This document shows positions 1 to 64,000 of a stretch of DNA of 64,000 nt, in pieces. The notes beneath the pieces are model-generated. The model did not search any database. It was given only the letters and a program-made list of their open reading frames with translations, and had not been told where the DNA came from. Position numbers and translations under genes: made by a program. The DNA is from an uncultured Gammaproteobacteria bacterium (GTDB lineage Bacteria; Patescibacteriota; Patescibacteriia; Magasanikbacterales; GWA2-37-8). Within the stretch, counting starts at the first letter, position 1, and each line of letters starts with the position of its first letter. The stretch lies in NCBI GenBank assembly GCA_964536615.1, contig CAZHYG010000001.1, positions 134,200-198,199 of the forward strand. Direction: 5' to 3'.

Positions 1-42
1 GCCTTAGATTAAGATATACAAACTATCGTTATAGATACTTCT

Positions 43-1500
43 ATGAGCCAAGACATAAACCAGATTGAAAAAATACCACCGCAAAGTTTGGAGGCGGAAA
101 TGTCGCTGCTCGGCTCTATTTTGCTTGACAAAGACGCAATGTTAAAAATAGCTGACATTGTGCAGTCAGAAGATTTTTACAAAAACGCCCACGCGCGCAT
201 TTTTGAAGCCATTATTGATCTATATCAAAAAAACGAACCCATTGACCTGCTTACACTAAGTAACAGACTAACTGAAAAAAACCAATTGGAACAAGTGGGC
301 GGACATAGCTACTTGGTATCTCTCACCAACATCGTGCCAACTGCGGCACATGTGGTCAACTACGCAAACATTGTTCATAAAAAAGCGACTCGCCGCCGTC
401 TTTTGGGAGCTGCGTACGAAATTTCCAAATTAGGCTATGAGGAAAACGAGGAACTAGACACCCTCTTAGATCAGGCACAGCGAGAATTGTTTGGTGTTTC
501 TCAAAATTACATGAAACAGACATTCAGTCCGATTCGGGGCATCTTAAACGATGCTTTTGATCGCATTGATGAACTGCACAAAAATAAAGGACAGATGCGT
601 GGTGTGCCTACTGGCTATCCTGATTTGGATAACATGCTTGCCGGTCTGCAAAAATCAGATTTGGTAATCTTGGCAGCGCGTCCTAGTGTGGGTAAAACCT
701 CATTCGCGCTAGACATTGTGCGCCATATTGGCGCAAAAAGAAAAATACCGGTGGGAGTTTTTTCATTGGAAATGAGTAAAGAGCAGCTAGTAGATCGCTT
801 ACTGTGCTCGGAAGCAAATGTTGATCTGTGGAAAATGAGAACCGGCCGCTTGAGCGATCGGCCCGAAGATGATGACTTTCCCCGTATCGGTCATGCTATG
901 GGTGTGTTATCCGAATCACCAATCTTTATTGATGATGCGCCAAACAATAACATCATGCAGATTCGCACCAAATCCAGGCGTTTGCAGATGGAACACGGGT
1001 TGGGGCTTATAGTAATTGACTACTTGCAGCTGATGGAATCCCGCGGCAACAGCGAAAGCCGTGTGCAGGAAATTTCTGAAATTACTCGCGGCTTAAAAGG
1101 AATCGCGCGCGAACTTAACGTGCCGGTGCTTGCTTTATCACAGCTATCTCGTACCGTAGAATTAAGCAAGCCGGCAATTCCAAAACTATCGCATTTGCGC
1201 GAATCTGGTTCTATTGAACAAGATGCGGATGTGGTATTATTTATCTACCGCAAATCCGCAGACAGAAACTATCGCCCAGAAGATATACCGCCGGATGAAA
1301 AAAATAGCGCCGAAATTCATATTGCTAAACACCGTAACGGTCCAACCGGCGTAGCCAAAATGATCTTTGATGAACAGCGCGCCTCGTTCCGCAGCATTAC
1401 CACTCGCTATGCAGTTGAGAATACAGCCCCCGCACCGCAAGCGCTCAAGCCAAAATCGGCATTTAGCGGTGGAGCAGGCCTAGCAAACCCGCCAATGTAA
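43..1500 (+). CDS. dnaB: Replicative DNA helicase DnaB
   Basis: N-terminal DnaB domain (SLEAEMSLLGSILLD). Walker A GKTSFAL. RecA-like C-terminal domain. 485 aa. Confidence 0.93.
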   Translation: MSQDINQIEKIPPQSLEAEMSLLGSILLDKDAMLKIADIVQSEDFYKNAHARIFEAIIDLYQKNEPIDLLTLSNRLTEKNQLEQVGGHSYLVSLTNIVPTAAHVVNYANIVHKKATRRRLLGAAYEISKLGYEENEELDTLLDQAQRELFGVSQNYMKQTFSPIRGILNDAFDRIDELHKNKGQMRGVPTGYPDLDNMLAGLQKSDLVILAARPSVGKTSFALDIVRHIGAKRKIPVGVFSLEMSKEQLVDRLLCSEANVDLWKMRTGRLSDRPEDDDFPRIGHAMGVLSESPIFIDDAPNNNIMQIRTKSRRLQMEHGLGLIVIDYLQLMESRGNSESRVQEISEITRGLKGIARELNVPVLALSQLSRTVELSKPAIPKLSHLRESGSIEQDADVVLFIYRKSADRNYRPEDIPPDEKNSAEIHIAKHRNGPTGVAKMIFDEQRASFRSITTRYAVENTAPAPQALKPKSAFSGGAGLANPPM

Positions 1501-1536
1501 AAAAATAATAATATAATTAATTATTAAAATAATCTT

Positions 1537-1839
1537 ATGTCGGTATTTTCAAAACTCAAGCAATTTAAAGATTTACGCGAACAAGGAAAAAAACTCCAAG
1601 AAACTCTCTCAACCGAATCCGCTTCTGTTTCTAGCGGCGGCGTTACCCTTACCATGGATGGAAACTTCCAACTTACCGGCGTAGCGATTGAAGACAGCCT
1701 GCTTACAGTTGATAAAAAAGAAAAATTACAAAATGCCATTAAGGATGCGCACAGCGATGCAATTAAAAAAATGCAGCGCATCATGGCAACTAAAATGCAG
1801 GAAATGGGCGGATTGGAAGGATTGTTTCCAAAACAATAA
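1537..1839 (+). CDS. ybaB: Nucleoid-associated protein YbaB/EbfC
   Basis: 100-aa protein with YbaB-like motifs. Conserved position between dnaB-side genes and recR. Confidence 0.8.
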   Translation: MSVFSKLKQFKDLREQGKKLQETLSTESASVSSGGVTLTMDGNFQLTGVAIEDSLLTVDKKEKLQNAIKDAHSDAIKKMQRIMATKMQEMGGLEGLFPKQ

Positions 1840-1857
1840 TAAAATCCACTAATTTTC

Positions 1858-2457
1858 ATGTACTCAAAGTCAATCCAACATCTAATTAGCGCATTCCGCA
1901 AACTGCCAAGCGTCGGGCAGCGAACCGCCGAACGCTTTGCTTTTTATCTGCTCAAATCCGGCAAAAAAGAAGTTGCGGAAATTACTCTGGCGCTAAAAGA
2001 GCTAATAGACAACGTAAAAAGCTGTGAACAGTGCTGGGACTTTGGCGACACCAATCCGTGCGCTATCTGCGCAAATAAAAATAGAGATCAATCAGTAATT
2101 TGTATCGTCTGCGAACCGCAAGATATGCACGTTATTGAACGCACCGGGATTTTTGGCGGCCTCTATCATGTGCTGCGCGGAGTGATTGAACCGGGCAGCG
2201 ACGATATGGATAAATTAAAAATTAAAGAACTATTCGCGCGCCTTGAAAAAAATACCGGGCTTAAGGAAATAATTTTAGCTTTTAACCCTGATTTGCCTGG
2301 AGAGACGACCATGTTATTTCTTGAGAAAAAAATTAAAGAAAAAAACCCGGCTATTTCTGTAACACGGTTGGCGCGAGGCTTGCCTATGGGCAGCGATTTG
2401 CAATACGCAGATGAAATCACCCTTGGCAGCGCCATCAAAAACAGAACTGGAAAATAA
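1858..2457 (+). CDS. recR: Recombination protein RecR
   Basis: HhH N-terminus (LPSVGQRTAERFAFYLL). C4 zinc finger (CEQC...CAIC). Toprim region. 199 aa. Confidence 0.92.
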   Translation: MYSKSIQHLISAFRKLPSVGQRTAERFAFYLLKSGKKEVAEITLALKELIDNVKSCEQCWDFGDTNPCAICANKNRDQSVICIVCEPQDMHVIERTGIFGGLYHVLRGVIEPGSDDMDKLKIKELFARLEKNTGLKEIILAFNPDLPGETTMLFLEKKIKEKNPAISVTRLARGLPMGSDLQYADEITLGSAIKNRTGK

Positions 2458-2475
2458 AACTCAATACACCAAAAC

Positions 2476-2505
2476 TAAAAAATCGCCATTACGGCGATTT
2501 TTTGA
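2476..2505. terminator. Bidirectional intrinsic terminator between recR and rplU
   Basis: A-run, stem ATCGCC/GGCGAT with 5-nt loop, then T6. Lies between convergent genes. Confidence 0.7.
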
Positions 2506-2513
2506 TATATGTA

Positions 2514-2819
2514 TTAAGCGATTTTTACCAAGCTGTATCTCTGTCTTTGTCCGTGTACTTTGTGATAGCGAACTTTGCGTTTAAACTTCTCTACGCGCAA
2601 GGTGCGTTCTTTGCCTTGTTTTTCTAGCGTAGCAGTAACAGTTACACCATCCAAATACGGCTGTCCGATCTTAACATTTTTTCCATCTTCATCAGCGGTT
2701 AGCAATACTTTATCAAACACAACAGTTGAACCTTCTTCAGCTTTAAGCTTTTCAACTTTCAACACATCGCCATTTTTTACCAAATATTGTTTACCACCAG
2801 TAGCAATAACTGCGTACAT
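2514..2819 (-). CDS. rplU: 50S ribosomal protein L21
   Basis: MYAVIATGGKQYLVKNGDVLKVEKL is the canonical L21 N-terminus. 101 aa. Confidence 0.93.
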   Translation of the reverse strand: MYAVIATGGKQYLVKNGDVLKVEKLKAEEGSTVVFDKVLLTADEDGKNVKIGQPYLDGVTVTATLEKQGKERTLRVEKFKRKVRYHKVHGQRQRYSLVKIA

Positions 2820-2875
2820 AAAATAAGTCAGAATAATTGAGTTAGAATAATAACGCTATTAGTATACGATAAAAA

Positions 2876-3376
2876 CTAAATTTTGTCAACAATTTCAACC
2901 GTATCCCCTATTTTTAAACCCGCCCGCTCCGCAAAACCAGCCGGAACCTCCAAAACCATATCAGCAACACTGCGGGGACGATATACAGTCAACTGGTCTT
3001 CCGCCATACCCGCCTGCGAAACAAGCGATGGCGCAATATCTATTATTTTGCCTTGATTTAGCCAAATTATATCAAGTGAAAAACGCATATCTCGCATCAC
3101 CATAGCATGCCGATCGGACTGCGGAAAGATAAAAAGCATCCCACCATACTTCCCCATATCGGCACGGCCACTCCAACCCTTAAACCTGTGCGCAGGCGTA
3201 TCTGCTACCAAAACGCGTATTTTTTCCTGATTAATATAAATATTGGTTTTAGGCCATACATACCCATATATTTTATTTCCCAATGCCAAAACTATAATAA
3301 TCGCAAAAGCAACCAAGTGCCATTTTTTAAATGTTTTTGTCTGATTAGACATATGTTTTTTTGTTCTTACCAACAA
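2876..3376 (-). CDS. DUF192 (COG1430) domain protein with N-terminal membrane anchor
   Basis: Motif MLFIFP...HAMVMRDMRFSLDIIWL is typical of DUF192. 166 aa. Confidence 0.7.
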   Translation of the reverse strand: MLVRTKKHMSNQTKTFKKWHLVAFAIIIVLALGNKIYGYVWPKTNIYINQEKIRVLVADTPAHRFKGWSGRADMGKYGGMLFIFPQSDRHAMVMRDMRFSLDIIWLNQGKIIDIAPSLVSQAGMAEDQLTVYRPRSVADMVLEVPAGFAERAGLKIGDTVEIVDKI

Positions 3377-4409
3377 TATGACTTAATACAACCATAATAA
3401 CAATAAGCGCTGCCAGCGCATATACTTTTTGCAAACTCTGCAAAAACAGCGTGGCTATGCCAAAGAAAAAAGAAATTGCGTATAAAAATAATACGGATTG
3501 TTTTTGGGTAAACCCCGCATCTACCATTCTAAAATGCAAATGCTCTCTATCTCCAGAAAAAATACTTTGTTTTTTCCGTATTCTAATATACATAACTCGC
3601 AAAACATCCAGAACTGGAATAGCCATAACCAGCAACGCGGTAGCAAGCTTACCTCCGCCAATTACCGCCAAAACCGCTAGCATAAACCCGATAAACATAC
3701 TACCGCTTTCTCCTAAAAATATTTGAGCGGGATGAAAATTGAACAGCAAAAAACCAAGGCAGGACCCAAGAAATATAAGAGCGACCAAGCTCACATTGGG
3801 CTGATAAAACTTTGTAACGGCGGTTAGCAAAACAATAATAAACGCGCCTATGGAAACAACCCCCGCTGCCAAACCATCTAAACCATCTAAAATTTTTGTG
3901 GTATATGTCATGCCCAAAAACCAGCAAAACACCAGTACACTGCCAACAGCGTTCGCTAAAAAAAGATATCCGCCCAACGGGTTAGTAATCTTTGTCAGCC
4001 AAGGAAAGAATAGTGTGACAATAAGTATTGCCACCGCCACTAAAGGCAAGCGTATTGCCGCTGAAAATGGACGCAAATCATCCGCAATGCCTACAAGCAT
4101 AATAATCAGTGATCCGACCAAAGCAACCATAAGAGGATCGATGATTTTCTCTATACCGTATACTGGAAAATATACCATTACGGTGCAAACTGTAACCCAA
4201 AAAGACAAAAAAATTGCCAACCCACCCAGCAGCGGAGTTGGCTTGGCATGCAAATGACGGCTAGTGTCCGGCGTATCCACCACTCCCGCGCCATACGCAA
4301 ACTTTTTTATTAAAAAAGTCAAAAAAACCGAAATAATAAAAGATATAAAAAAATATAACATCATACTACTAATCAATAAACAAAGCTCCTTGCGCGCCAA
4401 TTGTAACAT
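3345..4409 (-). CDS. mraY: MraY/WecA-family polyprenyl-phosphate sugar-1-phosphate transferase (likely phospho-MurNAc-pentapeptide translocase)
   Basis: Multi-TM protein with GIADDLRP, KILDGLDGLAAG, HPAQIFLGESGS and DREHLHFR motifs of the MraY/WecA superfamily. Sits in dcw context downstream of mraZ-rsmH-ftsL. Confidence 0.65.
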   Translation of the reverse strand: MLQLARKELCLLISSMMLYFFISFIISVFLTFLIKKFAYGAGVVDTPDTSRHLHAKPTPLLGGLAIFLSFWVTVCTVMVYFPVYGIEKIIDPLMVALVGSLIIMLVGIADDLRPFSAAIRLPLVAVAILIVTLFFPWLTKITNPLGGYLFLANAVGSVLVFCWFLGMTYTTKILDGLDGLAAGVVSIGAFIIVLLTAVTKFYQPNVSLVALIFLGSCLGFLLFNFHPAQIFLGESGSMFIGFMLAVLAVIGGGKLATALLVMAIPVLDVLRVMYIRIRKKQSIFSGDREHLHFRMVDAGFTQKQSVLFLYAISFFFGIATLFLQSLQKVYALAALIVIMVVLSHIVGKNKKTYV

Positions 4410-7134
4410 TACTGCCGCGTTTTAACTTGCCTTGCAAAAATAGTTCTGCCATTTTATTTTCAACTTTTTCCTGCAAAGCGCGGCGCATCGGACGAGCGCC
4501 AAACTCAGGATCAAATCCGGCATCAGCCAAAAAATCAAGCGCTTCCTCTGTAGCCGAAATATGAACCCCTTTATTTTCCATATCTTTGGCAATACTGTCA
4601 AACATAAGCCGCGCCACCTGTTTAATAGCATCTCGTTCAAGAGAGTTAAACAGCACAATACCATCAAACCGATTTAAAAACTCTGGACGGAAGTAGTGGT
4701 GTAATTCTTCGTGCAATAATTGGCTTAACAGCTCATCGTGCGACACGCCAATTCTCGCCTGCTCGCGAACAAACAATGTACCTGCGTTTGAGGTGGCAAT
4801 AATAATAACATTGGTAAAATCAAATACACGGCCGGCGCTATCCGTGAGCCTACCATCATCCATTACCTGCAAAAATAAATTTAAAATATCCGGATCCGCC
4901 TTCTCAATTTCATCAAGCAATACCAAAGAAAACGGCGCTTTATGCACTGCTTCGGTTAAAATACCCGTGCCTTGAGAACCTGGCATGCCAATAAGGCGGT
5001 ACAGACTGGTTTTATCCTGATATTCACTCATATCCAGCCGAATCATGCGATTTTCTCCGCCAAAATAAATATCAGCAATAGTTTTGGCAAGCTCGGTTTT
5101 ACCAACACCTGTCGGACCTAAAAATAAAAAACTTGCCATCGGCCGCTTACGCGCATGCAAATCGGCGCGCGCTCGACGCAATGCTCCGGCTACCGCCTGC
5201 ACTGCTTCTTCTTGGCCCACCACTCGCTTGTGCATTTCTTCTTCCAAACGCATTAACTTTTCAGATTCATTGCCGGAAATTGCCGCCACCGGAATTTTAG
5301 TTTTTGCAGTAACTACCAGAGCAACTTCTTCCTTAGTAATAATTGCATGAGAGCCTTTTTTATTTTTAGTGTAGCTGGCTGATTCTGTCAAAAGCTCAAG
5401 GGCACTAACCGGCAACGGAGTATCATGGAAAAATTTTTTGGCAAACTCCACGCATTTCTCTATAGCCGCATATGAAAAAAACACCGAGTGCTTATACTCC
5501 AAAAATCCGGCCCGAGATTCTAAAACCTGTATTGCTTGATCTTCATTCATCTCGCCTATTTCAACCATGGTGAACATGCTTTTCAACGAAGACCCTAATA
5601 CATGCTGCGCATATCGCTCCGGGGTTGTAGTGGCAAACACGATTATATTTTTATCACTTAAAAATTCACGTAATGTATCTGCCATATCCAATCCGCCTTC
5701 TTGGCCTATCGTTATACCAATAAGCTCATCAATACCGCTAATATACAACACAACATTTCGCGCTCGCGCGGTTTCTTGCATAATACGCTGCACTCGCTCG
5801 GCCACCCCCTCAGGACTTGCGCCTGCCAGAAGCGACGAAATACCTAAACGCACTAAACGCTTATCTTTAAGCAAATCGGGCACCTCGCCCGCAACCATAC
5901 GCTGAGCCACATCTTCAATGATGGAATTTTTTCCAACACCAGTTTCTCCAACCAATAATATGCCTTTTTCTCCAGCTTCAACCATTTGAAACACTTCATC
6001 TAACTCATTACCGCGCGCCACGCACGGCTCTAATTGACCGTAGTGCGCCAGCACAGTTACATCGGTGCTAAAACTATTCAAATACGGTGTAGCCAAAGCA
6101 GTCATAGCCCTGTCCATACCATACTTTGAATGGTGTTTTACAGCTTTTTTAAAAACAAGATAATCCCGATGCATTTTTTCTTTCATGCGCGCCCACGCAA
6201 CAACATTGGCTAGCTGTCTTTCAGAAATATCATAATTAAATAGAATATTTTGAATCGCAGAATTGGCTGAAATGGCAAACATTAGCAATTCGGTTACGCT
6301 AACATAGGGCTGCTTGGCTGCAAACGCATTTTCATATGACTGAAAAATAATTTGCAAAACATCATTGGAAAGACGCGGTGACACCCCGGCATGAATTGGC
6401 GCGCTATTTACACACAACGCTTCGGCTTCTTTTAAGAGGACGCTTGACGGTATGCCAAGCCTGATAAAAATATTGCTAATACGATTGCAAGAAAGCAAAG
6501 CGTAAAATATATGCGCAGACTCCATTGCTGGCGAACGCACTTTGTTAGCGTACAAATAAGCCTTACCAAGCGCGGCCAGAGCCTCGGGAGTAAACCCAAT
6601 TGCAATATTTTTTTTGTTTTTTCTTGAAACGCGCACAGCTTCAGGCCATGAATCAATCGTAAGATCGTGTTCTTTTGATGAATTATTATAAAAATTAAAT
6701 AATCCAACCGTTTTATCAAAAGGTTCTTTCTGCCGCAACACGCGATACCACAGATATAATAGGGCTACTACTCCAAACCAAAATAGGAAAACAGACCATT
6801 TATCCAATGAAGCAACAAAGGCTGCCCATTGTTTTGGGTTCTTTAACACTGTAAACACACCTTGTTTATACACAAACAAGGCTGCCCATATCCAAGCATT
6901 GAGCCACAGAACGAGCACGGTAATAAATCTAATTATATTGAGCATTCGCCTTCCTGCCTGCAATCTAAGATTATATGTATCCAGCGGAAAACCCCAATAC
7001 AGCCAACTGCCGCGCAAACTTAACCCTGCGGCCATGCCACGGCATTGCGCGCATTTTTTAAAACCGCGCCTGCCCACGCCATTGCAAACGTCGCAAACAA
7101 GAAGCGGCAAAGGTTGATTTTTTTTAAACTCCAT
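4369..7134 (-). CDS. ClpA/ClpC-like double-AAA+ unfoldase with N-terminal C4 zinc ribbon and two TM helices
   Basis: CDVCNGVGRRGFKKCAQC zinc ribbon. Two hydrophobic helices. Clp_N-like repeat. AAA1 (GETGVGKNSI). AAA2 (GPTGVGKTELAK, DEIEKA, sensor region). No long ClpB middle domain. 921 aa. Confidence 0.75.
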   Translation of the reverse strand: MEFKKNQPLPLLVCDVCNGVGRRGFKKCAQCRGMAAGLSLRGSWLYWGFPLDTYNLRLQAGRRMLNIIRFITVLVLWLNAWIWAALFVYKQGVFTVLKNPKQWAAFVASLDKWSVFLFWFGVVALLYLWYRVLRQKEPFDKTVGLFNFYNNSSKEHDLTIDSWPEAVRVSRKNKKNIAIGFTPEALAALGKAYLYANKVRSPAMESAHIFYALLSCNRISNIFIRLGIPSSVLLKEAEALCVNSAPIHAGVSPRLSNDVLQIIFQSYENAFAAKQPYVSVTELLMFAISANSAIQNILFNYDISERQLANVVAWARMKEKMHRDYLVFKKAVKHHSKYGMDRAMTALATPYLNSFSTDVTVLAHYGQLEPCVARGNELDEVFQMVEAGEKGILLVGETGVGKNSIIEDVAQRMVAGEVPDLLKDKRLVRLGISSLLAGASPEGVAERVQRIMQETARARNVVLYISGIDELIGITIGQEGGLDMADTLREFLSDKNIIVFATTTPERYAQHVLGSSLKSMFTMVEIGEMNEDQAIQVLESRAGFLEYKHSVFFSYAAIEKCVEFAKKFFHDTPLPVSALELLTESASYTKNKKGSHAIITKEEVALVVTAKTKIPVAAISGNESEKLMRLEEEMHKRVVGQEEAVQAVAGALRRARADLHARKRPMASFLFLGPTGVGKTELAKTIADIYFGGENRMIRLDMSEYQDKTSLYRLIGMPGSQGTGILTEAVHKAPFSLVLLDEIEKADPDILNLFLQVMDDGRLTDSAGRVFDFTNVIIIATSNAGTLFVREQARIGVSHDELLSQLLHEELHHYFRPEFLNRFDGIVLFNSLERDAIKQVARLMFDSIAKDMENKGVHISATEEALDFLADAGFDPEFGARPMRRALQEKVENKMAELFLQGKLKRGSNVTIGAQGALFID

Positions 7135-7513
7135 ATAAGATTCCGTAAAATACTAACAAAGGCAGCGCCAGCCATAACAGAAAAAATAAAAAACAGCAGG
7201 CCAGCCAAACCGCTAAAGCAGCAGTGCGAAAAATAATCTGAACCAAACGCATAAAAAAACTGACAACCCTGCCCTGCCAATCATATTGCCCAAACATCGG
7301 TACAAAAATATGCGTCAACCATATGCCGGGAGCCAGAGTTTCATTGCCGCGCGCCAGCCATAACAAACATCGCTTGCCGGCGCGAACTGCGCCAGCGGTA
7401 TACCACCAAATCGGAAAATAAAAAATATCAAGTATGGCTTCCAAAAATAATTTTTCTAAAATAAGAATCATCATATGACAACATATATAGTATACCATAT
7501 AAGCCCGCAACAA
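7124..7513 (-). CDS. Hypothetical small membrane protein (TTG start in ORF track; internal ATG at 7498 possible)
   Basis: Hydrophobic 129-aa ORF between ftsL and the Clp-like gene. Start codon is non-ATG. No recognisable family. Confidence 0.35.
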   Translation of the reverse strand: MLRAYMVYYICCHMMILILEKLFLEAILDIFYFPIWWYTAGAVRAGKRCLLWLARGNETLAPGIWLTHIFVPMFGQYDWQGRVVSFFMRLVQIIFRTAALAVWLACCFLFFLLWLALPLLVFYGILYGV

Positions 7514-7541
7514 AAAATCCTCAATATGAGGATTTTTTAAG
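7507..7541. terminator. Bidirectional intrinsic terminator downstream of ftsL
   Basis: AAAAAA, then ATCCTCA-ata-TGAGGAT, then TTTTTT. Confidence 0.6.
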
Positions 7542-7558
7542 TGAGATAATATGAAAAA

Positions 7559-7918
7559 TTATTTTTTTGCCATCGCGCTGTTTGCGCTTGCCAAGAACTT
7601 AACATCAGTAACTTCGGTCATTTGAGTTTTTTGCACGCGTGAAGCAATACTGGCCATTGAAGTATTATCTGCAATTTCAACTTCCAGCCTGCGCACATCC
7701 AACTCCAAAGCGCTAGCTTGTTTTTCCAATAAACGCATTTGATAACCGCTGGTAGCTGAAGCGGTAATATTTACCACATAGGCAGCGCCGAAAGATACTA
7801 TAATGGCGCACAAACCAAGCCGTACCACTGGTGAAAATACCCAGGCTGGCAGCAAATCGGATTGGAAAGCTGCAGCAACGGTTCGTAATTTGTATGAAAT
7901 CTGGCGTTTAATGGACAT
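7559..7918 (-). CDS. ftsL: Cell division protein FtsL-like (single-pass membrane, coiled coil)
   Basis: 119 aa with a TM helix and a leucine-zipper-like segment. Sits immediately downstream of rsmH, as in dcw clusters. Confidence 0.6.
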   Translation of the reverse strand: MSIKRQISYKLRTVAAAFQSDLLPAWVFSPVVRLGLCAIIVSFGAAYVVNITASATSGYQMRLLEKQASALELDVRRLEVEIADNTSMASIASRVQKTQMTEVTDVKFLASANSAMAKK

Positions 7919-7928
7919 ATGTATAAAT

Positions 7929-8831
7929 TTATATTTTTTCTATAACTCGTAATTTTGCACTGCGCGCGCGAGGGTTATTTTTTAACTCCTCTTCGCCGGC
8001 TACAATCGGTTTTTTATTTACCAGTCGTATTTTTTTATTTTCTTGTGATTTAAAATATTGTTTTACAATCCTATCCTCCAAAGAATGAAACGTGATAACT
8101 GCCAATCTTCCATGCGGCGCCAAGAGCTCCAGCGCTTCGGGCAAAACTTTTTTAATACTTTCCAGCTCTTGATTGACCTCTATGCGCAGCGCTTGGAATA
8201 CTTTTGTGGCCGGATGAATACCGCCCACCCACGGCACTTCTTTATCTGTTTTTAATTTCTTTCTATATTGGGACAAAATTATTTCAGTTAATTCACCGGT
8301 TGTTTCGATCTGTTTATTTTTTCTATAAAACACTATGGCGGCGGCAATTTCCGCGCTTAACTGTTCTTCTCCCAACATTTTAAAAATCAAATGCAAATCA
8401 TGTTCCGAGTAAGTATTAACTATTTCCGCAGCGGTTTGGCCTTCACCGGCGCTATAACGCATATCCAGAGGCTCATTGTTTAAAAAACTAAACCCTCTCC
8501 CCCGCTCTTCAAACTGCGGTGTGGACCAGCCAAAATCCATGAGCATGCCTTGCACTTCTGTAAAATTGTGCGCAGCGGCAACCGAAGCAATATGCGCAAA
8601 GTTTTCTCGAACCAGCACAGCCCGATCTTCAAAGCGATATAAAAATCGTTTGGCGCGCAAAACCGCTTCGGGGTCTGCATCAACACCAAGCAGCATGCCG
8701 TTTGGAGAAATTTTTTCCAGCATAGCCTCACTATGCCCCGCATCTCCGAGGGTGCAATCAATAACTCGCATTCCTGGCGCTAGTTGTAAAGAACTGATCG
8801 TTTCATCTAATAAAACCGGTACGTGTTTCAT
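7929..8831 (-). CDS. rsmH: 16S rRNA (cytosine1402-N4)-methyltransferase RsmH (MraW)
   Basis: MKHVPVLLDE...IDCTLGDAGHS signature. 300 aa. Follows mraZ. Confidence 0.93.
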   Translation of the reverse strand: MKHVPVLLDETISSLQLAPGMRVIDCTLGDAGHSEAMLEKISPNGMLLGVDADPEAVLRAKRFLYRFEDRAVLVRENFAHIASVAAAHNFTEVQGMLMDFGWSTPQFEERGRGFSFLNNEPLDMRYSAGEGQTAAEIVNTYSEHDLHLIFKMLGEEQLSAEIAAAIVFYRKNKQIETTGELTEIILSQYRKKLKTDKEVPWVGGIHPATKVFQALRIEVNQELESIKKVLPEALELLAPHGRLAVITFHSLEDRIVKQYFKSQENKKIRLVNKKPIVAGEEELKNNPRARSAKLRVIEKI

Positions 8832-8846
8832 AATGCGAATCTATAA

Positions 8847-9278
8847 TTAAACTCCCAATTCCCCCATTTTTTCAGCTATCGTTCCGCTTTCAGCTTCAGT
8901 TTGTTTTTTATAGGCGTTCCACAATTCCTGATCCCAAATTTCCAAACGATTATACAAACCTGCAATTACTAAATTTTTCTTGATACCCGCAAAACTGCGC
9001 AGATATTCAGGCAAAATTACTCTGCCCTGTTTATCCATTTCCACATCCATAGCTCCGGCCAACATTAAACGTGAAAACGCTCTGGTGTTGGATTGGCTAA
9101 TGGGCAAGTTTGCCAATTTCTCAGCAAGTTTTTCCCACTCGGTTTTGGTGTACAAAAACAAACAATTATCCAAACCTCGGGTAACAACCGCCCCTTTGCT
9201 TAAATCACGGCGAAATTTTGCCGGCACAGCCATGCGGCCCTTATCGTCTAAATTGTGGCTATATTCGCCAATGAACAT
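8847..9278 (-). CDS. mraZ: Transcriptional regulator MraZ
   Basis: MFIGEYSHNLDDKGRMAVPAKFR and duplicated MraZ domain. 143 aa. Confidence 0.92.
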   Translation of the reverse strand: MFIGEYSHNLDDKGRMAVPAKFRRDLSKGAVVTRGLDNCLFLYTKTEWEKLAEKLANLPISQSNTRAFSRLMLAGAMDVEMDKQGRVILPEYLRSFAGIKKNLVIAGLYNRLEIWDQELWNAYKKQTEAESGTIAEKMGELGV

Positions 9279-9319
9279 AGATAGAAAGTAGTTTTGTGAA
9301 TTAGAGATACAAGCATTTT

Positions 9320-9337
9320 CCCCACTTCACTCCACTA
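9320..9337 (-). promoter_or_regulatory. Candidate MraZ operator: tandem 5-nt repeats AGTGG-AGTGA-AGTGG upstream of mraZ
   Basis: Minus-strand sequence TAGTGGAGTGAAGTGGGG lies ~45 bp upstream of the mraZ start. MraZ proteins bind short direct repeats of GTGG/TGGG type in other bacteria. Confidence 0.35.
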
Positions 9338-9435
9338 CAATCCATTTTATACCACTTTAAAACACATGTCAACATTTTTATCCATTTTCTAACCCTATTT
9401 TTTTGGCTAACATATAACAAAAAATCCCGCTTGCG

Positions 9436-9460
9436 CGGGACTTGTGGACAACTTTATTTA
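9436..9460 (-). terminator. Intrinsic terminator after the MBL-fold ribonuclease gene
   Basis: On the minus strand, stem TCCCGC/GCGGGA with a GCAA loop, then TTTTTTG. Confidence 0.65.
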
Positions 9461-9467
9461 AAAGCAA

Positions 9468-10817
9468 CTACACTTCAACTTGCACGCCTGGTTCGGCGGG
9501 TTCTGCCAGCACATGTTCTTTTTTAGATAATTTTTCAGCTAAATCTTCCGAGACATTTTCTTCACCGTGATTTAAAATAACTCTTTTCGGCTTGCCTGCA
9601 CCAATCCATGCCAGCAACTTTTCCTGATCCGCATGAGCCGACAACGCGCCAATCGCTTTTACATGGCAGCGCACCGGAATTCTTTCTCCCATAATTTCCA
9701 CCGGCGAATGTCCTTCTAAAATTTTTCTACCCAACGTTCCTTCGGATTGATACCCAACAATTAAAAGCGTATTTCTTTCATCGGATAAATATCTCATGGC
9801 GTGATGTAAAATTCTTCCTCCAGTCATCATGCCCGCGCCGGCGATAATAATTTTTGGCCCAGGCGTACTATTTATTTTTTTAGACTCTTCTTTTGTTTCA
9901 GTCATAACGAGTCCCGGAAAATCAAACAGGTCGTCGCCATTTTTTACAAAACCGGCAGCTTCAGCATCATAATATTTTGTATATTTAAGATAAATACGGG
10001 TTGCTTTGATGGCCAGCGGACTATCTACAAAAATCGGTATGCGCGGCAGCAAATGTTTGCGGTCAACGATTGTATTTAATTCGTAAATAAGTTCTTGGGT
10101 TCTTTCCAAAGAAAAAGACGGGATCATGAGTACGCCTCCGGTAGAAATGGCCGTGGAAATTAAAGCTGTCAGTGTTTCTTCGCGGTTCTTCATTTCTTCA
10201 TGCATGCGATTGCCATATGTTGATTCACATACCAACACATCGATATCCGAAGGCAGTGCTTCCGTGTCTCGCAAAATTGGCACGCGCACATTTCCCACAT
10301 CTCCGGAAAACACAACTTTTTTTCCTTCGGCGCGAATTTCTATAAACGCTGAACCAAAAATATGGCCGGCATCGTGAAAAGTCGCAGATACATCCGGAGC
10401 TATTTCTACAGAGCTGTTATATTCAACCGCCACACATCGCTCCATGACCGCCGCAATGTCGGCTGAATCATACAAAATCTCGGCGCCCTCATATCGATGA
10501 TTGTGAACCATGATTTGCGCCGCGTCTTCTAAAATAAGTTCTAACAGTTCAATGGTTGGGGCTGTAGCAAAAAATTTGCCCTGATAGCCTTGTTTTACCA
10601 AAATTGGCAGCCTGCCTACATGGTCTAAGTGAGCGTGCGTAACAAGCACCGCCTGTAATTGCGCCGGATCAAACTTCAATGGTTCTTTATTTTTTTCTTC
10701 TTTCATATAACCGCCTTGATACATGCCGCAATCAACCAAAAAATACCGCCCGGCTGCTGTAAACATGGTGCATGACCCGGTTACTTCTCCTGCTCCTCCA
10801 TAAAAAGAGATGTTCAT
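9468..10817 (-). CDS. MBL-fold beta-CASP ribonuclease (RNase J/CPSF-like metallo-hydrolase)
   Basis: HAHLDHVGRLP motif, beta-CASP and RNA-metabolising MBL C-terminus. Start placed at MNISFYGGAGEV. The ORF track extends to 10919 with a hydrophobic, AT-rich, probably spurious leader. Confidence 0.8.
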   Translation of the reverse strand: MNISFYGGAGEVTGSCTMFTAAGRYFLVDCGMYQGGYMKEEKNKEPLKFDPAQLQAVLVTHAHLDHVGRLPILVKQGYQGKFFATAPTIELLELILEDAAQIMVHNHRYEGAEILYDSADIAAVMERCVAVEYNSSVEIAPDVSATFHDAGHIFGSAFIEIRAEGKKVVFSGDVGNVRVPILRDTEALPSDIDVLVCESTYGNRMHEEMKNREETLTALISTAISTGGVLMIPSFSLERTQELIYELNTIVDRKHLLPRIPIFVDSPLAIKATRIYLKYTKYYDAEAAGFVKNGDDLFDFPGLVMTETKEESKKINSTPGPKIIIAGAGMMTGGRILHHAMRYLSDERNTLLIVGYQSEGTLGRKILEGHSPVEIMGERIPVRCHVKAIGALSAHADQEKLLAWIGAGKPKRVILNHGEENVSEDLAEKLSKKEHVLAEPAEPGVQVEV

Positions 10818-10932
10818 ACTATATATTGCAGTTAGAAAACATAAAAACAGTATATCAAAAACAAATAAAGCAAACAAATAAAGCCCTACCCAAAAAAATA
10901 TTTTTCTGATACAATACATCTACTAAAAATGT

Positions 10933-11631
10933 ATGCGACGCGATTTAGAAAATGTAGAAATAGTAGAGCCGCCAATTGGCGAATTAACCAGAAAATATTC
11001 GGCATTTTCCGCCATTAAACGCGCCTGTCTCACCGGGTGCGGCTGTTTGTTTTTGCTTATTATCGGTATTATTATTTTTATTCGTATAGCTATGGGCAGC
11101 GGCCCTTCCACCCTCTCCCACGTACCAGATAATTTTCCTGCCGATATTCCCGTTTACGATCCCGACAGTATTGAAAAAATTACTTTTATTTCCGGAAAAT
11201 ATAAAAACAGAGGCATAGAAATTGCGGCTATCTTTCCAAAAATAATCCTATCGCCACTGCTTCTGAACATGAACAAAGATACAACTGCTGAAAATTCCAC
11301 AGATAAAATAACTTCGGTTACCAGCTTATGGAAAATGATAAGCGCGCCTGTCAGCGACCATCGCGACACTGTGCAAATTGAATGGAGCAAACTTGATGCT
11401 GAACCGTATTTTATTATTGGCTACTATAAAACGGAGCTGAAGAAAAAAGCATACACGATAGAAGTAGAAAGTGAAGGAGAAAATGTAATGCAATTTTCTT
11501 TCCGAAAAAATGACGCCAGCGGTTCCGTATACGTACAAGGAAAACCAGGGCAAGGAGCCGAATACGCAGTCCTCACCCTCAACTTGCCAGCTTCAACAAC
11601 CTCCACACCGGCAACAGACAAAACACCATAA
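10933..11631 (+). CDS. Hypothetical membrane-anchored protein
   Basis: One TM helix near the N-terminus. No recognisable motifs. 232 aa. Confidence 0.45.
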   Translation: MRRDLENVEIVEPPIGELTRKYSAFSAIKRACLTGCGCLFLLIIGIIIFIRIAMGSGPSTLSHVPDNFPADIPVYDPDSIEKITFISGKYKNRGIEIAAIFPKIILSPLLLNMNKDTTAENSTDKITSVTSLWKMISAPVSDHRDTVQIEWSKLDAEPYFIIGYYKTELKKKAYTIEVESEGENVMQFSFRKNDASGSVYVQGKPGQGAEYAVLTLNLPASTTSTPATDKTP

Positions 11632-11637
11632 GCAACT

Positions 11638-13254
11638 ATGATAAAATTTTTTAACAGCCGTTCAAAATCTGTAACCGGTGCCGCGCTCATTATCTCTGTC
11701 GCCACTCTTATAAGCCGCATTACCGGCTTGGCTCGGGACAGAATTTTTGCACACTATTTTAGCGCCGGCCCAACCATGGACGCCTACTACGCGGCTTTTA
11801 AAATTCCCGACCTAATTTATAACCTGCTTATTATCGGTGCTTTAAGCGCCGGTTTTATTCCTACCTTTACCAAACTATTTAATCAGGGCGAAGATAAAAC
11901 CGAAGCCTGGAAACTTGCCAATAACGTTCTTAATATAACTGCTGCCTCGCTTATAATTTTAAGCATTATCTGCATTGCTTTTGCCGGTTTTTTTGCCCCT
12001 ATAATCGCCCCTGGTTTTAGCGCCGACTCACAGAATCTGGTAGCGCAGATGACTAGAATTATGTTTGGCTCAACCGTATTACTTGGTATTTCAATGGTAA
12101 TCGGAGGTATCTTACAATCACTGCGCGCTTTTTTCTTATACTCGCTAGCGCCTATTTTTTATAACTTGGGCATTATTACCGGGGCTGTTGTATTTGCGCC
12201 GCTTTTTGGCACTACCGGACTAGCTTGGGGTGTGGTACTAGGCGCTTTCTTGCATGTTTCTTTACAAACATACAGCGCATACAAAAATGGATTTAGATGG
12301 CACTGGTATATCAATATACAAGACAAATATACCCGCACAGTTGGCAGATTAATGATTCCTCGCACACTGGGTTTGGCTATCAGCCAGCTCAACCTGGTAA
12401 TTATCACCATACTCGCATCACTTTTACCTGTGGGCAGCGTGACTGTTTTTAACTTTGCCAACAATCTTCAAGCTGTGCCAATCGGAATTATCGGTATCCC
12501 ATTTGCTCTAGCGGTATTTCCCCTCCTTTCGGCTGCGGCTGCCAACAATAACGAAGAAGAATTTATCAAACATCTTTCTTCTACTATCCGTCAAACATTA
12601 TTTTTAATCATTCCATCATCCATAATTATTTTATTGCTACGCGCACAAACTGTGCGTATTATTTACGGCACAGGAAAATTTGATTGGAACGCAACCGTCA
12701 CCACCGCCGACACTCTGGCATTTTTTGCCCTAAGCTTATGCGCTCAGGCCCTCATACCAATTCTGGCGCGCGCCTTTTACGCTCTGGCCGACACTAAAAC
12801 ACCATTTGTAATTGGCATCATTTCCGAACTCACCACCATTATTGCAGCGCTCTTGCTTATGAAACCGTTCGGTGTTGCCGGTCTAGCCCTGGCTTTTTCC
12901 GTAGGTTCGTTTTTAAACATGGTTTTATTGTTTATTTCTCTAAAACACATAACTAAAACCATAGATGGCGAGCGAATTTTCTCTTCTTTGTACCGCATGA
13001 CCATTGCGGCGCTTTTTATGGGCGTAACTGTACAACTTGTCAAAGAGCCTTTAGCTACAATTTTTAACCAAGATTATTTTTTGGGTATTTTAGGCCAAGG
13101 AACAACCGCCGCAATCGCAGGTCTGGCAATTTATTTGGTAATATGTTACCTTTTGAAAGTCCCTGAACTTATTCAGATTAAACAAACTGTTGGCAACCGC
13201 CTCTTTAAACAGAAGGTATTACCGACCGAAGAGTCTATAGAAGCTAGCGCGTAA
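11638..13254 (+). CDS. murJ: Lipid II flippase MurJ (MviN)
   Basis: N-terminus LISRITGLARDRIFAHYF...DAYYAAFKIPD. ~14 TM helices. 538 aa. Confidence 0.9.
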   Translation: MIKFFNSRSKSVTGAALIISVATLISRITGLARDRIFAHYFSAGPTMDAYYAAFKIPDLIYNLLIIGALSAGFIPTFTKLFNQGEDKTEAWKLANNVLNITAASLIILSIICIAFAGFFAPIIAPGFSADSQNLVAQMTRIMFGSTVLLGISMVIGGILQSLRAFFLYSLAPIFYNLGIITGAVVFAPLFGTTGLAWGVVLGAFLHVSLQTYSAYKNGFRWHWYINIQDKYTRTVGRLMIPRTLGLAISQLNLVIITILASLLPVGSVTVFNFANNLQAVPIGIIGIPFALAVFPLLSAAAANNNEEEFIKHLSSTIRQTLFLIIPSSIIILLLRAQTVRIIYGTGKFDWNATVTTADTLAFFALSLCAQALIPILARAFYALADTKTPFVIGIISELTTIIAALLLMKPFGVAGLALAFSVGSFLNMVLLFISLKHITKTIDGERIFSSLYRMTIAALFMGVTVQLVKEPLATIFNQDYFLGILGQGTTAAIAGLAIYLVICYLLKVPELIQIKQTVGNRLFKQKVLPTEESIEASA

Positions 13255-13257
13255 AAT

Positions 13258-15069
13258 ATGACCAGTAACATTCGTAATTTTTGCATCATTGCCCACATTG
13301 ATCATGGCAAAAGCACGCTCGCCGATCGTCTTTTAGAATTTACCGGCACAGTTTCTCGGCGCGATATGAAGGAGCAGCTGCTTGACTCAATGGAATTGGA
13401 GCGCGAACGGGGCATCACTATCAAATTGACACCTGTGCGCATGACTTATACTCGCCCTGACCAGACATACACCATCAACCTTATAGACACTCCCGGGCAT
13501 GTGGATTTTAACTACGAAGTATCCCGATCGCTAGCCGCTGTTGAAGGCGCGTTACTTTTGGTTGATGCCAGCCAAGGTGTGCAAGCGCAAACTATCGGTA
13601 ATTTATATTTAGCGATTGAACAAAATTTAACTATCATACCGGTTATCAATAAAATTGACATGCCTAATGCCAATATAGAAAAAACCAAAGCCGAACTGAT
13701 ACATCTTCTCGGCTGCAAACCGGAAGAAATAATTTTAGCATCAGGCAAAACAGGGCAAGGCGTTGAAGAGATACTTCAAGCCATTATTGACCGCGTGCCG
13801 CCACCTACCGACAACACCGTCCAACCTCCGCGCGCTCTTATTTTTGATTCTGTCTATAATGATTATAAAGGCGTAATAGCTTCCATTAGAGTTGTGGATG
13901 GCAAGCTAAAAAAAGGCGATAAAATTTTCTTACTTGGCACCAGCACCCCAGCTGAAGTGTTAGAAGTTGGATATTATAAACCAAAATTTCAGCCAGCAGA
14001 ACAAATTCAAAACGGAGAAATCGGCTATTGCATCACCGGCCTAAAAGATCTTAAAGACTGCCGCGTCGGTGACACTATTACCACTTATCGCGACGAAGAC
14101 GAATCTGACATGTACCCACAACCTTTGCCAGGATATAAAGAAGTAAAGCCAATGGTGTACGCCGGCATCTTTCCAAAAGAAGGAGATGATTATCAAGAGT
14201 TGCGCGATGCAATTGATAAATTAAAGCTTAACGACGCTTCCCTGTTTTATGAGCCGGAACATTCTCTGGCGCTTGGCTTTGGTTTTCGCTGCGGATTCTT
14301 AGGGCTGCTTCACTTGGACATCTTCCAAGAGCGCTTAAGCCGCGAACACAATTTGGAAATTATTATTACCGTTCCTAGTGTTGCATACCGCATCATGAAC
14401 AAAACCGGACAAGAAAAAATCATACATAGCCCCCAAGAAATGCCAGACCCAACTCATATTGAACATATTCTTGAACCGTGGATGAAACTGGATATTATCA
14501 CGCCTAAAGATTTTGTCGGTAATATTATGGGACTAGTTTCCGAACGAAAAGGAAAATATATTAACACCGAATATTTAAGCACTGGCACAGATCAGCGCGC
14601 GATGCTTCATTATGATATTCCCTTGGCATCGCTCATTACCGATTTTTATGATAAACTAAAGACCGTTACTTCCGGTTACGCGTCTATGAACTACGAATTT
14701 AAAAATTACGAGGAAACAGACGTGGTACGGCTAGATATTATGGTAGCCGAGGAACAAGTAGAAGCTTTGGCTACGCTCGTTTGGCGCGACCAAGCATACA
14801 AAATTGGCAAAAAAATTGTAGAGTCCCTTAAAGAATCTCTACCGAAACAGCAGTTTGTATTAAAAATACAAGCATCTGTGGGCGGTAAAGTTATCGCTGC
14901 CGATCGCCTATCCGCTTTACGCAAAGATGTGTTGGCAAAAATGAGCGGTGGCGACTACACTCGTAAAATGAAATTATTACAGAAGCAAAAGAAAGGCAAA
15001 CAACGCTTGCTCGCCCATGGCAAAATAGACATTCCGTCAGAAACATATTTATCCGTTCTCAAACGATAA
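13258..15069 (+). CDS. lepA: Translation elongation factor 4 (LepA)
   Basis: IRNFCIIAHIDHGKSTLADRL G-domain and LepA C-terminal domain. 603 aa. Confidence 0.95.
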   Translation: MTSNIRNFCIIAHIDHGKSTLADRLLEFTGTVSRRDMKEQLLDSMELERERGITIKLTPVRMTYTRPDQTYTINLIDTPGHVDFNYEVSRSLAAVEGALLLVDASQGVQAQTIGNLYLAIEQNLTIIPVINKIDMPNANIEKTKAELIHLLGCKPEEIILASGKTGQGVEEILQAIIDRVPPPTDNTVQPPRALIFDSVYNDYKGVIASIRVVDGKLKKGDKIFLLGTSTPAEVLEVGYYKPKFQPAEQIQNGEIGYCITGLKDLKDCRVGDTITTYRDEDESDMYPQPLPGYKEVKPMVYAGIFPKEGDDYQELRDAIDKLKLNDASLFYEPEHSLALGFGFRCGFLGLLHLDIFQERLSREHNLEIIITVPSVAYRIMNKTGQEKIIHSPQEMPDPTHIEHILEPWMKLDIITPKDFVGNIMGLVSERKGKYINTEYLSTGTDQRAMLHYDIPLASLITDFYDKLKTVTSGYASMNYEFKNYEETDVVRLDIMVAEEQVEALATLVWRDQAYKIGKKIVESLKESLPKQQFVLKIQASVGGKVIAADRLSALRKDVLAKMSGGDYTRKMKLLQKQKKGKQRLLAHGKIDIPSETYLSVLKR

Positions 15070-15095
15070 TCACAGCATCTTTGCTAACATATTAT

Positions 15096-15191
15096 ATGAA
15101 ACACAAAATGGTACGAAAAATCTGGATCGCTATTTCCCTGGTTGCTATTCTGGCAATGATTGTATTTAGTTTTTTGCCAGCGCTCCAATAA
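15096..15191 (+). CDS. Possible 31-aa hydrophobic micro-protein (MKHKMVRKIWIAISLVAILAMIVFSFLPALQ)
   Basis: Short ATG..TAA ORF in the lepA-downstream spacer with a single TM-like helix. Below the ORF-track cutoff. No RBS check possible. Confidence 0.2.
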   Translation: MKHKMVRKIWIAISLVAILAMIVFSFLPALQ

Positions 15192-15199
15192 TATTTTCT

Positions 15200-15598
15200 A
15201 TGAAGATTTTGCGCGCATATCAGCTTGATATCATTTTTCTGTATTTTGCGCTGCTGATTTTTTTGGGAATTGCGTTATTTATTTTAGAAGAAATAAGGGT
15301 TGATGCGCATGCGTTTGAATGGTATATAGCCGGGCCAATATTTGCTTTTTATATCTGGCATATCTGGAATAGGCGCGCAAACATACAGTTATCTCAACGC
15401 CGCACCCTCACAAGCAAAACACTTTGTTACTGGCTAAGTCTTGGCGCAACCTTATTCCTCGGCTCTACATATTCAATCCCGGTTACTGAATATGCCAGCA
15501 TATATCTTTTCTTTATTATTTTTTCGGTACTTCTAGCAGACTCATATTGGGATTTTAAAAAAATCAGTCTGAAACGCTTATTCGCTAAACAAGTTTAA
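15200..15598 (+). CDS. Hypothetical membrane protein
   Basis: 132 aa with 3-4 hydrophobic segments. Overlaps the recJ start by 1 nt. Confidence 0.4.
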   Translation: MKILRAYQLDIIFLYFALLIFLGIALFILEEIRVDAHAFEWYIAGPIFAFYIWHIWNRRANIQLSQRRTLTSKTLCYWLSLGATLFLGSTYSIPVTEYASIYLFFIIFSVLLADSYWDFKKISLKRLFAKQV

Positions 15599-15599
15599 T

Positions 15600-17381
15600 A
15601 TGCAAAAAAAATGGATTACCCTTCCCCCGCCTCCTGAAGAGTTTATAAATTCCCACCCTGAATTACCGACTATTATTTCTCGCCTATTATGGAACAGAAA
15701 TTTACGCACCCAAAAACAGATTGATGAATTTCTAAATCCAGACTATTCACAAGATGTGCTTGATCCATTTTTGTTTCAAAATATGGAGACAGCCACTGAC
15801 ATTATCTTGGAAGCCATCAAAAACCAGGAGCGCATTGTAGTGCATGGCGATTATGACGCAGATGGCGTATGCGCCGCCGCAATCATAATCACCTGTTTAA
15901 GGAAACTTGGATCAGCCAATACTCATGTTTTTATTCCCCATCGCGAAACCGACGGCTATGGCTTAAACACCAGAACTATAGAACTGCTCGCAGAACAAAA
16001 AACAGATCTCATCATTACCTGTGATTGCGGAATAAGTAATTATGCCGAGGTTGAATTGGCAAAAGAAAAAGGCATAAAAGTTATTATTACCGACCACCAC
16101 ACAGTGCCAAACAAAATTCCGCGCGCAGATGCTATCGTGCATCCGCTAGTTCCACAAGAACCATACCCTGATAAAGGGTTGTGTGGTGCGGGTGTGGCTT
16201 TCAAACTCATCCAAGCCTTGTTAAAAAAATATGCTCATCACAACACCGCCCTACCTGACGGACAAACTTTTGAAAGTTTTGAAAAATGGATGTTGGATTT
16301 AGTTGCCATTGCCTCTATCGGCGATATGGTGCCGCTACTGGGCGAGTCAAGAACTCTAACTCGCTACGGACTTACCGTAATAAATAAAACAAAAAATATC
16401 GGCCTCAAAAAACTTCTAATCGCATCTGGCTTATCTGACGAAAATGGCAACCCGAAACGAGGCGCGTACACTGCTTACAGCCTCAGCTTCCAAGTAATCC
16501 CTCGCATTAACGCAGCTGGGCGCATGGACCACGCAAACACAGCTTTTGCTTTACTTATGGCTACCGACGAAACTGAAGCAGCGAACCTAGCAGCTCAACT
16601 TAACAAAAATAATGTTGATCGACAAAAAATAACCGAACAATACGTAGCCGAAGCCAGACGGCAAATAAAAGAAGGCGACCAACAGCACAGCCCTGTTTTA
16701 TTTGTGCTAGGCAAAGGCTGGCCAACCGGCATTCTAGGCCTTATTTCTGGAAAAATAAAAGACGAGTATCACAAACCGTCAATCGTTATGTCTGAAACCG
16801 AAAAAGAAATTACCGGATCCGGACGAAGCATTAAAGAATTCAATTTGATTAAAACCTTACAAGAAATGCCGGAAGTATTTGCTAAATTTGGCGGACACCC
16901 CCAAGCCTGCGGCTTTACTCTGCGCGACAAAACAGCTGTAGATGAATTTAAATCTAAAATTACCGAAAAGGCAAAACATGCCACCACCGAAGTTGATCTG
17001 ACCCCGCAAATTATTATTGACGCGGAAATAGATATGGATGAAGTGAATTGGAAATTATATGATCTGCTTGAAAAATTTGAACCGTTTGGACAAGCCAACG
17101 AAGAACCGACATACGTAGCCAGAGGCGCAACCATCGTCGGCATTGAACCGGTTGGGCAAGATGGCAAGCATTTGCGAATGACCGTCAAACATAATTCGCA
17201 TATTGTAAAAAAGACTATCGGCTTTGGACTAGGCGATGTAAAAAAATATGAAGAAAACTGGAAAGAGAATCTAAAACCCGGAGATAAGGTTGATATGGTA
17301 TTTTCCATCAGCGTTAACGAATGGAACGGCAACCGTGAATTGCAAATGACTGTAGAAGACTTGAAAAAAAATATCCAATAG
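15600..17381 (+). CDS. recJ: Single-stranded-DNA-specific exonuclease RecJ
   Basis: DHH motifs (HGDYDADGVCAAAI, ITDHH), DHHA1 domain (GGHPQACG) and OB-fold tail. 593 aa. Confidence 0.92.
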   Translation: MQKKWITLPPPPEEFINSHPELPTIISRLLWNRNLRTQKQIDEFLNPDYSQDVLDPFLFQNMETATDIILEAIKNQERIVVHGDYDADGVCAAAIIITCLRKLGSANTHVFIPHRETDGYGLNTRTIELLAEQKTDLIITCDCGISNYAEVELAKEKGIKVIITDHHTVPNKIPRADAIVHPLVPQEPYPDKGLCGAGVAFKLIQALLKKYAHHNTALPDGQTFESFEKWMLDLVAIASIGDMVPLLGESRTLTRYGLTVINKTKNIGLKKLLIASGLSDENGNPKRGAYTAYSLSFQVIPRINAAGRMDHANTAFALLMATDETEAANLAAQLNKNNVDRQKITEQYVAEARRQIKEGDQQHSPVLFVLGKGWPTGILGLISGKIKDEYHKPSIVMSETEKEITGSGRSIKEFNLIKTLQEMPEVFAKFGGHPQACGFTLRDKTAVDEFKSKITEKAKHATTEVDLTPQIIIDAEIDMDEVNWKLYDLLEKFEPFGQANEEPTYVARGATIVGIEPVGQDGKHLRMTVKHNSHIVKKTIGFGLGDVKKYEENWKENLKPGDKVDMVFSISVNEWNGNRELQMTVEDLKKNIQ

Positions 17382-17406
17382 CGCATGTCTATTGGATATT
17401 TTTAAA

Positions 17407-17718
17407 CTATTTTGTTTTTATTTCTTTTTCCAGATCTGACCATCTTTTTTTCAGCTCACGGATCAATTGATTTTTCATTTCTACGGCCATTTCTTTTTTA
17501 AGCGCATATTCTTCTACAGCACGCTCTACCAACGCATCGTACATTTCTTTGGTTGGTCCTTCCAGCTGCATAAGACTCTCCTTCAACTGACCAAATAGAT
17601 CATTTGCCTGCACCATAATTTTTTCTCGCATCTCTTTTCCTTTAGGAGTCGCATTGAGCCACATGAGCGCCGCCCCAAGCAAGCTACCTAAAAAAAGTCC
17701 TTTTTTAAATCTGCCCAT
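17407..17718 (-). CDS. YtxH-like (DUF948) small membrane/stress protein
   Basis: N-terminal GLFLGSLLGAALMWL helix followed by a charged coiled region. 103 aa. Confidence 0.45.
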   Translation of the reverse strand: MGRFKKGLFLGSLLGAALMWLNATPKGKEMREKIMVQANDLFGQLKESLMQLEGPTKEMYDALVERAVEEYALKKEMAVEMKNQLIRELKKRWSDLEKEIKTK

Positions 17719-17736
17719 AGTAGATATACATTATGA

Positions 17737-18339
17737 TTAAGCGATAAAATTATTATACACCATCGCCATTTTAACGGCAAGCTGCATTTGCTCTGGCTGC
17801 GCCTTTAATTTTTTATCAACTGATATCTGATCTAAAAAAAATACTTTTTTACCTTCCGGCATAGAACGTACACCAGAAAAAGCACCCATAATTTCTCGAT
17901 TTTGATATATAACCGAACTGGCAGCTCTAAATATTTTAGGCATATAGACACGATTATACAACCATATATAGCCAGCAAAAACATCGGACACAACCACATC
18001 ACGATAATAACTCACTAAAAACGGCACCTGCGGATTATGCTGTTGCCACTGTAGAATTAAACGAGCCGCACCCAAAAACGGGCAGTGGATATGAACCAAA
18101 TCAGAACTATTCAAATCTGTTATAAGATCGCGGCCATTCATACTCCCTATATATGCATGCGTATTTTTTGACGCTTCTTGTGCCTCTGTTTTCATTCTTT
18201 TATTTACACTCTCATACTGCAATGTAAACAAATCAGTCTCAATACCGATATTTTGGAGCCCTCCAGCCAACTGAAATGCTGCAGATCGAATATCTTCAAA
18301 GTAATTAAATGCTGCTGGCACAATATGAGTAACACGCAT
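17737..18339 (-). CDS. Orphan GT4 N-terminal (Glyco_trans_4-like) domain protein
   Basis: MRVTHIVPAAF...GG...GIETDLFT resembles the GT4 N-domain. No C-terminal catalytic half. 200 aa. Confidence 0.4.
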   Translation of the reverse strand: MRVTHIVPAAFNYFEDIRSAAFQLAGGLQNIGIETDLFTLQYESVNKRMKTEAQEASKNTHAYIGSMNGRDLITDLNSSDLVHIHCPFLGAARLILQWQQHNPQVPFLVSYYRDVVVSDVFAGYIWLYNRVYMPKIFRAASSVIYQNREIMGAFSGVRSMPEGKKVFFLDQISVDKKLKAQPEQMQLAVKMAMVYNNFIA

Positions 18340-18342
18340 AAA

Positions 18343-19170
18343 TTATTTTTTAACAGCCGTCACATGAACATTAGGAGAGGGCAATCGTGAGAAGATAACA
18401 GACTCTATAAACACAATCGCATTTACTAAACTTTTAATCACACGCAATACTCCTCCGCCCCGCGCATGCAAATTTTCAAAATACTGTTCATTGTTGACCT
18501 GCGAAAGCTTATGTTTTTTAGCAAAACGATCCATGGAAAAAAAAGCGGCAATACCAAGCAGCTGGCCAATAATTTGTTCGCTGTATACTTTGACTCGCAC
18601 TGCTAAACCATGTGATTCAACCATGCTAAATAACTGAGCCCGAGAAAATCGATTTATATGACCTGCATACATCCGAGTAAGCTCCGCGCCTATACCAACA
18701 CGGCGCAATGCGTTCCAAATAGAAAATACATCGCCTTCACACGGCACAAATGCATAAAACACACCGCCCTTTTTTAAAGTTCTGGCTACTTCAGACAAAA
18801 TCGCATCCGGATCGGGCACATGTTCTAGCACATCATACAAAACAATCGCATCAAAAAAATTATCTTCATAGGGCAGCCTTTTTTCTTCGCTCAGATCATA
18901 CACAACCCCATCATGAGCCTGTCTAGCAATTGCTAAAGCGCTATCGCTGATATCGGACCCATAACATTTAAGATCAGGGCGAATAGCTGCAATAGCGCGG
19001 ATAAATTGACCTGCGCCACAACCAAGCTCCATCACTCGCGCTCCAGGCGCAAGGCCCCGCAAAGCATGAACACTTTGCCTCAAACGAAAACTGGTTGGCG
19101 ATGTAATAGCGCGGCTTGCCACTCCATTTCCCCACACTGATTGCTCGTAGTCAAATTGAGTTTCTGTCAT
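18343..19170 (-). CDS. Class I SAM-dependent methyltransferase
   Basis: VMELGCGAGQF motif I, a D-x-S motif and the YDVLEHV post-II motif. 275 aa. Confidence 0.8.
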   Translation of the reverse strand: MTETQFDYEQSVWGNGVASRAITSPTSFRLRQSVHALRGLAPGARVMELGCGAGQFIRAIAAIRPDLKCYGSDISDSALAIARQAHDGVVYDLSEEKRLPYEDNFFDAIVLYDVLEHVPDPDAILSEVARTLKKGGVFYAFVPCEGDVFSIWNALRRVGIGAELTRMYAGHINRFSRAQLFSMVESHGLAVRVKVYSEQIIGQLLGIAAFFSMDRFAKKHKLSQVNNEQYFENLHARGGGVLRVIKSLVNAIVFIESVIFSRLPSPNVHVTAVKK

Positions 19171-19178
19171 ATAAAAAA

Positions 19179-20273
19179 TTATTTTACAAACACGCTTGCA
19201 TATATTTTTTCCAGCGCATCAAGATGGCGCGCTAAGCTGTATTTTTGATTAACCTCGTCTATTTGTCGATTGGCAATATCTTTTTTTTCTTGATCTGATA
19301 GAGAGAGCGCTTTATCAATCGCTTGAGCCAAGCTTGCAGCAGAGCCTTTTTCAAAAAAAATTGCCTGAGCGTTTCTGCGCGATAGCCCAGAAGCATTACT
19401 GAGCACCATCGGCACACCACAGGCCATCGCTTCTATGGCCACCAAAGAAAAAGATTCATAATCTGAAGGCACAACCACACAAGACGCACTGGTATAATAT
19501 TCAGCCATATCCTCTTTTTTGGCTTGCAAACCCACAAACACCACCCGCGAATCCAGACGCAACTGTTGCACTAAACCGCGACAATGAAGCATTTCCGGCC
19601 CTTCACCAACCACCACCAGTTTTGCACCTGAACTTTTCAACATAGGCATAGCCTGAATAAGCAAATCAAGCCGTTTCACAGGCAATATATTTCCAACAAA
19701 TAAAATATTTTTTTCATCTTTTTTTGCGCTATCTGACCTTGGAGTAAATACGCGCATATCAACACCGTTGCTCAATTCAATCAGCTTATTTTTTGCAATA
19801 ATCCGCGACCATTTTGTATTTGAAAAATCAACCTGGTCAACTGTAATATTTTTTTTTGCTTTGAAAGATAACAAGCGAGGCCAAATTGCATTATATACGC
19901 CTCCAATGATTTTTTTTAACCCGGACAACTGCGCTTCCATATGCCAAGTAATCACAATTGGCATTTTTAAAAACAATACCCATTCCGCTCCCCCAAAAAA
20001 AGGATAATGCAGATGAAGAATGTCAAAATTTCTGATATGCCAGATAACCTGCGGCACAAAACCTGCGTCACCATAACGCAACCAGGGCTTTAACCGAACA
20101 ATCTTAAAAGAAAATTGTTTGTCATGCTCTGTATAATCGCGTTTATCGTACTGCATGGTAAATACCGTAACATCATGCCCGCGCGCTGCCATACCGCTTG
20201 CTTCTTGAGCGCACACACTACCCATGCCGCCCAGCTGTGGTGAAAAAGTTGAAACAAGATGAGCAATACGCAT
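19179..20273 (-). CDS. Glycosyltransferase family 4 (GT-B)
   Basis: MRIAHLV...GGMGSV N-domain and a C-terminal GT1 domain with the E-x7-E region. 364 aa. Confidence 0.8.
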   Translation of the reverse strand: MRIAHLVSTFSPQLGGMGSVCAQEASGMAARGHDVTVFTMQYDKRDYTEHDKQFSFKIVRLKPWLRYGDAGFVPQVIWHIRNFDILHLHYPFFGGAEWVLFLKMPIVITWHMEAQLSGLKKIIGGVYNAIWPRLLSFKAKKNITVDQVDFSNTKWSRIIAKNKLIELSNGVDMRVFTPRSDSAKKDEKNILFVGNILPVKRLDLLIQAMPMLKSSGAKLVVVGEGPEMLHCRGLVQQLRLDSRVVFVGLQAKKEDMAEYYTSASCVVVPSDYESFSLVAIEAMACGVPMVLSNASGLSRRNAQAIFFEKGSAASLAQAIDKALSLSDQEKKDIANRQIDEVNQKYSLARHLDALEKIYASVFVK

Positions 20274-20281
20274 ACAAATAT

Positions 20282-20632
20282 TTAAATCTGATCATCCGTT
20301 TTTTTAACTGCATCCTGCAAAGAAATTTTGCGCGTTAAGACTGTAATTTGTTTATTTAACCGTTCAATAGAAACCATAAGCCTAAAAATCACAAAGAATA
20401 TTCCTGCCAAAGCCACATACACAACCAAGTCAGCGCCCCGGCCGATACCAAACAACTTAGCCGCCAAAGCGGTTGAATTTGGCGCGAGCGCCACCGCACT
20501 GGCCAGCAGCCAAAAACAGACCCAGATTACAGCATCTTTTTTTCTGAGCTCTCCGGCGCGATATCGCCCCACCACTTTTATCAAAGCAAAGCCAAAGAAA
20601 AAAACCAAGATAATTTGAATCGCAAACAACAT
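20282..20632 (-). CDS. DUF2304 small membrane protein (GT2-associated)
   Basis: 116 aa with 3 TM helices. Typical partner gene immediately downstream of a GT2. Confidence 0.6.
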   Translation of the reverse strand: MLFAIQIILVFFFGFALIKVVGRYRAGELRKKDAVIWVCFWLLASAVALAPNSTALAAKLFGIGRGADLVVYVALAGIFFVIFRLMVSIERLNKQITVLTRKISLQDAVKKTDDQI

Positions 20633-20635
20633 ATG

Positions 20636-21298
20636 CTATTTTAATAATTTAGCTTTAATAATATCACCCACAATGCGCATACCGCCATCTATCCCCTGCC
20701 CGTATTCATAATACGAAACTTCAACCGGATGTTCTGCAATAATATATTTTCCTTTACGCAACTGCTGAACAATCTCTGAATTATGGGCCATGCCATCTTG
20801 TGATATGTGAATATTCTCCGCAACCTGTTTAGACAAAATCCTAAAACCGTTATGCGCATCAGTTAAATGCATGCCAGTCATTATACGGTTTATGAAACGA
20901 CTAATCGGCAATACAATATATTTTTTAGTCCACGGCATGCGAGAGCGATTATCTAAAAAACGCGACCCAAGCATAGCATCCGCTTTTTTTTCTTCCATAG
21001 CACGAATAGCCGGCATAATATCAGCCGGATTAAACTGGCCATCTCCATCAAAATGCACTAAAAACTTTGCGCCATTTTTAAGGGCAAATTCATTCCCTGT
21101 TTGGAGCGCCGCCCCTTGGCCGCGATTTAAAACATGGCGAATTACGTTTGCGCCAAATCGCGATGCTTCACTGGCGGTATTGTCGGAAGACCCATCATCT
21201 ACAACTACCACATCTTTAAATCCATGTTCAAAAAGGCCACGAACAACGCGGCCAATTCTTTCTTCTTCGTTATAAGCAGGAACTATAACAAAAACCAT
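20636..21298 (-). CDS. Glycosyltransferase family 2 (polyprenyl-phosphate sugar synthase-like)
   Basis: VFVIVPAYNEEERI, VVVVDDGSSDNT and DGDGQ motifs. 220 aa. Confidence 0.85.
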   Translation of the reverse strand: MVFVIVPAYNEEERIGRVVRGLFEHGFKDVVVVDDGSSDNTASEASRFGANVIRHVLNRGQGAALQTGNEFALKNGAKFLVHFDGDGQFNPADIMPAIRAMEEKKADAMLGSRFLDNRSRMPWTKKYIVLPISRFINRIMTGMHLTDAHNGFRILSKQVAENIHISQDGMAHNSEIVQQLRKGKYIIAEHPVEVSYYEYGQGIDGGMRIVGDIIKAKLLK

Positions 21299-21301
21299 AG
21301 G

Positions 21302-22330
21302 TTACTTTTCATAGCCATGATTAAACAGCAACGCTTCTTTATTGGCAATAGTATAATCAATTGTTTTTTCCAGACCATCTTGCAACCGCACTAGCGGCAT
21401 CCACCCTAAGACATCTTTAGCATAAGCCAAATCAGGCGCGCCTTTTCTAGTAAGAAACAACAATGGATTTTCAAAAGATATTTCTGACGATGAATTAGTG
21501 GCAGCAATTACAGTCTTAGCCACATCTGCCACTTTAACAATCGCATCATCACCTAAATTAACAATCTGCACCTCCGGCGAGCTTGCCATTAATCGCACCA
21601 GTCCATCTACCATATCGGTAACATAGCACAGCGACGTAGAAAAATTCTCATCACCATTAATAATCAGATTTTTACCATTTAAAGCACTGATAATAAAATC
21701 TGGGATCATCTGTCCTTCAAAGATTTTCATATGAGGACCATATGTGGTGAAAACTCGGGCAATTTTTGCATCTATGCCGTATACCTGACGATATGTTGCT
21801 ACGCAAGTTTCAGCAAAACGTTTTCCTTCATCATAACAGGCGCGCGGAGACAGATGATCAACAACTCCTTGGTCTGTTTCTTTAAAAGAATATTTTTGAT
21901 CGGTGGCATTACCATACACAACAGAACTGGAAGTAAATACATATTTAGCTTTGTATTTTACCGCTAGATCCAAAGTGCTGATCATAGACGAAGAATTTGC
22001 CCATAATGATTTCATTTTCAACTTTTCAAAATCATTCGGACTGGTTGGGCACGCTAAATGATAAATTTCTTGAATACCTTGAAATTTAATTTTAAACTTA
22101 TCCAGCTCTTCAAAACTATTAAGATCTATTGGCTGGTTAACATCATATTTAATAAACTCAAAATCAGGGTACTGTAATAAATGGTTGATATTAGCAGGCG
22201 AAGAATTGGAAAAGTCATCTAGGCAGATAACTTTCGCCTCTTTAAGGAGTCGTTCACATAGATGCGAGCCAATAAACCCGGCACCACCCGTTACCAAAAC
22301 ATTTTTTTTCTCAAAAATAGGAGTATCCAT
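21302..22330 (-). CDS. NAD-dependent epimerase/dehydratase (UDP-glucuronate decarboxylase/UDP-xylose synthase-like SDR)
   Basis: VLVTGGAGFIGSHL Rossmann motif and a Y-x3-K catalytic pair. 342 aa. Confidence 0.8.
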   Translation of the reverse strand: MDTPIFEKKNVLVTGGAGFIGSHLCERLLKEAKVICLDDFSNSSPANINHLLQYPDFEFIKYDVNQPIDLNSFEELDKFKIKFQGIQEIYHLACPTSPNDFEKLKMKSLWANSSSMISTLDLAVKYKAKYVFTSSSVVYGNATDQKYSFKETDQGVVDHLSPRACYDEGKRFAETCVATYRQVYGIDAKIARVFTTYGPHMKIFEGQMIPDFIISALNGKNLIINGDENFSTSLCYVTDMVDGLVRLMASSPEVQIVNLGDDAIVKVADVAKTVIAATNSSSEISFENPLLFLTRKGAPDLAYAKDVLGWMPLVRLQDGLEKTIDYTIANKEALLFNHGYEK

Positions 22331-22394
22331 ATTTTACCAGTTAAGCACAGCACTAAACATGCGTCATATTTATATCAAAATTATAGCATTGGGG

Positions 22395-22596
22395 GCTGAT
22401 ATTTACAATATCAGCGAAAACATGTACCGTTATGGCGGGGAGGCTAGAGATCCGATGGTAAATCGGAATATGTTCCTTGCCTAAAGCATTGGGAATAAGA
22501 GCTGCGCAAAACTGCATAGAACGGTTCGCTAACCACGAACCACAGGGAGCCTGCTCTCTCTAGCCATCCCACCATTTTACGGCTTATAGCCGTTTG
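22395..22596 (-). ncRNA. Candidate structured RNA of unknown class in the spacer between the S8 protease and SDR genes
   Basis: Minus-strand read shows a long-range helix (GGCTAGAGA...TCTCTAGCC) enclosing several hairpins: GGTTCG-N7-CGAACC, TCCGAT-N5-ATCGGA, GCTGATATT-gta-AATATCAGC and ACGGCT-tata-AGCCGT. The ~265-bp non-coding gap is unusually large for this genome. Confidence 0.3.
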
Positions 22597-24120
22597 CTAT
22601 TCGGTTTTCCAACTCTGCGATGATACATCAATAATGATCTTTTTTAGATTATTATTTTTTTTGGCTGTAATGATAATATTTTCATCCTCGCCCCATATAT
22701 ACCCTTTATCTAATTGAGCAACCGAAACAAAGCCCGGCAACGTTAAACTTGTTATAATTTTTTTACCGGCAAAATCCCAAGCTTGTACCACCAAACTTCC
22801 GTTACGCTGGCGTACATACACAAACATACTGTCTGCAATCATCCAGCGAGATGACTTTTCTGAAAAATTTTCTAGCGCAAAACGATGTACTTTTTTTGCC
22901 CCTTCAAACACATCTACATAATACTGTTTTTTTACCTTAACCAAGACGCCGCGATATACGCTTGTGGCGGGTTTAGATTTTGACTCTATCGCCAAACGCA
23001 CCGCCTTGCCGGTATTGAGACGACCATAACCCAACTGACCGGCAAACCCCGGGTTGAGATGATCTATATCATCAGCGCTTTTAAGCAGCGTTTCTGTAAT
23101 TTCTTTAGCTGTCCATTCTGGACGAACAGACTTCACCAGCGCAGCCGTACCCGCTACCAATGGGGCGGAAAAAGATGTGCCGTACCAGCCGCCGTCAAAA
23201 TCTTTTTCAAAACCAGGCTGTGCGCTAACTTTTTGTGTGCTGTAAATTTTTTCTCCAGGCGCAGAAATATCAATACAACTTCCGTAATCGCCAAAATAAC
23301 TAAGCGTATCGGATGCGCTAACGGACGCAACTCCCAAAACCCAATTTTGCATATAGTCATAATCAAGGCAAATTGGATACTGCTTAACCTTGGTTAAATT
23401 TTCATTACCACTGCTATCATTGCGGCTATTTCCGGCTGCAGCTACCACTAATACTCCTTTCTGGTAAGCGCGATACAAAGCGGCGGTAAGCGCCGGTTCG
23501 GTAGTAAAACCAACAAAGCTTAAATTGATAATACTGGCGCCATTATCAACTGCATAATTTACGGCACGCGCAATATCAACCAAATCACCGCCCCCGCTAT
23601 TGTTTACAGCTCGTAACGGCATAATTGACACATGCCAGCTTAACCCCGCCCCCAACACCCCATTATCTCCCGAGGCACCAATTAAACCGGCTAACAAAGT
23701 GCCGTGATTAACTGCCCCAGTATCGTCTGCTTCTGTAACACTCGCAATACTTACATCGTTATTATTTTCCACAATATTCCATCCATGGACATCATCAACA
23801 TACCCATTATTATCATCATCTATACCGTTATTCGGCACTTCGTCGGCATTAACCCAAATATTATCAGCCAGATCTGGATTTAAAATATCTACCCCCGTAT
23901 CTATAACTGCCACCACCACTGTACTGCTGCCAACCGTATAATCCCAGGCTTCCGGCGCATGAATTTGATTGTACACGTCTTTCTGCCAGCTATAATACGG
24001 ATCAGAGGGAGTATAGGCAAAAACTGGCCCGCACACGCACAGCGCAGCGCCAATCGCCAACAGACTGCCAACTATTGATTTTTTGCTTAAAATAAGGTAA
24101 AATTCAAACATATATATCAA
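22597..24120 (-). CDS. Secreted subtilisin-like serine protease (peptidase S8)
   Basis: Signal/TM N-terminus. Catalytic triad contexts VIDTGVD, HGTLLAG and GTSFSAP. 507 aa. Confidence 0.88.
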   Translation of the reverse strand: MIYMFEFYLILSKKSIVGSLLAIGAALCVCGPVFAYTPSDPYYSWQKDVYNQIHAPEAWDYTVGSSTVVVAVIDTGVDILNPDLADNIWVNADEVPNNGIDDDNNGYVDDVHGWNIVENNNDVSIASVTEADDTGAVNHGTLLAGLIGASGDNGVLGAGLSWHVSIMPLRAVNNSGGGDLVDIARAVNYAVDNGASIINLSFVGFTTEPALTAALYRAYQKGVLVVAAAGNSRNDSSGNENLTKVKQYPICLDYDYMQNWVLGVASVSASDTLSYFGDYGSCIDISAPGEKIYSTQKVSAQPGFEKDFDGGWYGTSFSAPLVAGTAALVKSVRPEWTAKEITETLLKSADDIDHLNPGFAGQLGYGRLNTGKAVRLAIESKSKPATSVYRGVLVKVKKQYYVDVFEGAKKVHRFALENFSEKSSRWMIADSMFVYVRQRNGSLVVQAWDFAGKKIITSLTLPGFVSVAQLDKGYIWGEDENIIITAKKNNNLKKIIIDVSSQSWKTE

Positions 24121-24141
24121 GTATATATTATATCACACTAT

Positions 24142-25527
24142 ATGTATCGCTTAAAACAATTCACGCTTTTTACCGGCGATCTTATCTGTCTCTATACCGG
24201 CTTATATGCCGGCACCTTCCTCAGGTATCTACACCCCGCAGACAACCAATTTTTTGAGCTACTTACCCCAATGACTGCCCTATTTTTGCTGGCAGCTACA
24301 ATTATGTTTATTTCCGGCTTATACGACGTAAACAAAACCAAAAATACTTGGCTTTTTTTTCAAAAAATACCGCTGAGTGCTATAGTCTGGATGCTAATGG
24401 GCGTAACCTATTTCTATATTAATCCAGAACAAAATATCGCGCCAAAAACCATCCTTCTCTTAACAACAGTAACAGGCTTTGGTTTAATCTCGATATGGAG
24501 ATTTATTTATAACAAATTTATTACAATCAAGCTTACATATCGCATTCTTTTTGCAGGCCTAACTGACGAAGTGCAGGAATTGATTGAGCAAATTAAAAAA
24601 GAACCTCAACTGGGCTATCAAATTGCCGGCATCTTATTAAACGAAGCAGACCCATCCTATGCTCAAGCTGCAACATACGCGCAAAACCATACTATTTCTG
24701 TGTACACCGCCACAAATCTGCGCAACAATTTAAGCCAAATAAACATTGTTGTATTATCCCCGATGATGGCAGCTAACAAATCATTGCTGCAAACCTTGTA
24801 CCAAAGCTTATTTCAAGGCATAAGCATTGTTGAGCTTTCTGATTTTTATGAATCTGTTATGCATCGCATTCCACCATTTACTTTTTCTGAAGGATGGTTT
24901 ATAGCCCATTTGCAAGAACAGCAGAAAAAAATATATGATCGGGTCCGTATTTTAAGCGATTATTTTTTAGGCGCCTGCCTTGGCATGTTATGCATCGCGA
25001 CCATGCCTTTTATTGCGGCGGCCATAAAACTAAACTCAAAAGGCAAGGTGTTTTTTACGCAAAATAGAGTTGGCCGAGGGGGTGCGATTTTTAAAGTATA
25101 CAAATTCCGCACCATGAAAAGTTTGTCTACTGACGGCAGTGCCGAAACTAACGGACCCCAATATGCTGCAACTGCCGATATGCGAATCACATCTGTGGGA
25201 AAATTTTTGCGCTTAACTCGCCTGGATGAAATACCTCAATTTATCAATATCTTAAAAGGAGAAATGTCTTTTATCGGTCCTCGCCCTGAACGACCAGAAT
25301 TTGTTGCGCAGCTAACAGAAAAAATGCCGTTTTATTCACTACGGCATTTAATCAAACCGGGTTTAACCGGCTGGGCTCAAGTACAAAAATCGTACTATGG
25401 CACCATTGAAGAAAACCTGCAAAAACTTGAGTACGATCTGTTTTATATCAAAAACAGAAACTTTACTTTGGATATTTCAATCTTACTTCGCACTATCAGC
25501 ACCATCCTTCGCATGGCCGGACGATAA
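24142..25527 (+). CDS. Undecaprenyl-phosphate sugar phosphotransferase (WbaP/EPS initiating sugar transferase)
   Basis: N-terminal TM block plus C-terminal bacterial sugar-transferase domain (KFRTM, PRPERP, GLTGWAQV). 461 aa. Confidence 0.85.
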   Translation: MYRLKQFTLFTGDLICLYTGLYAGTFLRYLHPADNQFFELLTPMTALFLLAATIMFISGLYDVNKTKNTWLFFQKIPLSAIVWMLMGVTYFYINPEQNIAPKTILLLTTVTGFGLISIWRFIYNKFITIKLTYRILFAGLTDEVQELIEQIKKEPQLGYQIAGILLNEADPSYAQAATYAQNHTISVYTATNLRNNLSQINIVVLSPMMAANKSLLQTLYQSLFQGISIVELSDFYESVMHRIPPFTFSEGWFIAHLQEQQKKIYDRVRILSDYFLGACLGMLCIATMPFIAAAIKLNSKGKVFFTQNRVGRGGAIFKVYKFRTMKSLSTDGSAETNGPQYAATADMRITSVGKFLRLTRLDEIPQFINILKGEMSFIGPRPERPEFVAQLTEKMPFYSLRHLIKPGLTGWAQVQKSYYGTIEENLQKLEYDLFYIKNRNFTLDISILLRTISTILRMAGR

Positions 25528-27153
25528 TTATTTCTTTAACGCTGCTTTTACTAAACCGACAAACAATGGATGCGGCTGTAAAAACCTTGATTTAAATTCT
25601 GGATGAAATTGCACCCCGACAAAATATGGGTGCTTTTTTAATTCTACAATTTCCACCAAATCGGACTGCGGATTAACGCCAGTTACTATCATCCCCTGCT
25701 TTTCCATTGCTTCACGGTATTTGTTATCAAACTCATATCGATGACGATGGCGTTCACTAATTTTTTCCGATCCATATGCATTTCGCGCAATACTGCCTGG
25801 CTTTAAAACACAGTCATACGCACCCAAACGCATCGTGCCGCCATAACGCTGTTTTTTAACATTTTCCGCTTGGGTTAAATTGATATTAATAATTAAATTT
25901 TTACTTTTTGGATTACATTCTAGGGTATGGGCGTCTTTATATCCCATCACATTTCTAGCAAACTCTATCGTAGCCAGCTGCATGCCATAACACAAACCCA
26001 AATATGGCAAACCGTGTTCTCTGGCATATTTAATAGAAGCAATAATGCCTTCTATGCCGCGCGTACCAAATCCGCCCGGCACGATTAACGCATTATAACC
26101 GCTTAGTTCTTTTACTTTTTCAGGGTGTTTTTCGTATTCTTCTGCATCCAGCCAAGTGAGTTCGGCATGCGCACCGCTGTGCCAAGCAGCATGCTTAATA
26201 GCGTTAATTACGGAGATGTAGGAATCGGACAAGGTGTAATCACCGGTAGCAAAATATTTGCCTACCACGGCAATTTTAACTGATTTTTTAATACGTCCAA
26301 TGGCTGAAACAAATTCATCCCATTCTTTTTTTATCGGCTTGCGATTTTTCATGTGCAAGCGCTTCATCAGCAATTCGGCAAATTTTTGCCTTTCCAAAAC
26401 TAACGGAATCTCATAGATACTTTGAACATCCGGCGCTGCAATCACATCATCTTCACTGCGCAAACCGCACAGCAGCGCTAATTTTTCACGGCGAGGCTTA
26501 TCAAGCTCATCTGGACCGCGCGCAATAATAAAATCAGCCTGAATACCGCTGGCATTTAACGTACGAGAAGCATACTGCGTTGGCTTGGTTTTCATTTCAC
26601 CCAAATGGCCGGGCACCGGCAAATAACTCACCAAAACAAACGCCACATGTTCCGGATTTTCAAGCTTCATCATGCGGGCTGCTTCTAAAAACAAAATATT
26701 TTGATATTCTCCGGCTGTACCTCCGATTTCAATCACCATAACATCGGCTTTGGTTTTGGCAGCGGCGTTTTTAATGCGGCCAATGACTTCCATAGGAATA
26801 TGCGGCACAACTTCAACGCATTTACCTTTATAGTACATGCTGCGCTCTTTTTCTATCACGCTTAAATATACACGGCCGGTAGTCATGTAGTTATATGAAA
26901 ATATATCGGTTTCCAAGAACCGTTCATAATTTCCCAGATCTTGATCGGTTTCGTCGCCATCCTCGGTTACAAACACCTCTCCATGCTCCACAGGGTTCAT
27001 TGTACCGGCATCAACATTGATATATGGATCTATTTTAATAGCAGAGACGGCAAACCCGCGATTTTTAAAAATACGGCCAATCGAAGCCGTGGTTACACCT
27101 TTACCTACCCCACTCAACACTCCGCCAATAACAAAAATATATTTTGTTTGCAT
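25528..27153 (-). CDS. pyrG: CTP synthase
   Basis: KYIFVIGGVLSGVGKG N-terminus and glutamine amidotransferase C-terminus (GLCYGMQ). 541 aa. Confidence 0.95.
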   Translation of the reverse strand: MQTKYIFVIGGVLSGVGKGVTTASIGRIFKNRGFAVSAIKIDPYINVDAGTMNPVEHGEVFVTEDGDETDQDLGNYERFLETDIFSYNYMTTGRVYLSVIEKERSMYYKGKCVEVVPHIPMEVIGRIKNAAAKTKADVMVIEIGGTAGEYQNILFLEAARMMKLENPEHVAFVLVSYLPVPGHLGEMKTKPTQYASRTLNASGIQADFIIARGPDELDKPRREKLALLCGLRSEDDVIAAPDVQSIYEIPLVLERQKFAELLMKRLHMKNRKPIKKEWDEFVSAIGRIKKSVKIAVVGKYFATGDYTLSDSYISVINAIKHAAWHSGAHAELTWLDAEEYEKHPEKVKELSGYNALIVPGGFGTRGIEGIIASIKYAREHGLPYLGLCYGMQLATIEFARNVMGYKDAHTLECNPKSKNLIININLTQAENVKKQRYGGTMRLGAYDCVLKPGSIARNAYGSEKISERHRHRYEFDNKYREAMEKQGMIVTGVNPQSDLVEIVELKKHPYFVGVQFHPEFKSRFLQPHPLFVGLVKAALKK

Positions 27154-27184
27154 ACGGTTTCAAATTATATAGACCATTTTATTT

Positions 27185-27625
27185 TTATAAAGTAGATACA
27201 ATAACATGCACCCGCGCCTCCAAACCATGCCGCAACGCAACTGTAACCGTATATTCCCCCGCTTCTTTTATCGGCTTCATGATAATCTGATTTTTATCAA
27301 GCTTAAAACCAGATTTTGCCAATGCTTCAACTATTTTTTGCGGACCGATAGCCGCATATAGAGCGCCGGCCGTCCCGGCTTTTTCTCGCAACGAAATTTC
27401 CCAACTATCCAATCTGTCCGCCAATTCTTGCTGATGCTTTAACTCTTCCTCTTTATGATGCGCTATTTTATTGCGGCGAGATTGGATTTCTTTAATAGAT
27501 TTCTCTGTTGCCGGTACTGCCAAATTTTTTGCAAATAAAAAATTACGGCCGTATCCTTCGGACACCTCTTTCACATCATCTATTTGGCCAAGACCGGGCA
27601 CAGATTGTATTAAAATCACTTTCAT
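27185..27625 (-). CDS. rplI: 50S ribosomal protein L9
   Basis: MKVILIQSVPGLG...VKEVSEGYGRNFL is the canonical L9 N-domain. 146 aa. Confidence 0.9.
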   Translation of the reverse strand: MKVILIQSVPGLGQIDDVKEVSEGYGRNFLFAKNLAVPATEKSIKEIQSRRNKIAHHKEEELKHQQELADRLDSWEISLREKAGTAGALYAAIGPQKIVEALAKSGFKLDKNQIIMKPIKEAGEYTVTVALRHGLEARVHVIVSTL

Positions 27626-27699
27626 ACTAGAACACTTGATTTTTCATGCATTTTCCGCTATACTGCAGCAATACAGATTTGTTACTTAATACTTTAGTT

Positions 27700-28551
27700 A
27701 TGTTTAAATCCGGCTTTATTACTCTTGTAGGCCGTTCAAATGTGGGTAAATCAGCCCTGCTTAACACCCTCGTTGGAACGAAGCTGGCCGCAGTTACCGA
27801 TAAGCCACAAACTACCAGAGACATTATACACGGAGTTCTAAATACCGCGCAAGGGCAGGCTGTTTTTGTGGATACGCCCGGTATATTTAAAGACAAAGGA
27901 AACCCCCTTTCCGGCAAGCTTACCCAGCGAGCTCACGAAGCGATCCAGGGCATAGACATCATCATCTATGTTGTAGACCCAACCAAATCACTTGGTGCAG
28001 AAGAGCGAGCAACATTGGCCATGGTAAGAAATATAGATATTCCTAAATTACTCGTAATCAATAAATCCGACCTGCCTAAACATGAAAAAACATATTTAGA
28101 AGATTATTTAGCGCTCAGCGACCAGTTTACCGCCGTATTTGAACTATCAGCTCAAGAAAATAGACACATCCAGCCGCTCAAAGATAAGGTGTTTGAACTG
28201 CTTCCAGAAGGTGAACCAGTGTACCCTGATGATCAGATAACCAATATTGATAGAAAATTCTGGACTGCCGAACTAATTCGCGAAAAAATATTTAAAGCTT
28301 TGCGCCAAGAAGTGCCCTACACCACACACGTGGAAGTGGAAGATATTGAAGAAAAACCTGAAATGTTTGTCATCAAAGCAATTGTATACACATATGACAG
28401 CCGCTACAAAAAAATGATTATCGGCGCTGGCGGACGATCTATTAAAGAAATTGGCATTGCGGCTCGCAAAGAACTGGAAGCAGCCTTAAATAAAAAAGTA
28501 TTTCTTGAACTGGAAGTAGAGACAGATAGGCGTTGGGAAGAAAAAATTTAA
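27700..28551 (+). CDS. era: GTPase Era
   Basis: FKSGFITLVGRSNVGKSALLN G1, DTPG G3, NKSD G4 and C-terminal KH domain. Start moved to MFKSGF (27700). The ORF track begins at 27646. Confidence 0.9.
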   Translation: MFKSGFITLVGRSNVGKSALLNTLVGTKLAAVTDKPQTTRDIIHGVLNTAQGQAVFVDTPGIFKDKGNPLSGKLTQRAHEAIQGIDIIIYVVDPTKSLGAEERATLAMVRNIDIPKLLVINKSDLPKHEKTYLEDYLALSDQFTAVFELSAQENRHIQPLKDKVFELLPEGEPVYPDDQITNIDRKFWTAELIREKIFKALRQEVPYTTHVEVEDIEEKPEMFVIKAIVYTYDSRYKKMIIGAGGRSIKEIGIAARKELEAALNKKVFLELEVETDRRWEEKI

Positions 28552-28558
28552 ATAAAAT

Positions 28559-28588
28559 AGCCCTACAATAAGCAGGGCTATTTTTTTA
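28559..28588. terminator. Bidirectional intrinsic terminator between era and ctpA
   Basis: Stem TAGCCCT/AGGGCTA with a 9-nt loop, then T7. A-rich 5' flank. Confidence 0.7.
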
Positions 28589-28606
28589 TTTAAAATAATA
28601 TACGGT

Positions 28607-29869
28607 TTACCACTTAAATGTGGTAGAGGCAAACAGCTTTAGAGCAGCATCTAACACTGAATCTTCTCCGATTTTTTCATTTTCCCAATCTTCTTTTACT
28701 TCAATGTCTGGTTTCACACCCTCTTTGTTTATATTTTTACCATTTGGCGTAAACCATTCAGCAATCGTAAGCTTCAAAGCCGAACCGTCAGGAAACATTT
28801 GAAAATCTTGCACCGACCCTTTGCCAAAAGTTTGCTCGCCAATAAGCACGGCTTTTTTTGTATCCTGCAGCGCACCAGCTACAATTTCCGAAGCAGAAGC
28901 AGAACCCTTATTCACCAATACTACCGTTTTTATTCCTGAAAGCGGATGTGACCCAAATGTCTCGTGCTCTTTATTAAGACCATCTCGCCCTTTTTCACTC
29001 ACCACCACGCCCTTGGTTATCCATTGACTGCCCATTTCGATAGCCGCGTCCAGATAACCCCCTGGATTATTGCGTAAATCCAAAATAATGGCGCTGGCCG
29101 ACATTGATTTAATTTGTTTAATATACTTATTAAGTTTAGGTATGGTATCTTCGTTAAACTGCATCACGCGCAAATACGCGATATTATTTTCTTTTACCGA
29201 AAACAATATAGACGGAACACTAATCTTTGAACGAGTAATGGAAACATCTTCAGATTTTGTGTTATTATCACGCACAATGGTAAGCACTACTTGCGTGTTG
29301 GCTTTCCCGCGAATTTTACCTACAGCCGTACCAACATCCATTCCAGCAGTACTCTCTTTATCAATCGCAATAATTTTATCTCCTGGGCGCAAACCTGCTT
29401 TTTCTGCCGGAGAATCTGGCAACGGTGAAATCACCATTAGCTGATCATTTTTAATACCAATTTCCGTGCCAATACCTTCCAATTCTCCCGACAAATCTTT
29501 AGCGAATTCTTCTGCTTGTTGCGGCGGGAAATATAACGAATACGGGTCGCCCAACGAACCAACCAAGCCTCCGATAGCGCCATAGAGCATATCGGTTTCT
29601 TTAATCGGCTGCTTTACATATGACGAGCGCACTTTATCCCACACTTGCCAAAACTGATTGAAATCTACCGAACTTTTATTAACAGAACGATTTAAATTTA
29701 AAACTTTTTCTATTTCTACCGCGCCATTGGCACTGGTAATACTCTGGCGCACATACCAAGTTTTTCCTACCAGCACGCCCATGCCAAAAGAAATAATAAA
29801 AAATATTAAAGATAAATACACGCTCGCATATTTTGAAGCGCGCATTTTAACAGGAGAAATATCAGACAT
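28607..29869 (-). CDS. ctpA: Carboxyl-terminal processing protease (peptidase S41) with PDZ domain
   Basis: PDZ segment (GLRPGDKIIAID) and S41 catalytic region (GSASASEI ... K). N-terminal TM anchor. 420 aa. Confidence 0.88.
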   Translation of the reverse strand: MSDISPVKMRASKYASVYLSLIFFIISFGMGVLVGKTWYVRQSITSANGAVEIEKVLNLNRSVNKSSVDFNQFWQVWDKVRSSYVKQPIKETDMLYGAIGGLVGSLGDPYSLYFPPQQAEEFAKDLSGELEGIGTEIGIKNDQLMVISPLPDSPAEKAGLRPGDKIIAIDKESTAGMDVGTAVGKIRGKANTQVVLTIVRDNNTKSEDVSITRSKISVPSILFSVKENNIAYLRVMQFNEDTIPKLNKYIKQIKSMSASAIILDLRNNPGGYLDAAIEMGSQWITKGVVVSEKGRDGLNKEHETFGSHPLSGIKTVVLVNKGSASASEIVAGALQDTKKAVLIGEQTFGKGSVQDFQMFPDGSALKLTIAEWFTPNGKNINKEGVKPDIEVKEDWENEKIGEDSVLDAALKLFASTTFKW

Positions 29870-29882
29870 AAAAAATAAATAG

Positions 29883-31178
29883 TTATTCTTTTACCAAAGT
29901 AATGCTGGCACCCACCTTATTGAAAACTTCGTATATATGCTCATATCCCCTATCTATCACATACATATTACGGAGCACCGACCGTCCTTTTGCCGCCATC
30001 ATACAAATAAGAATATTAACTGCGGGACGCAGCGCCGGAGGACAGACAACTTCGTTTGCTTTAAAAGTAGTTGGCCCTTCTATCCAGGCGCGATGCAGAT
30101 CAAGCAAACTTACTTTAGCGCCCAATTTTTGCATTTCTAAATAATATACAGATCGATTTTCGTATGCCCAATCATGCACGAGCGTGCGCCCTTTGGCCAC
30201 AGCTAAAATAGGCGCAAACAGCGGCAGGTTATCTATATTTAACCCGGGAAATGGCCGGCCATAGATTTTATCTGGCAACGCTTTTAATTTTGATGGAAAC
30301 ACCTCAATACTTGCCATCCGATATCGCTCATGCGATTGCGAAGTAACTGTAAATTTAAGACCCATTTTTTCCAATTTACATAACTCTAGATCTAGAAAAT
30401 CCATCGGACAGTTTTTGACCGTAAGATGCGATCCGGTCACGATAGCTGCGGATAAAAATGTCATAGCCGCAATCGGATCCGGCATTACAGAATAACGCAC
30501 GCTTTTTTTCAATTCTTTTACACCCTCTATAACAAGTGTTGTTGTGCCGACACCCTCAATGCGCGCACCGGCTTCTTGTAAGAAATAGCACAGGTCTTGC
30601 ACCATATAATTTGCCGAAGCCATGCGAATCGTGGTTTTACCAGGTGCCAACACCGCCGCCATAATAGCGTTTTCTGTTGGCGTATCGCCAGATTCATACA
30701 TTACTAATTCGGCAGAACGCAAGCTGCTATTTTTCACTTCATAAAAGGACTGCTTTGAAATAACGCTCACTCCAAATTTTTCTAACGCATACAGATGAGG
30801 ACGCACGGTGCGCTCACCCAAACGACATCCACCAGATTTATATAATTTATAACTGGTGCGAAAAGAAGCTAGTGCGCCCAATAACAACAGAGAAGATCTG
30901 GTTACTTCAGAAGCATGCTTATCAATTGACTTTAAAGATACGCCTGCAGAAGTGTTAATAATTAACGTGCCAGGAACTGGTTTTTCTACAACAACCCCCA
31001 TGCTGGCAAGTAATTCTAGAATACGATTTACCTCTTCAATATCAGGCACTTCTGTTAAAGTGGTTTTACCGCGAATCATAAGAGACGCGCATAAAAGTGC
31101 CACAGCCGAATTTTTTGAAGACTGATTAACAATCTCTCCCTTTAATTTTTTACCACCATTGATAATAAGATATGACAT
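29883..31178 (-). CDS. murA: UDP-N-acetylglucosamine 1-carboxyvinyltransferase
   Basis: EPT fold. LKGEI...SKNSAVALL N-terminus. Active-site Cys context KSGGCRLGER. 431 aa. Confidence 0.92.
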   Translation of the reverse strand: MSYLIINGGKKLKGEIVNQSSKNSAVALLCASLMIRGKTTLTEVPDIEEVNRILELLASMGVVVEKPVPGTLIINTSAGVSLKSIDKHASEVTRSSLLLLGALASFRTSYKLYKSGGCRLGERTVRPHLYALEKFGVSVISKQSFYEVKNSSLRSAELVMYESGDTPTENAIMAAVLAPGKTTIRMASANYMVQDLCYFLQEAGARIEGVGTTTLVIEGVKELKKSVRYSVMPDPIAAMTFLSAAIVTGSHLTVKNCPMDFLDLELCKLEKMGLKFTVTSQSHERYRMASIEVFPSKLKALPDKIYGRPFPGLNIDNLPLFAPILAVAKGRTLVHDWAYENRSVYYLEMQKLGAKVSLLDLHRAWIEGPTTFKANEVVCPPALRPAVNILICMMAAKGRSVLRNMYVIDRGYEHIYEVFNKVGASITLVKE

Positions 31179-31280
31179 GCAAAATGGCTTAAATTAGAAT
31201 AAAAACTGCCCGGGTATTGGCTAAACCTTATTTTTACGTTAGTATTAAGTATATTATAAAAACAAGTTAGCGTCAAAAAC

Positions 31281-32633
31281 ATGGAATACCCAGGAACAAA
31301 ATTCACCAGGCCGATCAGACAGTTCATGCTTATTTTTTTTATCAGCGCTTTTTTTATTATATCCCCTCTTTTAATCATGTATACTGCCGGCTATCGGTAT
31401 GACTGGCACAACGGCTTACTAAAAGAAACCGGATCCATCAGTATTGATATAGAACCGCAAGAATCGGTTGCCTATCTCAATAATATTAGACTGCAAAAAA
31501 CATTACCGATTCGCCTTAACAACATTACACCCGCAACTTACAACACCCGCCTAAGTGCTGAAGGTTATATTGATTGGTCCAAAGAAATAGAAGTAAAAAA
31601 TAAACAAACAAACTATATCAAAGAAATACGCTTAATAAAAAAACCAAAGCTGGAGCTGGCGGTAAGCGGTGTGATAAGCGATTTTTCTATATCAGCCGAT
31701 GGCGCATACATATTATTTACAACTCAAACTGATAAAAAATTTTTTACTTGGCTATGGAATGTACGCACTCAAGAAAAAACCCAGATTACTGGATTAGACA
31801 GCAGCGCACATCTTCAATATGCATGGGATGAAAAAAATAATCTTGCTGTCATCGCCCCTACAGAACAGCCGTTTGCGCAGATATATATATTAAACGCGGA
31901 ATCTAAAAAATTATTTACCATAGACCCCGGTGTGCCAATTACAAAATTTATCTGGAATCAAACCAGTGAGCCTCAAGTGTATTACAGCACAAAAAATCAG
32001 ATTTTTTTATACACCCCGACCACCAATAAATCACAGCTGGTTACCGCAAATACATATTTAGACTGGTCTATGGAAGCAAACGAATTGTGGACTTTGCAAT
32101 TTGCAACCAATACCGATACATATATAATCACCAAAGATATTTTGGGTTTTCCTACCACCATTCAAACTGTCAACAAAACTTATTTTACTACCAACGACCA
32201 GCCAAACAGCAATAAGCCGGCTCTTTTAAAAGTCAAAGGAAATACAGCGCTCATTGGCAATCTATATGGAAAAAAAGCCATACTCGCCAACCAAAATGGC
32301 CTGCATCCAATTGATACGACAAATTTCTTTGTTTCACCATATAATAACTGGTGGTTACTATGGTCGCAATGGGAATTATGGACATATAGTGATGGAGAAG
32401 AACCTCAGCTACTAAGCAGATCGGGCGAACAGCTACGCAGTGTTTTGCCACTAGATCAGTATAACACGCTCGCTCTTATATGGAACCAGCGAAGCACGAT
32501 TTTATTTCCATACTATCTGGTAAGCCATGAACTTATTGCCGAACAAATACATACGGTACACGCAGATACAAAAAATAAAACATTATATTTTACAAGCAAA
32601 ACCAAAGATGGAATTTGGAAAACCAGTTACTAA
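31281..32633 (+). CDS. PEGA-domain membrane-anchored protein with C-terminal beta-rich region
   Basis: N-terminal TM helix. PEGA-like segment (IDIEPQESVAYLNNIRL...ATYNTRLSAEGYIDW). W/Y-rich repeats at the C-terminus. 450 aa. Confidence 0.55.
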   Translation: MEYPGTKFTRPIRQFMLIFFISAFFIISPLLIMYTAGYRYDWHNGLLKETGSISIDIEPQESVAYLNNIRLQKTLPIRLNNITPATYNTRLSAEGYIDWSKEIEVKNKQTNYIKEIRLIKKPKLELAVSGVISDFSISADGAYILFTTQTDKKFFTWLWNVRTQEKTQITGLDSSAHLQYAWDEKNNLAVIAPTEQPFAQIYILNAESKKLFTIDPGVPITKFIWNQTSEPQVYYSTKNQIFLYTPTTNKSQLVTANTYLDWSMEANELWTLQFATNTDTYIITKDILGFPTTIQTVNKTYFTTNDQPNSNKPALLKVKGNTALIGNLYGKKAILANQNGLHPIDTTNFFVSPYNNWWLLWSQWELWTYSDGEEPQLLSRSGEQLRSVLPLDQYNTLALIWNQRSTILFPYYLVSHELIAEQIHTVHADTKNKTLYFTSKTKDGIWKTSY

Positions 32634-32644
32634 CGAATTGCATT

Positions 32645-33046
32645 ATGAAACTTATCACCTATACTGACGGTGGCGCGCGCGGCAATCCAGGACCCGCAGC
32701 GCTAGGCGTAGTCATCAAAAATGAAACTGGCGCTACGGTTGCCGGATACGGCATATACCTGGGCGAACAGACAAATAACTTTGCTGAATATTCGGCTTTA
32801 ATTTCCGCTCTGGAAAAAGCCAAAGAACTTGGCGCTACAGAGGTACACTGTATTTTGGACAGCGAATTAGTAACCAAACAAATGAACAGGCAATACAAAG
32901 TCAGGGATCCCGGTTTACAAAAACTATTCATTAAAGCATACAACGCGGCTCAGCAATTTAAAAAAGTAACATTTACACACACGTTGCGAGCTAACAACAA
33001 AGAAGCTGATGCGTGGGTAAATGATGCGCTGGATAAACGACTTTAA
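32645..33046 (+). CDS. rnhA: Ribonuclease HI
   Basis: MKLITYTDGGARGNPGPAALGVVI and the DSELV...D catalytic residues. Start moved to MKLITY. The ORF track begins at 32615. Confidence 0.88.
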   Translation: MKLITYTDGGARGNPGPAALGVVIKNETGATVAGYGIYLGEQTNNFAEYSALISALEKAKELGATEVHCILDSELVTKQMNRQYKVRDPGLQKLFIKAYNAAQQFKKVTFTHTLRANNKEADAWVNDALDKRL

Positions 33047-33049
33047 TTA

Positions 33050-33079
33050 TAAAACCGCCCTTACGATAAAAGGCGGTTT
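33050..33079. terminator. Bidirectional intrinsic terminator between rnhA and the secreted-protein gene
   Basis: AAAACCGCC...GGCGGTTTT inverted repeat flanked by A and T runs. Confidence 0.65.
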
Positions 33080-33099
33080 TATATTTAGGATAAAGATTT

Positions 33100-33855
33100 T
33101 TACTGCGCTTCTGCAACTGCTCTTTTAGCAATTACCACCGCGCGAGCATCAACAGTTTTAGAGTTTAAGTTTACAATACCTTCCACGCGAACTGCATCAC
33201 CTACCACAAGGCTTGAAAATACCACGTCGCCTGCACCTTTTAAGGTAAGCTTTGTATTACTGTTTGTTTTAACAGTTAAAGTTCTCTTCTCCTGTTTCAA
33301 AACAAATGTTCCATTGGCAGCGTCAATACTTTCAACAGTACCCTTCCTGTTTAAAATAACATACAGCGAATTATCTTTTACAACTTTTGCTTCAATTACG
33401 CCTTCTTTTGTATATTTAGCTACAACACGAACTTCATCACCAACAGCCATTTCGGAAGCTTTCATTTTACCGCCATAAGCTCGCAACAAAGTTGTTTTTA
33501 CCGTAAGCGTAACCACTAAGTCTTTTTCTTTTTCTGGATATGCAGCGGTGGAGGTTGGCCAGTGTTTTGGAGTTCCTGGCAACACCTTAGTTACGTGTAT
33601 AGTTAATTTTCCAGTTGAAGATGTGGTGGTGGTTAAATCTACCGCAGTCACCGTACCAGCAACGGTAAAGGCGCGAGGCGCTATTTTTAAAGCCTTCTCT
33701 AACTTTTCTTTAGCTTCATCACGACGCTCTTCACGCATCTCTTTTTTAACTTCAAATTTTTCCTTGCCTCTATTTTCTTCTTCTCTGGCAAATGCCGGAG
33801 CAAAAGAACCAAACGCCATAACGGCTACCAGTGTTAAGATTATGTATTTTTTCAT
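33100..33855 (-). CDS. Secreted beta-rich repeat protein (DUF5666-like), module 1 cargo
   Basis: Signal peptide MKKYIILTLVAVMAFGSFAPAFA. Repeated GTV..VD...GTF..VGD.V.V segments. 251 aa. Confidence 0.5.
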   Translation of the reverse strand: MKKYIILTLVAVMAFGSFAPAFAREEENRGKEKFEVKKEMREERRDEAKEKLEKALKIAPRAFTVAGTVTAVDLTTTTSSTGKLTIHVTKVLPGTPKHWPTSTAAYPEKEKDLVVTLTVKTTLLRAYGGKMKASEMAVGDEVRVVAKYTKEGVIEAKVVKDNSLYVILNRKGTVESIDAANGTFVLKQEKRTLTVKTNSNTKLTLKGAGDVVFSSLVVGDAVRVEGIVNLNSKTVDARAVVIAKRAVAEAQ

Positions 33856-33951
33856 ATTTTATATTTAACTTTAATGAATAAATTAATTATTAATAACACT
33901 GTTATCGACCCTCTTAGCTCGAACAAATATTCGAGATAAACAGCAATTTGT

Positions 33952-34674
33952 TTAATTATTCTTCAAATACGTGCTCGGATTTTTTTCTTGCAGTTCTTCC
34001 AAGCGTTTTTTTCTTTCTTCAAGCCGCTTTTCAATTTTTGCTCTAATTTCTTTTTGGCGTTCAGTATTTTTTTCAGCAAGCTCTTCCATCAATTCTCTCG
34101 CTTTTTCTAATTTTTTTTCGGTATTATCAATACTGCGATTGATTTTTCTTACTTGCTCGCCTTCGTCGTTATTATCAATGTCGCGCGCCTGTTTGCGAGC
34201 TGTTTCCAGCTTCCGCTTTAGCACATCGCCTGTTTTCTCGTCCATATCTGTGGTAGTAGCCACCTGAATAGCTTCGTCTTTTTCTTCCAGCGCCACAGGC
34301 TTCTTTTTCTTTAAGACTAATCGTTCTTTTTCTCGGCGTTCAATTTGCTTCAGGTAAAACGCCGCTTTAGATTCCGGGGTAAATTTAGTGGCTTCTTCTA
34401 CGCGCTCCATAGCTTCTTTAACCGGAAATAATACGCTCCCTTCGGTTACCTCTGGACTGGCATACGCATATGCACCGCTACTGGTAGCCAGAATAACCAC
34501 CAAAAGAGCACTGGCCGCTATACGATGTACGAGTACAGCTTGGTACCATGGTGTTTTGCCAAAAGAACCATCCCAAGCAGACATTAAATCTGCACGTAGC
34601 TGTTTTTTAAATACAGAATCGGGCTTAACAGATCTTTTTAGTTTAAATAAGTTGTATTTTATTTTAAAACTCAT
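33952..34674 (-). CDS. Membrane-anchored anti-sigma-factor-like protein (DUF5667-like), module 1
   Basis: Overlaps the upstream ECF sigma gene by 4 nt. Short cytoplasmic N-terminus, one TM helix, then a coiled-coil periplasmic region. Paralogous to the 53686..55041 product. Confidence 0.55.
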   Translation of the reverse strand: MSFKIKYNLFKLKRSVKPDSVFKKQLRADLMSAWDGSFGKTPWYQAVLVHRIAASALLVVILATSSGAYAYASPEVTEGSVLFPVKEAMERVEEATKFTPESKAAFYLKQIERREKERLVLKKKKPVALEEKDEAIQVATTTDMDEKTGDVLKRKLETARKQARDIDNNDEGEQVRKINRSIDNTEKKLEKARELMEELAEKNTERQKEIRAKIEKRLEERKKRLEELQEKNPSTYLKNN

Positions 34675-35180
34675 ATACGTGATGACATTTTTTTGACAGC
34701 TCGATGCGCCGCCACTTTTACTGCCGATTCAGTCATCTGCTTCATTTCGGCAATCTCTGCATAACTATACCCATAAATATAGTGAAAGGTTACAATCTCT
34801 CGACTAGACTCGTCCAGCTCATCCAAAAACTCCTGCACAAAACGGGCGTTTTCATTCTTTTTAAATACATTTTTAGCAGAAATTAGCCAAAAAGAGTCGA
34901 GCACCTCACCGTCCTCATCCTGGGGTAAATCCGCAACAGGTTTAGTATCGCGGTAATAGTTAATAACATGATTTTTAGCAATTGTCATCAGCCATGCGGA
35001 TTTACTAACCGTCTCATCATAATCCGCAAAGTTTTTAAGCGCTTTCATAAATATCTCCGAAACTAAATCTTGCGCCAATTCTTTATCGCAATTAACGCGA
35101 AAAAAAACAAAGCGATACACTTTGTCTATATGATCGAGATAAAACCGCTCAAAAGCTTGTTTTGTATGTTTGTTAGACAT
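34671..35180 (-). CDS. ECF-type RNA polymerase sigma-70 factor, module 1
   Basis: Sigma70 region 2 (DLVSEIFMKALKNFADY...WLMTIAKNHVINYYR) and region 4 HTH (YSYAEIAEMKQMTESAVKVAAHRAVKK). 169 aa. Confidence 0.85.
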   Translation of the reverse strand: MSNKHTKQAFERFYLDHIDKVYRFVFFRVNCDKELAQDLVSEIFMKALKNFADYDETVSKSAWLMTIAKNHVINYYRDTKPVADLPQDEDGEVLDSFWLISAKNVFKKNENARFVQEFLDELDESSREIVTFHYIYGYSYAEIAEMKQMTESAVKVAAHRAVKKMSSRI

Positions 35181-35189
35181 GAATACGGG

Positions 35190-36263
35190 CTAAAGCTCCG
35201 TTCGCAATTCTTCTAGGCGTTTTCTAGTGTCTTTATGTATCTTTTTAGGAACTCTGATTTTTATTTTAACATAATGATCTCCACGATTACCACCTCCTAG
35301 TTTATTCATGCCTTTATGCTTAATACGAATCAACTGCCCCGATTCAACACCTTCTGGCACAACCAATGTCACTAACTCATCAAGAGTTTGCACTTGAATT
35401 TTATCTCCCAATACTGCCTGTACAAAACTAATTTCCTGTTCTGTGTACACATCTGAACCGTCTCGCGAAAAACCGGATAACGGTTTTACACGCACGCGCA
35501 CATACAGACTACCGGGTACACCGCCAAACGGAGCTGCCTCACCATAGCCATCTAAACGAATAGACTGACCACTTTCTATTCCGCCTGGTATTTTAATTTT
35601 AATATTTGAATTGCTTTGTATTACTCCAGAACCATGGCAATGCTTGCATTTTTTTGCAGGTTTTTCTCCTCTACCCTGGCACGCATCACAAGGAGCCGCG
35701 GCTTGCATCGCGCCCAAAAAAGTGTGCTGTATTTTAGTTACCTGTCCGCGACCGTTACATGTAGAGCATTTTTCCATTTTTGAACCTGGTTCTGCTCCAG
35801 ATCCATGACAAATATCACATGCGTTCTGCTTGCGCAGTGTAATTTCTTTTTCCGCGCCAAATGCAGCTTCTTTAAAATCTATTTCTACATCTACCTGAAT
35901 GTCTTGTCCGCGATTTTGGCGATGCCCCCCTCGACCGCCGCCAAATAAATCACCGAAAATATCACCAAAATCTCCTCCGGCAAAACCACCGCCCCTGAAC
36001 GCACTCATAACATCTTCCCAACCAGCCCCATTGCTAAAACCGCCCTGCTGTTCAAAATCAGAGCCAAACTGGTCATAACGCTGTCGTTTTTCCGCATCAC
36101 TTAGGACTTGATATGCTTCATTTATCTCTTTAAACTTCGCCTCATCTCCGCCTGGTCGGTCTGGATGGTGCTGCATGGCTGCTTTTTTAAAGGCTTTTTT
36201 TATTTCATCGGCAGAAGCATTTTTTTCTACACCGAGAATTTTGTAATAATCTTTGTTGGCCAT
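35190..36263 (-). CDS. dnaJ: Chaperone DnaJ
   Basis: J domain (KDYYKILGV...HPDR), G/F region, four CxxCxGxG zinc repeats and C-terminal domains. Start at MANKDYY. The ORF track extends to 36293. Confidence 0.93.
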   Translation of the reverse strand: MANKDYYKILGVEKNASADEIKKAFKKAAMQHHPDRPGGDEAKFKEINEAYQVLSDAEKRQRYDQFGSDFEQQGGFSNGAGWEDVMSAFRGGGFAGGDFGDIFGDLFGGGRGGHRQNRGQDIQVDVEIDFKEAAFGAEKEITLRKQNACDICHGSGAEPGSKMEKCSTCNGRGQVTKIQHTFLGAMQAAAPCDACQGRGEKPAKKCKHCHGSGVIQSNSNIKIKIPGGIESGQSIRLDGYGEAAPFGGVPGSLYVRVRVKPLSGFSRDGSDVYTEQEISFVQAVLGDKIQVQTLDELVTLVVPEGVESGQLIRIKHKGMNKLGGGNRGDHYVKIKIRVPKKIHKDTRKRLEELRTEL

Positions 36264-36273
36264 AATTCTAAAT

Positions 36274-36744
36274 TTAAGCTCCTCCCAAAACAAGTTTCGA
36301 AATTTCTTTTATTCTGTCTTGCAAATTTTGTACTGCAATTTTTTTACCTTTTTCATCAAATTTAACATGTGCATTATACACTTTTTGTGCTGGATTTTTA
36401 TTATTCAACCAAGCTCCAAAATAAATCTTTGATTCTTTGCCTGTTGCTTTGGCATGCGCAATAGATAGCTGGACTTTTTGATCAAGCTCCTTACAACACT
36501 GAAATAATACATCCAACTCAGCCTTAACAGCACCACTGTCTAATTCTTTGCTACGTATTTGCTGAATTTCACGAAAAATACTTTTAAACTGCCCCCAAAT
36601 CAGCAGGTCTTCCTCATCTAATTGAGCAGTATCGCGCACGCTTGCAGCCGTTGCATCTGTTTCTCTAATTTTTTCAATAATACTTTTAATTTCCATCCGA
36701 AAAGACTCTAGCCTAGCAGTTTCTGATTCATAATGCTCTGACAT
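36274..36744 (-). CDS. Hypothetical alpha-helical protein inserted between dnaK and dnaJ
   Basis: 156 aa, no known family. Weak similarity to the adjacent 147-aa ORF (shared FRxEI and KxxGKxxxIAQ segments). 10-bp spacer to dnaJ implies co-transcription. Confidence 0.45.
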   Translation of the reverse strand: MSEHYESETARLESFRMEIKSIIEKIRETDATAASVRDTAQLDEEDLLIWGQFKSIFREIQQIRSKELDSGAVKAELDVLFQCCKELDQKVQLSIAHAKATGKESKIYFGAWLNNKNPAQKVYNAHVKFDEKGKKIAVQNLQDRIKEISKLVLGGA

Positions 36745-36756
36745 AATAAAAACTAA

Positions 36757-37200
36757 TTATAACACGCCAAATGTTTCTAACTGCTGCGCTAAATCTTGTT
36801 TAGTTTCAGCAAAATTACTGCGATCATCAATACTCTCTAAACTATAAGCAAGCGTACTTAAGACATTGACTATCCAATTTGAAAAAATATGCCTGCTGTT
36901 TAATACATCACCCGGATCATTTGAAAAAATATCTTCTAGATCGCGCTTAACCTTTAAGTGATATTCCTCGCTATTTTTAATATCAGAAAAATTATCTGCA
37001 TCTTTTACGGTATTATAAAAATTTTTAATAATCTCCTTACTTCTTTCCCACATCTGCATTTCTTTTAACCCTAATTCATTTACATCTACTTGAGCAATTG
37101 TTCCATCTTTACCATGTAATTTATCTTTTAAAGCTTGTATTTCCGCCCTAAACGGGCGCAGCACAGCCTCTTTACCAACCTCAATCGCTGATTCTTTCAT
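36757..37200 (-). CDS. Hypothetical alpha-helical protein inserted between dnaK and dnaJ
   Basis: 147 aa, no known family. Probable paralogue of 36274..36744. Confidence 0.45.
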   Translation of the reverse strand: MKESAIEVGKEAVLRPFRAEIQALKDKLHGKDGTIAQVDVNELGLKEMQMWERSKEIIKNFYNTVKDADNFSDIKNSEEYHLKVKRDLEDIFSNDPGDVLNSRHIFSNWIVNVLSTLAYSLESIDDRSNFAETKQDLAQQLETFGVL

Positions 37201-37217
37201 AGAATAAAGACAGGATA

Positions 37218-37241
37218 ACCCGCCCCTATTACGGGGCGGGT
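37218..37241 (-). terminator. GC-rich hairpin immediately after dnaK (possible intra-operon attenuator)
   Basis: ACCCGCCCC-tattac-GGGGCGGGT is a perfect 9-bp GC stem. The U-tract on the minus strand is interrupted (UAUCCUGUCUUU). Confidence 0.4.
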
Positions 37242-37254
37242 TGCTAAATTATAA

Positions 37255-39156
37255 TTATTTTACCACTTCGCCTTCAATCGGGCCTTGTTCATCTTTTTTT
37301 TCTTCTCCACCCGAAGCCGCAGCGTCAGCGCCTGGCTGGCCAGCCTGTCCGGCTTGGTACATTTTAGCGCCAACTGCCTGAGCAACTTTGGATAGCTCTT
37401 CTGATGTTTTTTTAATCGCCTCTACGTCATCTTTATCTTTAACTTCTTTTACCGCTTTTAAGGCGTCATTAATTTTATTTTTTTCATCGTCAGTAACTGC
37501 CACTTTTTTCTCTTCTACTTCTTTCATCATTTTTTCAGTGGTATATACCATGGTATCGGCAATATTACGTGCCTCAATAAGCTCCTGTTTCTTTTTGTCT
37601 TCAGTCGCATGCACCTCTGCGTCTTGTTTCATTTTTTCCACTTCTTCTTTAGATAAACCAGTAGACGCTTCAATACGAATTGACTGTTCCTTATTGGTTG
37701 CCTTATCTTTAGCCTTCACATTTAAAATACCGTTAGCGTCAATATCAAAAGTTACTTCTACCTGTGGCACGCCGCGCGGAGCCGGTGGAATACCATCCAA
37801 AATAAATCGGCCGAGTGTTTTGTTGTCAGCGGCCATAGGGCGCTCGCCTTGCAACACATTAATTTCTACCGCTGGCTGATTGTCCGCTGCTGTAGAAAAT
37901 ACTTGGCTCTTAGAAGTTGGAATAGTGGTATTGCGTTCAATAAGCTTGGTCATTACCCCACCCATAGTTTCAAGACCAAATGATAGCGGAATAACATCAA
38001 GCAACAACACATCATGCACCTCACCTTTGAGCACACCCGCTTGCACAGCCGCACCAATAGCCACCACCTCATCCGGATTCACACTAATATTTGGTTTTTT
38101 GTTGAAAAACTTTTCTACAATTTGCAACACAAGCGGCATGCGAGTCATACCACCAACCATTACAACTTCATGCAAATCATTAGCTGATAATTTTGCATCT
38201 TCCAACGCCTTGCGAACTGGCACCAGTGTTTTCTCCACCAAATCACCAACCAACTCTTCCAATTTAGCGCGTGTTAATTTCATTACCAAGTGTTTTGGTC
38301 CGGAAGAATCAGAGGTAATAAACGGCTGATTAACTTCGGTTTCTTGAGCGGTAGAAAGCTCAATTTTGGCTTTTTCCGCGGCCTCTTTAATGCGCTGCAA
38401 TGCCAACGGATCTTTGCTCAAATCAATACCCTGGTCTTTTTTAAATTCTTCCAAAATCCATGAGATTATTTTTTGGTCAAAATCATCGCCGCCCAAATGA
38501 GTGTCGCCATTAGTGGATAATACCTGAACTGTATCGGCGCTAACTTCCAAAATAGAAATATCAAAGGTACCACCGCCCAAATCGTAGACTGCAATCTTTT
38601 GATCTTTTTTCTTATCAAAACCATATGCCAATGCGGCTGCGGTTGGTTCGTTAATAATACGCAATACATTTAAGCCTGCGATAGTGCCTGCGTCTTTAGT
38701 AGCCTGTCTTTGCGAATCATCAAAATATGCCGGCACAGTAATAACGGCTTCAGTGATTTTTTCTCCTAATTTTTCTTCTGCATCGCTTTTTAACTTTTGC
38801 AATACCATGGCAGAAATTTCTTGAGGGGTATATTCTTTGCCCTGCATTTCAATTTTTACCTTGTCATCACTTTTGATAATTTTAAACGGCAATAACGACA
38901 AATCGCGCTGCACTTCAGCATCTTCAAAACGGCGGCCAATAAGGCGCTTCACTGAATACAAAGTATTTTGCGGGTTAGTTACGGCTTGGCGCTTAGCCAA
39001 TTGACCTACTAATCGCTCACCTGCTTTAGACATTGCAACAATGGAAGGAGTGGTGCGATTACCTTCTTTATTTTCTAACACTTTTGGCTGCCCACCTTCG
39101 ATGACTGCGACACAGCTGTTGGTGGTACCAAGATCAATTCCGAGAACTTTAGACAT
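37255..39156 (-). CDS. dnaK: Chaperone DnaK (Hsp70)
   Basis: [26 protein letters not shown] and IVLVGG signatures, plus substrate-binding and lid domains. 633 aa. Confidence 0.96.
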
Positions 39157-39210
39157 ATGAATGAATTTAAATTAAACTTATTTAAAACAAATAGGATTAT
39201 TTATGAGTAA

Positions 39211-40218
39211 TTAAATACCCTCTAACAGACTAATTGAATTAGGATCTCTTAACAGAGTTTCTAAAGCTTTTTTGTAATCATGCATTTTACGCTCTTTTCT
39301 TCTAGCTCCGGAATTATAATCTTCTAGCAAGCCGCGGACCGTGTCTAAACTTACATGTTTTTCCTGTAATAACGAAAGCAGGGCTTTTTGATCTTCCAGA
39401 CTTTCGTCTATCATATCTTCCACATCATAGAATGGCTCATAAACGCTCTGCTCATCAATAACAGCCTGTACTTTATTTTTCAAATCTTGAGATGCAGATT
39501 TGCTTGTCTGATACCGCTTACCAACTTCCGCAATTAAATACGGATTTATTCCGCCGCTTCTAACCATTTTCAAAATTTCTTTTGGTGATTTTGAATTTAA
39601 AATATACGCAATCTTCCTCAGTACATAGTATGAACGGGGCGAATCATTATTAAGAGAAACATGTTCGCTTAAATTATAATCTAACTTATCTATCGCCCTA
39701 AGGACTTCAACTATTTTGAAAAAATTAGAATTATTCTTATACGCTTTATTCTGCGCATATCTTTCCAGCAAACGGAGTAAAACCGTATAATTAATAACAC
39801 CTTGAGTATCAGCAGAGCGAGTTTTATCTATCCTACCACCAACTAACGCAACCAAATCTTTTGCGCTCGTATCTTTCACGATAGCCTCGACATCATTTAA
39901 AACTTTATCAAATGTTGGGTGTAAATCATCTACAGATGAAGCAAAGTCACTGGCTGTCAAACCAGCACCCTCCCCACCCAAAGTACGCTGCACACTTGGA
40001 AAACCAAAACTTAGTTCTACAGCTCCAGCACTTTCGCTAGACGACTGATCAGCAACTTGATTTTCATCAATCACTACAGTGGTGCGCCCATCTTCGGAAT
40101 CAAAGGCAATATCCCTACTAACTTGCTCTGGACTTTCAGGAGACTGTAAGCGATCAAATGCTTCTTCAATATCATGCTCATCAGGCAATTCACCTGATAA
40201 CGGTCTGCGCTCACTCAT
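39211..40218 (-). CDS. Hypothetical protein inserted between grpE and dnaK (acidic disordered N-terminus, helical C-terminal half)
   Basis: 335 aa with no recognisable domain. Spacers of 4 bp to grpE and 54 bp to dnaK imply it is in the operon. Confidence 0.45.
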   Translation of the reverse strand: MSERRPLSGELPDEHDIEEAFDRLQSPESPEQVSRDIAFDSEDGRTTVVIDENQVADQSSSESAGAVELSFGFPSVQRTLGGEGAGLTASDFASSVDDLHPTFDKVLNDVEAIVKDTSAKDLVALVGGRIDKTRSADTQGVINYTVLLRLLERYAQNKAYKNNSNFFKIVEVLRAIDKLDYNLSEHVSLNNDSPRSYYVLRKIAYILNSKSPKEILKMVRSGGINPYLIAEVGKRYQTSKSASQDLKNKVQAVIDEQSVYEPFYDVEDMIDESLEDQKALLSLLQEKHVSLDTVRGLLEDYNSGARRKERKMHDYKKALETLLRDPNSISLLEGI

Positions 40219-40222
40219 ATAA

Positions 40223-40744
40223 TTATTTATTAATAATAACTCGTGCCGGTTTAATGATTTTATCTCCTCGCTTGTATCCGCCTTCTACTTCTTTGAGCAC
40301 TGCTCCGGATTCGGTGTTGCCAGATTCTTCTTCGCCAATAGCTTCGTGCAGGCGCGGATCAAATTTTTCACCAACTGTTTTTATTTCTTCAACCTGATAA
40401 CTTTTTAAAATATCTCCAAACTGTTTTTTGATATACCCTATGCCATCCGCCCATTGCTGCCAGCCATTTTCCGAGGACATGCTGTCTTTATGGGCAAAGG
40501 CTTTTTTAAAATTTTCATACACTGGAATAAATTCTTCTAAAATATATTCCTCGCTGGCTTTGGCCCAAATACCGCGCATGTCGGCTGTTTCTTTTTGCAG
40601 ATTTTTATAATCTGCCAAGGCGCGCTGCCAACCAGATTTGTATTCTTCCATTTCAGTTTTACATTTTTCACAATTTTCACAAGCTGGCTTATCTGGATTT
40701 TCTGGTACAATTTGTTCGTCGGGCAATATTTGTTCATCAGTCAT
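40223..40744 (-). CDS. grpE: Nucleotide exchange factor GrpE
   Basis: Coiled-coil region GWQRALADYKNLQKE and C-terminal beta-domain FDPRLHEAIG. 173 aa. Confidence 0.88.
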   Translation of the reverse strand: MTDEQILPDEQIVPENPDKPACENCEKCKTEMEEYKSGWQRALADYKNLQKETADMRGIWAKASEEYILEEFIPVYENFKKAFAHKDSMSSENGWQQWADGIGYIKKQFGDILKSYQVEEIKTVGEKFDPRLHEAIGEEESGNTESGAVLKEVEGGYKRGDKIIKPARVIINK

Positions 40745-40759
40745 ACGAGTAAAAGCTAT

Positions 40760-41440
40760 TTAAATAATCTCCAATAATTTTTTAATTAGACTAAAATTAT
40801 ATTTATAATCCATGCGCTTTGGCCCAAGCAGCGCCACCATGCCTTCTTTACCAAATCGCGCCGACACCACACTCAGTGTTTCATCAAACGGATTCTCGCT
40901 GCCAATAAAGTAACGCGGCGAATCTTCTACCTTATCAAAAAAATCTTCTAGATAATCTTCAAAATGATCAAATACCTGAGAAACATTAGCCACCCTATTT
41001 ACATCCGCAAATTCTGATTTATTAAACAAATTAGACAAACCTGTATAATATATTTTTTCTGGTGAAAAAGCGATTATAACTGTTTCGTTAGAAAGGTCTT
41101 TGGCAGCTTTGGCCAATCTTTTTCTAGCCAGCTCGTAATCTTCAATCGCCGCCACCGCATTAACCAAGGACTGAAAATCATTTTTAGGAATATTGCTATT
41201 TTCTAAATTTAGCTGATCTACATAATATCTATATCCTTTTTCGGTTGGGATTCTGCCAGCCGATGTGTGCGGATGAGTTAAGAAACCCTCTTCTTCAAGT
41301 TCGCGCAATTCATTTCGGACTGTCGCTTCACCAAAGTCAAGCTCGCCAATGGAAACCAAAAATTTAGAACCGATTGGCTCTGCATTTTTGATATAATGTT
41401 CTATTACCATGGTAAGCAACTGATGTTTGCGGCTATCCAT
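40760..41440 (-). CDS. hrcA: Heat-inducible transcriptional repressor HrcA (short form)
   Basis: N-terminal wHTH (EHYIKNAEPIGSKFL...ATVRNELRELEEEGFL). 226 aa, shorter than the typical ~340-aa HrcA. Confidence 0.8.
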   Translation of the reverse strand: MDSRKHQLLTMVIEHYIKNAEPIGSKFLVSIGELDFGEATVRNELRELEEEGFLTHPHTSAGRIPTEKGYRYYVDQLNLENSNIPKNDFQSLVNAVAAIEDYELARKRLAKAAKDLSNETVIIAFSPEKIYYTGLSNLFNKSEFADVNRVANVSQVFDHFEDYLEDFFDKVEDSPRYFIGSENPFDETLSVVSARFGKEGMVALLGPKRMDYKYNFSLIKKLLEII

Positions 41441-41488
41441 ATAAACAGAGATAAAAAATTTTACTTGGGTAAATCGGTTCTGAACATA

Positions 41489-41515
41489 TTATCACTCAAC
41501 TCTCATGAGTGATAA
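41489..41515. promoter_or_regulatory. CIRCE-like operator (TTATCACTC-N9-GAGTGATAA) upstream of hrcA
   Basis: Perfect 9-bp inverted repeat with 9-nt spacer, 49 bp upstream of the hrcA start. Canonical CIRCE is TTAGCACTC-N9-GAGTGCTAA. A possible -35 TTATCA lies in the left arm. A TAATAT -10 follows the right arm on the minus strand. Confidence 0.7.
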
Positions 41516-41527
41516 TATATCATACCA

Positions 41528-41552
41528 AAAAACCCTCGTCAAGAGGGTTTTT
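41528..41552. terminator. Bidirectional intrinsic terminator separating the SPFH gene from the hrcA operon
   Basis: AAAAAA, then CCCTC-gtcaa-GAGGG, then TTTTTTT. Confidence 0.7.
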
Positions 41553-41569
41553 TTGCCTTATTTTAGAGT

Positions 41570-42136
41570 TTATATCTTGCCAATTTCGCTTAGTAGCACG
41601 TTTTCCACATATATGCCTCTGGCATAAAAAATACGCTCCAATTCATTCTTTAGCTCCATTTCTACCGCGTCGCGCTTACTGCCTACAATTTCTTGGTAAT
41701 CAAACTTGCTAAACACCATACGGACACGACTGCGAATAGTTGGGCGGACAATCTTTGCCACAAAATCCTCGCCGATTGTTTGCCAAATTGATGGTACCTG
41801 GTGCACATCCAAACGCAACAAGATGGTTCCTTCCACTCCCAAGCGCTGACCGTCTTTACTACCCGCAGCAATCGGAATATCGCCCATGGCTCGCTCGTTC
41901 TCCGGATTAAACTGTCGAGAAATGCTGTATTCTAATGTTTGCGTATTAAATAATTTTGCTTTTTGCCAAAATGGAATTTTGAGATGCAGGCCTGGAGTTA
42001 AAACTTTTTTTAATACACCTCTCCCTAAATCATATACACAGGCCACATACCCTGGAGGGACATTGATAAACAGCCCTTTCAGAACATCATCCATTACAAA
42101 CGAATACATTAATTTATCCAGAGAATCTCCTGACAT
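41570..42136 (-). CDS. SPFH/band-7 (prohibitin/HflC-like) domain protein
   Basis: 188 aa matching the SPFH core (PGLHLKIPFWQKAKLFNTQTLEYS...VEGTILLRL). Confidence 0.6.
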   Translation of the reverse strand: MSGDSLDKLMYSFVMDDVLKGLFINVPPGYVACVYDLGRGVLKKVLTPGLHLKIPFWQKAKLFNTQTLEYSISRQFNPENERAMGDIPIAAGSKDGQRLGVEGTILLRLDVHQVPSIWQTIGEDFVAKIVRPTIRSRVRMVFSKFDYQEIVGSKRDAVEMELKNELERIFYARGIYVENVLLSEIGKI

Positions 42137-42151
42137 ATTGATATAAAAATA

Positions 42152-42871
42152 TTAATGATGACCGGCGGCTTTCGGTTTTGATTTTTTTTCTGAAAACAGC
42201 GTTTTTCTAATAAACGTAATGGTATCAGAAAAAATCATGGTTGTCAAAATAAATAACGATTTAACCATTGGCAAGTACCATAAAATAGTGAAGGTAAATA
42301 GCGGAAATAGAAACAAAAATGTCATTTTAGCGCTATCTTTTTTGCTTTGCGAAAACTCATTAAGATAAATTGAAAAAAATAAATAGATCGCTACAACACC
42401 TGACCAAAATACATTATGGTGCACGCCAATATTCGTGCCATAAAAATCCGTGTTAATCTTGCCTGGAAAATCTATCCAGTAATACAACAATTTAATAATA
42501 CGATCTCCGGTAATACCGCGAATAAACACTTGATACAAGAGCACAAACACCAATATTTGAAAACCGAGCAATACTACTTTAGCCCATGGTGATACGTGGT
42601 TTTTTTTCATTACGCGCCTGATTTCCTCTTTTTGCGCTATAACATCATTTTTAAATGCCCGGGCAGCTTGTTTTGCCTGCTCCTGAACTTCTTTTTCACG
42701 AATCGCGTCTCGTTCGGAAATAAATGTAAGTGGCAACAAAATAACACGCAAAAAAATAGTGAGCCAAACAACAGCCCACCCCATATTTCTTTCCGCGATA
42801 TTTAAATAGATCCAAATAAGCGCGTTAAATAACGGCTGATAGAGATATGTTGCCCAAAAATAACTTAGCAT
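42152..42871 (-). CDS. yidC: YidC/Oxa1-family membrane protein insertase (short form)
   Basis: LYQPLFNALIWIY...GWAVVWLTIFLRVILLPLT matches the first YidC core TM helix. About 5 TM helices. 239 aa. Confidence 0.6.
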   Translation of the reverse strand: MLSYFWATYLYQPLFNALIWIYLNIAERNMGWAVVWLTIFLRVILLPLTFISERDAIREKEVQEQAKQAARAFKNDVIAQKEEIRRVMKKNHVSPWAKVVLLGFQILVFVLLYQVFIRGITGDRIIKLLYYWIDFPGKINTDFYGTNIGVHHNVFWSGVVAIYLFFSIYLNEFSQSKKDSAKMTFLFLFPLFTFTILWYLPMVKSLFILTTMIFSDTITFIRKTLFSEKKSKPKAAGHH

Positions 42872-42910
42872 ACGGCTATTATTATACCATGTCTTCCTGC
42901 ATACAACAAA

Positions 42911-44143
42911 CTATGCCCACCCCCTATCTTTCATCGCCTGCGCAATGCGCTCTACAGCCAAAATATAAGCACCGGCTCGCATATCTGTCGCGTATTTTTC
43001 TTTTCTAGCCCAAACTTCTTCAAATGAAGAATTCATTATCTTTTCTAATTTCTCTAGCACATCTTTTTCTTCCCAGTAGTAATTATACGCATTTTGCACT
43101 TGTTCAAAATAACTTACCGCCACACCACCGGCATTTGCCAGAATATCTGGCACAATAACAATATTTTTCTCAGCAAGCATTTCGGTTGCTTCTTTTGTTA
43201 CCGGGCCATTAGCCAATTCAATAACTATTTTAGCATTTATACTTCCTGCTTTCTCGATTGTCACACTATTTTCTAAGGCTGCCAAAACTAAAATATCCAC
43301 CTTGTGAGAAACAATACTTTCCTTTAGATTGCCTCCTCCTGAAAAATTGGCTACCGAACCTGTTTTTTCCTTATGCGCTGCCAAGGCTGTAATATCAAGA
43401 CCGGCTTCATTTGCCACACCGCCCTTAGAATCGCTGGCTGCCACAACTTTAAAACCATGATCAAACAATATCTTTGCCATCGTAGCGCCGGCATTGCCAA
43501 AACCCTCAATTGCGACTGTTGGATTATTTATATTTAATTTTTCAATTGCTTTTTGCAAAACATAAAAACCGCCCTGAGCTGTAGAGTAGCTCCGCGCCGC
43601 TGAACCGCCAATACTTAATGGTTTACCGGTAATTACTCCTGGCGCACCACAACCGACTAATTTTTCATATTCATCTAACATCCAACCCATAATTCTTGGA
43701 TCGGTATACACATCTGGAGCTGGCACATCAACTTCGGGACCAAGTAATTTATAGATACCGTCAATATATCCGCGAGATAATCTTTCTAGCTCTCCGACTG
43801 ACAATTCTTTTGGATTAACAATTACCCCACCCTTACCACCACCCAAAGGGATACCCACCACTGCAGTTTTAAGAGCCATCCACATACTAAGCGCTTTTAC
43901 TTCAGCTTCATTTACTTGCGGATGAAACCGTATACCGCCTTTATATGGGCCACGGGCATTGCTATATTGAGATCTGTATCCTTTAAATACTTTGACACTG
44001 CCATTATCCATCTTTACCGGGATGGAGATCTCCAAAAACTTCTGCGGGGCTTGCATCTGAGCGTAAATATTTTCATCTAATTTAACCAGGTTTTTTACTT
44101 TTTCCAACTGTTTAAGAGCTCCAAGAAACGGGTCATTTATAGA
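42911..44143 (-). CDS. gdhA: Glutamate dehydrogenase (Glu/Leu/Phe/Val dehydrogenase family)
   Basis: Catalytic lysine motif region GGGKGG and Rossmann GFGNAG. Start placed at MSINDPF. The ORF track extends to 44182. Confidence 0.9.
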   Translation of the reverse strand, partial: SINDPFLGALKQLEKVKNLVKLDENIYAQMQAPQKFLEISIPVKMDNGSVKVFKGYRSQYSNARGPYKGGIRFHPQVNEAEVKALSMWMALKTAVVGIPLGGGKGGVIVNPKELSVGELERLSRGYIDGIYKLLGPEVDVPAPDVYTDPRIMGWMLDEYEKLVGCGAPGVITGKPLSIGGSAARSYSTAQGGFYVLQKAIEKLNINNPTVAIEGFGNAGATMAKILFDHGFKVVAASDSKGGVANEAGLDITALAAHKEKTGSVANFSGGGNLKESIVSHKVDILVLAALENSVTIEKAGSINAKIVIELANGPVTKEATEMLAEKNIVIVPDILANAGGVAVSYFEQVQNAYNYYWEEKDVLEKLEKIMNSSFEEVWARKEKYATDMRAGAYILAVERIAQAMKDRGWA

Positions 44144-44208
44144 CATAAAAAAGAATAAATAGATAATATTGTATGCTATCACGTAGCCGCCAGCTTTGTC
44201 TATAATCT

Positions 44209-45450
44209 TTATTTTTTAGCTAAATATTTCCTGCCTTTCAGCTCTGATGGCAAATATTCTTGATTTTCCTTATAGTCAAAGTCTGGTGAGTATTTATAGT
44301 CTTTACCATAACCTATATCTTTCATAAACTTGGTTGGTGCATTACGCAAATGAATTGGCACACCCAAATGCGAAGTTTCTCGTGCGTCGCGCGCCGCCTC
44401 ACTATAAGCGCAATATAATACATTTGATTTGGTTGATTTAGCGCAATATACCACAGCCTGAGCTAAATGCACACTGCACTCTGGCATTCCCAGCCTATGA
44501 CATGCCTCAAAAGCCGCATTTGCCTGTATAAGCGCCTCACTATTTGCCATACCAATATCCTCACTAGCAAACCGCACTATCCGGCGAGCAATGTATAAAG
44601 GGTCTGCCCCGCCTTCAAGCATGCGGGCTAACCAATACAGCGCCGCATTGGCATCTGAACCGCGCATGGATTTGTGCAGGGCGGAAATAAGATTGTAAAA
44701 TTCTTCACCGTTTTTATCAAATATTAGATGTGTGCGCTGCAGCGCTTCTTTAATATCAGCATCTGTAAGTTTTATTTCCTTACCGTACCGCGCCTGAGCT
44801 TTAACTGCCATATCCAACCCATTAAGAGCCGCGCGCGCATCTCCGCCCGACAACTGCGCCAACAGCGCGATTGTTTTTTTATCAATTTTAATTTCCAAAT
44901 CTCCTAATCCTTTTTTTGCATCACGCAAAGCGCGCTGGATAATTGACGCCACATCCGCATCACTCAGATGTTTTAAAATAAATACTCGCGACCGAGACAA
45001 CAGCGCACCAATAACTTCAAAAGAAGGATTTTCCGTAGTAGCACCAATTACAATAATAGTTCCTGCCTCCACTACCGGGAGCAGTGCATCTTGCTGAGCC
45101 TTATTCCAGCGATGAATTTCATCTATAAATAAAATTGTTTTCTGATTATTTTCAGCCAAAGTTTTTGTTGCTTCTTTAATAATTGTAACTAATGCTTCTT
45201 TGCCGCTTGACACAGCAGATAACGAAACAAATCGCGACTTTGTATGCGCGGCGATAATATGCGCTAAAGTTGTTTTACCAACTCCAGGGGGACCCCAAAA
45301 AATTATCGAGGATAACTGATCGCTCTCTATCAGCCGACGCAATAATTTTCCCTGCCCCACAATATCAACTTGGCCAAGAAATTCATCAAACTCCATCGGA
45401 CGCATTCGCTCTGCCAGAGGAATATTTGAAGCCGCATCACGATTAGACAT
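44209..45450 (-). CDS. rarA: Replication-associated recombination protein A (RarA/MgsA AAA+ ATPase)
   Basis: GPPGVGKTTLAHIIA Walker A, DEIHRWNK Walker B and MgsA C-terminal domains. 413 aa. Confidence 0.9.
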   Translation of the reverse strand: MSNRDAASNIPLAERMRPMEFDEFLGQVDIVGQGKLLRRLIESDQLSSIIFWGPPGVGKTTLAHIIAAHTKSRFVSLSAVSSGKEALVTIIKEATKTLAENNQKTILFIDEIHRWNKAQQDALLPVVEAGTIIVIGATTENPSFEVIGALLSRSRVFILKHLSDADVASIIQRALRDAKKGLGDLEIKIDKKTIALLAQLSGGDARAALNGLDMAVKAQARYGKEIKLTDADIKEALQRTHLIFDKNGEEFYNLISALHKSMRGSDANAALYWLARMLEGGADPLYIARRIVRFASEDIGMANSEALIQANAAFEACHRLGMPECSVHLAQAVVYCAKSTKSNVLYCAYSEAARDARETSHLGVPIHLRNAPTKFMKDIGYGKDYKYSPDFDYKENQEYLPSELKGRKYLAKK

Positions 45451-46552
45451 AGTCTTTAATCTTGTTCATCCACCAATCTTTGAACTTCTTTGACCAACTT
45501 TTTTTATTATGCAAACCAAGCTCAGACAAAGGCACGGCTTCGGATTTCCACTCGTCAAGAATAGTATTAAGATCATCCACCATCTGCTGCTCGGAAAATA
45601 CAATCCCCGCTTCATGATTGATATAAAAACTGCGCGGTGTTAAATTGGCGCTGCCAATCATGCCAAGCTTATCGTCAACACTCACCGCCTTACCATGATT
45701 CATTTTTTTTAAAAAATAAAATACCGCGCCTGCTTTGGCTGAAATACCATAAAACATGGACGCAAAATACCGCATAATTTTTTCATCCGTCCGCCACGGC
45801 ATAATAATATTAATGTTGACTCCCCGGCTTTTTGCTTTTGCCACCAAATGTAAGAAGTTCTTATCCGGCACATAGTAAGGTGTCAGCAAATTGAATTTTT
45901 CTTTTGCGTTGTTTAAGGCTTGTTTATAAAAATCCTTAAACGGAGACCTGAGCGTATACTGAATTGGCGAATGCAGAATGAACTGTATTTTTTCCCGAAC
46001 CAAGTGAAGAGGTGGCAGAACTTGGGGACGGAGCATATCAGACACATCCTTTTTCGCCCCACCAGCGCGTATATACGCACGAGCAAACCCCGCTAAAATT
46101 GGCAAAACTATTCTACCGGTAATGCGGACATGCAAATCGTGCCATGAAGCTGAAAACTGCGCAACATTAACCCCGCCAATAAACACGACCTCCCTATCAA
46201 CAATGAGCACCTTTCGATGAGTGCGATGCCATATACGGCGCATCCAATGCCGTATTGAAAATTCAGGCGCAAAATTATTAAACAGCAAAAAATTCACACC
46301 CGAGGCTCTCAGTCGGAAAATTGATTCTTTAGACAAAGCAAAGCTGCCAAAAGCGTCCGCGATTATTTTTACATCCAAGCCCGCCTGCGCTTTCGCGCAA
46401 AGCAAATCCACAAAAGGCTGTCCTGCCAAATCATCAATAAACGTAAAAATCTCCCAGTAAATTGATTTCTGAGCGGAAACTATAGCCTCTTTCATACCAT
46501 CCCATGCCGAGGCGGTAGTAGTATAAAACTTATAACTGAAATCCATATTCAA
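45443..46552 (-). CDS. Phospholipase D-family protein (cardiolipin synthase-like)
   Basis: Two HxK(x4)D motifs (HRKVLIVD, HGKAVSVDD). 369 aa. 8-nt overlap with rarA. Confidence 0.8.
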   Translation of the reverse strand: MNMDFSYKFYTTTASAWDGMKEAIVSAQKSIYWEIFTFIDDLAGQPFVDLLCAKAQAGLDVKIIADAFGSFALSKESIFRLRASGVNFLLFNNFAPEFSIRHWMRRIWHRTHRKVLIVDREVVFIGGVNVAQFSASWHDLHVRITGRIVLPILAGFARAYIRAGGAKKDVSDMLRPQVLPPLHLVREKIQFILHSPIQYTLRSPFKDFYKQALNNAKEKFNLLTPYYVPDKNFLHLVAKAKSRGVNINIIMPWRTDEKIMRYFASMFYGISAKAGAVFYFLKKMNHGKAVSVDDKLGMIGSANLTPRSFYINHEAGIVFSEQQMVDDLNTILDEWKSEAVPLSELGLHNKKSWSKKFKDWWMNKIKDYV

Positions 46553-46610
46553 TAATGCGGTAAAAAAAATTACCTACTTCTATAGTAGGCGTACTAGAGA
46601 AAAAAATCAA

Positions 46611-47585
46611 CTATTTCCCCAGATGTTCCATAACAATCCGTTCCACATCGGCAGCGGTCTTGGCGCCTTCCATAAGCTTTATTCTCAACTCTTTAGCGCC
46701 ATCAAAGCCATTAACATAGGCTTTATAATGTTTTTTCATAATATCAAAATTCTTCTCTGCGCCAAGCAACTGTTCAAACAGGTAGGTATGCTCAATCATA
46801 ACTCGGAGTCTTTCCTCAAGCGACACCGAAGACTGGTCAATATTTTTATTAAACAACCAAGGATTGCCAAAAATTCCTCGCCCAATCATTACCCCATCCG
46901 CGCCCGTCTGCCGCACACGCTCATGCGCTTCGGCCAAACTTTTCACATCGCCATTTCCTAAAACTAACGTCTTATTCTCTGAACTATCATGCTTATCTCG
47001 TATAGCTACTGCCTCTGCCAGCACTTCCCAATGCGCCGGCACTAAAGACATTTCTTTTCGCGTTCGAGCGTGCACCGTAATTGCCGCTGGTTCTGTTTCC
47101 AATAAATACGGCAACCATTCGGATAACGTATTTTTATTATATCCGATACGGGTTTTTACCGACACAGGCAACGCGCCAGCGCCACGTTTGGTTTCTTTAA
47201 TAATCTCTTGTGCCAATAGTGGATTTTTAATAAGACATGCGCCAGCGCCTTGTTTTTCTACATTTTTATCTGGACACCCCATATTTATATCAATCCCATC
47301 AAAACCAAGCTCTTGTATAAGCTGAGCAGTTTTATAAAAATTCTCTGGTTTAGATCCAAAAATTTGCGCCACGATAGGCCGTTCAGATTCACTGTACTTA
47401 AAATCTATAAGTAATTTTTCTCGTCCTGGCGACATTAAGCCATCGCACGAAACAAACTCGGTCCAAGTCACATCAGGCTTTCCGTATTTGGCGATAACAC
47501 GCCGAAAAGCCGCATCCGTAACATTGGCCATGGGCGCTAGAACAAAAATTGGTTTTTTAAGTTGTTTCCAAAAACCAGCTTGCAT
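46611..47585 (-). CDS. dus: tRNA-dihydrouridine synthase
   Basis: FVLAPMANVTDAAFRRVI and a TIM-barrel FMN site (DINMGCP). 324 aa. Confidence 0.9.
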   Translation of the reverse strand: MQAGFWKQLKKPIFVLAPMANVTDAAFRRVIAKYGKPDVTWTEFVSCDGLMSPGREKLLIDFKYSESERPIVAQIFGSKPENFYKTAQLIQELGFDGIDINMGCPDKNVEKQGAGACLIKNPLLAQEIIKETKRGAGALPVSVKTRIGYNKNTLSEWLPYLLETEPAAITVHARTRKEMSLVPAHWEVLAEAVAIRDKHDSSENKTLVLGNGDVKSLAEAHERVRQTGADGVMIGRGIFGNPWLFNKNIDQSSVSLEERLRVMIEHTYLFEQLLGAEKNFDIMKKHYKAYVNGFDGAKELRIKLMEGAKTAADVERIVMEHLGK

Positions 47586-47616
47586 ATATGATAAAATCCG
47601 CTGATTGCGGATTTTG

Positions 47617-47688
47617 TAGCCCCAACGGGGATCGAACCCGTGTTACATGATTGAGAATCATGTGTCCTAGCCACTAGACGATGAGGCC
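47617..47688 (-). tRNA. tRNA-Glu (anticodon CTC), no encoded CCA
   Basis: Manual fold. Acceptor GGCCTCA/TGGGGCT with two G-U pairs. D-arm TCGTCTAGTGGCTAGGAC resembles E. coli tRNA-Glu. Anticodon stem CATGA/TCATG with loop TTCTCAA. T-arm ACGGG-TTCGATC-CCCGT. Discriminator A. Confidence 0.8.
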
Positions 47689-47756
47689 GTTACCTGCCAC
47701 GACAATAATATCAAAAACAAACCATACAGGCAATATTTTGTCTGACGCTCAACTGG

Positions 47757-49565
47757 CTACATGCCACGCGCCTTCTTTCTTGCTTCCGCTTCATCCAAAA
47801 TTACTTTTCTGATACGAATATTTTTTGGGGTAATTTCCACCAACTCATCATCTCCGATATATTCCAAGGCATCTTCCAAATCCATAACTTTTGGCGCATT
47901 AAAATGCTCGCTTACACCATCGCCTTTGGAACGCATATTGGACAATTGTTTTTCTTTACAAACATTAACCCGTATATCTTCACTGCGAGAATTCTGACCA
48001 ACAACCTGACCCTTATACACATCCACACCGGGACCAATAAACAGAACACCTCTATCTTGCACATTAAGCAAACCGTACAAATTACTGGTACCGGTTTCAT
48101 GCGCAACCAAAGAGCCTTGATCACGTTCGCGCCAGTTTGCAGGATCTGGCAAATATTGATGAAAAATTGTATTGATAATACCCAGGCCTTTTGTGTCTGT
48201 TAAAAATTCTGTACGATATCCAAATAAACCACGGGTTGGAATAATAAATTCCAAAAATACAATGCCATTTTCGGTTCGCATTTCTCGCAACTCGCCATGA
48301 CGACTGCCTAATTTTTGAATAATCGCGCCTGAATATGCTTCTGGAGACTCAATAAACACCTGTTCGTATGGAGTCATCTTTTGACCATCAATTTCTTTGA
48401 TAATTACCTGAGGACGAGATACCTGAAATTCATAGCCTTCTCGGCGTAAACGTTCAATTAAAATTGCCAAATGCAATTCACCACGCCCGGATACCACCCA
48501 ATTACCATCTTGCGTATCCGAAACCTTAAGAGCCATATCTGTTTCTAGTTCTTTGTATAAACGCTCGCGAATTTGTCTAGAAGTAGTGAACTCCCCTTCT
48601 TTACCGGCAAACGGAGAATTATTGACAGTAAATGTCATCTTTACAGTTGGCTCTTCAATTGTTAAAAGGGGTAAAGCAACCGGATTATTTACATCGGCAA
48701 TAGTTTCACCAATATTAATATCAGTAATACCGGCTATCGCCACTATATCTCCGGCAACAGCTTCTTTTACTTCTATTCTTTCTAAACCTGCAAATGTCAT
48801 AAGTGCCATCACGCGGCATTTTTTCATTTGCCCATCTCTGTTTATATGCATTATATCTTGGCCAGATTTAATAATGCCATTATAAATTCTACCTGTAGCA
48901 ATTCTGCCTTTAAAGTTATCACCGCCAATTGTGGTTACCAAAATCTGGAGCGGCGCTTCCACGTCGGCTTTTGGTTCAGAGATAAATTTCAATACTGTTT
49001 CAAAAATCGGATTAATGTCAGTCATTTTTTCCAAATCTGGCTCTAATCCAGCTTTACCTTGTTTTGCCGAGGCATAAATAACTGGAAAATCTGCAGCTTC
49101 GTCGCTAGCGCCCAATTCTACAAACAAATCAAAGGTTTTGTCTAACACCCAAGCTGGTCTGGCGCCCGGTTTGTCAATCTTGTTTATAACCACAATTACT
49201 TTATGCCCCATCTGCAAAGCTTTTTTAAGCACAAATCGGGTTTGTGGCATCGGGCCTTCTTTAGCATCAACCAACAACAAACACCCATCGGCAAGCTTTA
49301 GCACACGCTCAACTTCACCGCCAAAATCCGCATGGCCTGGAGTATCAATAATGTTTATCTTGGTATCCCCCCATTGTACTGAGGCATTTTTTGAAAAAAT
49401 GGTAATACCACGTTCTCGTTCCAAATCATTACTATCCATGATCGCTTCTTGGTTGACCATTTCTTTAGATAATTTTGTTTGAGACTGGCGCAGCAAAGCA
49501 TCAACCAGCGTAGTTTTACCATGGTCAACGTGAGCGATAATAGCAATATTTCGGATATGAGACAT
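47757..49565 (-). CDS. typA: Translational GTPase TypA/BipA
   Basis: IRNIAIIAHVDHGKTTL G-domain with EF-G-like domains and TypA C-terminal domain. Start placed at MSHIRN. The ORF track extends to 49628. Confidence 0.93.
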   Translation of the reverse strand: MSHIRNIAIIAHVDHGKTTLVDALLRQSQTKLSKEMVNQEAIMDSNDLERERGITIFSKNASVQWGDTKINIIDTPGHADFGGEVERVLKLADGCLLLVDAKEGPMPQTRFVLKKALQMGHKVIVVINKIDKPGARPAWVLDKTFDLFVELGASDEAADFPVIYASAKQGKAGLEPDLEKMTDINPIFETVLKFISEPKADVEAPLQILVTTIGGDNFKGRIATGRIYNGIIKSGQDIMHINRDGQMKKCRVMALMTFAGLERIEVKEAVAGDIVAIAGITDINIGETIADVNNPVALPLLTIEEPTVKMTFTVNNSPFAGKEGEFTTSRQIRERLYKELETDMALKVSDTQDGNWVVSGRGELHLAILIERLRREGYEFQVSRPQVIIKEIDGQKMTPYEQVFIESPEAYSGAIIQKLGSRHGELREMRTENGIVFLEFIIPTRGLFGYRTEFLTDTKGLGIINTIFHQYLPDPANWRERDQGSLVAHETGTSNLYGLLNVQDRGVLFIGPGVDVYKGQVVGQNSRSEDIRVNVCKEKQLSNMRSKGDGVSEHFNAPKVMDLEDALEYIGDDELVEITPKNIRIRKVILDEAEARKKARGM

Positions 49566-49713
49566 AAATATAATAATTTCTAATAGATACCAATCATACC
49601 TAAAAATACCCTCTTTGTCAATCTCCAAAACAACAAAACCCGCCCTTGCGGGCGGGTTTTGCGTTTCTGTTCAACAAAGATAAATCTTTGTCTACTAAGA
49701 ATGCTTTAACTCA

Positions 49714-52700
49714 TTATAAAGTATAGGTCAATGAAGAACCTGAAACTTCGTAAGAGTTTGAAGCGGAGAATGCACCTTGTTCACTGCCGTTAGCTGGTGT
49801 GTAGTAGTACAACAAGTTACCAGTGTTCCAAGCAGTTCCACTCCATCCGGTTGAACCAGCAATCTTGGAAGAAACCGTAACACTACCAGTTGACTTTTGT
49901 GCCAACATGTTGGTTGTATCAGCGGTAACGATAAAGGTTCTGGTTGTTCCAGGAGCAATGATAAAGTTATCAAGCAAGCTATTCTGGTCATTAGCAATAC
50001 CAAAGCCAACAGAAATTGGATTTGAAGTACTACTGTTTACAGTAATAGTTGAAGTGTTTGCAAGGTAAGTTCCTAACGCACCTGCGTTATCTTCATACAA
50101 TCTGAAGTCACTGATTGTGCCTCCAGTTGAACCAGCATTTCCTACTAAACCAGAAACGGTCAAGTTAACAGTAGTAGAAGCCAATCTCAAATCACGAGTA
50201 CCAGAGTTGGTAACAGAGAATTTGAAGATTTTAGCCTGACTGTCCAAAGGCAATGATGTGCCCAATGAAACAGCAGCTGCTGTTGGGTAAGCGTCGTGGA
50301 ATAAGTAAGAAGTAGATGTAGCAAGTCTGTATTCAGCACCACCTGCGTTGGATGCTGAGTTGTAGTTGATGTCAGCGGTACTAAGTAACGCTCCTGAAGC
50401 AGATCTAGCTTCTAAATCGGTATTACTATCACTCTTTACCACAAAAGCGGTAGAGGTGTTGTTGGTAATAACGCCAGAAGCATTAGTTGTGCCTTTCAAA
50501 ACGTATACTTTATAACTGTTCATTGGGATGAGAGAAGCAACACTTGTAAATACCACATCGCCATTTACATAGCTAGCGGTAGCTACAGGAGCAATGCCGT
50601 TTTCTTCATACAATGACAATGAGCCAAATGTACCCAAGGTTGTGGCAGCGCCAGCACCGTTTGAGTATACAGACTGCAATGTCAATTTTTCCAATGTTAC
50701 ATCATCGTTTGCAGCCGCAAATTTCCATTTACCGAGCTGTACGCCTGTTTGACCAGGTCCGTATACTTTAGAAATGGTGGTTGCGTCAGACACAGCAGTA
50801 ATGTTCAAGTTACCAGCACCAACAGTTACCTGTTGACCAGCAACTAAGTCACCACTACCACTTGTGTTACTTGATTTACCTGTATAGCTGTAACTTCTCA
50901 AAGAGGTTGTTACAACACCGGAAGCTGCAGAAACAACGTAAGCTTTCAATTGCAAGGTTACGGTTTGGCTCTTAGCAACAGTCAAATCAAAGGTATAGTT
51001 GTTAGAGGTACTAGCAACTGTACTGAGAGTTGTGCCTAATTGAGTTGAACCATTCCATAATGACATGTTCTGGAACATAGCGGAAGCCATACCAGAAGCA
51101 AGACCGAAGTTGAAACCAACGTTTGTCAAGCGTACATCTTCAGATGTACCAGCAGTACAAATGTACTGACCGATAACAGATGTAGAACCTGGAGCGCGAG
51201 TTACACTTCCCATTGCTGTATCCTTGTAACAAGTCAATGAAGTTGCACTAACTGTTAATTGGTTAGCAGCAGTACTGGTGTTAACAGATGTAGGTAAGTT
51301 ATCAGCAAAATCTAAGGTAGAAAGTCTCTTGCCATAGAAATTACCAATTTCAACTTTATAACTTACACCTGAAGTTGCGGTTGAATCAACATTACCAACT
51401 ACTTCTAAAACTTTAGTTTGGTTGGCAGTTAAATTGAGATAGCTTGATAGTGTGTTTTGAGCTCCACCTGCATACAAAGAAGCAGTAGAAGCAGCAACAG
51501 TCAAGTATACGGTTCCGTCTGTAGCATCACGAACAATTACATTGCCAGTAAGCTTAGTCTTTGAACCGCTGCCCTGGTTAATACCAAGACCCATCTTGCG
51601 CAATTCCATGTTTTCACCAACAGCTTTTACATCAAATTTAGCTAACACAATTCCTTGTGAGCCAGAAGAGATGTTACCAGCTGGGGAGTTTGCAGATTTA
51701 TTGAGTGTCAAAGTTCCAGAACCCATGTTAAACCAACCGTTTGTACTGTTTGTATCAGAGAAACTTGAAGGCAAAACATAGAAACCGGTTGTTACACCCT
51801 TCATCATTACATCGTAATCGCTTTGAATGTGTACGTTGAAGTTGCGGGTTGAACCGTTTACAACGTCTACTTTTACAGTAAGATCACGACTTGTACTCTT
51901 AGGTACAACGTAAGGAGAAGTGAAGTTAACAGTTACATAACGGTTACTCATTACAGCTGTTGTGCCAAGTTTTTCTCCACTTGGAGCGTAAACACTCCAG
52001 TTGGCGAGGTCATTATCTTGGATAGTACCAGCTACGTAGAAAGTCAATTTTGAAACTGCAACATCTTCATTACCACTTTGTTCGGTAAATCTGAATTTAG
52101 CAACTTCTTTTTGAACATCACCGATTTGTAAGTTACCAGATGCGGTACTTGCAGGTTGAGAGGAAGAACCACCAACTGAAAGACCGGAAATTGTGGTAGA
52201 AGCAAGAGAAGCATTACCATCAATGATAGCCATTTGGTTACCAACGATTGGGAATGAACCACCTACTGTACCATTGCTTGCAACATCAGTTGCAGCAGCA
52301 ACACTAAATCCTACCAAGCCGGAATTTGCAGCAGGTGCAATGTTTACGGCTACGGTTAAAGATTCAGAAGCGCCAGCGCCAACGAGTACTGGGTAAGATC
52401 CAAAACTTACAGTAATTTTGTTGTCTGAAGTCAAGGAAGTCATTACATCACCGTGGCGGTTGCCAGCAGCGTCCCAAACACTAACGCCAGTAATATTGCT
52501 GTTAGCAATCAAACCAGTTTTAGTAAGGGTAACACCAGTAACTTGAGTAGCTGCAGAAGCACTTAAGTTAAGTTTTAATACTTTGTTGTAAGCGGAACCG
52601 TCTGCAATGTTGCCAGCAGCTGGATTATCAGCAGCTAAAGTAACAGTGAGATTGCCTCCGGTTACAGGAGTTGAAGCAATAGCTCCGTCTTGAGTTCTGT

Positions 52701-53415
52701 TAGTTAAAACAGTCTCCAAAGCGGTAAGTTGAGTACCAACTGTAGTACCAGTTAAGTAAGCAGCAGGAACAGAGTGAACGAAAGCAGATTTAAATCTGTT
52801 AGCGGTCATGCCTGTAGCTGTTACTTCTCTAAGTACGTTACCAGCGGCAACATACCAAGTCTTACCATCTTTACTGACGAGCATACCTTCATGAACGGTA
52901 CCAGCAACATCGGCTCCTCTATTTACATAGTGAGGCCAGAATGCATCGGCAACAGTCATTACTTTGTAGCTAGCGCCATATAAAGCGGCAGCATCGGTAG
53001 TACTAATTTTTGCTAAGGAATTTCCTGGCAAAACAACATACAATTGATCTGAAGAAGGTCTCTTCACAACGTATGAACCTGGGCGGTAGTTAACAGCGCC
53101 TGGGTATGCACTAGGAACAGGTAAAGAATCAAAACATTCCTGAGTTACTGTTACGTAACCACCGTAGGAATTGTTTTCATTCCAACTCTTGAACTCATCT
53201 CCTGAAGGGAAATAGAGAACTTTTAAGTCTTTGTTGACAGAATAGATAGCTGCTTTACCAGATACCTTGATCATGTCACCAGCGGCAAGTGTTGGGCAAA
53301 CTGCAGCGTTAGCAGCAGATGGCAACAAAGCCGATACGCCGACGGACCACAACATGGTGGCGCCGACAACGGAAACCGTAAAGATTTTTTTTACGGATTT
53401 TAATACATCGGTCAT
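49714..53415 (-). CDS. Giant secreted low-complexity surface protein (1233 aa; T/S/G/N/A/V-rich, predicted all-beta)
   Basis: N-terminal signal peptide (KKIFTVSVVGATMLWSVGVSALLPSAANA). Very few charged residues. Recurring hydroxyl/Gly-rich segments. Sits downstream of the ECF sigma and anti-sigma-like pair. Confidence 0.6.
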   Translation of the reverse strand: MTDVLKSVKKIFTVSVVGATMLWSVGVSALLPSAANAAVCPTLAAGDMIKVSGKAAIYSVNKDLKVLYFPSGDEFKSWNENNSYGGYVTVTQECFDSLPVPSAYPGAVNYRPGSYVVKRPSSDQLYVVLPGNSLAKISTTDAAALYGASYKVMTVADAFWPHYVNRGADVAGTVHEGMLVSKDGKTWYVAAGNVLREVTATGMTANRFKSAFVHSVPAAYLTGTTVGTQLTALETVLTNRTQDGAIASTPVTGGNLTVTLAADNPAAGNIADGSAYNKVLKLNLSASAATQVTGVTLTKTGLIANSNITGVSVWDAAGNRHGDVMTSLTSDNKITVSFGSYPVLVGAGASESLTVAVNIAPAANSGLVGFSVAAATDVASNGTVGGSFPIVGNQMAIIDGNASLASTTISGLSVGGSSSQPASTASGNLQIGDVQKEVAKFRFTEQSGNEDVAVSKLTFYVAGTIQDNDLANWSVYAPSGEKLGTTAVMSNRYVTVNFTSPYVVPKSTSRDLTVKVDVVNGSTRNFNVHIQSDYDVMMKGVTTGFYVLPSSFSDTNSTNGWFNMGSGTLTLNKSANSPAGNISSGSQGIVLAKFDVKAVGENMELRKMGLGINQGSGSKTKLTGNVIVRDATDGTVYLTVAASTASLYAGGAQNTLSSYLNLTANQTKVLEVVGNVDSTATSGVSYKVEIGNFYGKRLSTLDFADNLPTSVNTSTAANQLTVSATSLTCYKDTAMGSVTRAPGSTSVIGQYICTAGTSEDVRLTNVGFNFGLASGMASAMFQNMSLWNGSTQLGTTLSTVASTSNNYTFDLTVAKSQTVTLQLKAYVVSAASGVVTTSLRSYSYTGKSSNTSGSGDLVAGQQVTVGAGNLNITAVSDATTISKVYGPGQTGVQLGKWKFAAANDDVTLEKLTLQSVYSNGAGAATTLGTFGSLSLYEENGIAPVATASYVNGDVVFTSVASLIPMNSYKVYVLKGTTNASGVITNNTSTAFVVKSDSNTDLEARSASGALLSTADINYNSASNAGGAEYRLATSTSYLFHDAYPTAAAVSLGTSLPLDSQAKIFKFSVTNSGTRDLRLASTTVNLTVSGLVGNAGSTGGTISDFRLYEDNAGALGTYLANTSTITVNSSTSNPISVGFGIANDQNSLLDNFIIAPGTTRTFIVTADTTNMLAQKSTGSVTVSSKIAGSTGWSGTAWNTGNLLYYYTPANGSEQGAFSASNSYEVSGSSLTYTL

Positions 53416-53560
53416 AATTTTATAAAATAATTATCCTCTGACCCTTCATCGCTTCGTAAAACGAATCGCCGTTGGGTCAAAGCTTTCCCCGTGTGGGGAT
53501 ACAAAAGCTTTGCGAGCTGATACCAGCCCTCGACCTGTTGCAATAGCCACTATTTAAACT
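53416..53560 (-). promoter_or_regulatory. Structured 5' leader upstream of the giant surface-protein gene
   Basis: Minus-strand stems GACCC...GGGTC enclosing CGAUUCG-uuuuac-GAAGCG, a CCCC-acac-GGGG hairpin, and two self-complementary AAAGCUUU boxes. No RBS at canonical distance from the annotated ATG. Confidence 0.35.
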
Positions 53561-53685
53561 CTTTTATTTCAACGTTCTTTCAGCCAAAGGCCTGCTAAAC
53601 ATTGAAACTCTCTCTCCTTTCTGGGATAAAACATTTTATCACAGAAAGGAAATTCTCAAAAATTTTTGAGAAGTCCTTTTTATAT

Positions 53686-55041
53686 TTATGGTTTTATTGC
53701 CGGGGTAGTAGTCGTTTTTATAGGCACTGTTGACGTGGTGGTTGTTACAAACTTAATAGTACTAGACTGACTAAGCACTATGCCAAACACACTTGAACTT
53801 GGCGTAGTTGTAACTGTTGCATTAGTACTACTTGGAACATTCACCACATCGGCAACCGCGGTTACAACCGGCAAGATTTGTTGCACTGCTTTTAAAGTGG
53901 CATCGGTAATTTTTTCCACTTCTGCTGTTGCTGCATTAACTTCTTTAATCTTATCAATTGCGGAAGAAAGATTGTCTTGAGACAACAACTCTTTCCCTTC
54001 ACTTACTGTTTTATCAGTTTCGGTACTTACTTTTTGAAAATTGGTTACAGCTTCTTGTGTTTGTTTTGAGGTTGCTTCAATTTTTTCTGATAACTGTGCG
54101 TTTTCAGCCGTAGTTGTCAGCGAAGTGCTTTTAGTTTCTTTGGCAATAGCGTTTGTCACTTCAGTTTTAACTACATTTATAGCTTTATTTACTTCAGTGA
54201 TACTATCTTTTGACTCAACCACATCTTTAGCTGCGCTTTGAAGTTGGGTGGTAATAGCTTCTTTTACATCGTCTTTAGAAACGGATTCGTCTCCCTGTAA
54301 ATGCTTAACAACCATAACTTCCACAGCTTTGACAGCTGTATCTTTAACAATACTTTTTACTTCTGATACTTGAGTAGCAAGATCGGCAGAATTTTCTTTA
54401 TCAGTACTGACCAATAAATTTACTTTTACTTCTTTTAACACGCCGTTAATTTCTTGAGTATTTTTACTAATATTCTTTACCAAATCCCCCGCCGAATCAT
54501 CTGAAGTTTTAATTTCTTCTAGTTTAGAGTTAATATTTTGAATTTCATTTTTGAGATCATCGACTGTTTGAGCCGCAATCTTTATTTTTTCAGGATTATT
54601 TTGAGAAACAATTGTTTTAGTTTCAACCGCTCGGCGCTTTGCAAATTCAAGATGTAATTTTGCTGCACTGTTAGTATCTCCAACCACCTCAGCTCCTTTA
54701 ACTTGAATGGTTTCAGTAGCCCGTTTAGTGGAATAGAGAAAATCTCCAGGTAAAGCTTGGTATGAAGCGCTCACTGTAGCAACCCAGCTACCCACACCCA
54801 TTGCAAGCACCAGAACAAAAGCAATCACCGGTCGCACTACGCGATGCACAAATGATTGAGGCAGGAATATTGCAAAAAATTCTACAAAGTTATCAAAAGT
54901 CATTTTGCGAGCAGGTTGCGCTGGAACAGTATTTCTAATCTGAGACAACAAAAGCTCGCGGTTATTTTTTAACCACGCTTCATTCGGCTTAACCTCTTTA
55001 TGCCGTAAAGTTTTTAATTGTCTGATTAGAATTTTCGACAT
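53686..55041 (-). CDS. Membrane-anchored anti-sigma-factor-like protein (DUF5667-like), module 2, with long coiled-coil and Thr-rich C-terminal tail
   Basis: N-terminus and post-TM segment align with the 33952..34674 product (L+..VKP...K.R..L.S; L..K.A.E; S.A...L....RR..E). Single TM helix. 451 aa. Confidence 0.55.
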   Translation of the reverse strand: MSKILIRQLKTLRHKEVKPNEAWLKNNRELLLSQIRNTVPAQPARKMTFDNFVEFFAIFLPQSFVHRVVRPVIAFVLVLAMGVGSWVATVSASYQALPGDFLYSTKRATETIQVKGAEVVGDTNSAAKLHLEFAKRRAVETKTIVSQNNPEKIKIAAQTVDDLKNEIQNINSKLEEIKTSDDSAGDLVKNISKNTQEINGVLKEVKVNLLVSTDKENSADLATQVSEVKSIVKDTAVKAVEVMVVKHLQGDESVSKDDVKEAITTQLQSAAKDVVESKDSITEVNKAINVVKTEVTNAIAKETKSTSLTTTAENAQLSEKIEATSKQTQEAVTNFQKVSTETDKTVSEGKELLSQDNLSSAIDKIKEVNAATAEVEKITDATLKAVQQILPVVTAVADVVNVPSSTNATVTTTPSSSVFGIVLSQSSTIKFVTTTTSTVPIKTTTTPAIKP

Positions 55042-55051
55042 ACTTTGACCT

Positions 55052-55633
55052 TTATTTTTTATCCAATAAATTTTTTAATTTTTTTAAACCTCTGTGCAGT
55101 GTCACCCTTACCGCAATAGCTCCCTTGCCCGTAATTTCGGCAATTTCACCCACATCCATCTCATCAACATATCTAAGGGTAATAACTTCTCTATATTCTT
55201 GTTTTAATTTTTTTAGGGCTTTAATAATTTTTTCTATTTCTATCTTCTCCCCAACCTTCTCTTCAATATTCACACTCCAAGCTTCTTTTGTTTCTAGCTC
55301 ATCTTCCAAATCGTCTTCTTCATTCTTTTTTACCAAAGAGATTTCTTTGTGATGTGATTTTTTTCGGTACAGATCTACAATCGCGTTACGCGCCAGCTTG
55401 TATAACAGGCCGCTAAAACTTTCAATTGCCTTTTTTTCACTCACATATCTCCAGGCTTTAAGGAACACCTCTGAAGTAATATCTTCAGCCTCTTCTCTAT
55501 TTGATACTTTAAAAAAAACAAAGCTGTAGATTTGCCCAGCATACATATCATATAGCTTCGCGAACTCTTCAGGATCTTGGTTTACGCGAAGTTTAAACAG
55601 AATGATTTTTTCTGATATTTTGTTACTAGGCAT
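55052..55633 (-). CDS. ECF-type RNA polymerase sigma-70 factor, module 2
   Basis: Region 2 (DITSEVFLKAWRYVSEKK...LYKLARNAIVDLYRKK) and region 4 HTH (MDVGEIAEITGKGAIAVRVTLHRGLKKL). 193 aa. Confidence 0.85.
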   Translation of the reverse strand: MPSNKISEKIILFKLRVNQDPEEFAKLYDMYAGQIYSFVFFKVSNREEAEDITSEVFLKAWRYVSEKKAIESFSGLLYKLARNAIVDLYRKKSHHKEISLVKKNEEDDLEDELETKEAWSVNIEEKVGEKIEIEKIIKALKKLKQEYREVITLRYVDEMDVGEIAEITGKGAIAVRVTLHRGLKKLKNLLDKK

Positions 55634-55707
55634 TAAAGAAGACGTACAAGTAGTAAAAATGTTACACTTCTATTTGTTTGCCTAAACATACAATAAAAGT
55701 GCTCCAT

Positions 55708-55736
55708 ATAATAGCAAAAAACCATTGTTTCGTCAA
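55708..55736 (-). promoter_or_regulatory. Putative sigma70-type promoter for the module-2 ECF sigma gene
   Basis: Minus-strand TTGACG-N17-TATTAT lies ~70 nt upstream of the start codon. The background is AT-rich, so chance matches are common. Confidence 0.35.
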
Positions 55737-55812
55737 ATTGGATAGGTTATTATTTTAAAGAAAAAAACATTATAAAAATTTATTGGTTATAACATGCTTT
55801 GATAATATAAAA

Positions 55813-55835
55813 TTTGTATACACAAGCGTATACAA
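55813..55835. promoter_or_regulatory. Operator-like imperfect palindrome TTTGTATACACAAGCGTATACAA (site 1)
   Basis: Matches site 2 at 22 of 23 positions. TTGTAT-N10-ATACAA architecture. Confidence 0.45.
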
Positions 55836-55870
55836 CTAAAATACTCTCCTGTCCAGTCTGTTCTATAGGT

Positions 55871-55918
55871 AAAATATATCAATTTGTATACACAAGTGTA
55901 TACAAATTGATATATTTT
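55871..55918. promoter_or_regulatory. 48-bp perfect palindrome (23-bp arms, 2-nt spacer) containing TTGTAT-N10-ATACAA (site 2)
   Basis: AAAATATATCAATTTGTATACAC-aa-GTGTATACAAATTGATATATTTT. Verified by reverse-complementing the left arm. Confidence 0.6.
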
Positions 55919-55943
55919 ATACTTAGGTTGCTGCCATAAATGC

Positions 55944-55972
55944 TTGACAAAAAACTAAAATTATGCTATATT
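55944..55972 (+). promoter_or_regulatory. Sigma70-type promoter of the HTH gene (TTGACA-N17-TATATT)
   Basis: Consensus -35 hexamer, 17-nt spacer and near-consensus -10. Site 3 palindrome overlaps the -10 and the start site. Confidence 0.55.
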
Positions 55973-55994
55973 TGTATAGATTAATCTATACAAA
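55971..55994. promoter_or_regulatory. 24-bp perfect palindrome TTTGTATAGATTAATCTATACAAA (site 3) overlapping the promoter -10/+1
   Basis: 12-bp arms with no spacer. Shares the TTGTAT-N10-ATACAA frame with sites 1 and 2. Confidence 0.55.
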
Positions 55995-55998
55995 TTCT

Positions 55999-56364
55999 AT
56001 GGATAAACCAATACAGGCCTCTGACACGGAAAAGCCTAAAGAAGTTATTAGAGTCTCAATCTCTGAGGCAGCCAAGCTTTTTGGTGTAAATTCACAGACA
56101 ATTAGACGAGCTATTGCCGCAAAAGAAATTGTATACATAGTCGTTGCAGGACGATACAAGCTTAACTTTGAAAGCTTAGTAAAGTGGTCTCAACGGCATA
56201 CTACCATTAAAAATAAATTGGAAAATAAAGGTATTGGACAATTTGTAGGAAATTGGAAAATTAAAAACCCCCTATACTCGCCGGCTTATCGCAAACCTTT
56301 ACCCGCTCAACCGACACCAGAAGCAGCGAAACTTTCTGAAAACCCCGAAATTTCCAACCAATAA
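55999..56364 (+). CDS. Excisionase/MerR-superfamily HTH DNA-binding protein (probable autoregulated repressor)
   Basis: ISEAAKLFGVNSQTIRRAIAAKEIVYIVVAGRYKLNFESLVKW matches the excisionase-family HTH_17 pattern. Start set at MDKPIQ, because the ORF-track start at 55963 lies inside the promoter. Pro-rich C-terminal tail. 121 aa. Confidence 0.6.
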   Translation: MDKPIQASDTEKPKEVIRVSISEAAKLFGVNSQTIRRAIAAKEIVYIVVAGRYKLNFESLVKWSQRHTTIKNKLENKGIGQFVGNWKIKNPLYSPAYRKPLPAQPTPEAAKLSENPEISNQ

Positions 56365-56421
56365 TAATTTACAACCTTCAAAAACTCCTTATTTCTTAAG
56401 GAGTTTTTTGTTATACCCTAT

Positions 56422-58212
56422 TTGTATAAAGGTTATAAAAAGGATATAATAAATTATACAATTTTTTATATGATACGCTTTCTTAAACACCATTATCACA
56501 CGCATTATCACGGCATCTACCAACATGCAAAAAAATTATTCGCTTTCGATCTTGCGCTTCTGGCCACAGCGACTATTATGATGGCAGGTAGTATTTTTCT
56601 TTTCTTCTGGAAACCAAGCATAGCGGGACTTATCGACCTAACTTTATCTTTGGGCGAAACACGAGTTAAAAGCGGCGATTATGTGCGTCTTACTTTGGAA
56701 TATACAAACCATAGTAAATACACTTTATCTGAGGTTTCTTTGGGCGTTAAACTTCCAGAAGGTTTTATCATTGATCGCAGCAAAACATCGAAAGAAATAT
56801 TTTCAGATCAGCATACTTTTCCTACAGTCACTGAAATTAAACCGGGCGCTTCCAAACAACTTGAAATTAACGGTCGGTTTTGGTCCGACCCTTCTCAAGA
56901 GTCAAAGTTTATCGCAAACTTATCATACCGACCTGATGCAAAAAAAACGCGCGACCAAAAACTTGCTTCGATTATTTCACAACTATCCGAAAGTGTTCTC
57001 TGGGGCGAGCTTTCCTCCCCCACCACCACGTTTGCGAACAGCCCCGTTAAGTTTACGTATACCCTCCATAACACCAGCGATCAAACGCTAGAAAACATTT
57101 CATTGCTACATAATTTTGAACAAGCAATATCGGAGAAAGATTCCCAAAAAATTACTTTGCCTGCACAAAGCACTAAAAGCTTTACCGGCACCTTTATCAG
57201 CATGTCTGCGCCAGGTAATTACAAAAAAACGATCACGCCGATAATAACTATAAACAATCACCCTGTTGCCCAAACACCTTTCACGCAAAACATAAACAAC
57301 ATCGTGCCTCAAATTGAAACTCGAGCAGATCTTGTTAACAATATTGTTTTTGCCGAACCGGGGCAAACTATCCCTGTGCGCATTTCCTGGGAAAATAAAG
57401 GGTCTATGACTATTACAGATGCAACCCTGCACATACGCTCAAATTTTCCAAACTCAATTGACTGGAAAAAAACCGCAACTGAAGCTCGCGCACAAATAGA
57501 AGATAGCGGTATTTACTTTAATAAAACAAACAGAACCAGCCTGGCTGACGGCAAACCAAATAGTAACGATTCGTTTGTTATAAATATATATCTTAAACCG
57601 ACACTTAATATTTCCAATACTGAAAATGCTCGTTTGGAAATTTTTCCAACTATTGAAGCAAGGATCGCAGGAATCTCTGACCAAACAATAAATCAACGCG
57701 GCACAGGAATCTCTACAGCACTGGCTACTGAAGTTTCTTTCGTCGGGACTGAGGCTCGCTACTACACAGCCGAAGGTGACCAGCTCGGCCGCGGCCCACT
57801 TCCTCCGCAGGTAGGAAAAACAACCAAATACTGGATCTTTATCACCATTGCTAACACCACAAATGCTATAGAAGATGTAAGTCTGAGCACATCCTTGCCA
57901 GAAGGAGTCGAGTTTACCGGAAAACAAAGCACCACCATTGGCCCTGCTCTAGTATTTAACTCAACCAACCGATCAGTGTCATGGAACTACTACACACTAC
58001 CTGCCAACAGCCAAACAGGTTTGTATTTTGAAGTTGCGGTAACTCCATCTAACAGCCAGGCTGGTAAAAATCTACGTCTTACCAACACTATTTCCCTATC
58101 TGCCACCGACAGTACGATAAAAAAGAATTTAAATATCTCCCACTTGCCCATTTCAAACAATCTCAACATAAACGATGCCGGAGCACGATCCGGTTCCATC
58201 GTTAAATACTAA
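56422..58212 (+). CDS. Large membrane-anchored/secreted beta-repeat protein (DUF11/CARDB-like conserved-repeat surface protein)
   Basis: N-terminal TM segment (FDLALLATATIMMAGSIFLFFW) then repeated ~100-aa modules (GDYVRLTLEYTNHS...LPEGF; TFANSPVKFTYTLHNTS). 596 aa. Confidence 0.55.
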   Translation: MYKGYKKDIINYTIFYMIRFLKHHYHTHYHGIYQHAKKLFAFDLALLATATIMMAGSIFLFFWKPSIAGLIDLTLSLGETRVKSGDYVRLTLEYTNHSKYTLSEVSLGVKLPEGFIIDRSKTSKEIFSDQHTFPTVTEIKPGASKQLEINGRFWSDPSQESKFIANLSYRPDAKKTRDQKLASIISQLSESVLWGELSSPTTTFANSPVKFTYTLHNTSDQTLENISLLHNFEQAISEKDSQKITLPAQSTKSFTGTFISMSAPGNYKKTITPIITINNHPVAQTPFTQNINNIVPQIETRADLVNNIVFAEPGQTIPVRISWENKGSMTITDATLHIRSNFPNSIDWKKTATEARAQIEDSGIYFNKTNRTSLADGKPNSNDSFVINIYLKPTLNISNTENARLEIFPTIEARIAGISDQTINQRGTGISTALATEVSFVGTEARYYTAEGDQLGRGPLPPQVGKTTKYWIFITIANTTNAIEDVSLSTSLPEGVEFTGKQSTTIGPALVFNSTNRSVSWNYYTLPANSQTGLYFEVAVTPSNSQAGKNLRLTNTISLSATDSTIKKNLNISHLPISNNLNINDAGARSGSIVKY

Positions 58213-58219
58213 AACTAAA

Positions 58220-59431
58220 TTAGACAATTGCTAAAATAGTTTTAAGAGTAAACAAAGTAAAAATCAAAAAAATTGGCACTGCCAATAACCAAAAATGATG
58301 CAATGAGTATCCTTCTATTTTTATTACGCTTTTTTTTCTTGCCTGCCAGCATACCAAAACCAACAGCAATGCCTCCGTACCAATCACTAGACCGCCTGCC
58401 ACGCTTAGGATAGAAATAAATTGACGCAACCCTAATATAAACAGTAAAAGCGGAATTGAAACAACGGCAAGCTCTGCCAAAAACGGGTTCATTTTATTGT
58501 CCCAGACAAAGTTTTGTCTTAAAGCTGTACCTGAACCTATAAACCCAGCACTCATAGCTAAAATCGCAAAAATATTGCCAAATATCAACACTCCCGTACC
58601 GAACTTCTGTCCCAGACCAATAGTTGCCACCTCAGTTGTACCAAGACCGGTTGCACCAACCACAGCTATAGCAAACAACACATAAATAACAATTGGAATA
58701 ACAGACCCTATAATAAGAGCTTTTTTAAAACTGCGATTATCTTTTGGCAACAATGCATGCGCCTCAATGATTGCCGGGGTACCATTTAAAGCAAACAAAA
58801 TTACACCGTATGGCACAAAAAACTTACTCACATTTGTATACGCCCAATGTGTAGTATCAAAATCTTTTAAAATATAAAAAGAAATACAGACAATAATAGA
58901 CATAACCATAATACTGAGCAATTTCTCTACTGTTTTTACCGCCTGCAACCCTTTCCAAACTACCGCACTGGCAATACCCCAAAAAATAACACTCCAAACC
59001 ACCGGGTCCCCTCCAAACAACGCAGACAACGACTGACCTTCACCAATTATATACGCCAACAATGCTCCAAACGAACCGAAAACTATCATGACATTGATTA
59101 AAATTTTTGGCCATTTGCCCAAATATTTTCCCACTAATCCAGGAATCTGCAATGATTCATTAGTACGCACAGCAATTTCTCCTAACAACAGATTTAAACT
59201 AAGCATTACTAAACCCAATACTAAAATATAGGATAAGCCGATAATTAACCCTGTCTGCGCCACCACATATGGGATTCCCAAAATTCCCGCACCAATAGTC
59301 ATACCTGTGATCATAAACACAGCATCCCCTATTGAAACAGGCCGCTTATAAATACCTTGATGTAAAATAATTTTTTGCTCGCTAGATTGTTCAATCATAG
59401 TATACGTAATTATACCATATAATTTCTGCAT
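58220..59431 (-). CDS. Amino-acid permease (APC/aromatic amino acid transporter-like)
   Basis: 11-12 TM helices. N-terminal GDAVFMITGMTIGAGILGIPY motif. 403 aa. Confidence 0.7.
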   Translation of the reverse strand: MQKLYGIITYTMIEQSSEQKIILHQGIYKRPVSIGDAVFMITGMTIGAGILGIPYVVAQTGLIIGLSYILVLGLVMLSLNLLLGEIAVRTNESLQIPGLVGKYLGKWPKILINVMIVFGSFGALLAYIIGEGQSLSALFGGDPVVWSVIFWGIASAVVWKGLQAVKTVEKLLSIMVMSIIVCISFYILKDFDTTHWAYTNVSKFFVPYGVILFALNGTPAIIEAHALLPKDNRSFKKALIIGSVIPIVIYVLFAIAVVGATGLGTTEVATIGLGQKFGTGVLIFGNIFAILAMSAGFIGSGTALRQNFVWDNKMNPFLAELAVVSIPLLLFILGLRQFISILSVAGGLVIGTEALLLVLVCWQARKKSVIKIEGYSLHHFWLLAVPIFLIFTLFTLKTILAIV

Positions 59432-59587
59432 ATCATTAACTTGTTAATATAATAAAAAATTATTATGCTCCATATATAGCAAATTGAGTGCGCACACTTG
59501 ACAAAATGGAAAAAATATGGCTAAGATACATATAAATAAATTATAAAGTAAAAATAAAAAATAACTAAAAAGCTCTTTAAAATCACT

Positions 59588-59635
59588 AACTGCTGAGCAT
59601 TTTGGGTATATTCGTACCTAGAATGCTCAGCAGTT
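59588..59635. repeat. Perfect 14-bp inverted repeat AACTGCTGAGCATT/AATGCTCAGCAGTT with 20-nt loop at the left edge of the GC-rich island
   Basis: Verified by reverse complement. Marks the transition from AT-rich to ~62% GC sequence. Confidence 0.6.
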
Positions 59636-59697
59636 TCTGCTTAGCTCCTCGCACCCAGGATCCCGGGTGTAAGAAGTGCCTCCAGGGGGGACCTGTC

Positions 59698-60222
59698 ATG
59701 CGCGCAACCGTCATGCTCTTGCTGCTCTTGATCATCACCGGCACCGTCGCTTGCGGCGGTGCCAACCACAACCGCCACTACACCGCCGTGGCATTCACGT
59801 CTGCAGCGCCACCGCAGACTGACGCGAGCGGCGATACCGCACCACCAGCAACGGTGGTTTTCACCACGAAGTCGGACTACGTGGTCACGATCGATGCGAA
59901 ATACCACCGCCCAGAGGTCATTCAAATCTTGCGCAGACTGGATGGTCGTTCATCCGAGGGTCCGGTGTTCGAACGCATCAAGTCTTCGGAGTCCTCCTCG
60001 ACCTTTCGGCTTTCACTCTCGCCAGGCATGCCCTGGATCGCCTTCCAGGTGACAGTGGACGATGGCGCAGGTGGTCGACGGTATCTCAACAGCCAGCACG
60101 AGTGGGAGAGCATCCGAGTTTTCGATGATGACACCATGCGAGAGATCGGGGTAACGCGAAGCGGTTCGTTCCGCGGCGAAGACCGCGGCCTCTTCAAGAT
60201 CGTGGAAACCACGCTCAAGTGA
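59698..60222 (+). CDS. Horizontally acquired lipoprotein-like protein encoded in a high-GC island
   Basis: Signal peptide MRATVMLLLLLIITGTVAC followed by Cys. G-rich RBS AGGGGGG 7 nt upstream. Codon third positions overwhelmingly G/C in this frame only. Local GC ~62% versus ~40% in the flanks. Start moved from 59602 to the internal Met. Confidence 0.6.
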   Translation: MRATVMLLLLLIITGTVACGGANHNRHYTAVAFTSAAPPQTDASGDTAPPATVVFTTKSDYVVTIDAKYHRPEVIQILRRLDGRSSEGPVFERIKSSESSSTFRLSLSPGMPWIAFQVTVDDGAGGRRYLNSQHEWESIRVFDDDTMREIGVTRSGSFRGEDRGLFKIVETTLK

Positions 60223-60255
60223 CACTCTTTCTCAAGAGGAGTCTCGTCCCGTGTC

Positions 60256-60293
60256 GTAGCTATAGCTTGTATATCAATACAAATTATAGCTAC
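60256..60293. repeat. 9-bp inverted repeat GTAGCTATA/TATAGCTAC with 20-nt loop containing TTGTAT-N4-ATACAA, at the right edge of the GC island
   Basis: Verified by reverse complement. Lies between the island ORF stop and the terminator/tRNA-Val. Confidence 0.45.
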
Positions 60294-60318
60294 CGGGATG
60301 AGAGAAAAAATATTAAAA

Positions 60319-60350
60319 AACCACATTGTATTTCAATGTGGTTTTTTAAT
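60319..60350. terminator. Bidirectional intrinsic terminator (downstream of tRNA-Val on minus strand and of the island ORF on plus strand)
   Basis: AAAAA, then CCACATTG-tattt-CAATGTGG, then TTTTTT. Confidence 0.7.
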
Positions 60351-60358
60351 TTAATTTG

Positions 60359-60432
60359 TAGGCGCTTAGGGATTCGAACCCTAGACCTCCTCGGTGTAAA
60401 CGAGGCGCTCTAACCAACTGAGCTAAACGCCC
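60359..60432 (-). tRNA. tRNA-Val (anticodon TAC), no encoded CCA
   Basis: Acceptor GGGCGTT/AGCGCCT with two G-U pairs. D-arm GCTC-AGTTGGTTA-GAGC. Anticodon stem CCTCG/CGAGG with loop TTTACAC. T-arm TAGGG-TTCGAAT-CCCTA. Discriminator A. Confidence 0.8.
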
Positions 60433-60452
60433 AACATACTTATAATTACTCT

Positions 60453-60528
60453 TGGTGGGTCGGCTGGGGATCGAACCCAGGACCACTGCCTTAAAAGGGC
60501 ATTGCTCTACCAGCTGAGCTACCGACCC
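60453..60528 (-). tRNA. tRNA-Lys (anticodon TTT) with encoded CCA
   Basis: GGGTCGGTAGCTCAGCTGGTAGAGCA...CTTTTAA...GGGTTCGATCCCCAGCCGACCCACCA. Perfect acceptor stem GGGTCGG/CCGACCC. Close match to E. coli tRNA-Lys. Confidence 0.9.
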
Positions 60529-60636
60529 AAGTGTGAACTATACGGACTTAATTCTATACTAATTCTAAAAAATAATCAACCCCATTGTCTTGTGTATTAT
60601 TTTTTTCTGTGGGTAATTATCAAAATATATGTAATT

Positions 60637-61716
60637 TTATCTAATATTAGCCAACTTGTCAATAATACCCATAATCTGTTTTGGTTCTGCAGGAGGCAAA
60701 ACAGTGCGCAACCGATCACCCAAATAACTTCTGGTTTCAGGCAAATCAATTAAATCTGCTGCTAAACGAGCTAATTTTAATCCGCTATCCATGCGTTCAT
60801 CCATAACAATCACTGCTTTTTGTTGAGCAAGCAAGCGCGCATTTACTTCCTGATGCGTTCCTGCCATAGGCAAAACAATAGATGCTTTACCAAGTGAGGC
60901 CAACTCCGTTAAACTTCCAAATCCAGCTCGAGTTATAACCACATCCGCGATAGCGTAGGCATCTTTCATTTCGGATTTTAAAAATGGATACACATGATAA
61001 TTAGGAAAAACCTTAGTTGCGTTTTCCTGCAAATCTTTTGGACGTTCTCTGCCAACCAAGTGTATAACATGCCAATTACGAGGCCACGCTGGCAACGCCT
61101 CAACCACCAGTTTATTGACTGTAGCAGAACCTGTACCACCGCCCATAGCCAAAATTACAGGCGCTTGTTCGGGTATGTTAAATATGTGACGCGACTGTAA
61201 AAAATCATCAGGATGTAAATCGCGCACCGGATTCCCCATCCAAATAGTTTTATTTTCCGAAAAATATTTTTGCGTATCTCGCAAGGCCGTAGTTACGACC
61301 TGCGCCACATAAGACATCAGCTTATTTGCCAAACCAACCTGTGCATCCTGCTGATGCACCCAAGTCGGAATACCTAGCGCAAAAGCAGCATAGTGCAGCG
61401 GCACACTCACAAATCCACCGGCGGTAATAAGCATATCCGGTTTTTGCTGCCACAAAACAAATAGCGACTGCAAAAAACCAAAGATAATTTTAAATATATC
61501 AAAAATATTCCACAACGATATGTAGCGACGCAGCTTGCCAGACATGATAGAGATAAACGGAATATCGTATTCGGCAACCAAATCTTTTTCCGGTCCATGT
61601 TGAGTGCCTACCCACACAAACTCTGTTTGCGCATTATAACGCTTGCATGTTTCGGCAATTGCCAAAAGCGGCACCACTGGCCCTAATGTTCCACCGCCAG
61701 AAAACATTATTTTCAT
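60637..61716 (-). CDS. murG: UDP-GlcNAc:lipid I N-acetylglucosaminyltransferase MurG
   Basis: MKIMFSGGGTLGPVVPLLAIAE N-terminus and C-terminal GT28 motif (GGGTGSATVN...MAGTHQEVNA). Start at 61716. The upstream ORF-track extension to 61869 overlaps rpoD. Confidence 0.88.
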   Translation of the reverse strand: MKIMFSGGGTLGPVVPLLAIAETCKRYNAQTEFVWVGTQHGPEKDLVAEYDIPFISIMSGKLRRYISLWNIFDIFKIIFGFLQSLFVLWQQKPDMLITAGGFVSVPLHYAAFALGIPTWVHQQDAQVGLANKLMSYVAQVVTTALRDTQKYFSENKTIWMGNPVRDLHPDDFLQSRHIFNIPEQAPVILAMGGGTGSATVNKLVVEALPAWPRNWHVIHLVGRERPKDLQENATKVFPNYHVYPFLKSEMKDAYAIADVVITRAGFGSLTELASLGKASIVLPMAGTHQEVNARLLAQQKAVIVMDERMDSGLKLARLAADLIDLPETRSYLGDRLRTVLPPAEPKQIMGIIDKLANIR

Positions 61717-61735
61717 ATACAAATGAAGCGCGGGC

Positions 61736-63040
61736 TTAGTAATCTTTAAGCTTGTTAATAATGCCCATATGCTGAATTTTTTCCAGAGCCTTTGCCTCAA
61801 TTTGGCGAATACGCTCACGAGTAACATCAAACTCTTTACCGACTTCTTCAAGTGTATGTGTAACACCATCGCTTAAACCAAAACGCATTTCAAGAATTTT
61901 TTGCTCGCGCGGAGACAAGTCTTTAATGGCGTCTTTCACATAATCTTTAAGAATCTGCAGACCAGCAACTCTATCTGGCGACATATTTTTGACATCTTCC
62001 ACAAAATCCTGCAACGAAGAATCATCGTCATCATCATCATCGCCAACCGACATTTCCAAAGACACAGTGTCCTGAGAAATTTTGATAATATGATTAATCT
62101 TTTCAACCTCTTCGCCCATTTCTGCTGCCAACTCTTCTGGAGTTGGGTCACGCCCTAAATCTTGCAAAAGCCGGCGCTGCACCTGCTGGAAACGATTGAT
62201 TGTTTCTACCATATGCACCGGGATGCGAATTGTGCGCGACTGGTCAGCCAAAGCACGGGTAATTGCCTGGCGAATCCACCAGGTGGCGTAGGTTGAAAAT
62301 TTAAAGCCTTTGCGATAATCAAACTTTTTTACCGCTCTAAACAAGCCGATATTTCCTTCTTGGATTAAATCGAGCAATGAAAGTGATTTGCCGACAAATT
62401 TTTTGGCAATAGACACCACCAAGCGCAAATTTGCTTCAATAAGTTTTCGATCCGCCTCTTTATCACCACGTTCTTTGCGTTTTGCCAAAGCCATTTCCTC
62501 AGCTGGTTTTAACAATGGAATCTTGCCAATTTCACGCAAATACATCTGGATGGAATCGGAAGAAATCTGACCCAAATCAAATGGGGTATCCATATCCGGC
62601 TGTTCACCCTGAAATTGTTTTAACAAACTAGTGCTTTCTGTTTTTCTGCCCAATAAATTACCTGTGGTTTCAACCACCGATACACCATTTTTATCCAACA
62701 GGTCCATGAAGCCTTCATAGAGATCCAAGTACTGTTCTGGTCTTGAAAATACATTTTCTGCTTCAATTTGAGTAATAAAACCACGAGTCCTGCCTTTAGC
62801 AACCAACGCCCAAATATCCTTTAAAGTCGGCTCGGCAACTTCTTCTAGATCTATATTTTGTTTATGCTGATTATGCTTTCCACGATGTTTTTTTTGCAAT
62901 TCCTTGCGGGAAATATTTTTTTTCTTAAATATAGCGCCGCCGGTTTTTTTACGCACTATCTTCTCCCTTTTATGCTTACGCGTATGGTTAACGCGCAATG
63001 GCTTGGAAGCTTTTTTGATTGTCCCCTTTTTTTTCACCAT
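61736..63040 (-). CDS. rpoD: Primary RNA polymerase sigma factor RpoD (sigma-70) with lysine-rich N-terminal extension
   Basis: Regions 2-4 conserved ([37 protein letters not shown]; region 4 [26 protein letters not shown]). An acidic linker D7 is present. The N-terminal ~60 aa are K/R-rich. Confidence 0.92.
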
Positions 63041-63071
63041 AAGGGATTATCTTAAATAAAAATATATTATT

Positions 63072-64000
63072 TTATCCCAGAGCAATAATGTCTTTTAAAA
63101 TATTCTGAACTTGCTCTCGATCATTATTTTTCTCCGCTTCTTTCAACTTGATAGCCAGCTTGCTCCTCTTATTTTTTTGCCAATCTTCTTTCACAGCGCT
63201 AAACAGCACAGCTAATTCTTTTTGGGCTTCTTCACGCGTAAAATTAGCATAGTCTTTATCTGATTTTAAAACTAAAATATCAACAAAAAACCGCTCTTCC
63301 GTGGTTAAGCTGTTTTTTAACGCCTGCACATCCAATATATTAGTATTCTCATTATAGTATTTTTTTAAAGAGTCGTAAAGACCTGCCAAATGAACCTCTT
63401 CTAGAAAATCTTTTTTTAATTCTGGAGCATATACCGATAACAACGAAGGAAATTTAAACAAAAGCGCAAAAAAGTTTTCCAGTAAAATGTGAGCTTTAGT
63501 CTTCTCTTCTTTGGCTGGGACTGGCGTATTTTCTGTCGATGCTGGGGTATGCGTATATGCCGCGTTTTTTGCCGCTAAGCCATATATTCGCTTTGCCTCA
63601 GCTGCCAGAATTGACCTATCCACCCCCAGCTCATCAGCCAACCGGTTCAACCAATGATCACGTTCAATGGCGTGCGGCAAACGAATAATCTCTTGCAGAA
63701 GAAGATCTGAAATTTTTTGCTTCTGTTTTGGGTCGTTTTTATCAAAACCGGTAAATGCGCTGGCAAAATACCATTCCATTACGTCTTGCGCTTGCGCAAC
63801 CGATTCAAACCAAACATCTTTATTTTTCTTTATACATTCATCCGCGTCTTTGCCTGCGCCTGCGGGAATTTTAATTATTTTAATACTCATCCCCTGTTCC
63901 ATAGCAATATCAATACCTCTCTTCGCGGCATTCTGACCGGCAGCATCGGCGTCAAACGCGATAGCAATATTATTGGAGTATCGTTTTAAAAGCTTAACCT
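63072..64000 (-). CDS. dnaG: DNA primase DnaG (3' portion; gene continues beyond the window edge)
   Basis: Toprim segment IAFDADAAGQNAAKRGIDIAMEQGMSIKIIKIPAGAGKDADE, reconstructed by translating beyond the ORF-track start with no stop before position 64000. C-terminal helicase-interaction region. Gene pair dnaG-rpoD. Confidence 0.85.
   Translation of the reverse strand, partial: VKLLKRYSNNIAIAFDADAAGQNAAKRGIDIAMEQGMSIKIIKIPAGAGKDADECIKKNKDVWFESVAQAQDVMEWYFASAFTGFDKNDPKQKQKISDLLLQEIIRLPHAIERDHWLNRLADELGVDRSILAAEAKRIYGLAAKNAAYTHTPASTENTPVPAKEEKTKAHILLENFFALLFKFPSLLSVYAPELKKDFLEEVHLAGLYDSLKKYYNENTNILDVQALKNSLTTEERFFVDILVLKSDKDYANFTREEAQKELAVLFSAVKEDWQKNKRSKLAIKLKEAEKNNDREQVQNILKDIIALG

Follow-up and report, generated by a model that had tools for sequence, protein, structure and literature searches.

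In the window, by which we mean the whole 64,000-nucleotide stretch of DNA analysed, a gene for a Clp/Hsp100-like protein was found next to an mraZ-rsmH-ftsL group. The locus contains the following features.

2876..3376 (-), DUF192 gene (in related locus L005 it forms a fusion with the GT4 gene)
3345..4409 (-), GT4 polyprenyl-phosphate sugar-phosphate transferase, closer to WecA than to MraY, overlapping or abutting the stop of the Clp-like gene
4369..7134 (-), Clp/Hsp100-like gene, 921 aa, ATG start, membrane-anchored with two AAA+ modules
7124..7474 (-), conserved small membrane-protein gene, about 116 aa, whose last 11 nt overlap the start of the Clp-like gene
7512..7538 (-), hairpin and T-run resembling a terminator, in the interval from ftsL to the small ORF (-15.3 kcal/mol, z = -3.6)
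7559..7918 (-), FtsL-like gene (weak NCBIfam FtsL_Actino match; conserved in related loci)
7929..8831 (-), rsmH (Methyltransf_5 profile match)
8847..9278 (-), mraZ, at the head of mraZ-rsmH-ftsL

The earlier note had placed the Clp-like gene in the dcw cluster, which mraZ-rsmH-ftsL heads, and had seen a terminator between it and ftsL. Both claims were borne out by related loci, where the usual order is mraZ-rsmH-ftsL, the hairpin, the small gene, the clp-like gene and then a GT4 transferase or FtsW; an equivalent hairpin with T-run follows ftsL in 53/57 of them. In the 79 loci with room downstream, the neighbour was a GT4 transferase in 65 and p117 together with FtsW in 11. The description "between ftsL and mraY" was imprecise: the adjacent upstream gene is the small one, which the earlier note had overlooked, and the downstream GT4 gene scores higher against WecA (TIGR02380, 105 bits; cut-off 326) than against MraY (TIGR00445, 60 bits; cut-off 192). 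MraY matches in a PDB search were also weak (52 bits or less), and an MraY identity is not demonstrable for this gene. As for ftsI and murE, which the earlier note expected at this position, they are not displaced within the locus; the dcw cluster is fragmented in this lineage.

The small membrane-protein gene was found directly upstream of the clp-like gene, on the same strand, in 84/84 related loci, and in about 65/86 loci its stop lies -11 to +12 nt from the Clp start. It stays beside the Clp-like gene even where the dcw context is lost. All 341 homologues of the small protein are about 112-125 aa long, and none (0) has a Pfam family. These observations suggest a two-gene cassette of a Clp-like ATPase and a small conserved membrane protein, whose products presumably interact physically.

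The Clp-like protein is a class-I Clp/Hsp100 protein by fold and domain order, with two AAA+ modules in a row, of which the second belongs to the AAA_2 type and is followed by ClpB_D2-small (Pfam and Foldseek). Pfam profiles matched AAA_2 (PF07724, 2e-50), ClpB_D2-small (PF10431, 2.5e-25), AAA (PF00004, twice) and AAA_lid_9 (PF17871), and residues 188-912 were collinear, in one stretch, with positions 8-732 of the 734 in the NCBIfam ClpA model (TIGR02639). The AlphaFold2 model superposed on ClpC/ClpB folds with a TMt of 0.80-0.85 and an rmsd of about 4 Å over about 580 residues (Foldseek), and the best D2 matches were ClpC, ClpB and Hsp104 (about 300 bits, 36-38% identity over the AAA+ core). 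The NCBIfam equivalog scores were 482 bits for ClpA (cut-off 993), 523 for ClpB (1232), 402 for ClpV (885) and about 422 for ClpG and ClpK (1900). No peptidase family was present among the Pfam or NCBIfam results. No M-domain was found either, the protein being collinear with the M-domain-less ClpA and its AlphaFold2 model lacking a coiled-coil insertion; because the M-domain is absent, there is no site for MecA/DnaK-type regulation. In the alignment to ClpC, nothing in the query corresponds to ClpC residues around 445-458, and query residues 588-632 are shared by the two HMMER domains.

About 100 full-length homologues from Patescibacteria (895-935 aa, 40-70% identity) cover 99-100% of the query including its N-terminus, so the start codon is not mis-called. 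We considered whether the N-terminal 160 residues could instead be a mis-called start, the outcome that the earlier note had named as damaging to its reading, or a fusion with the upstream gene. Some database entries (858-905 aa) do begin at an internal Met past the zinc ribbon; however, motifs are kept down to about 30% identity, the zinc-ribbon cysteines are conserved, the N-terminal region is modelled with a pLDDT of 80-95, and the upstream ORF runs past the Clp-like ATG and ends 11 nt into that gene. We regard such an artefact as refuted to the point of being hardly credible. The membrane-anchored, zinc-ribbon, double-AAA+ Clp-like architecture first described for this gene is real and conserved, as Pfam, NCBIfam, the homologues and AlphaFold2 agree. 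Its parts, all on the (-) strand, are as follows.

6967..7101 (-), residues 12-56, cytoplasmic C4 zinc ribbon and, after it, WLYWGYPLTRYxL beta-hairpin motif
6865..6945 (-), residues 64-90, transmembrane helix 1
6802..6864 (-), residues 91-111, short outer loop with little conservation (22% mean identity)
6727..6801 (-), residues 112-136, transmembrane helix 2
6607..6726 (-), residues 137-176, flexible stretch of variable sequence tethering the N-domain to the membrane (pLDDT 59-71; 22% identity)
6133..6606 (-), residues 177-334, Clp_N-like eight-helix N-domain
6019..6132 (-), residues 335-372, family-specific linker motif SKYGMDKAMTALATPYLNSFS (70% mean identity)
5335..6018 (-), residues 373-600, D1 AAA+ module, catalytically degenerate
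4372..5214 (-), residues 641-921, D2 AAA+ and D2-small domain, ATPase motifs intact
4951..4992 (-), residues 715-728, D2 pore-loop region IGMPGSQGTGILTE (HMMER alignment to ClpC)

The N-terminal C4 zinc ribbon and the two transmembrane helices reported earlier both stood up. The cysteines are arranged as C14xxC17-x10-C28xxC31 (pattern CxxCxGxG-x5-CxxCxG), and all four are retained in 94/101 full-length homologues; the AlphaFold2 model has beta strands at residues 12-46, and the WLYWGYPLTRYxL motif is conserved. The Pfam match of the ribbon to DnaJ_CXXCXGXG was weak and below the cut-off (E = 0.011). Kyte-Doolittle profiles (19-residue windows) peaked at 2.15 over residues 70-88 and at 1.93 over residues 115-133, with no further hydrophobic segment beyond these two. 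AlphaFold2 placed helices at 53-90 (pLDDT about 90) and 112-136, with pLDDT 80-95 for both transmembrane helices, and the first hydrophobic segment is present in homologues. The counts of Lys plus Arg were 11 in residues 1-63, 3 in residues 89-111 and 9 in residues 133-185, a distribution that fits an N-in/C-in topology; the AAA+ rings would therefore be cytoplasmic. Beyond the tether, eight helices were modelled at residues 183-334, and residue 188 is where the TIGR02639 alignment begins. The identical protein P0001 and homologues carry a precomputed PF02861 match, but the isolated N-domain had no Pfam match at E<=1. The linker that follows has invariant A343, T345, A346 and T349, and its motif served as the family-specific search pattern for surveying the range. 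The family was found in at least 204 species-level genomes, the named ones mostly Magasanikbacteria or Patescibacteria, and comprises several hundred protein clusters. Among 1.84 billion representatives, the N-terminal anchor module was restricted to this family. A literature search found nothing on this family.

The two AAA+ modules were compared by a MAFFT alignment of 101 homologues with Escherichia coli ClpA and by a second, independent HMMER alignment to Bacillus subtilis ClpC. The D1 Walker A of the query reads G396ETGVGKNS404 and that of the family GK[K/R/N][S/T], with the P-loop glycines and lysine kept and the canonical Thr/Ser position lost. At the Walker B position the family has [H/N]N in place of DE (S466-G467 in the query), the RR arginine fingers are replaced by non-basic residues (SSLKSMFTMV at 515-524 in the query), and the pore loop has [T/S]P[A/E] instead of KYR (AGASPEGV at 437-444), with an aromatic residue in 0/101. 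In D2, on the other hand, the ATPase motifs are intact: Walker A (673-681), Walker B (738-746), sensor-1 (780-785), the arginine finger (816-824) and sensor-2 (879-885), with G673, T675, G676, G678, K679, T680, D741, E742, N783, R822, R881 and R884 invariant or nearly so. The arginine finger RPEFLNRFD is conserved, N821, R822 and F823 being invariant. The D2 pore loop carries a 4-residue deletion relative to ClpA/B/C, which takes out the GYVG tyrosine, and has an aromatic residue in 3/101. D1 degeneracy and the D2 deletion also occur in distant members, including a Komeilibacteria protein. Mean identity is 52% for D1 and 74% for D2-large, the most conserved region, so both modules are under constraint.

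These features bear on the "double-ring unfoldase" label given to the protein by the earlier note, which is not supported, given the loss of the D1 Walker B, arginine fingers and pore tyrosine and of the D2 GYVG. A conventional membrane-tethered unfoldase or disaggregase would carry out quality control of divisome or envelope proteins by threading them through its central pore, and the overall ClpC/ClpB fold, the intact D2 motifs, the Clp_N-like substrate/adaptor domain and an anchor analogous to that of FtsH are all consistent with it, as is the longer, tyrosine-containing D2 loop retained by two distant members (P0281 and P0299). Mutations of the GYVG tyrosine, however, abolish threading in ClpB, Hsp104 and ClpX. 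Canonical polypeptide threading is unlikely because D1 is degenerate and the GYVG pore loop is deleted from D2, and we judge the quality-control unfoldase an unlikely description of the family. A ClpA/ClpC/ClpE-type partner that delivers membrane substrates to ClpP is far less probable still. The query R-I-G-V-S does align with the ClpC docking loop Y-V-G-F-N in HMMER, and ClpE also has an N-terminal zinc finger. However, inspection of the docking site, which the earlier note had found wanting, revealed no conserved [LIV]-G-[FL] tripeptide on D2 in the family alignment: where ClpC has VGF the query has IGV (residues 795-797) and the family [A/N/Q]G[V/L/I], with a hydrophobic first position only in rare members such as the query, and the query loop is 7 residues shorter than that of ClpC. 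Neither ClpP nor ClpX was found among the ORFs scanned within the 64-kb window, and the pore loops for translocating substrate into ClpP are missing.

At the other extreme, the protein could be a catalytically silent scaffold that tethers partners at the membrane with no energy-dependent function, as the dead D1 and the loss of pore loops from both rings might suggest. The D2 Walker A and B, sensor-1, arginine finger and sensor-2 nevertheless remain near-invariant at a divergence of about 40% identity; together with the 74% identity of D2-large, this argues for retained ATP hydrolysis and leaves a pseudo-ATPase improbable.

The protein shares with ClpA the AAA+ fold and a collinear order of N-domain, D1, D2 and D2-small without a coiled-coil M-domain, but ClpA is soluble, with both D1 and D2 active, pore loops of KYR and GYVG type and IGL in its ClpP-docking loop; the Clp-like protein keeps neither these pore loops nor the docking loop. 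ClpC, ClpB and Hsp104 give the top D2 sequence and structure matches, and the ClpB-type D2-small is present; the Clp-like protein differs from them in having no M-domain, a dead D1, no GYVG, and a membrane anchor with zinc ribbon. ClpE and ClpX carry a C4 zinc-binding module at the extreme N-terminus and are similar in this respect, whereas the motif here is DnaJ-type (CxxCxGxG) with a transmembrane hairpin directly after it, and both ClpE and ClpX are soluble, ClpP-docking proteins whose pore loops are aromatic. FtsH, Msp1 and archaeal LonB likewise hold a cytoplasmic AAA+ ring at the membrane by an N-terminal transmembrane anchor, but they carry pore-loop aromatics and work by threading to extract or degrade membrane proteins, FtsH and LonB with protease domains; the Clp-like protein lacks both a protease domain and an aromatic pore-loop residue. 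In NSF (D2) and Pex1/Pex6 (D1), one ring of two is non-hydrolysing and thought to serve assembly, as could be the case for the inactive D1, although these belong to another AAA+ clade and their active ring keeps its pore-loop aromatics. The Torsins, which are Hsp100-D2-related AAA+ proteins associated with the membrane by an N-terminal hydrophobic segment, lack aromatic pore loops, are proposed to act without threading and have a degenerate AAA+-like domain as their partner (PMC5425593). The likeness extends to the D2-type AAA+, the missing pore-loop aromatics and the membrane association. Torsins, however, have a single AAA+ domain, are luminal and lack an arginine finger, which LAP1/LULL1 supply in trans, while the Clp-like protein keeps its D2 arginine finger, has its degenerate AAA+ (D1) in cis and would be cytoplasmic. 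A further precedent is SpoVK, an AAA+ protein that activates the peptidoglycan enzyme MurG (PMC10659427).

Taken from sequence and models, the Clp-like ATPase is probably not an ordinary protein-threading unfoldase. The reading we prefer, at about even confidence, is that it would derive from the class-I Clp/Hsp100 ATPases as a form specific to Patescibacteria: ClpP-independent, D2-driven, membrane-tethered, with a small partner and envelope or division clients. D1 would form a ring that does not hydrolyse ATP, perhaps still binding nucleotide, and would serve assembly or scaffolding, leaving D2 as the sole motor. Lacking both aromatic pore loops and a ClpP loop, the machine would be unlikely to thread processively or to feed a protease, though glycine-rich D2 loops contacting the polypeptide backbone could allow some translocation. 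D2 ATP cycles would more likely drive local remodelling, assembly or disassembly, or activation of membrane-associated clients, in whose recognition the zinc ribbon, the N-domain and the small partner protein would all take part. We infer the hexameric state, the ATPase activity, the small-protein interaction and the clients. The conserved neighbours, ftsL on the upstream side and FtsW or a polyprenyl-phosphate glycosyltransferase on the downstream side, suggest envelope-synthesis or division proteins as the likely clients. The division link is circumstantial, since ftsL and the cassette are parted by the hairpin and T-run, and the dcw context is missing in one distant lineage of the family; gene-order conservation within one clade may also partly reflect shared ancestry rather than function. 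More tentatively, the cassette might apply the Torsin principle in bacteria: a non-threading, membrane-tethered Hsp100-derived ATPase, with its degenerate D1 partner in cis and a dedicated small membrane subunit, would assemble, activate or disassemble enzyme complexes of the cell envelope or the divisome in minimal patescibacterial cells, acting on FtsL/FtsW or the polyprenyl-phosphate glycosyltransferase.

Clp/Hsp100 ATPases are soluble threading machines, and here a whole clade departs from that picture, with a membrane anchor, one inactive ring, disarmed pore loops in both rings, a strongly conserved ATPase ring and a small membrane protein as obligate partner. Repurposing of the Hsp100 scaffold, as in the eukaryotic Torsins and the plant SMAX1/D53-type proteins, would then extend to bacteria. 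The database label of family members, "ClpC/ClpA ATP-binding subunit of Clp protease", is probably misleading for inventories of proteostasis in Patescibacteria. The position of the gene by ftsL and envelope glycosyltransferase or FtsW genes offers a testable lead on division and wall synthesis in these ultra-small, largely uncultivated bacteria.

The gene for the Clp/Hsp100-type ATPase (the Clp-like gene) and the features around it are arranged in the window as follows:

7512-7538, minus strand: hairpin 3' of ftsL (-15.3 kcal/mol, z = -3.6 by direct folding)
7124..7474, minus strand: small partner, a membrane-protein gene that separates ftsL from the Clp-like gene; counted from the conserved Met, its product has about 116 aa, and its stop codon falls 11 nt within the Clp-like ORF
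4369..7134, minus strand: Clp-like ORF, ATG start, 921 aa
3345..4409, minus strand: GT4, a polyprenyl-phosphate sugar-phosphate transferase gene
2876..3376, minus strand: DUF192 gene

An earlier note had placed the Clp-like gene within the dcw cluster, between ftsL and mraY. When related loci were viewed with 8-10 kb on either side of each match, mraZ-rsmH-ftsL was found upstream of the cassette (small partner plus Clp-like gene) in nearly all of those whose sequence reached far enough, in agreement with this location. The ftsL side of the claim therefore holds, though the small partner intervenes, but the mraY side could not be confirmed. GT4 scored 105 bits against the NCBIfam WecA model and 60 bits against MraY, each below its own cut-off, and its only PDB matches were weak ones to MraY; the name mraY is thus unjustified, and the scores lean towards WecA. 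ClpP, ClpX, ftsI, murE and mraY were all absent from the window ORFs scanned. Among the 79 loci with room downstream, the Clp-like gene was directly followed by GT4 in 65, with DUF192 next in most of these, and by a 117-aa protein and FtsW in 11. The latter form a sub-lineage in which a 117-aa conserved membrane protein and FtsW (SEDS) stand in place of GT4-DUF192, right after the Clp-like gene (L002:9772-11238 and ten other loci; L003 and L028 are the same contig as L002). In a distant lineage, a single 527-aa protein combines GT4 with DUF192 (L005:9741-11324, plus strand; window equivalent 2876..4409, minus strand), and this fusion would imply that DUF192 (COG1430, function unknown) is functionally linked to the polyprenyl-phosphate glycosyltransferase.

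The same note had proposed that a terminator separates mraZ-rsmH-ftsL from the Clp-like gene. A simple terminator scan overlooked the ftsL-proximal hairpin, as the T-run was counted into the stem, and direct folding confirmed it. A structured spacer with a T-run lies between ftsL and the cassette in 53 of 57 related loci, the feature being conserved and the sequence not. Since the hairpin is real and recurs, the cassette is probably transcribed separately or under attenuation, and the hairpin may be an attenuator setting the ratio of mraZ-rsmH-ftsL to cassette expression.

In 84/84 related loci (tblastn), the small partner, which the note does not list, is the next gene upstream of the Clp-like gene and has the same orientation; for about 65 of 86 loci, its stop falls between -11 and +12 nt from the start of the Clp-like gene. 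It is also retained in a distant lineage that lacks the dcw context. The pairing of the two genes is obligate. A search for homologues returned 341, and the 120 matches listed were nearly all 109-128 aa long, "hypothetical" if named, without a Pfam family and, where the source names an organism, from Patescibacteria. Two motifs, Y-F-P-x-W-W-Y-x-x-G and F-x-P-M-x-G-Q-x-D-x-x-G-R-x-x-S-x-x-x-R, are invariant, Komeilibacteria included. AlphaFold2 predicted two long helices (2-47 and 66-115; pLDDT 91), and the final 30 residues, at the C-terminus, are strongly hydrophobic. No match was obtained in Pfam or NCBIfam, nor any fold match by Foldseek against the PDB (best E = 1.6), leaving assignment as YggT, CrgA or FtsB unsupported.

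Pfam assigned AAA_2 (2e-50), ClpB_D2-small, two AAA domains and AAA_lid_9 to the Clp-like protein, and the NCBIfam ClpA model gave a single collinear alignment (residues 188-912 against model positions 8-732 of 734). Scores for the NCBIfam Clp equivalogs were all far under the curated cut-offs (ClpA 482 versus 993; ClpB 523 versus 1232). The N-terminus reads C14-D-V-C17-N-G-V-G ... C28-A-Q-C31-R-G, and the entire protein contains exactly two hydrophobic segments on the Kyte-Doolittle scale, peaking at 2.15 (70-88) and 1.93 (115-133). An AlphaFold2 model built from 95 family sequences had a mean pLDDT of 85.8, with values of 80-95 across residues 1-136, and showed the following elements:

residues 12-46: small beta zinc ribbon
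residues 53-90: long helix, followed by two short helices
residues 112-136: helix
residues 137-176: tether, low confidence
residues 183-334: N-domain of eight helices
thereafter: two AAA+ modules (D1 and D2) without a coiled-coil insertion

Foldseek superposed the AAA+ core on ClpC/ClpB structures (TMt 0.80-0.85, rmsd about 4 A, about 580 residues). The C4 zinc ribbon and the two transmembrane helices that had been read ahead of the AAA+ modules are thus borne out by the conserved cysteines (94/101 homologues), by the two hydropathy segments and by the modelled helices 53-90 and 112-136. Lys plus Arg counts of 11 (residues 1-63), 3 (89-111) and 9 (133-185) are consistent with an N-in/C-in hairpin, which puts the AAA+ rings, and the zinc ribbon with them, on the cytoplasmic side of the membrane. 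We hold these architectural statements with high confidence.

One alternative was that the anchor results from a mis-called start, with true homologues beginning at the Clp_N domain. The shorter database entries of the family do begin at an internal Met, and when only the N-terminal 199 aa served as query, a word-indexed search for homologues returned zero matches. Relatives of the N-terminal module were recovered by a full-length search and by exhaustive phmmer with residues 1-140. The full-length search gave 155 matches, of which about 100 were 895-935 aa long, with 40-70% identity and 99-100% query coverage; those named came from Patescibacteria (Magasanikbacteria, Parcubacteria, Nomurabacteria) and were labelled "ClpC/ClpA ATP-binding subunit" or "AAA family ATPase". 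The four zinc-ribbon cysteines were retained in 94 of 101 full-length homologues, in which the hydrophobic segments recur too. With these homologues spanning the N-terminus and the confident model of residues 1-136, a mis-called start is rejected. Against 1.84 billion cluster representatives, phmmer gave just 61 matches, all family members or fragments (888-963 aa when complete, the remainder fragment-like), so the anchor module is restricted to this family and not common to other protein types. A few full-length members (P0065, P0100, P0106, P0107 and P0116) have lost the zinc-ribbon cysteines and kept the transmembrane hairpin, so the ribbon appears to be dispensable in some lineages.

When GTDB species genomes were scanned for D[RK]AMTA[LV][AQ]T, a pattern specific to the family, 204 were found to encode a relative, mostly Magasanikbacteria or Patescibacteria where titles meaningfully name an organism; a named distant member comes from Komeilibacteria. 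Many SPIRE-type records bear the evidently generic title "uncultured Gammaproteobacteria". Among public MAG records with this Patescibacteria-type locus (L007, L008, L010-L013 and others), many are called "uncultured Gammaproteobacteria bacterium" and a single one "Candidatus Udaeobacter", titles with the look of placeholder or mis-binned labels.

For the motif survey, E. coli ClpA was added to the 101 full-length family members in a MAFFT alignment, and the result was cross-checked by HMMER alignments to B. subtilis ClpC and with distant members. In D1, Walker A reads G-x-x-G-V-G-K-[K/R/N]-[S/T] instead of the usual GKT (query G396ETGVGKNS), G396, G399 and G401 being invariant and K402 retained in at least 90% of members. 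Walker B reads I-[H/N]-N instead of "IDE" (query I-S-G), non-basic residues occupy the position of the arginine-finger pair "RRF" (K-S-M-F in the query), and the pore loop has [T/S]-P-[A/S/E] in place of KYR (query A437GASPEGV), with an aromatic residue at this position in 0/101 members. D2 has Walker A GPTGVGKTE in 98/101 members, Walker B LLDE[IL]EKA (D741 and E742 invariant), sensor-1 ATSNAG, arginine finger RPEFLNRFD (N821, R822 and F823 invariant) and sensor-2 GARPMRR. Its pore loop reads I-G-x-P-G-x-x-G-T-G, versus G-A-P-P-G-Y-V-G-[FY]-x-x-G-G in ClpA/B/C; a 4-residue deletion eliminates the GYVG tyrosine, and only 3/101 members have any aromatic in this segment. Two very distant homologues, P0281 and P0299, carry a full-length D2 pore-loop segment with tyrosine (GAPAGAATYKSGGYLTE and FSHGVGEEGTGGYLTE) and may be intermediates in a stepwise decay of GYVG. 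The description of the protein as a double-ring unfoldase consequently stands for the two AAA+ modules but not for the D1 catalytic motifs or the aromatic pore loops of either ring.

The reported lack of an IGF/L ClpP-docking motif extends to the whole family. The query does have I-G-V (795-797), which HMMER aligned to the V-G-F of ClpC. Across the family, however, the position reads [A/N/Q]-G-[V/L/I] in a loop 7 residues shorter than that of ClpC, so that no docking tripeptide is conserved and IGV is rejected as a docking site at family level. The M-domain is also missing, as judged from the collinear ClpA model, the HMMER alignment to ClpC and AlphaFold2. Mean identity to the query was 74% in D2-large, 70% in the N-domain/D1 linker motif SKYGMDKAMTALATPYLNSFS, 52% in D1, 42-45% in the zinc ribbon and transmembrane helices, and a mere 22% in the outer loop and cytoplasmic tether; this regional conservation argues that both rings are likely to be under selection.

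Elsewhere, the window holds murJ, murA, murG, hrcA-grpE-dnaK-dnaJ, yidC and a Band-7 protein gene. The heat-shock cluster (35190..41440, minus strand) is interrupted by family-less ORFs, in the order hrcA-grpE-(335-aa unknown)-dnaK-(two unknowns of about 150 aa)-dnaJ, and past its hrcA end lie the Band-7/SPFH gene (41570..42136) and the YidC-like gene (42152..42871). A 1233-aa ORF (49714..53415, minus strand), without a Pfam family at E<=1e-5, may encode a large surface protein; DUF5667- and DUF11-containing proteins (53686..55041 and 56422..58212) are encoded within a few kb. As listed, the beta-CASP/RMMBL RNase-J-like ORF (9468..10919, minus strand) opens with a hydrophobic stretch of 34 residues ahead of a second Met (MNISFYGG...); either this stretch is a membrane anchor or the start was set too far upstream.

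Fold and domain order make the Clp-like protein a member of the class-I Clp/Hsp100 superfamily; its layout is most like that of ClpA and its D2 sequence most like those of ClpC/ClpB. It differs from all three in its D1, which lacks the motifs of an active ring, its pore loops, the missing ClpP loop or M-domain and its scores below the equivalog cut-offs. Torsins are likewise membrane-associated Hsp100 relatives without pore loops, partnered with a degenerate AAA+ module, whereas the Clp-like protein retains its arginine finger, has the degenerate module in cis and is cytoplasmic. To FtsH, anchoring is the sole resemblance.

Non-hydrolysing rings that serve assembly occur in NSF (D2) and Pex1/6 (D1). 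As the P-loop glycines and lysine are kept and the catalytic acid and arginine finger are absent, the simplest reading is that D1 would be such a ring, possibly still nucleotide-binding, leaving D2 as the presumed sole motor. Clp/Hsp100 machines grip and pull polypeptides with aromatic pore loops, a contrast drawn in a Torsin review (PMC5425593). The loss of these loops from both rings, together with that of the ClpP loop, would argue against processive threading and protease delivery. We favour instead a machine that would use ATP to remodel membrane-proximal clients locally or to control their assembly and activation; the zinc ribbon, the N-domain and the small partner in the membrane would recognise these clients. 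With ftsL upstream and GT4 or FtsW downstream, envelope-synthesis or division proteins would be the likely clients. A precedent for an AAA+ protein activating a wall-synthesis glycosyltransferase is SpoVK acting on MurG (PMC10659427). Taken as a whole, we hold this D2-driven, non-threading function with moderate to low confidence, at about even odds. No description of the Clp-like family was found in the literature searched. The small partner merits a family description of its own, and the Clp-like family is of real interest to specialists in AAA+ proteins and in Patescibacteria.

Follow-up and report, generated by a model that had tools for sequence, protein, structure and literature searches.

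A conserved ECF sigma factor and DUF5667 membrane protein pair, a candidate sigma/anti-sigma switch, at the end of a heat-shock operon in a Magasanikbacteria-like patescibacterium

Among the described systems closest to the locus reported here is the rpoE-rseA-rseB operon of E. coli, in which one operon encodes an ECF sigma factor, then a single-pass, N-in membrane protein and then a secreted protein, and which is tied to protein-folding stress. RseA carries a class I anti-sigma domain of four helices, RseB has the MucB_RseB fold and rpoE is autoregulated. In the Cnr system the two-helix part of CnrY is followed by a single transmembrane (TM) helix, and the operon also encodes a third protein, an extracytoplasmic sensor. 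The class II inhibitors, from CnrH-CnrY-CnrX and EcfG-NepR, share this very short two-helix anti-sigma part (PMC8103513). A further type is represented by RsbN, a single-pass membrane anti-sigma factor without similarity to others, whose homologues have been reported in Streptomyces only (PMC6101532). Here we analyse a 64-kb stretch of DNA (the window) that holds two pairs of an ECF sigma factor and a DUF5667 membrane protein, both conserved across the group, which we call modules 1 and 2. Patescibacteria (CPR) manage with few regulators in very small genomes and, to our knowledge, their ways of sensing stress and of controlling the cell surface are almost entirely undescribed; our literature search returned no paper linking ECF sigmas to Patescibacteria, and none mentioning DUF5667 or PF18915.

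Module 1 resembles rpoE-rseA-rseB in the order and kind of its three genes and in its tie to protein-folding stress, a likeness that is a functional analogy only. Its three open reading frames are all present, on the minus strand, where a first-pass annotation had placed them (Table 1), and the overlap which that annotation reported between the sigma gene and the membrane gene is indeed 4 nt (34671-34674). ECF (group IV) sigma-70 factors have sigma 2 and sigma 4 domains only, in a protein of ~170-200 aa, and both sigmas of the window are of this type: each carries PF04542 and PF08281 (for sigma 1, Sigma70_r2 at 50.4 bits and Sigma70_r4_2 at 53.9 bits), and they score 88.1 (sigma 1) and 94.4 bits with the sigma70-ECF model TIGR02937, whose cut-off is 42.9. 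Sigma 1 is a minimal ECF protein with no extension capable of regulating it in cis. Of the specific NCBIfam models, TIGR02952, that of the BldN family of Streptomyces, scores highest with both sigmas, but the scores of 88.9 and 108.6 bits fall far under its 206-bit cut-off and the two are therefore not BldN orthologues.

Table 1. Positions in the window of the genes and signals of modules 1 and 2 and of the heat-shock genes before module 1
Feature	Positions	Strand	Evidence or detail
sigma70-type promoter TTGACG-N17-TATATT and CIRCE operator TTATCACTC-N9-GAGTGATAA, before hrcA	41489..41542	-	
Heat-shock gene block upstream of sigma 1	35190..41440	-	ORFs; Pfam HrcA and GrpE
hrcA	40760-41440	-	Pfam HrcA
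grpE	40223-40744	-	Pfam GrpE
335-aa ORF, function not assigned	39211-40218	-	ORF
dnaK	37255-39156	-	order as in HSP70-annotated loci
Two ORFs, function not assigned	36757-37200, 36274-36744	-	ORF
dnaJ	35190-36263	-	ATG start; ORF list extends to TTG at 36293
ECF sigma factor 1, 169 aa	34671..35180	-	Pfam, NCBIfam
DUF5667 single-pass membrane partner 1, candidate anti-sigma, 240 aa	33952..34674	-	Pfam, hydropathy, AF2, family alignment, hhalign
Spacer between partner 1 and DUF5666 gene	33856..33951	-	inverted repeat CTGTTTATCTCGAA...TTCGAG...GATAACAG; GGTCGA box 33905-33910
Secreted DUF5666 protein, 251 aa	33100..33855	-	signal peptide, Pfam, AF2, Foldseek, orthologues
Hairpin terminator AAAACCGCC...GGGCGGTTTT	33051..33080	.	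between the convergent DUF5666 and RNase H genes
Sigma 2 ECF-type promoter TGTAAC-N16-CGTC	55641..55666	-	7 nt from CGTC to ATG
ECF sigma factor 2, 193 aa	55052..55633	-	Pfam, NCBIfam
DUF5667 membrane partner 2, 451 aa	53686..55041	-	DUF5667 38.2 bits; start 10 nt past sigma 2 stop
Structured spacer before the 1233-aa gene	53416..53685	-	GGTCGAGGG-hairpin-CTCG element; GGTCGA box 53530-53535
1233-aa signal-peptide protein, conserved third gene of module 2	49714..53415	-	ORF; orthologue position

The product of the second gene, partner 1, reaches 22.8 bits with the DUF5667 model (PF18915) and so stays under the family's 27-bit gathering score; orthologues of the protein pass that threshold, as does partner 2, and we accordingly assign it to the family, on profile evidence, as the first-pass annotation had proposed. 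Hydropathy reveals one hydrophobic segment at about residues 44-68, preceded by a basic N-terminus, and the all-helical AF2 model places two short cytoplasmic helices (3-16 and 20-38) before a TM helix at ~43-72 and an extracytoplasmic helical domain, so that the protein is predicted to be single-pass, as had been claimed, and N-in, with a cytoplasmic tail of ~40 residues. The ectodomain is long, charged and helical in both the family alignment and the model, and a large helical ectodomain of its own is one of the features that set this protein apart from CnrY and NepR.

Is this partner an anti-sigma factor? Class I domains (RseA, RsiW, ChrR, zf-HC2) are cytoplasmic four-helix domains of ~80-90 aa that Pfam or PDB profiles detect; such a domain can be discarded here, as no anti-sigma domain was matched by Pfam or NCBIfam or by profile in the PDB, and the ~40-residue tail has only two helices. 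Class III is typified by the three-helix N-terminal domain of RsbN, and it too was set aside: the partner shares with RsbN a single-pass membrane topology and a lack of similarity to other anti-sigmas (PMC6101532), but the cytoplasmic domain of RsbN has 117 residues and three helices and the partner has no sequence match to it in the PDB. In class II a short two-helix peptide wraps around sigma 2 and sigma 4, and here the size of the partner tail and its two predicted helices fit, although there is no sequence similarity and the gene order differs from that of CnrYXH and EcfG-NepR. Searches of the PDB with both full partner sequences gave chance matches only and no anti-sigma factor, a profile of 35 partner N-termini found nothing below E 0.69 and again no anti-sigma factor, and Foldseek with the partner 1 model found nothing in the PDB below E 3.6. 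Nor did we see DUF5667 fused to DUF5666 or to a known anti-sigma domain in L031 and L034 or, of the 150 best representatives, in the 10 longest. In the ECF classification literature, the label of putative anti-sigma factor goes to a protein encoded at +1 that contains a TM helix and usually lacks any known anti-sigma Pfam domain (PMC7826278); judged by its topology and gene position, the DUF5667 partner qualifies. The position, the topology and the conserved two-helix cytoplasmic tail taken together suggest that partner 1 probably acts as the anti-sigma factor of sigma 1.

The third gene encodes the signal-peptide protein that had been described as a series of beta repeats. An AxA signal peptide can be read off the sequence, a charged helix spans residues 30-55, and residues 60-245 are modelled by AF2 at pLDDT >90 as two OB-like beta-barrels (62-161 and 164-244). 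The second of these contains the match to DUF5666 (PF18914; 32.6 bits over residues 171-238, gathering threshold 27 bits), which by score places the protein in that family, again as first proposed; the similar barrel at 62-161 lies beyond the Pfam match. The Foldseek matches comprise an S-layer self-assembly domain and folds of the CSD, OB, S1 and SSB types. We considered and dropped membership of the RseB/MucB family, since Pfam finds no MucB_RseB match and the fold is a tandem OB-like barrel. The protein thus differs from RseB, whose fold was not detected in module 1, just as its double barrel differs from the four-helix metal sensor that is the third protein of the Cnr system.

Unlike the rpoE operon, module 1 is appended to dnaK-dnaJ under CIRCE/HrcA control: it is the tail of an hrcA-grpE-dnaK-dnaJ operon, and would be co-transcribed with dnaJ. 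This placement was absent from the first-pass annotation. The HrcA/CIRCE regulon is recognised by an inverted repeat at the promoter (consensus TTAGCACTC-N9-GAGTGCTAA) together with an hrcA gene, and both occur here; the single operator match (41489-41515, 2 mismatches, against 0.01 expected) overlaps the -10 element of the hrcA promoter. The operon therefore appears, from its sequence, to belong to this regulon, and transcription into module 1 is likely to begin at the hrcA promoter. Intergenic gaps within the heat-shock block do not exceed 54 nt and only 9 nt separate the dnaJ stop from the sigma 1 start. Five relatives (L001, L003, L010-L012), in which HSP70 and DnaJ are annotated, share this gene order, and dnaJ lies directly upstream of the sigma gene in 18 of 21 assessable loci. 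Some lineages have a sigma70-type TATACT box or a terminator-like hairpin between the two genes, so that the coupling to heat shock is not universal. At the other end the hairpin at 33051..33080 marks the end of the operon, and in all related loci the last gene is trailed by an equivalent hairpin with different stem sequences. A second difference from rpoE, which is autoregulated, is that footprinting of 25 loci detected neither an ECF-type autoregulatory promoter nor a common ECF motif upstream of sigma 1, and in combination with a promoter scan of the window it identified no sigma 1-dependent promoter; in several of those loci a sigma70-like TATACT box lies 7-9 nt before the sigma 1 ATG.

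The first-pass annotation had called module 1 a conserved three-gene unit and asked for co-occurrence across related genomes. Our survey of 24 species-level genomes bears this out for the pair, the sigma gene lying directly upstream of the DUF5667 partner in 23/23 assessable loci, with stop and start codons overlapping or 1-2 nt apart in most of them. The unit does not extend with the same constancy to the DUF5666 gene, which follows the partner in only 15 of 22 assessable loci; seven lineages keep the pair without it, contrary to the proposal that the cargo is co-conserved with the pair. RNase H, a PEGA-domain protein, a MurA-like gene, a CtpB-like protease, Era and L9 make the neighbourhood syntenic in all loci.

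Module 2 is a paralogous system, conserved more widely than module 1, and repeats the sigma-DUF5667 architecture as had been stated, its partner scoring above the family threshold (Table 1). Sigma 2 is 26% identical to sigma 1 (BLASTP E 4e-13), and its partner gene lies directly downstream in 5/5 loci, down to 28% partner identity. Partner 2 has 119 homologues, nearly all of ~440-450 aa, and few parts of this family are as well conserved as its N-terminal, cytoplasmic 40 residues. The two partners had been described as paralogous at both the N-terminus and the juxtamembrane region. By profile-profile comparison (hhalign) their families do match over the TM and juxtamembrane part (95.7% probability, E 9e-9), but homology of the cytoplasmic tails, which look alike by eye (L..LK....V.P...F/W), had to be rejected: the N-terminal 42 and 45 residues gave 0.9%, about the value of the reversed-sequence control. 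In both modules, gene order and sequence support a tight, evolutionarily conserved coupling of sigma and partner. The 1233-aa product of the third gene has no Pfam domain match, and its orthologues (1240-1290 aa, 687 aa in L009) occupy the same position. The spacer before it folds strongly as RNA (-91.5 kcal/mol, z -6.6), its GGTCGAGGG-hairpin-CTCG element is conserved in L006-L008, and Rfam gave no credible family, only sub-threshold microRNA-model matches on the palindromic hairpin. The module 1 spacer has no significant fold (z -1.05), and the single-sequence folds of its counterparts are heterogeneous across loci.

The account that we favour, and hold to be rather probable, is that module 1 comprises an ECF sigma factor, its cognate DUF5667 anti-sigma factor and a secreted DUF5666 protein transcribed along with them, and that it forms the distal part of the HrcA/CIRCE operon of a Magasanikbacteria-like patescibacterium. 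Protein-folding stress would lift HrcA repression, and transcription would run through dnaJ into the genes for sigma 1, the partner and the DUF5666 protein, to stop at the hairpin. Partner 1, translationally coupled to sigma 1 through the ATGA overlap, would insert N-in and hold sigma 1 at the membrane by its short two-helix tail until the helical DUF5667 ectodomain sensed a signal and the sigma factor was freed, probably via proteolysis. The two-barrel DUF5666 protein might be an accessory in sensing, in the manner of RseB or CnrX.

The first-pass annotation had instead seen the pair as a dedicated switch for surface or secreted cargo, in which each adjacent cargo gene (DUF5666; the 1233-aa protein) has an ECF-dependent promoter of its own, with a motif shared between the two. 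We consider this unlikely. What speaks for it is a GGTCGA box, present in six copies in the window, which stands on the sense strand before both cargo genes. Every related locus whose spacer exceeds 50 nt has the box in this position, and of the 5 copies that fall outside ORFs across 354 kb of related loci, 4 are these sites. Many ECF -10 elements are built around GTC, and a scan of the module 2 spacer yielded neither a sigma70-like nor a sigma 2-type promoter. Yet the box has no -35 element at any fixed position, it is the only thing that the two cargo upstream regions share (the search for a common ECF -35/-10 pair upstream of 33855 and 53415 found none), and it differs from TGTAAC-N16-CGTC, which occurs upstream of sigma 2 only. 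Moreover, only 4-26 nt, with no box among them, separate the DUF5666 gene from the partner in 9 of 16 loci, which makes that gene a co-transcribed operon member and not separately controlled cargo, and the seven lineages without DUF5666 retain the pair all the same.

Two further explanations, each of which we regard as quite improbable, concern the partner and the setting. The DUF5667 protein could be an envelope protein, for example a structural (coiled-coil) or chaperone-like one, that is co-expressed with the sigma factor or is its target, with the sigma controlled only transcriptionally; this would suit the shortness of the cytoplasmic tail, the chaperone-operon setting with the long charged helical ectodomain, and a mirror-tree result for sigma 1 and the partner N-terminus that showed no co-evolution in excess of their common phylogeny (partial Mantel test of low power with RNase H and the PEGA protein as controls, partial r -0.09, p 0.76). 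It is harder to reconcile with the invariant +1 position, the translational coupling and the recurrence in two paralogous systems at deep divergence; the short cytoplasmic segment is also strongly conserved, which hardly fits a purely extracytoplasmic structural protein, and known class II anti-sigma domains are likewise short two-helix peptides (PMC8103513). Alternatively, the pair may be an independent unit that sits between the dnaK operon and RNase H by inherited synteny alone, with no functional tie to heat shock or DUF5666. The synteny of the whole neighbourhood in all loci, the four loci that have the pair but neither dnaJ nor DUF5666 (L005, L026, L030, L035) and the TATACT box that the sigma gene has of its own in several loci would agree with this; against it stand the dnaJ-sigma gap, which has no terminator within it here and measures 2-16 nt in L003 and L012, the close spacing of the DUF5666 gene behind the partner in nine loci, and the single terminator after the last gene. 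We thus retain the co-transcribed sigma/anti-sigma module as the preferred reading, and see module 1 as probably a familiar type of stress switch built of uncharacterised parts, with DUF5667 as the candidate inhibitor. As the logic of a sigma factor and a membrane anti-sigma factor is well known, module 1 fills a gap and overturns nothing. If the DUF5667 candidate is an anti-sigma factor, a domain of thousands of members gains a role, and the link to the HrcA operon would suggest a coupling of cytoplasmic and envelope stress responses.

A reading that joins both modules is more speculative, and we hold it to be doubtful: DUF5667, which has ~6300 representative clusters in metagenomes, would stand for a large and so far unrecognised class of anti-sigma factors of the membrane, each joining a helical extracytoplasmic sensor to a minimal sigma-binding tail of two helices. 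Of the patescibacterial copies one would be wired to the cytoplasmic chaperone regulon with the secreted OB-barrel protein DUF5666 as co-sensor and the second would gate a giant surface protein, possibly of an S-layer, while the GGTCGA box would be a signal of a new kind, for a promoter or for RNA processing, by which the third gene of either module is tied to its switch.

The promoter of sigma 2 was also absent from the first-pass annotation. Bacillus ECF promoters have an AAC/CGT consensus, and autoregulation of ECF sigmas is recognised by a promoter with AAC in the -35 and CGT in the -10 element. Such a promoter, TGTAAC-N16-CGTC, precedes sigma 2 in 5/5 loci, as opposed to none for sigma 1 in 25, and keeps the same distance to the ATG in L006, L007, L008 and L009, whose partners are 60% to 28% identical; from its sequence and place sigma 2 is predicted to be autoregulated. 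A sigma70-like TTGACG-N17-TATTAT lies further upstream (55708-55736). The motif has no other exact match in the window, and the matches to TGTAAC-N15-17-CGTC with at most one mismatch are all inside genes save this one. The looser TAAC-N15-18-CGT occurs 18 times against 23.5 expected and, near module genes, upstream of sigma 2 only, with none upstream of sigma 1 or either cargo gene. Architecture and autoregulatory position are those of the Bacillus subtilis sigma X/W/M-type promoters; the anti-sigma candidates differ, being DUF5667 proteins here and zf-HC2 proteins in Bacillus systems, and so does the distance to the gene, as only 7 nt lie between the -10 element and the start codon, so that the mRNA would have no leader or almost none. 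The motif offers a usable handle for regulon prediction in uncultured lineages.

The ECF sigma factor and the DUF5667 protein encoded beside it are best interpreted as a sigma/anti-sigma pair, in which the DUF5667 partner would tether its sigma at the membrane via a minimal two-helix tail. In module 1 (sigma 1, partner 1 and a secreted DUF5666 protein) all three ORFs of the first-pass annotation proved to be real, with sigma 1 and partner 1 overlapping by 4 nt as described there; we confirm its observation and support in part its interpretation of an envelope-signalling module controlling surface or secreted cargo. Sigma 1 has both Sigma70_r2 and Sigma70_r4_2 and scores above the cut-off of the NCBIfam ECF superfamily model, the DUF5667 match in partner 1 (22.8 bits) is slightly below the Pfam threshold, and the DUF5666 match in the secreted protein (32.6 bits) is over it. 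The N-terminus of partner 1 is basic, a single hydrophobic segment lies at about residues 44-68, and the AF2 model (16-sequence alignment, pLDDT 70) predicts short cytoplasmic helices at 3-16 and 20-38, a TM helix at 43-72 and then long helices; Foldseek found no structure comparable to this model in the PDB. In ECF classification a putative anti-sigma factor is encoded by the +1 gene, has one TM helix and usually lacks a known anti-sigma Pfam domain (PMC7826278), a description to which the DUF5667 partner conforms, and in size its tail agrees with class II anti-sigma domains (PMC8103513). The partners show no similarity to solved anti-sigma factors, a mirror-tree test detected no co-evolution beyond shared phylogeny, and our literature search found no paper naming DUF5667 and none on ECF sigmas in Patescibacteria, and for these reasons we still infer rather than assert the anti-sigma role.

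Coordinates and properties of genes and features of the two modules and their surroundings
Feature	Position	Strand	Remarks
Sigma 1, ECF sigma	34671..35180	minus	169 aa ORF
Partner 1	33952..34674	minus	240 aa ORF
Secreted DUF5666 protein	33100..33855	minus	251 aa ORF
Hairpin terminator	33051-33080		3' of DUF5666 gene
ORF between dnaK and dnaJ	36274-36744	minus	156 aa, no Pfam match
ORF between dnaK and dnaJ	36757-37200	minus	147 aa, no Pfam match
ORF between grpE and dnaK	39211-40218	minus	335 aa, no Pfam match
CtpB-like S41 protease	28607-29869	minus	PDZ domains
PEGA-domain gene	31281-32633
Sigma 2, ECF sigma	55052..55633
Partner 2	53686..55041		DUF5667, 38.2 bits
Third gene of module 2	49714..53415		1233 aa, no Pfam domain
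HTH_17 gene	55963-56364
DUF11 (CLIPPER-repeat) membrane or surface protein	56422-58212		596 aa

We surveyed one genome per GTDB species, assigning neighbours by homology mapping, and found 24 loci that encode a partner-1 relative. Sigma 1 stands immediately 5' of partner 1 in all 23 assessable loci, dnaJ immediately 5' of sigma 1 in 18/21, and the DUF5666 gene immediately 3' of partner 1 in 15/22 (the related loci without it are L021, L022, L024, L030, L031, L035 and L036); individual homologue lookups were consistent with this survey. In 9/16 loci the DUF5666 gene follows partner 1 by 4-26 nt, a spacer so short that, judging from the sequence, it cannot have a promoter of its own there. We treat its product as a co-transcribed third component that was lost in some lineages. 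The protein combines an AxA signal peptide with a charged helix and two beta-barrels, the barrels modelled by AF2 at pLDDT >90, and the earlier description of a beta-repeat protein is therefore correct, the repeats numbering two. In fold these barrels are similar to OB and cold-shock proteins and to an S-layer self-assembly domain, and the Thr/Pro-rich tails and Ig-like domain of some orthologues point tentatively to a cell-surface association. By analogy, the DUF5666 protein is as likely to be a sensor accessory of the RseB or CnrX kind as an effector.

The recurrence of this architecture before a 1233-aa protein, also proposed earlier, is borne out by the second ECF sigma and DUF5667 protein of module 2. 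The sigmas share 26% identity (E 4e-13) and the partners 25% across 144 residues (E 0.008). Profile-profile comparison of the partner families gave a probability of 95.7% (E 9e-9) over the TM helix and juxtamembrane DUF5667 region, whereas the cytoplasmic N-termini compared alone showed no detectable relation (0.9%), and the suggested paralogy thus holds for the former region and not for the N-termini. The partner-2 family is much the larger, and its first 40 residues (LIRQLKSLKH..V.P...WL..NRELLLSQIKNT) are among the protein's best conserved segments. Module 2 is also more widely conserved than module 1: four related loci (L006-L009) each have a divergent HTH_17 gene, sigma, DUF5667 protein and giant Pfam-less protein in the same order, with partner 2 identities from 60% to 28%. 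A profile search across 1.84 billion representative proteins shows the family to be large, with 6304 clusters at E ≤1e-3 and 112 at E ≤1e-30, and a Pfam check of the longest relatives revealed no additional domain. The conserved slot after sigma 2 and its partner suggests that the 1233-aa product is a major surface protein, possibly an S-layer protein. It has a signal peptide and is rich in Thr/Ser/Ala/Gly/Val/Asn, and GC skew over its gene is ~0, compared with -0.15 to -0.24 elsewhere in a window of otherwise steadily negative skew. The DUF11 gene adjoins the HTH_17 gene and keeps this position in L006-L008, so the conserved module-2 block may comprise five genes.

Sigma 2 is preceded by a typical ECF promoter, TGTAAC-N16-CGTC, whose -10 ends 7 nt 5' of the ATG and which is kept in 5/5 module-2 loci, where flanking sequence is not, as the sole exact match per locus. 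At the sequence level its conservation and position imply that sigma 2 is autoregulated, with a leaderless or nearly leaderless mRNA. CGTC is the final promoter element upstream of sigma 2 (55634-55644), and a sigma70-like promoter lies ~60 nt upstream of the ECF promoter. Upstream of sigma 1 we found no comparable promoter; several other lineages have a sigma70-type TATACT box 7-9 nt 5' of the sigma 1 ATG. The last promoter element falls at this distance in L020, L023, L024, L025, L026, L029, L030 and L031. Such spacing is too short to accommodate a Shine-Dalgarno sequence, and therefore the mRNAs of sigma 1 (in many loci) and sigma 2 appear to be leaderless.

The ECF motif expected to be shared by the two cargo genes (DUF5666 and 1233-aa) did not emerge, as a scan for AAC/CGT-type motifs found none common to both upstream regions. 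GGTCGA is present on the sense strand of both cargo spacers (33905-33910 and 53530-53535, minus strand) and occurs just 6 times in the whole window. Four module-2 loci have it, as do all module-1 loci whose spacer exceeds 50 nt, its carriers spanning genera (L013, L019, L020, L025, L032, L033, L006-L008 and the window). In 354 kb of related DNA, 4/5 non-ORF copies are cargo-spacer sites. No -35 element was found at a fixed distance from this box, and it lies beside or within hairpins whose stems differ between loci. It may be either a GTC element of the -10 type or a signal acting on the RNA. The module-2 spacer (53416-53685, minus, 270 nt) folds at -91.5 kcal/mol (z -6.6 vs shuffled sequence) and contains a conserved GGTYGAGGG-hairpin-CTCG...TTGT element with an inner stem that differs between loci. 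Within it we found no sigma70-like promoter, and Rfam gave no credible family, only sub-threshold microRNA models on a palindromic hairpin; the spacer may serve as a structured 5' UTR or processing region.

Upstream of sigma 1, hrcA, grpE, an ORF of no assigned family, dnaK, two more such ORFs and dnaJ are tightly packed, with 9 nt from the dnaJ stop to the sigma 1 start. The promoter in front of hrcA (TTGACG-N17-TATATT) is overlapped at its -10 by a CIRCE operator, TTATCACTC-N9-GAGTGATAA (1 match vs 0.01 expected), and every related locus has a hairpin equivalent to the terminator, differing in stem sequence, after its last gene. Because of the gene spacing and the lack of a terminator between genes, module 1 is most simply read as the final part of a heat-shock operon of ten genes, a notable linkage for a regulatory design of a familiar kind whose components belong to uncharacterised families, in a phylum that is poorly understood. 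The three Pfam-less ORFs may be lineage-specific co-chaperones. In L001, L003, L010 and L011 their places are taken by ORFs of similar size. Four genes beyond module 1, past RNase H, PEGA and MurA-like genes, lies the CtpB-like protease, in a neighbourhood whose synteny extends to all related loci. Site-1 cleavage of some anti-sigma factors is carried out by S41 proteases, and the CtpB-like enzyme is therefore a candidate, by analogy, for the release of sigma 1, although the linkage may be plain synteny. ARAGORN places a tRNA-Gln of 93 nt within the PEGA-domain gene (31942-32034, minus), where the Rfam tRNA model gives no match, so the call is probably a false positive.

Between the HTH_17 gene and sigma 2 lie two copies of a long palindrome, TTGTATAC-N6-GTATACAA (55815-55836 and 55873-55916), the second extending to a 44-nt near-perfect palindrome. 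L006, L007 and L008 carry this palindrome in the corresponding intergenic region. The conserved HTH_17 protein, a MerR/excisionase-like regulator, probably has it as its operator; if so, module 2 would gain a second layer of control.

Follow-up and report, generated by a model that had tools for sequence, protein, structure and literature searches.

Two previously undescribed predicted protein families at fixed positions in the dnaK heat-shock operon of Candidatus Magasanikbacteria

In the window, the entire 64-kb stretch of DNA analysed here from an uncultured Candidatus Magasanikbacteria (CPR/Patescibacteria) genome, a heat-shock operon of class I (HrcA/CIRCE) lies on the minus strand and runs in the order promoter, variant CIRCE, hrcA, grpE, X, dnaK, GC hairpin, Y, Z and dnaJ. 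Every element of the arrangement described in the original prediction, hrcA-grpE-X-dnaK-Y-Z-dnaJ under a variant CIRCE, was recovered where it had been placed; all coordinates below refer to the minus strand. The repressor gene hrcA (40760..41440) encodes a short form of 226 aa (PF01628, E 3.7e-16; TIGR00331, E 2.6e-49, at 168.6 bits below the equivalog cutoff of 197.2) that aligns to the second half of the PF01628 model only and whose N-terminal wHTH aligns to PDB 1stz. It is followed by grpE (40223..40744; 173 aa; PF01025, E 8.3e-37), dnaK (37255..39156; 633 aa; PF00012, E 1.8e-261; NF001413, 990 bits) and dnaJ (35190..36263), which encodes a type I J-domain protein with J domain, G/F region, CxxCxGxG zinc fingers and C-terminal domain (PF00226, PF00684 and PF01556; TIGR02349, 409 bits). 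The hallmarks of an HrcA/CIRCE-regulated dnaK operon are thus in place: an hrcA gene, albeit for a short, sub-cutoff HrcA, co-directional grpE, dnaK and dnaJ in that order and, by sequence, a CIRCE inverted repeat at the promoter. The ATG at 36263 (MANKDYYK) is the plausible start for dnaJ, as the TTG at 36293 given in the ORF list would overlap Z. The genes share one strand and are separated by 4–12 nt, except for two 54-nt gaps flanking dnaK; this spacing (4–54 nt), together with the consensus scans, would fit a single heat-inducible transcript. Nine nucleotides past the dnaJ stop begins a gene for an ECF-type sigma factor (34671–35180), which has a 4-nt overlap with a gene for a DUF5667 protein (33952–34674); the same order is also seen in relatives, and the two genes may continue the transcription unit of the operon.

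A sigma-70-type promoter-like site (41514..41542) consists of TTGACG and TATATT separated by 17 nt, with a TG upstream of the -10 element and 10 of 12 positions matching the consensus. Directly downstream of this predicted promoter, and overlapping its -10 hexamer, is the predicted operator (41489..41515), a variant CIRCE of the form TTATCACTC-N9-GAGTGATAA. It is a perfect 9-N9-9 palindrome in which each arm carries one symmetric substitution relative to the canonical TTAGCACTC-N9-GAGTGCTAA, and it is the sole such site in the 64 kb, where 0.03 would be expected by chance with up to 3 mismatches allowed. Promoter and operator recur at the same place upstream of hrcA in 13/15 related loci. In a hairpin (41527..41553) predicted to serve as intrinsic terminator for the Band_7/SPFH gene upstream, the loop and 3′ arm contain the -35 hexamer of the heat-shock promoter; the hairpin is kept in relatives with altered stems (CCCTC/GAGGG, GCCTC/GAGGC and CCCCC/GGGGG). 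Further downstream, a GC-rich stem-loop (37217..37242; AACCCGCCCC-GTAATA-GGGGCGGGTT; 10-bp stem, 6-nt loop, -22.6 kcal/mol) starts 12 nt past the dnaK stop and is followed by a weak T-tract, making it a candidate partial terminator or mRNA-stabilising hairpin. It is conserved with one C-G to U-G change in L007, L013, L015 and L020, takes a different sequence at the same place in L019, L026 and L034, and is absent in L001. Both the variant operator and this strong hairpin had been predicted, and both are real and conserved in relatives. A second promoter-like site (TTGAAG-18-TATAAT) lies just upstream of the hairpin, so that Y-Z-dnaJ could also have its own transcript.

The gene between grpE and dnaK, X (39211..40218), encodes 335 aa in two very different parts. 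Residues 1–101 are acidic and predicted to be disordered (pI 4.05; 23 D/E vs 6 K/R; AF2 pLDDT < 50) and the remainder is helical, as had been anticipated. The helical part contains three tandem helix-hairpin repeats of ~35–45 aa at about residues 113–160, 206–245 and 276–315, which hhalign relates to one another with probabilities of 96.4% (1 vs 2, E 1.4e-9), 85.6% (1 vs 3) and 63.9% (2 vs 3). The repeat is a previously undescribed unit of ~40 aa behind an acidic disordered tail; the structure model of X, at pLDDT 51, is too poor to judge whether the fold is ARM-like. An exhaustive HMMER search of 1.84e9 proteins yielded 13 representative clusters of the family, and members lie between grpE and dnaK in 12/12 cases examined, down to 20–25% identity.

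Between dnaK and dnaJ lie the genes for two helical proteins of 17–18 kDa, Y (36757..37200; 147 aa) and Z (36274..36744; 156 aa). The original prediction took them for weak paralogues; pairwise BLAST gave no significant match between them, but profile-profile comparison with hhalign supports the relationship (96.3% probability, E 2e-9), and we refer to a single Y/Z family with Y as one subtype. The family comprises 13 clusters among 5.8e9 proteins and sits directly upstream of dnaJ in 12/12 cases examined. The AF2 model of Z (pLDDT 90.7, pTM 0.85) is a confident, novel-looking helical bundle, and the fold search with it returned nothing from PDB or BFVD with E < 0.5, the matches at E >= 0.5 being generic or designed helical bundles.

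None of the three proteins matches an entry in Pfam, NCBIfam, PADLOC, PHROG or PDB, so that, as far as profile and structure searches reach, they belong to no known family. PDB profile searches gave nothing with E < 0.01, and the best PADLOC/PHROG values of 0.0048–0.056 are partial and low-scoring, as are those of two slot proteins of relatives (6.5e-4 and 8.4e-4). No J domain with HPD motif (PF00226) was detected in X, Y or Z at E up to 1, the DnaJ of the operon scoring E 6e-25 against the same model; nor did Pfam or NCBIfam scans recover known nucleotide-exchange factors (GrpE, BAG, HspBP1/Fes1, Hsp110) or the alpha-crystallin domain of Hsp20 (PF00011), and the Pfam scan of Y and Z scored no known family, that of CbpM included. 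The prediction that X, Y and Z lack J, BAG and other recognisable co-chaperone motifs thus held in these scans. The only database annotation is 'hypothetical protein', which might favour spurious ORFs or an assembly artefact. That reading is effectively refuted: dN/dS is 0.09–0.14 for X, 0.14 for Y and 0.24 for Z, homologues occupy the same position at 20–89% identity, and the identical X-Y-Z arrangement recurs in at least four independent samples or assemblies. X, Y and Z are genuine genes under purifying selection. Both families are seen only in Magasanikbacteria-like contigs, and the 64-kb window holds no extra copies of X or Y/Z. Judged by sequence searches, these are two previously undescribed families without detectable relatives, found at fixed dnaK-operon positions only.

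Conservation of position does not entail conservation of presence. In the closest relative, L001, the operon is ~90% identical at the nucleotide level, and identity collapses exactly from the dnaK stop to the dnaJ start; Y is missing, and Y and Z together are replaced by one divergent family member that is 34% identical to Z. L013 and L015 lack Z, and in L031, whose DnaK is 92% identical, and in L032 the order is a contiguous hrcA-grpE-dnaK-dnaJ, with both genomes nested among carriers in the DnaK tree. The C-terminal tail of DnaK (PIEGEVV) is unchanged with or without the inserts. The copy number and subtype of Y/Z differ among close relatives, and X, Y and Z are both dispensable and mobile; their repeated absence or replacement marks them as optional accessory genes rather than integral co-chaperones. 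The original prediction, which had been staked on conservation of the three ORFs in close relatives and on their matching no ordinary family, consequently stands only in part, the second expectation having been borne out. The same holds for synteny: the families are position-locked in the dnaK operon in every context examined, but they do not occur in all relatives, and the slots also hold unrelated genes. L023 and L026 carry an Hsp20 gene between grpE and dnaK (PF00011, E 1e-20 to 7e-22), which indicates that this slot is used for proteostasis genes; other occupants are an HD/DUF4202 protein, membrane proteins, a CxxC protein and a membrane-anchored 'W' family, and slot residence by itself is therefore not proof of an Hsp70-related function. 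We tentatively view the grpE-dnaK and dnaK-dnaJ junctions of Magasanikbacteria as slots for optional, lineage-restricted genes.

The hrcA-grpE-dnaK-dnaJ operons of B. subtilis and Clostridium share the core order with hrcA first, a sigma-70-type promoter followed by a 9-N9-9 operator, and a stem-loop between dnaK and dnaJ. They differ from the operon described here in its variant operator, its HrcA of only 226 aa and the ECF sigma gene close behind dnaJ; in B. subtilis, moreover, the additional genes yqeT/U/V are appended after dnaJ, whereas here three extra genes lie inside the core. The original prediction had started from the premise that canonical operons are contiguous, which was overstated, since dnaK/dnaJ operons differ in gene content among bacteria (PMC12077118).

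The nearest functional parallels of X, Y and Z, by analogy, may be E. coli CbpM and Thermus DafA. CbpM is a small protein that is encoded next to, and co-expressed with, the J-domain protein CbpA, which it specifically regulates; Y/Z resemble it in lying immediately upstream of dnaJ, as the CbpM gene adjoins cbpA, although it follows cbpA and Y/Z precede dnaJ. DafA is encoded within the Thermus dnaK operon and measures about 8 kDa, against the 17–18 kDa of the Y/Z bundles. In Thermus thermophilus, DafA joins DnaK and DnaJ in a stoichiometric assembly, DnaK3-DnaJ3-DafA3 (PMC3727329), which substrate displaces. Being small, lineage-restricted and tied to DnaK, and having no J, BAG or GrpE domain, DafA may serve as the nearest functional model for Y/Z, a likeness drawn from genomic context. 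The Chlamydia protein HagF (CT016/CTL0271) is HrcA-repressed and heat-induced and in turn acts back on the hrcA-grpE-dnaK circuit: it binds HrcA at the dimer interface, targeting its dimerisation, and relieves repression. A CIRCE-like element and an HrcA-bound promoter of its own serve the hagF gene (PMC12154930). HagF would be comparable as a lineage-specific protein of a reduced-genome bacterium in the HrcA circuit, with the difference that hagF lies outside the operon under its own promoter and X, Y and Z lie inside it.

Because both families occur only at fixed positions in the operon, X, Y and Z probably serve the chaperone machine as optional helpers that evolve fast; gene context points to a role as co-chaperone, adaptor or client. 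At a little under even confidence, we propose from the same context that they are heat-shock co-regulated, optional modulators of DnaK-DnaJ-GrpE. In such a scheme they would be transcribed with the chaperones from the conserved promoter and CIRCE and hence be heat-induced, the stem-loop after dnaK would lower or partition expression of the distal Y-Z-dnaJ, and the proteins themselves would be dispensable, quickly evolving adaptors or modulators, with DnaJ as target or partner of Y/Z and GrpE/DnaK as partner of X. Co-transcription, heat induction and contact with DnaK, DnaJ or GrpE are in this sense predictions. A link to Hsp70 is argued for most strongly by position-locking in every context examined, joined by the narrow distribution, tight spacing, selection, the conserved promoter and CIRCE, the Hsp20 gene in the slot and the DafA and HagF precedents. 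Weighing against it are the missing co-chaperone motifs, dispensability, the constant DnaK tail, the unrelated slot genes, the poor model of X and the possible separate promoter of Y-Z-dnaJ.

Some of these same points would suit passengers of the heat-shock regulon, that is, stand-alone stress proteins (holdase-like or protective) or clients that benefit from the strong CIRCE-controlled promoter but neither target nor cooperate with DnaK, DnaJ or GrpE. Independent genes in the slots of relatives, repeated loss of the inserts with no visible change in DnaK and the long acidic disordered region of X all agree with this account, which we nonetheless consider unlikely, given that strict position-locking at 20–40% identity across lineages, X always after grpE and Y/Z always before dnaJ, is hard to explain for mere passengers and that no copies are found elsewhere in the window. 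Far less probable is feedback on the repressor, in which at least one of the three proteins would bind the unusually short HrcA found in this clade and adjust how far their operon is de-repressed. The HagF precedent of a lineage-specific, HrcA-repressed HrcA binder (PMC12154930), the reduced match of HrcA to its models and the location of all three genes under the CIRCE promoter fit such feedback, but neither family adjoins hrcA, and an equally short HrcA (226–238 aa) is found in L031 and L032, which carry neither X nor Y/Z.

The dnaK-dnaJ slot can also be read as a hypervariable locus of conflict or selfish cassettes, whose helical-bundle genes strains would swap by recombining within the conserved dnaK and dnaJ sequences on either side; immunity, decoy and addiction genes (e.g. 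guards of a phage-hijacked chaperone) typically behave in this way. The sharp boundaries of divergence from L001 and the shifting copy number and subtype point this way, as does mosaicism elsewhere in the operon (the dnaJ genes of L007 and L013 are 0.92 identical at four-fold sites vs 0.67 for dnaK). Between the window and L007, Y+Z are 0.69 identical at four-fold sites vs 0.39 for the flanks (Fisher p 1.9e-5), an excess at silent sites that is, however, significant for one lineage pair only. Against this, no PADLOC, PHROG or viral fold match was found, selection within subtypes is clearly purifying rather than diversifying, and the slot is not flanked by mobile-element genes or repeats; we regard the cassette reading as highly improbable. 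There is an equally slim chance that the Y/Z family, and perhaps X, takes part in a genetic conflict centred on Hsp70, for instance by guarding DnaK/DnaJ against hijacking by phage or host factors or by acting as decoys for these; they would then be chaperone-associated immunity or specificity factors of a new class and not classical co-chaperones.

Few molecular machines have been studied as thoroughly as Hsp70 systems. To our knowledge, the known bacterial partners of Hsp70 are almost all J-domain proteins plus GrpE; DafA, CbpM and HagF are among the few lineage-specific extras, and each has exposed a new way of regulating the Hsp70 machine. Here, two families are defined that occur only in a single CPR lineage and keep to fixed positions in the dnaK operon. 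The cassette-like swap between genomes that are ~90% identical suggests that accessory modules housed in chaperone operons can be exchanged. Should X, Y and Z prove to be passengers of the stress regulon, they would make a modest note on operon plasticity; binding to DnaK, DnaJ, GrpE or HrcA, if it occurs, would make them new modulators in the Hsp70 toolbox and show how ultra-small, probably symbiotic bacteria customise proteostasis.

Downstream of its promoter, the heat-shock operon runs along the minus strand of the window as hrcA (41440..40760), grpE (40744..40223), X (335 aa; 40218..39211), dnaK (39156..37255), Y (147 aa; 37200..36757), Z (156 aa) and dnaJ (36263..35190), with intergenic gaps, in that order, of 15, 4, 54, 54, 12 and 10 nt. 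Our ORF map, combined with Pfam and NCBIfam scans that identify hrcA, grpE, dnaK and dnaJ, agrees in every detail with the array of the original prediction. No GGAGG-like Shine-Dalgarno sequence is recognisable in the AT-rich spacers 5′ of X, dnaK, Y and Z (e.g. 40219-40222, 39157-39210 and 36745-36756). HrcA proteins are typically about 340 aa long, and those of this clade, at 226-238 aa in the window and all related loci, seem to be short of about 110 residues; they score below the TIGR00331 cutoff, align to PF01628 at positions 106-212 of 215 only, and match PDB 1stz only in the N-terminal wHTH.

Both the named homologues and the related contigs indicate Candidatus Magasanikbacteria (CPR/Patescibacteria) as the source. 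The closest public record, locus L017/L001 (CAZLNR010000001.1, GCA_964561035.1; HrcA 96% and DnaK 99% identical), bears the title 'uncultured Gammaproteobacteria bacterium', which, judging by gene content and relatives, is likely a taxonomic mislabel. A genome scan based on HrcA returned 3 species only. The synteny of relatives was read from an insert-agnostic metagenome scan by GrpE, with the loci annotated by local HMMs.

X, Y and Z are real genes. In close pairs their dN/dS values are 0.09-0.14 (X), 0.14 (Y) and 0.24 (Z), compared with 0.01-0.10 for the chaperone genes, the dnaK-Y-Z-dnaJ arrangement recurs identically across several independent assemblies, and Z gives a confident AF2 model of an all-helical bundle (pLDDT 90.7, pTM 0.85). 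That the three defy annotation also held up: scans of X, Y, Z and 15 X-family members against Pfam, NCBIfam, PADLOC and PHROG found no significant family, and a PDB sequence search with profiles of both families returned nothing below E 0.01, the best matches being designed helical proteins. A Foldseek search with the Z model found no fold relative in PDB or BFVD; its matches (E ≥ 0.5, TM ~0.4-0.55) were four-helix bundles, either generic or designed, and ferritin-like or HEPN-like folds, all rejected as non-specific. For X the fold search was uninformative (model pLDDT 51, matches at TM < 0.25), and a relationship between X and Y/Z was rejected (hhalign probability 0.1%).

The X family comprises 13 clusters in an exhaustive HMMER search of 1.84 billion representatives, as opposed to three close clusters in a word-indexed search. 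Residues 1-101 of X are acidic (pI 4.05, 23 D/E vs 6 K/R) and predicted to be disordered, with a short island, FGFPSVQRTLGG at residues 71-82, conserved in the family alignment. The helical remainder is made up of three tandem helix-hairpin repeats of ~35-45 aa, with the rough consensus s-x-x-[DE]-L-V-x-[LM]-V-x-x-G-x-I-[HN]-x-[ST]-V-L-x-R-L-L-x-x-Y. When the profiles of the segments are compared, repeat 1 matches repeat 2 (96.4%, E 1.4e-9) and repeat 3 (85.6%, E 5.6e-6), and repeat 2 matches repeat 3 (63.9%, E 6.6e-5); a single-repeat HMM run on individual sequences supports them more weakly. Repeat number varies in the family: a 'mini-X' of 102-105 aa in L028 and L036 combines the acidic N-terminus with one repeat, L013 and P0019 carry forms with additional repeats, and in L041 the gene next after X, of 185 aa, again resembles X, though weakly (E 7e-6). 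A marginal second copy in the window (55055-55669, E 0.007) was rejected as chance similarity, since the ORF is an ECF sigma factor. Two genes at 53686-55633 (minus strand) lie where the GC content of the window is lowest (0.34 in 54001-56000): a second ECF-like sigma factor of 193 aa, recognised by eye from its translation, and after it a protein of 451 aa whose C-terminal region is rich in Ser/Thr and which may have a membrane segment.

Both families are fixed in position. X lies between grpE and dnaK in 12/12 members with readable context, the most distant representatives included; the Y/Z family (13 clusters among 5.8 billion proteins, searched by profile) has a member directly 5′ of dnaJ and 3′ of dnaK in every recovered context, namely the window, L001, L007, L009, L013, L015, L019, L023, L037, L041 and the P0025 contig. 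The two junctions themselves are variable slots, so that synteny bears out the original prediction of genes tied to the Hsp70 operon only in part: the families keep their places, but in L027, L031 and L032 the core genes are contiguous at both junctions. L033 and L034 have an empty grpE-dnaK slot and other singletons between dnaK and dnaJ, and L026 has Hsp20 plus two membrane ORFs in the former and an unrelated 158-aa ORF in the latter. In a neighbour-joining tree of DnaK, two loci free of inserts, L032 and L031 (the latter with a DnaK 92% identical), branch from within the carriers, which implies repeated loss and hence that X, Y and Z are dispensable. The C-terminal tail of DnaK does not co-vary with the inserts, being identical in carriers and non-carriers.

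An Hsp20/alpha-crystallin gene occupies the grpE-dnaK slot of L023 (8478-9480) as well as L026 (4383-4835), in loci whose GrpE is 63-67% identical, and the slot thus recruits other proteostasis genes; L023 holds an HD/DUF4202 protein besides. A third lineage-specific family, which we call 'W' (213-296 aa, members related at E 1e-47 to 1e-86), is found in the same slot of L030 (437-1294), L040 (6881-7522) and L041 (7578-8468). Its N-terminal hydrophobic stretch resembles, by eye, a transmembrane helix, and the one member scanned (L030) had no Pfam match.

The dnaK-dnaJ slot bears traces of exchange. Between the window and L001, ~90% nucleotide identity over the whole operon collapses exactly from the dnaK stop to the dnaJ start, where L001 has a single family member of 158 aa that shares only 34% identity with Z. 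In comparison with L007, which is more distant, four-fold-site identity is higher in Y+Z (41/59 = 0.69) than in the genes on either side (182/462 = 0.39; Fisher p 1.9e-5), an excess that is not significant for L013 or L015, so that recent transfer of Y/Z is suggestive only. The dnaJ genes of L007 (6568-7650) and L013 (8496-9578) share 0.92 of four-fold sites, compared with 0.63-0.78 for hrcA, grpE and dnaK (dnaK 0.67); this mosaic suggests that the dnaJ segment has recently recombined between the two lineages.

The Band_7/SPFH gene that precedes the operon has an intrinsic terminator hairpin (41553..41527, minus strand) whose loop and 3′ arm contain TTGACG, the −35 hexamer of the predicted heat-shock promoter, in a compact overlap of terminator and promoter. 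TATATT follows 17 nt on, overlapping the CIRCE palindrome. The hairpin also lies 5′ of hrcA in L001, L007, L013 and L015, and is kept among relatives while its stems differ (CCCTC/GAGGG, GCCTC/GAGGC, CCCCC/GGGGG). The variant CIRCE anticipated upstream of hrcA is indeed there, as a perfect palindrome, TTATCACTC-N9-GAGTGATAA (41489-41515, minus strand, by sequence scan), with one symmetric substitution in each arm relative to the canonical element. It is the sole such site within the window (chance expectation 0.03) and stands at the same place in 13/15 related loci, which makes the predicted promoter with its CIRCE variant a feature of the whole clade.

The GC hairpin expected after dnaK is likewise present 12 nt past the stop codon (37242..37217, minus strand; 10-bp stem, −22.6 kcal/mol). 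But for a single C-G to U-G change, it is kept in L007, L013, L015 and L020; a hairpin of other sequence stands in the same position in L019, L026 and L034, and the hairpin is weaker in L037 and absent from L001. Its 3′ flank is T-rich only to a moderate degree, and a role as partial terminator or stabiliser is plausible. Directly 5′ lies a promoter-like TTGAAG-18-TATAAT (37248-37277, minus strand), a possible internal promoter for Y-Z-dnaJ; its −35 falls within the dnaK codons for the conserved C-terminal residues PIEGEVVK, and both L013 and L015 retain its TATAAT. Screening the operon against Rfam for thermometers and known leaders gave nothing meaningful. At the far end, a gene for an ECF-type sigma factor begins 9 nt past the dnaJ stop; next come a DUF5667 gene, which overlaps it by 4 nt, and a DUF5666 gene (all in window 33100-35180, minus strand). 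The trio also lies 3′ of dnaJ in most relatives; as the sigma-DUF5667 order is kept, the transcription unit may run beyond dnaJ and join the heat-shock genes to a sigma/anti-sigma module.

It has already been acknowledged that dnaK/dnaJ operons vary in content (PMC12077118), and operons of this type are known. Both families, as well as the new repeat, the position-locking and the cassette replacement, appear to be undescribed: the names given in the databases are without exception 'hypothetical protein', and our literature search found no paper connecting CPR or Magasanikbacteria to dnaK operon content.

What, then, might these genes do? Dispensability and slot promiscuity speak against an integral co-chaperone role. 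Several other slot genes are evidently independent passengers of the stress regulon, and X, Y and Z could be the same, an explanation that we regard as the main rival, if a rather doubtful one. The strongest functional clue is that two families, undetectable otherwise, are strictly position-locked in a CIRCE-controlled Hsp70 operon; together with the tight spacing and the Hsp20 genes in the same slot of relatives, it favours a modulator or adaptor. Feedback on HrcA in the manner of HagF appears improbable, and conflict or cassette genes very slightly more so. CbpM is a functional parallel for a modulator. Others are DafA (PMC3727329) and HagF (PMC12154930). We therefore tentatively prefer, at somewhat less than even odds, to view X, Y and Z as optional proteins, co-regulated in heat shock, that modulate DnaK-DnaJ-GrpE or serve it as adaptors, with Y/Z as partners of DnaJ and X as a partner of GrpE/DnaK.
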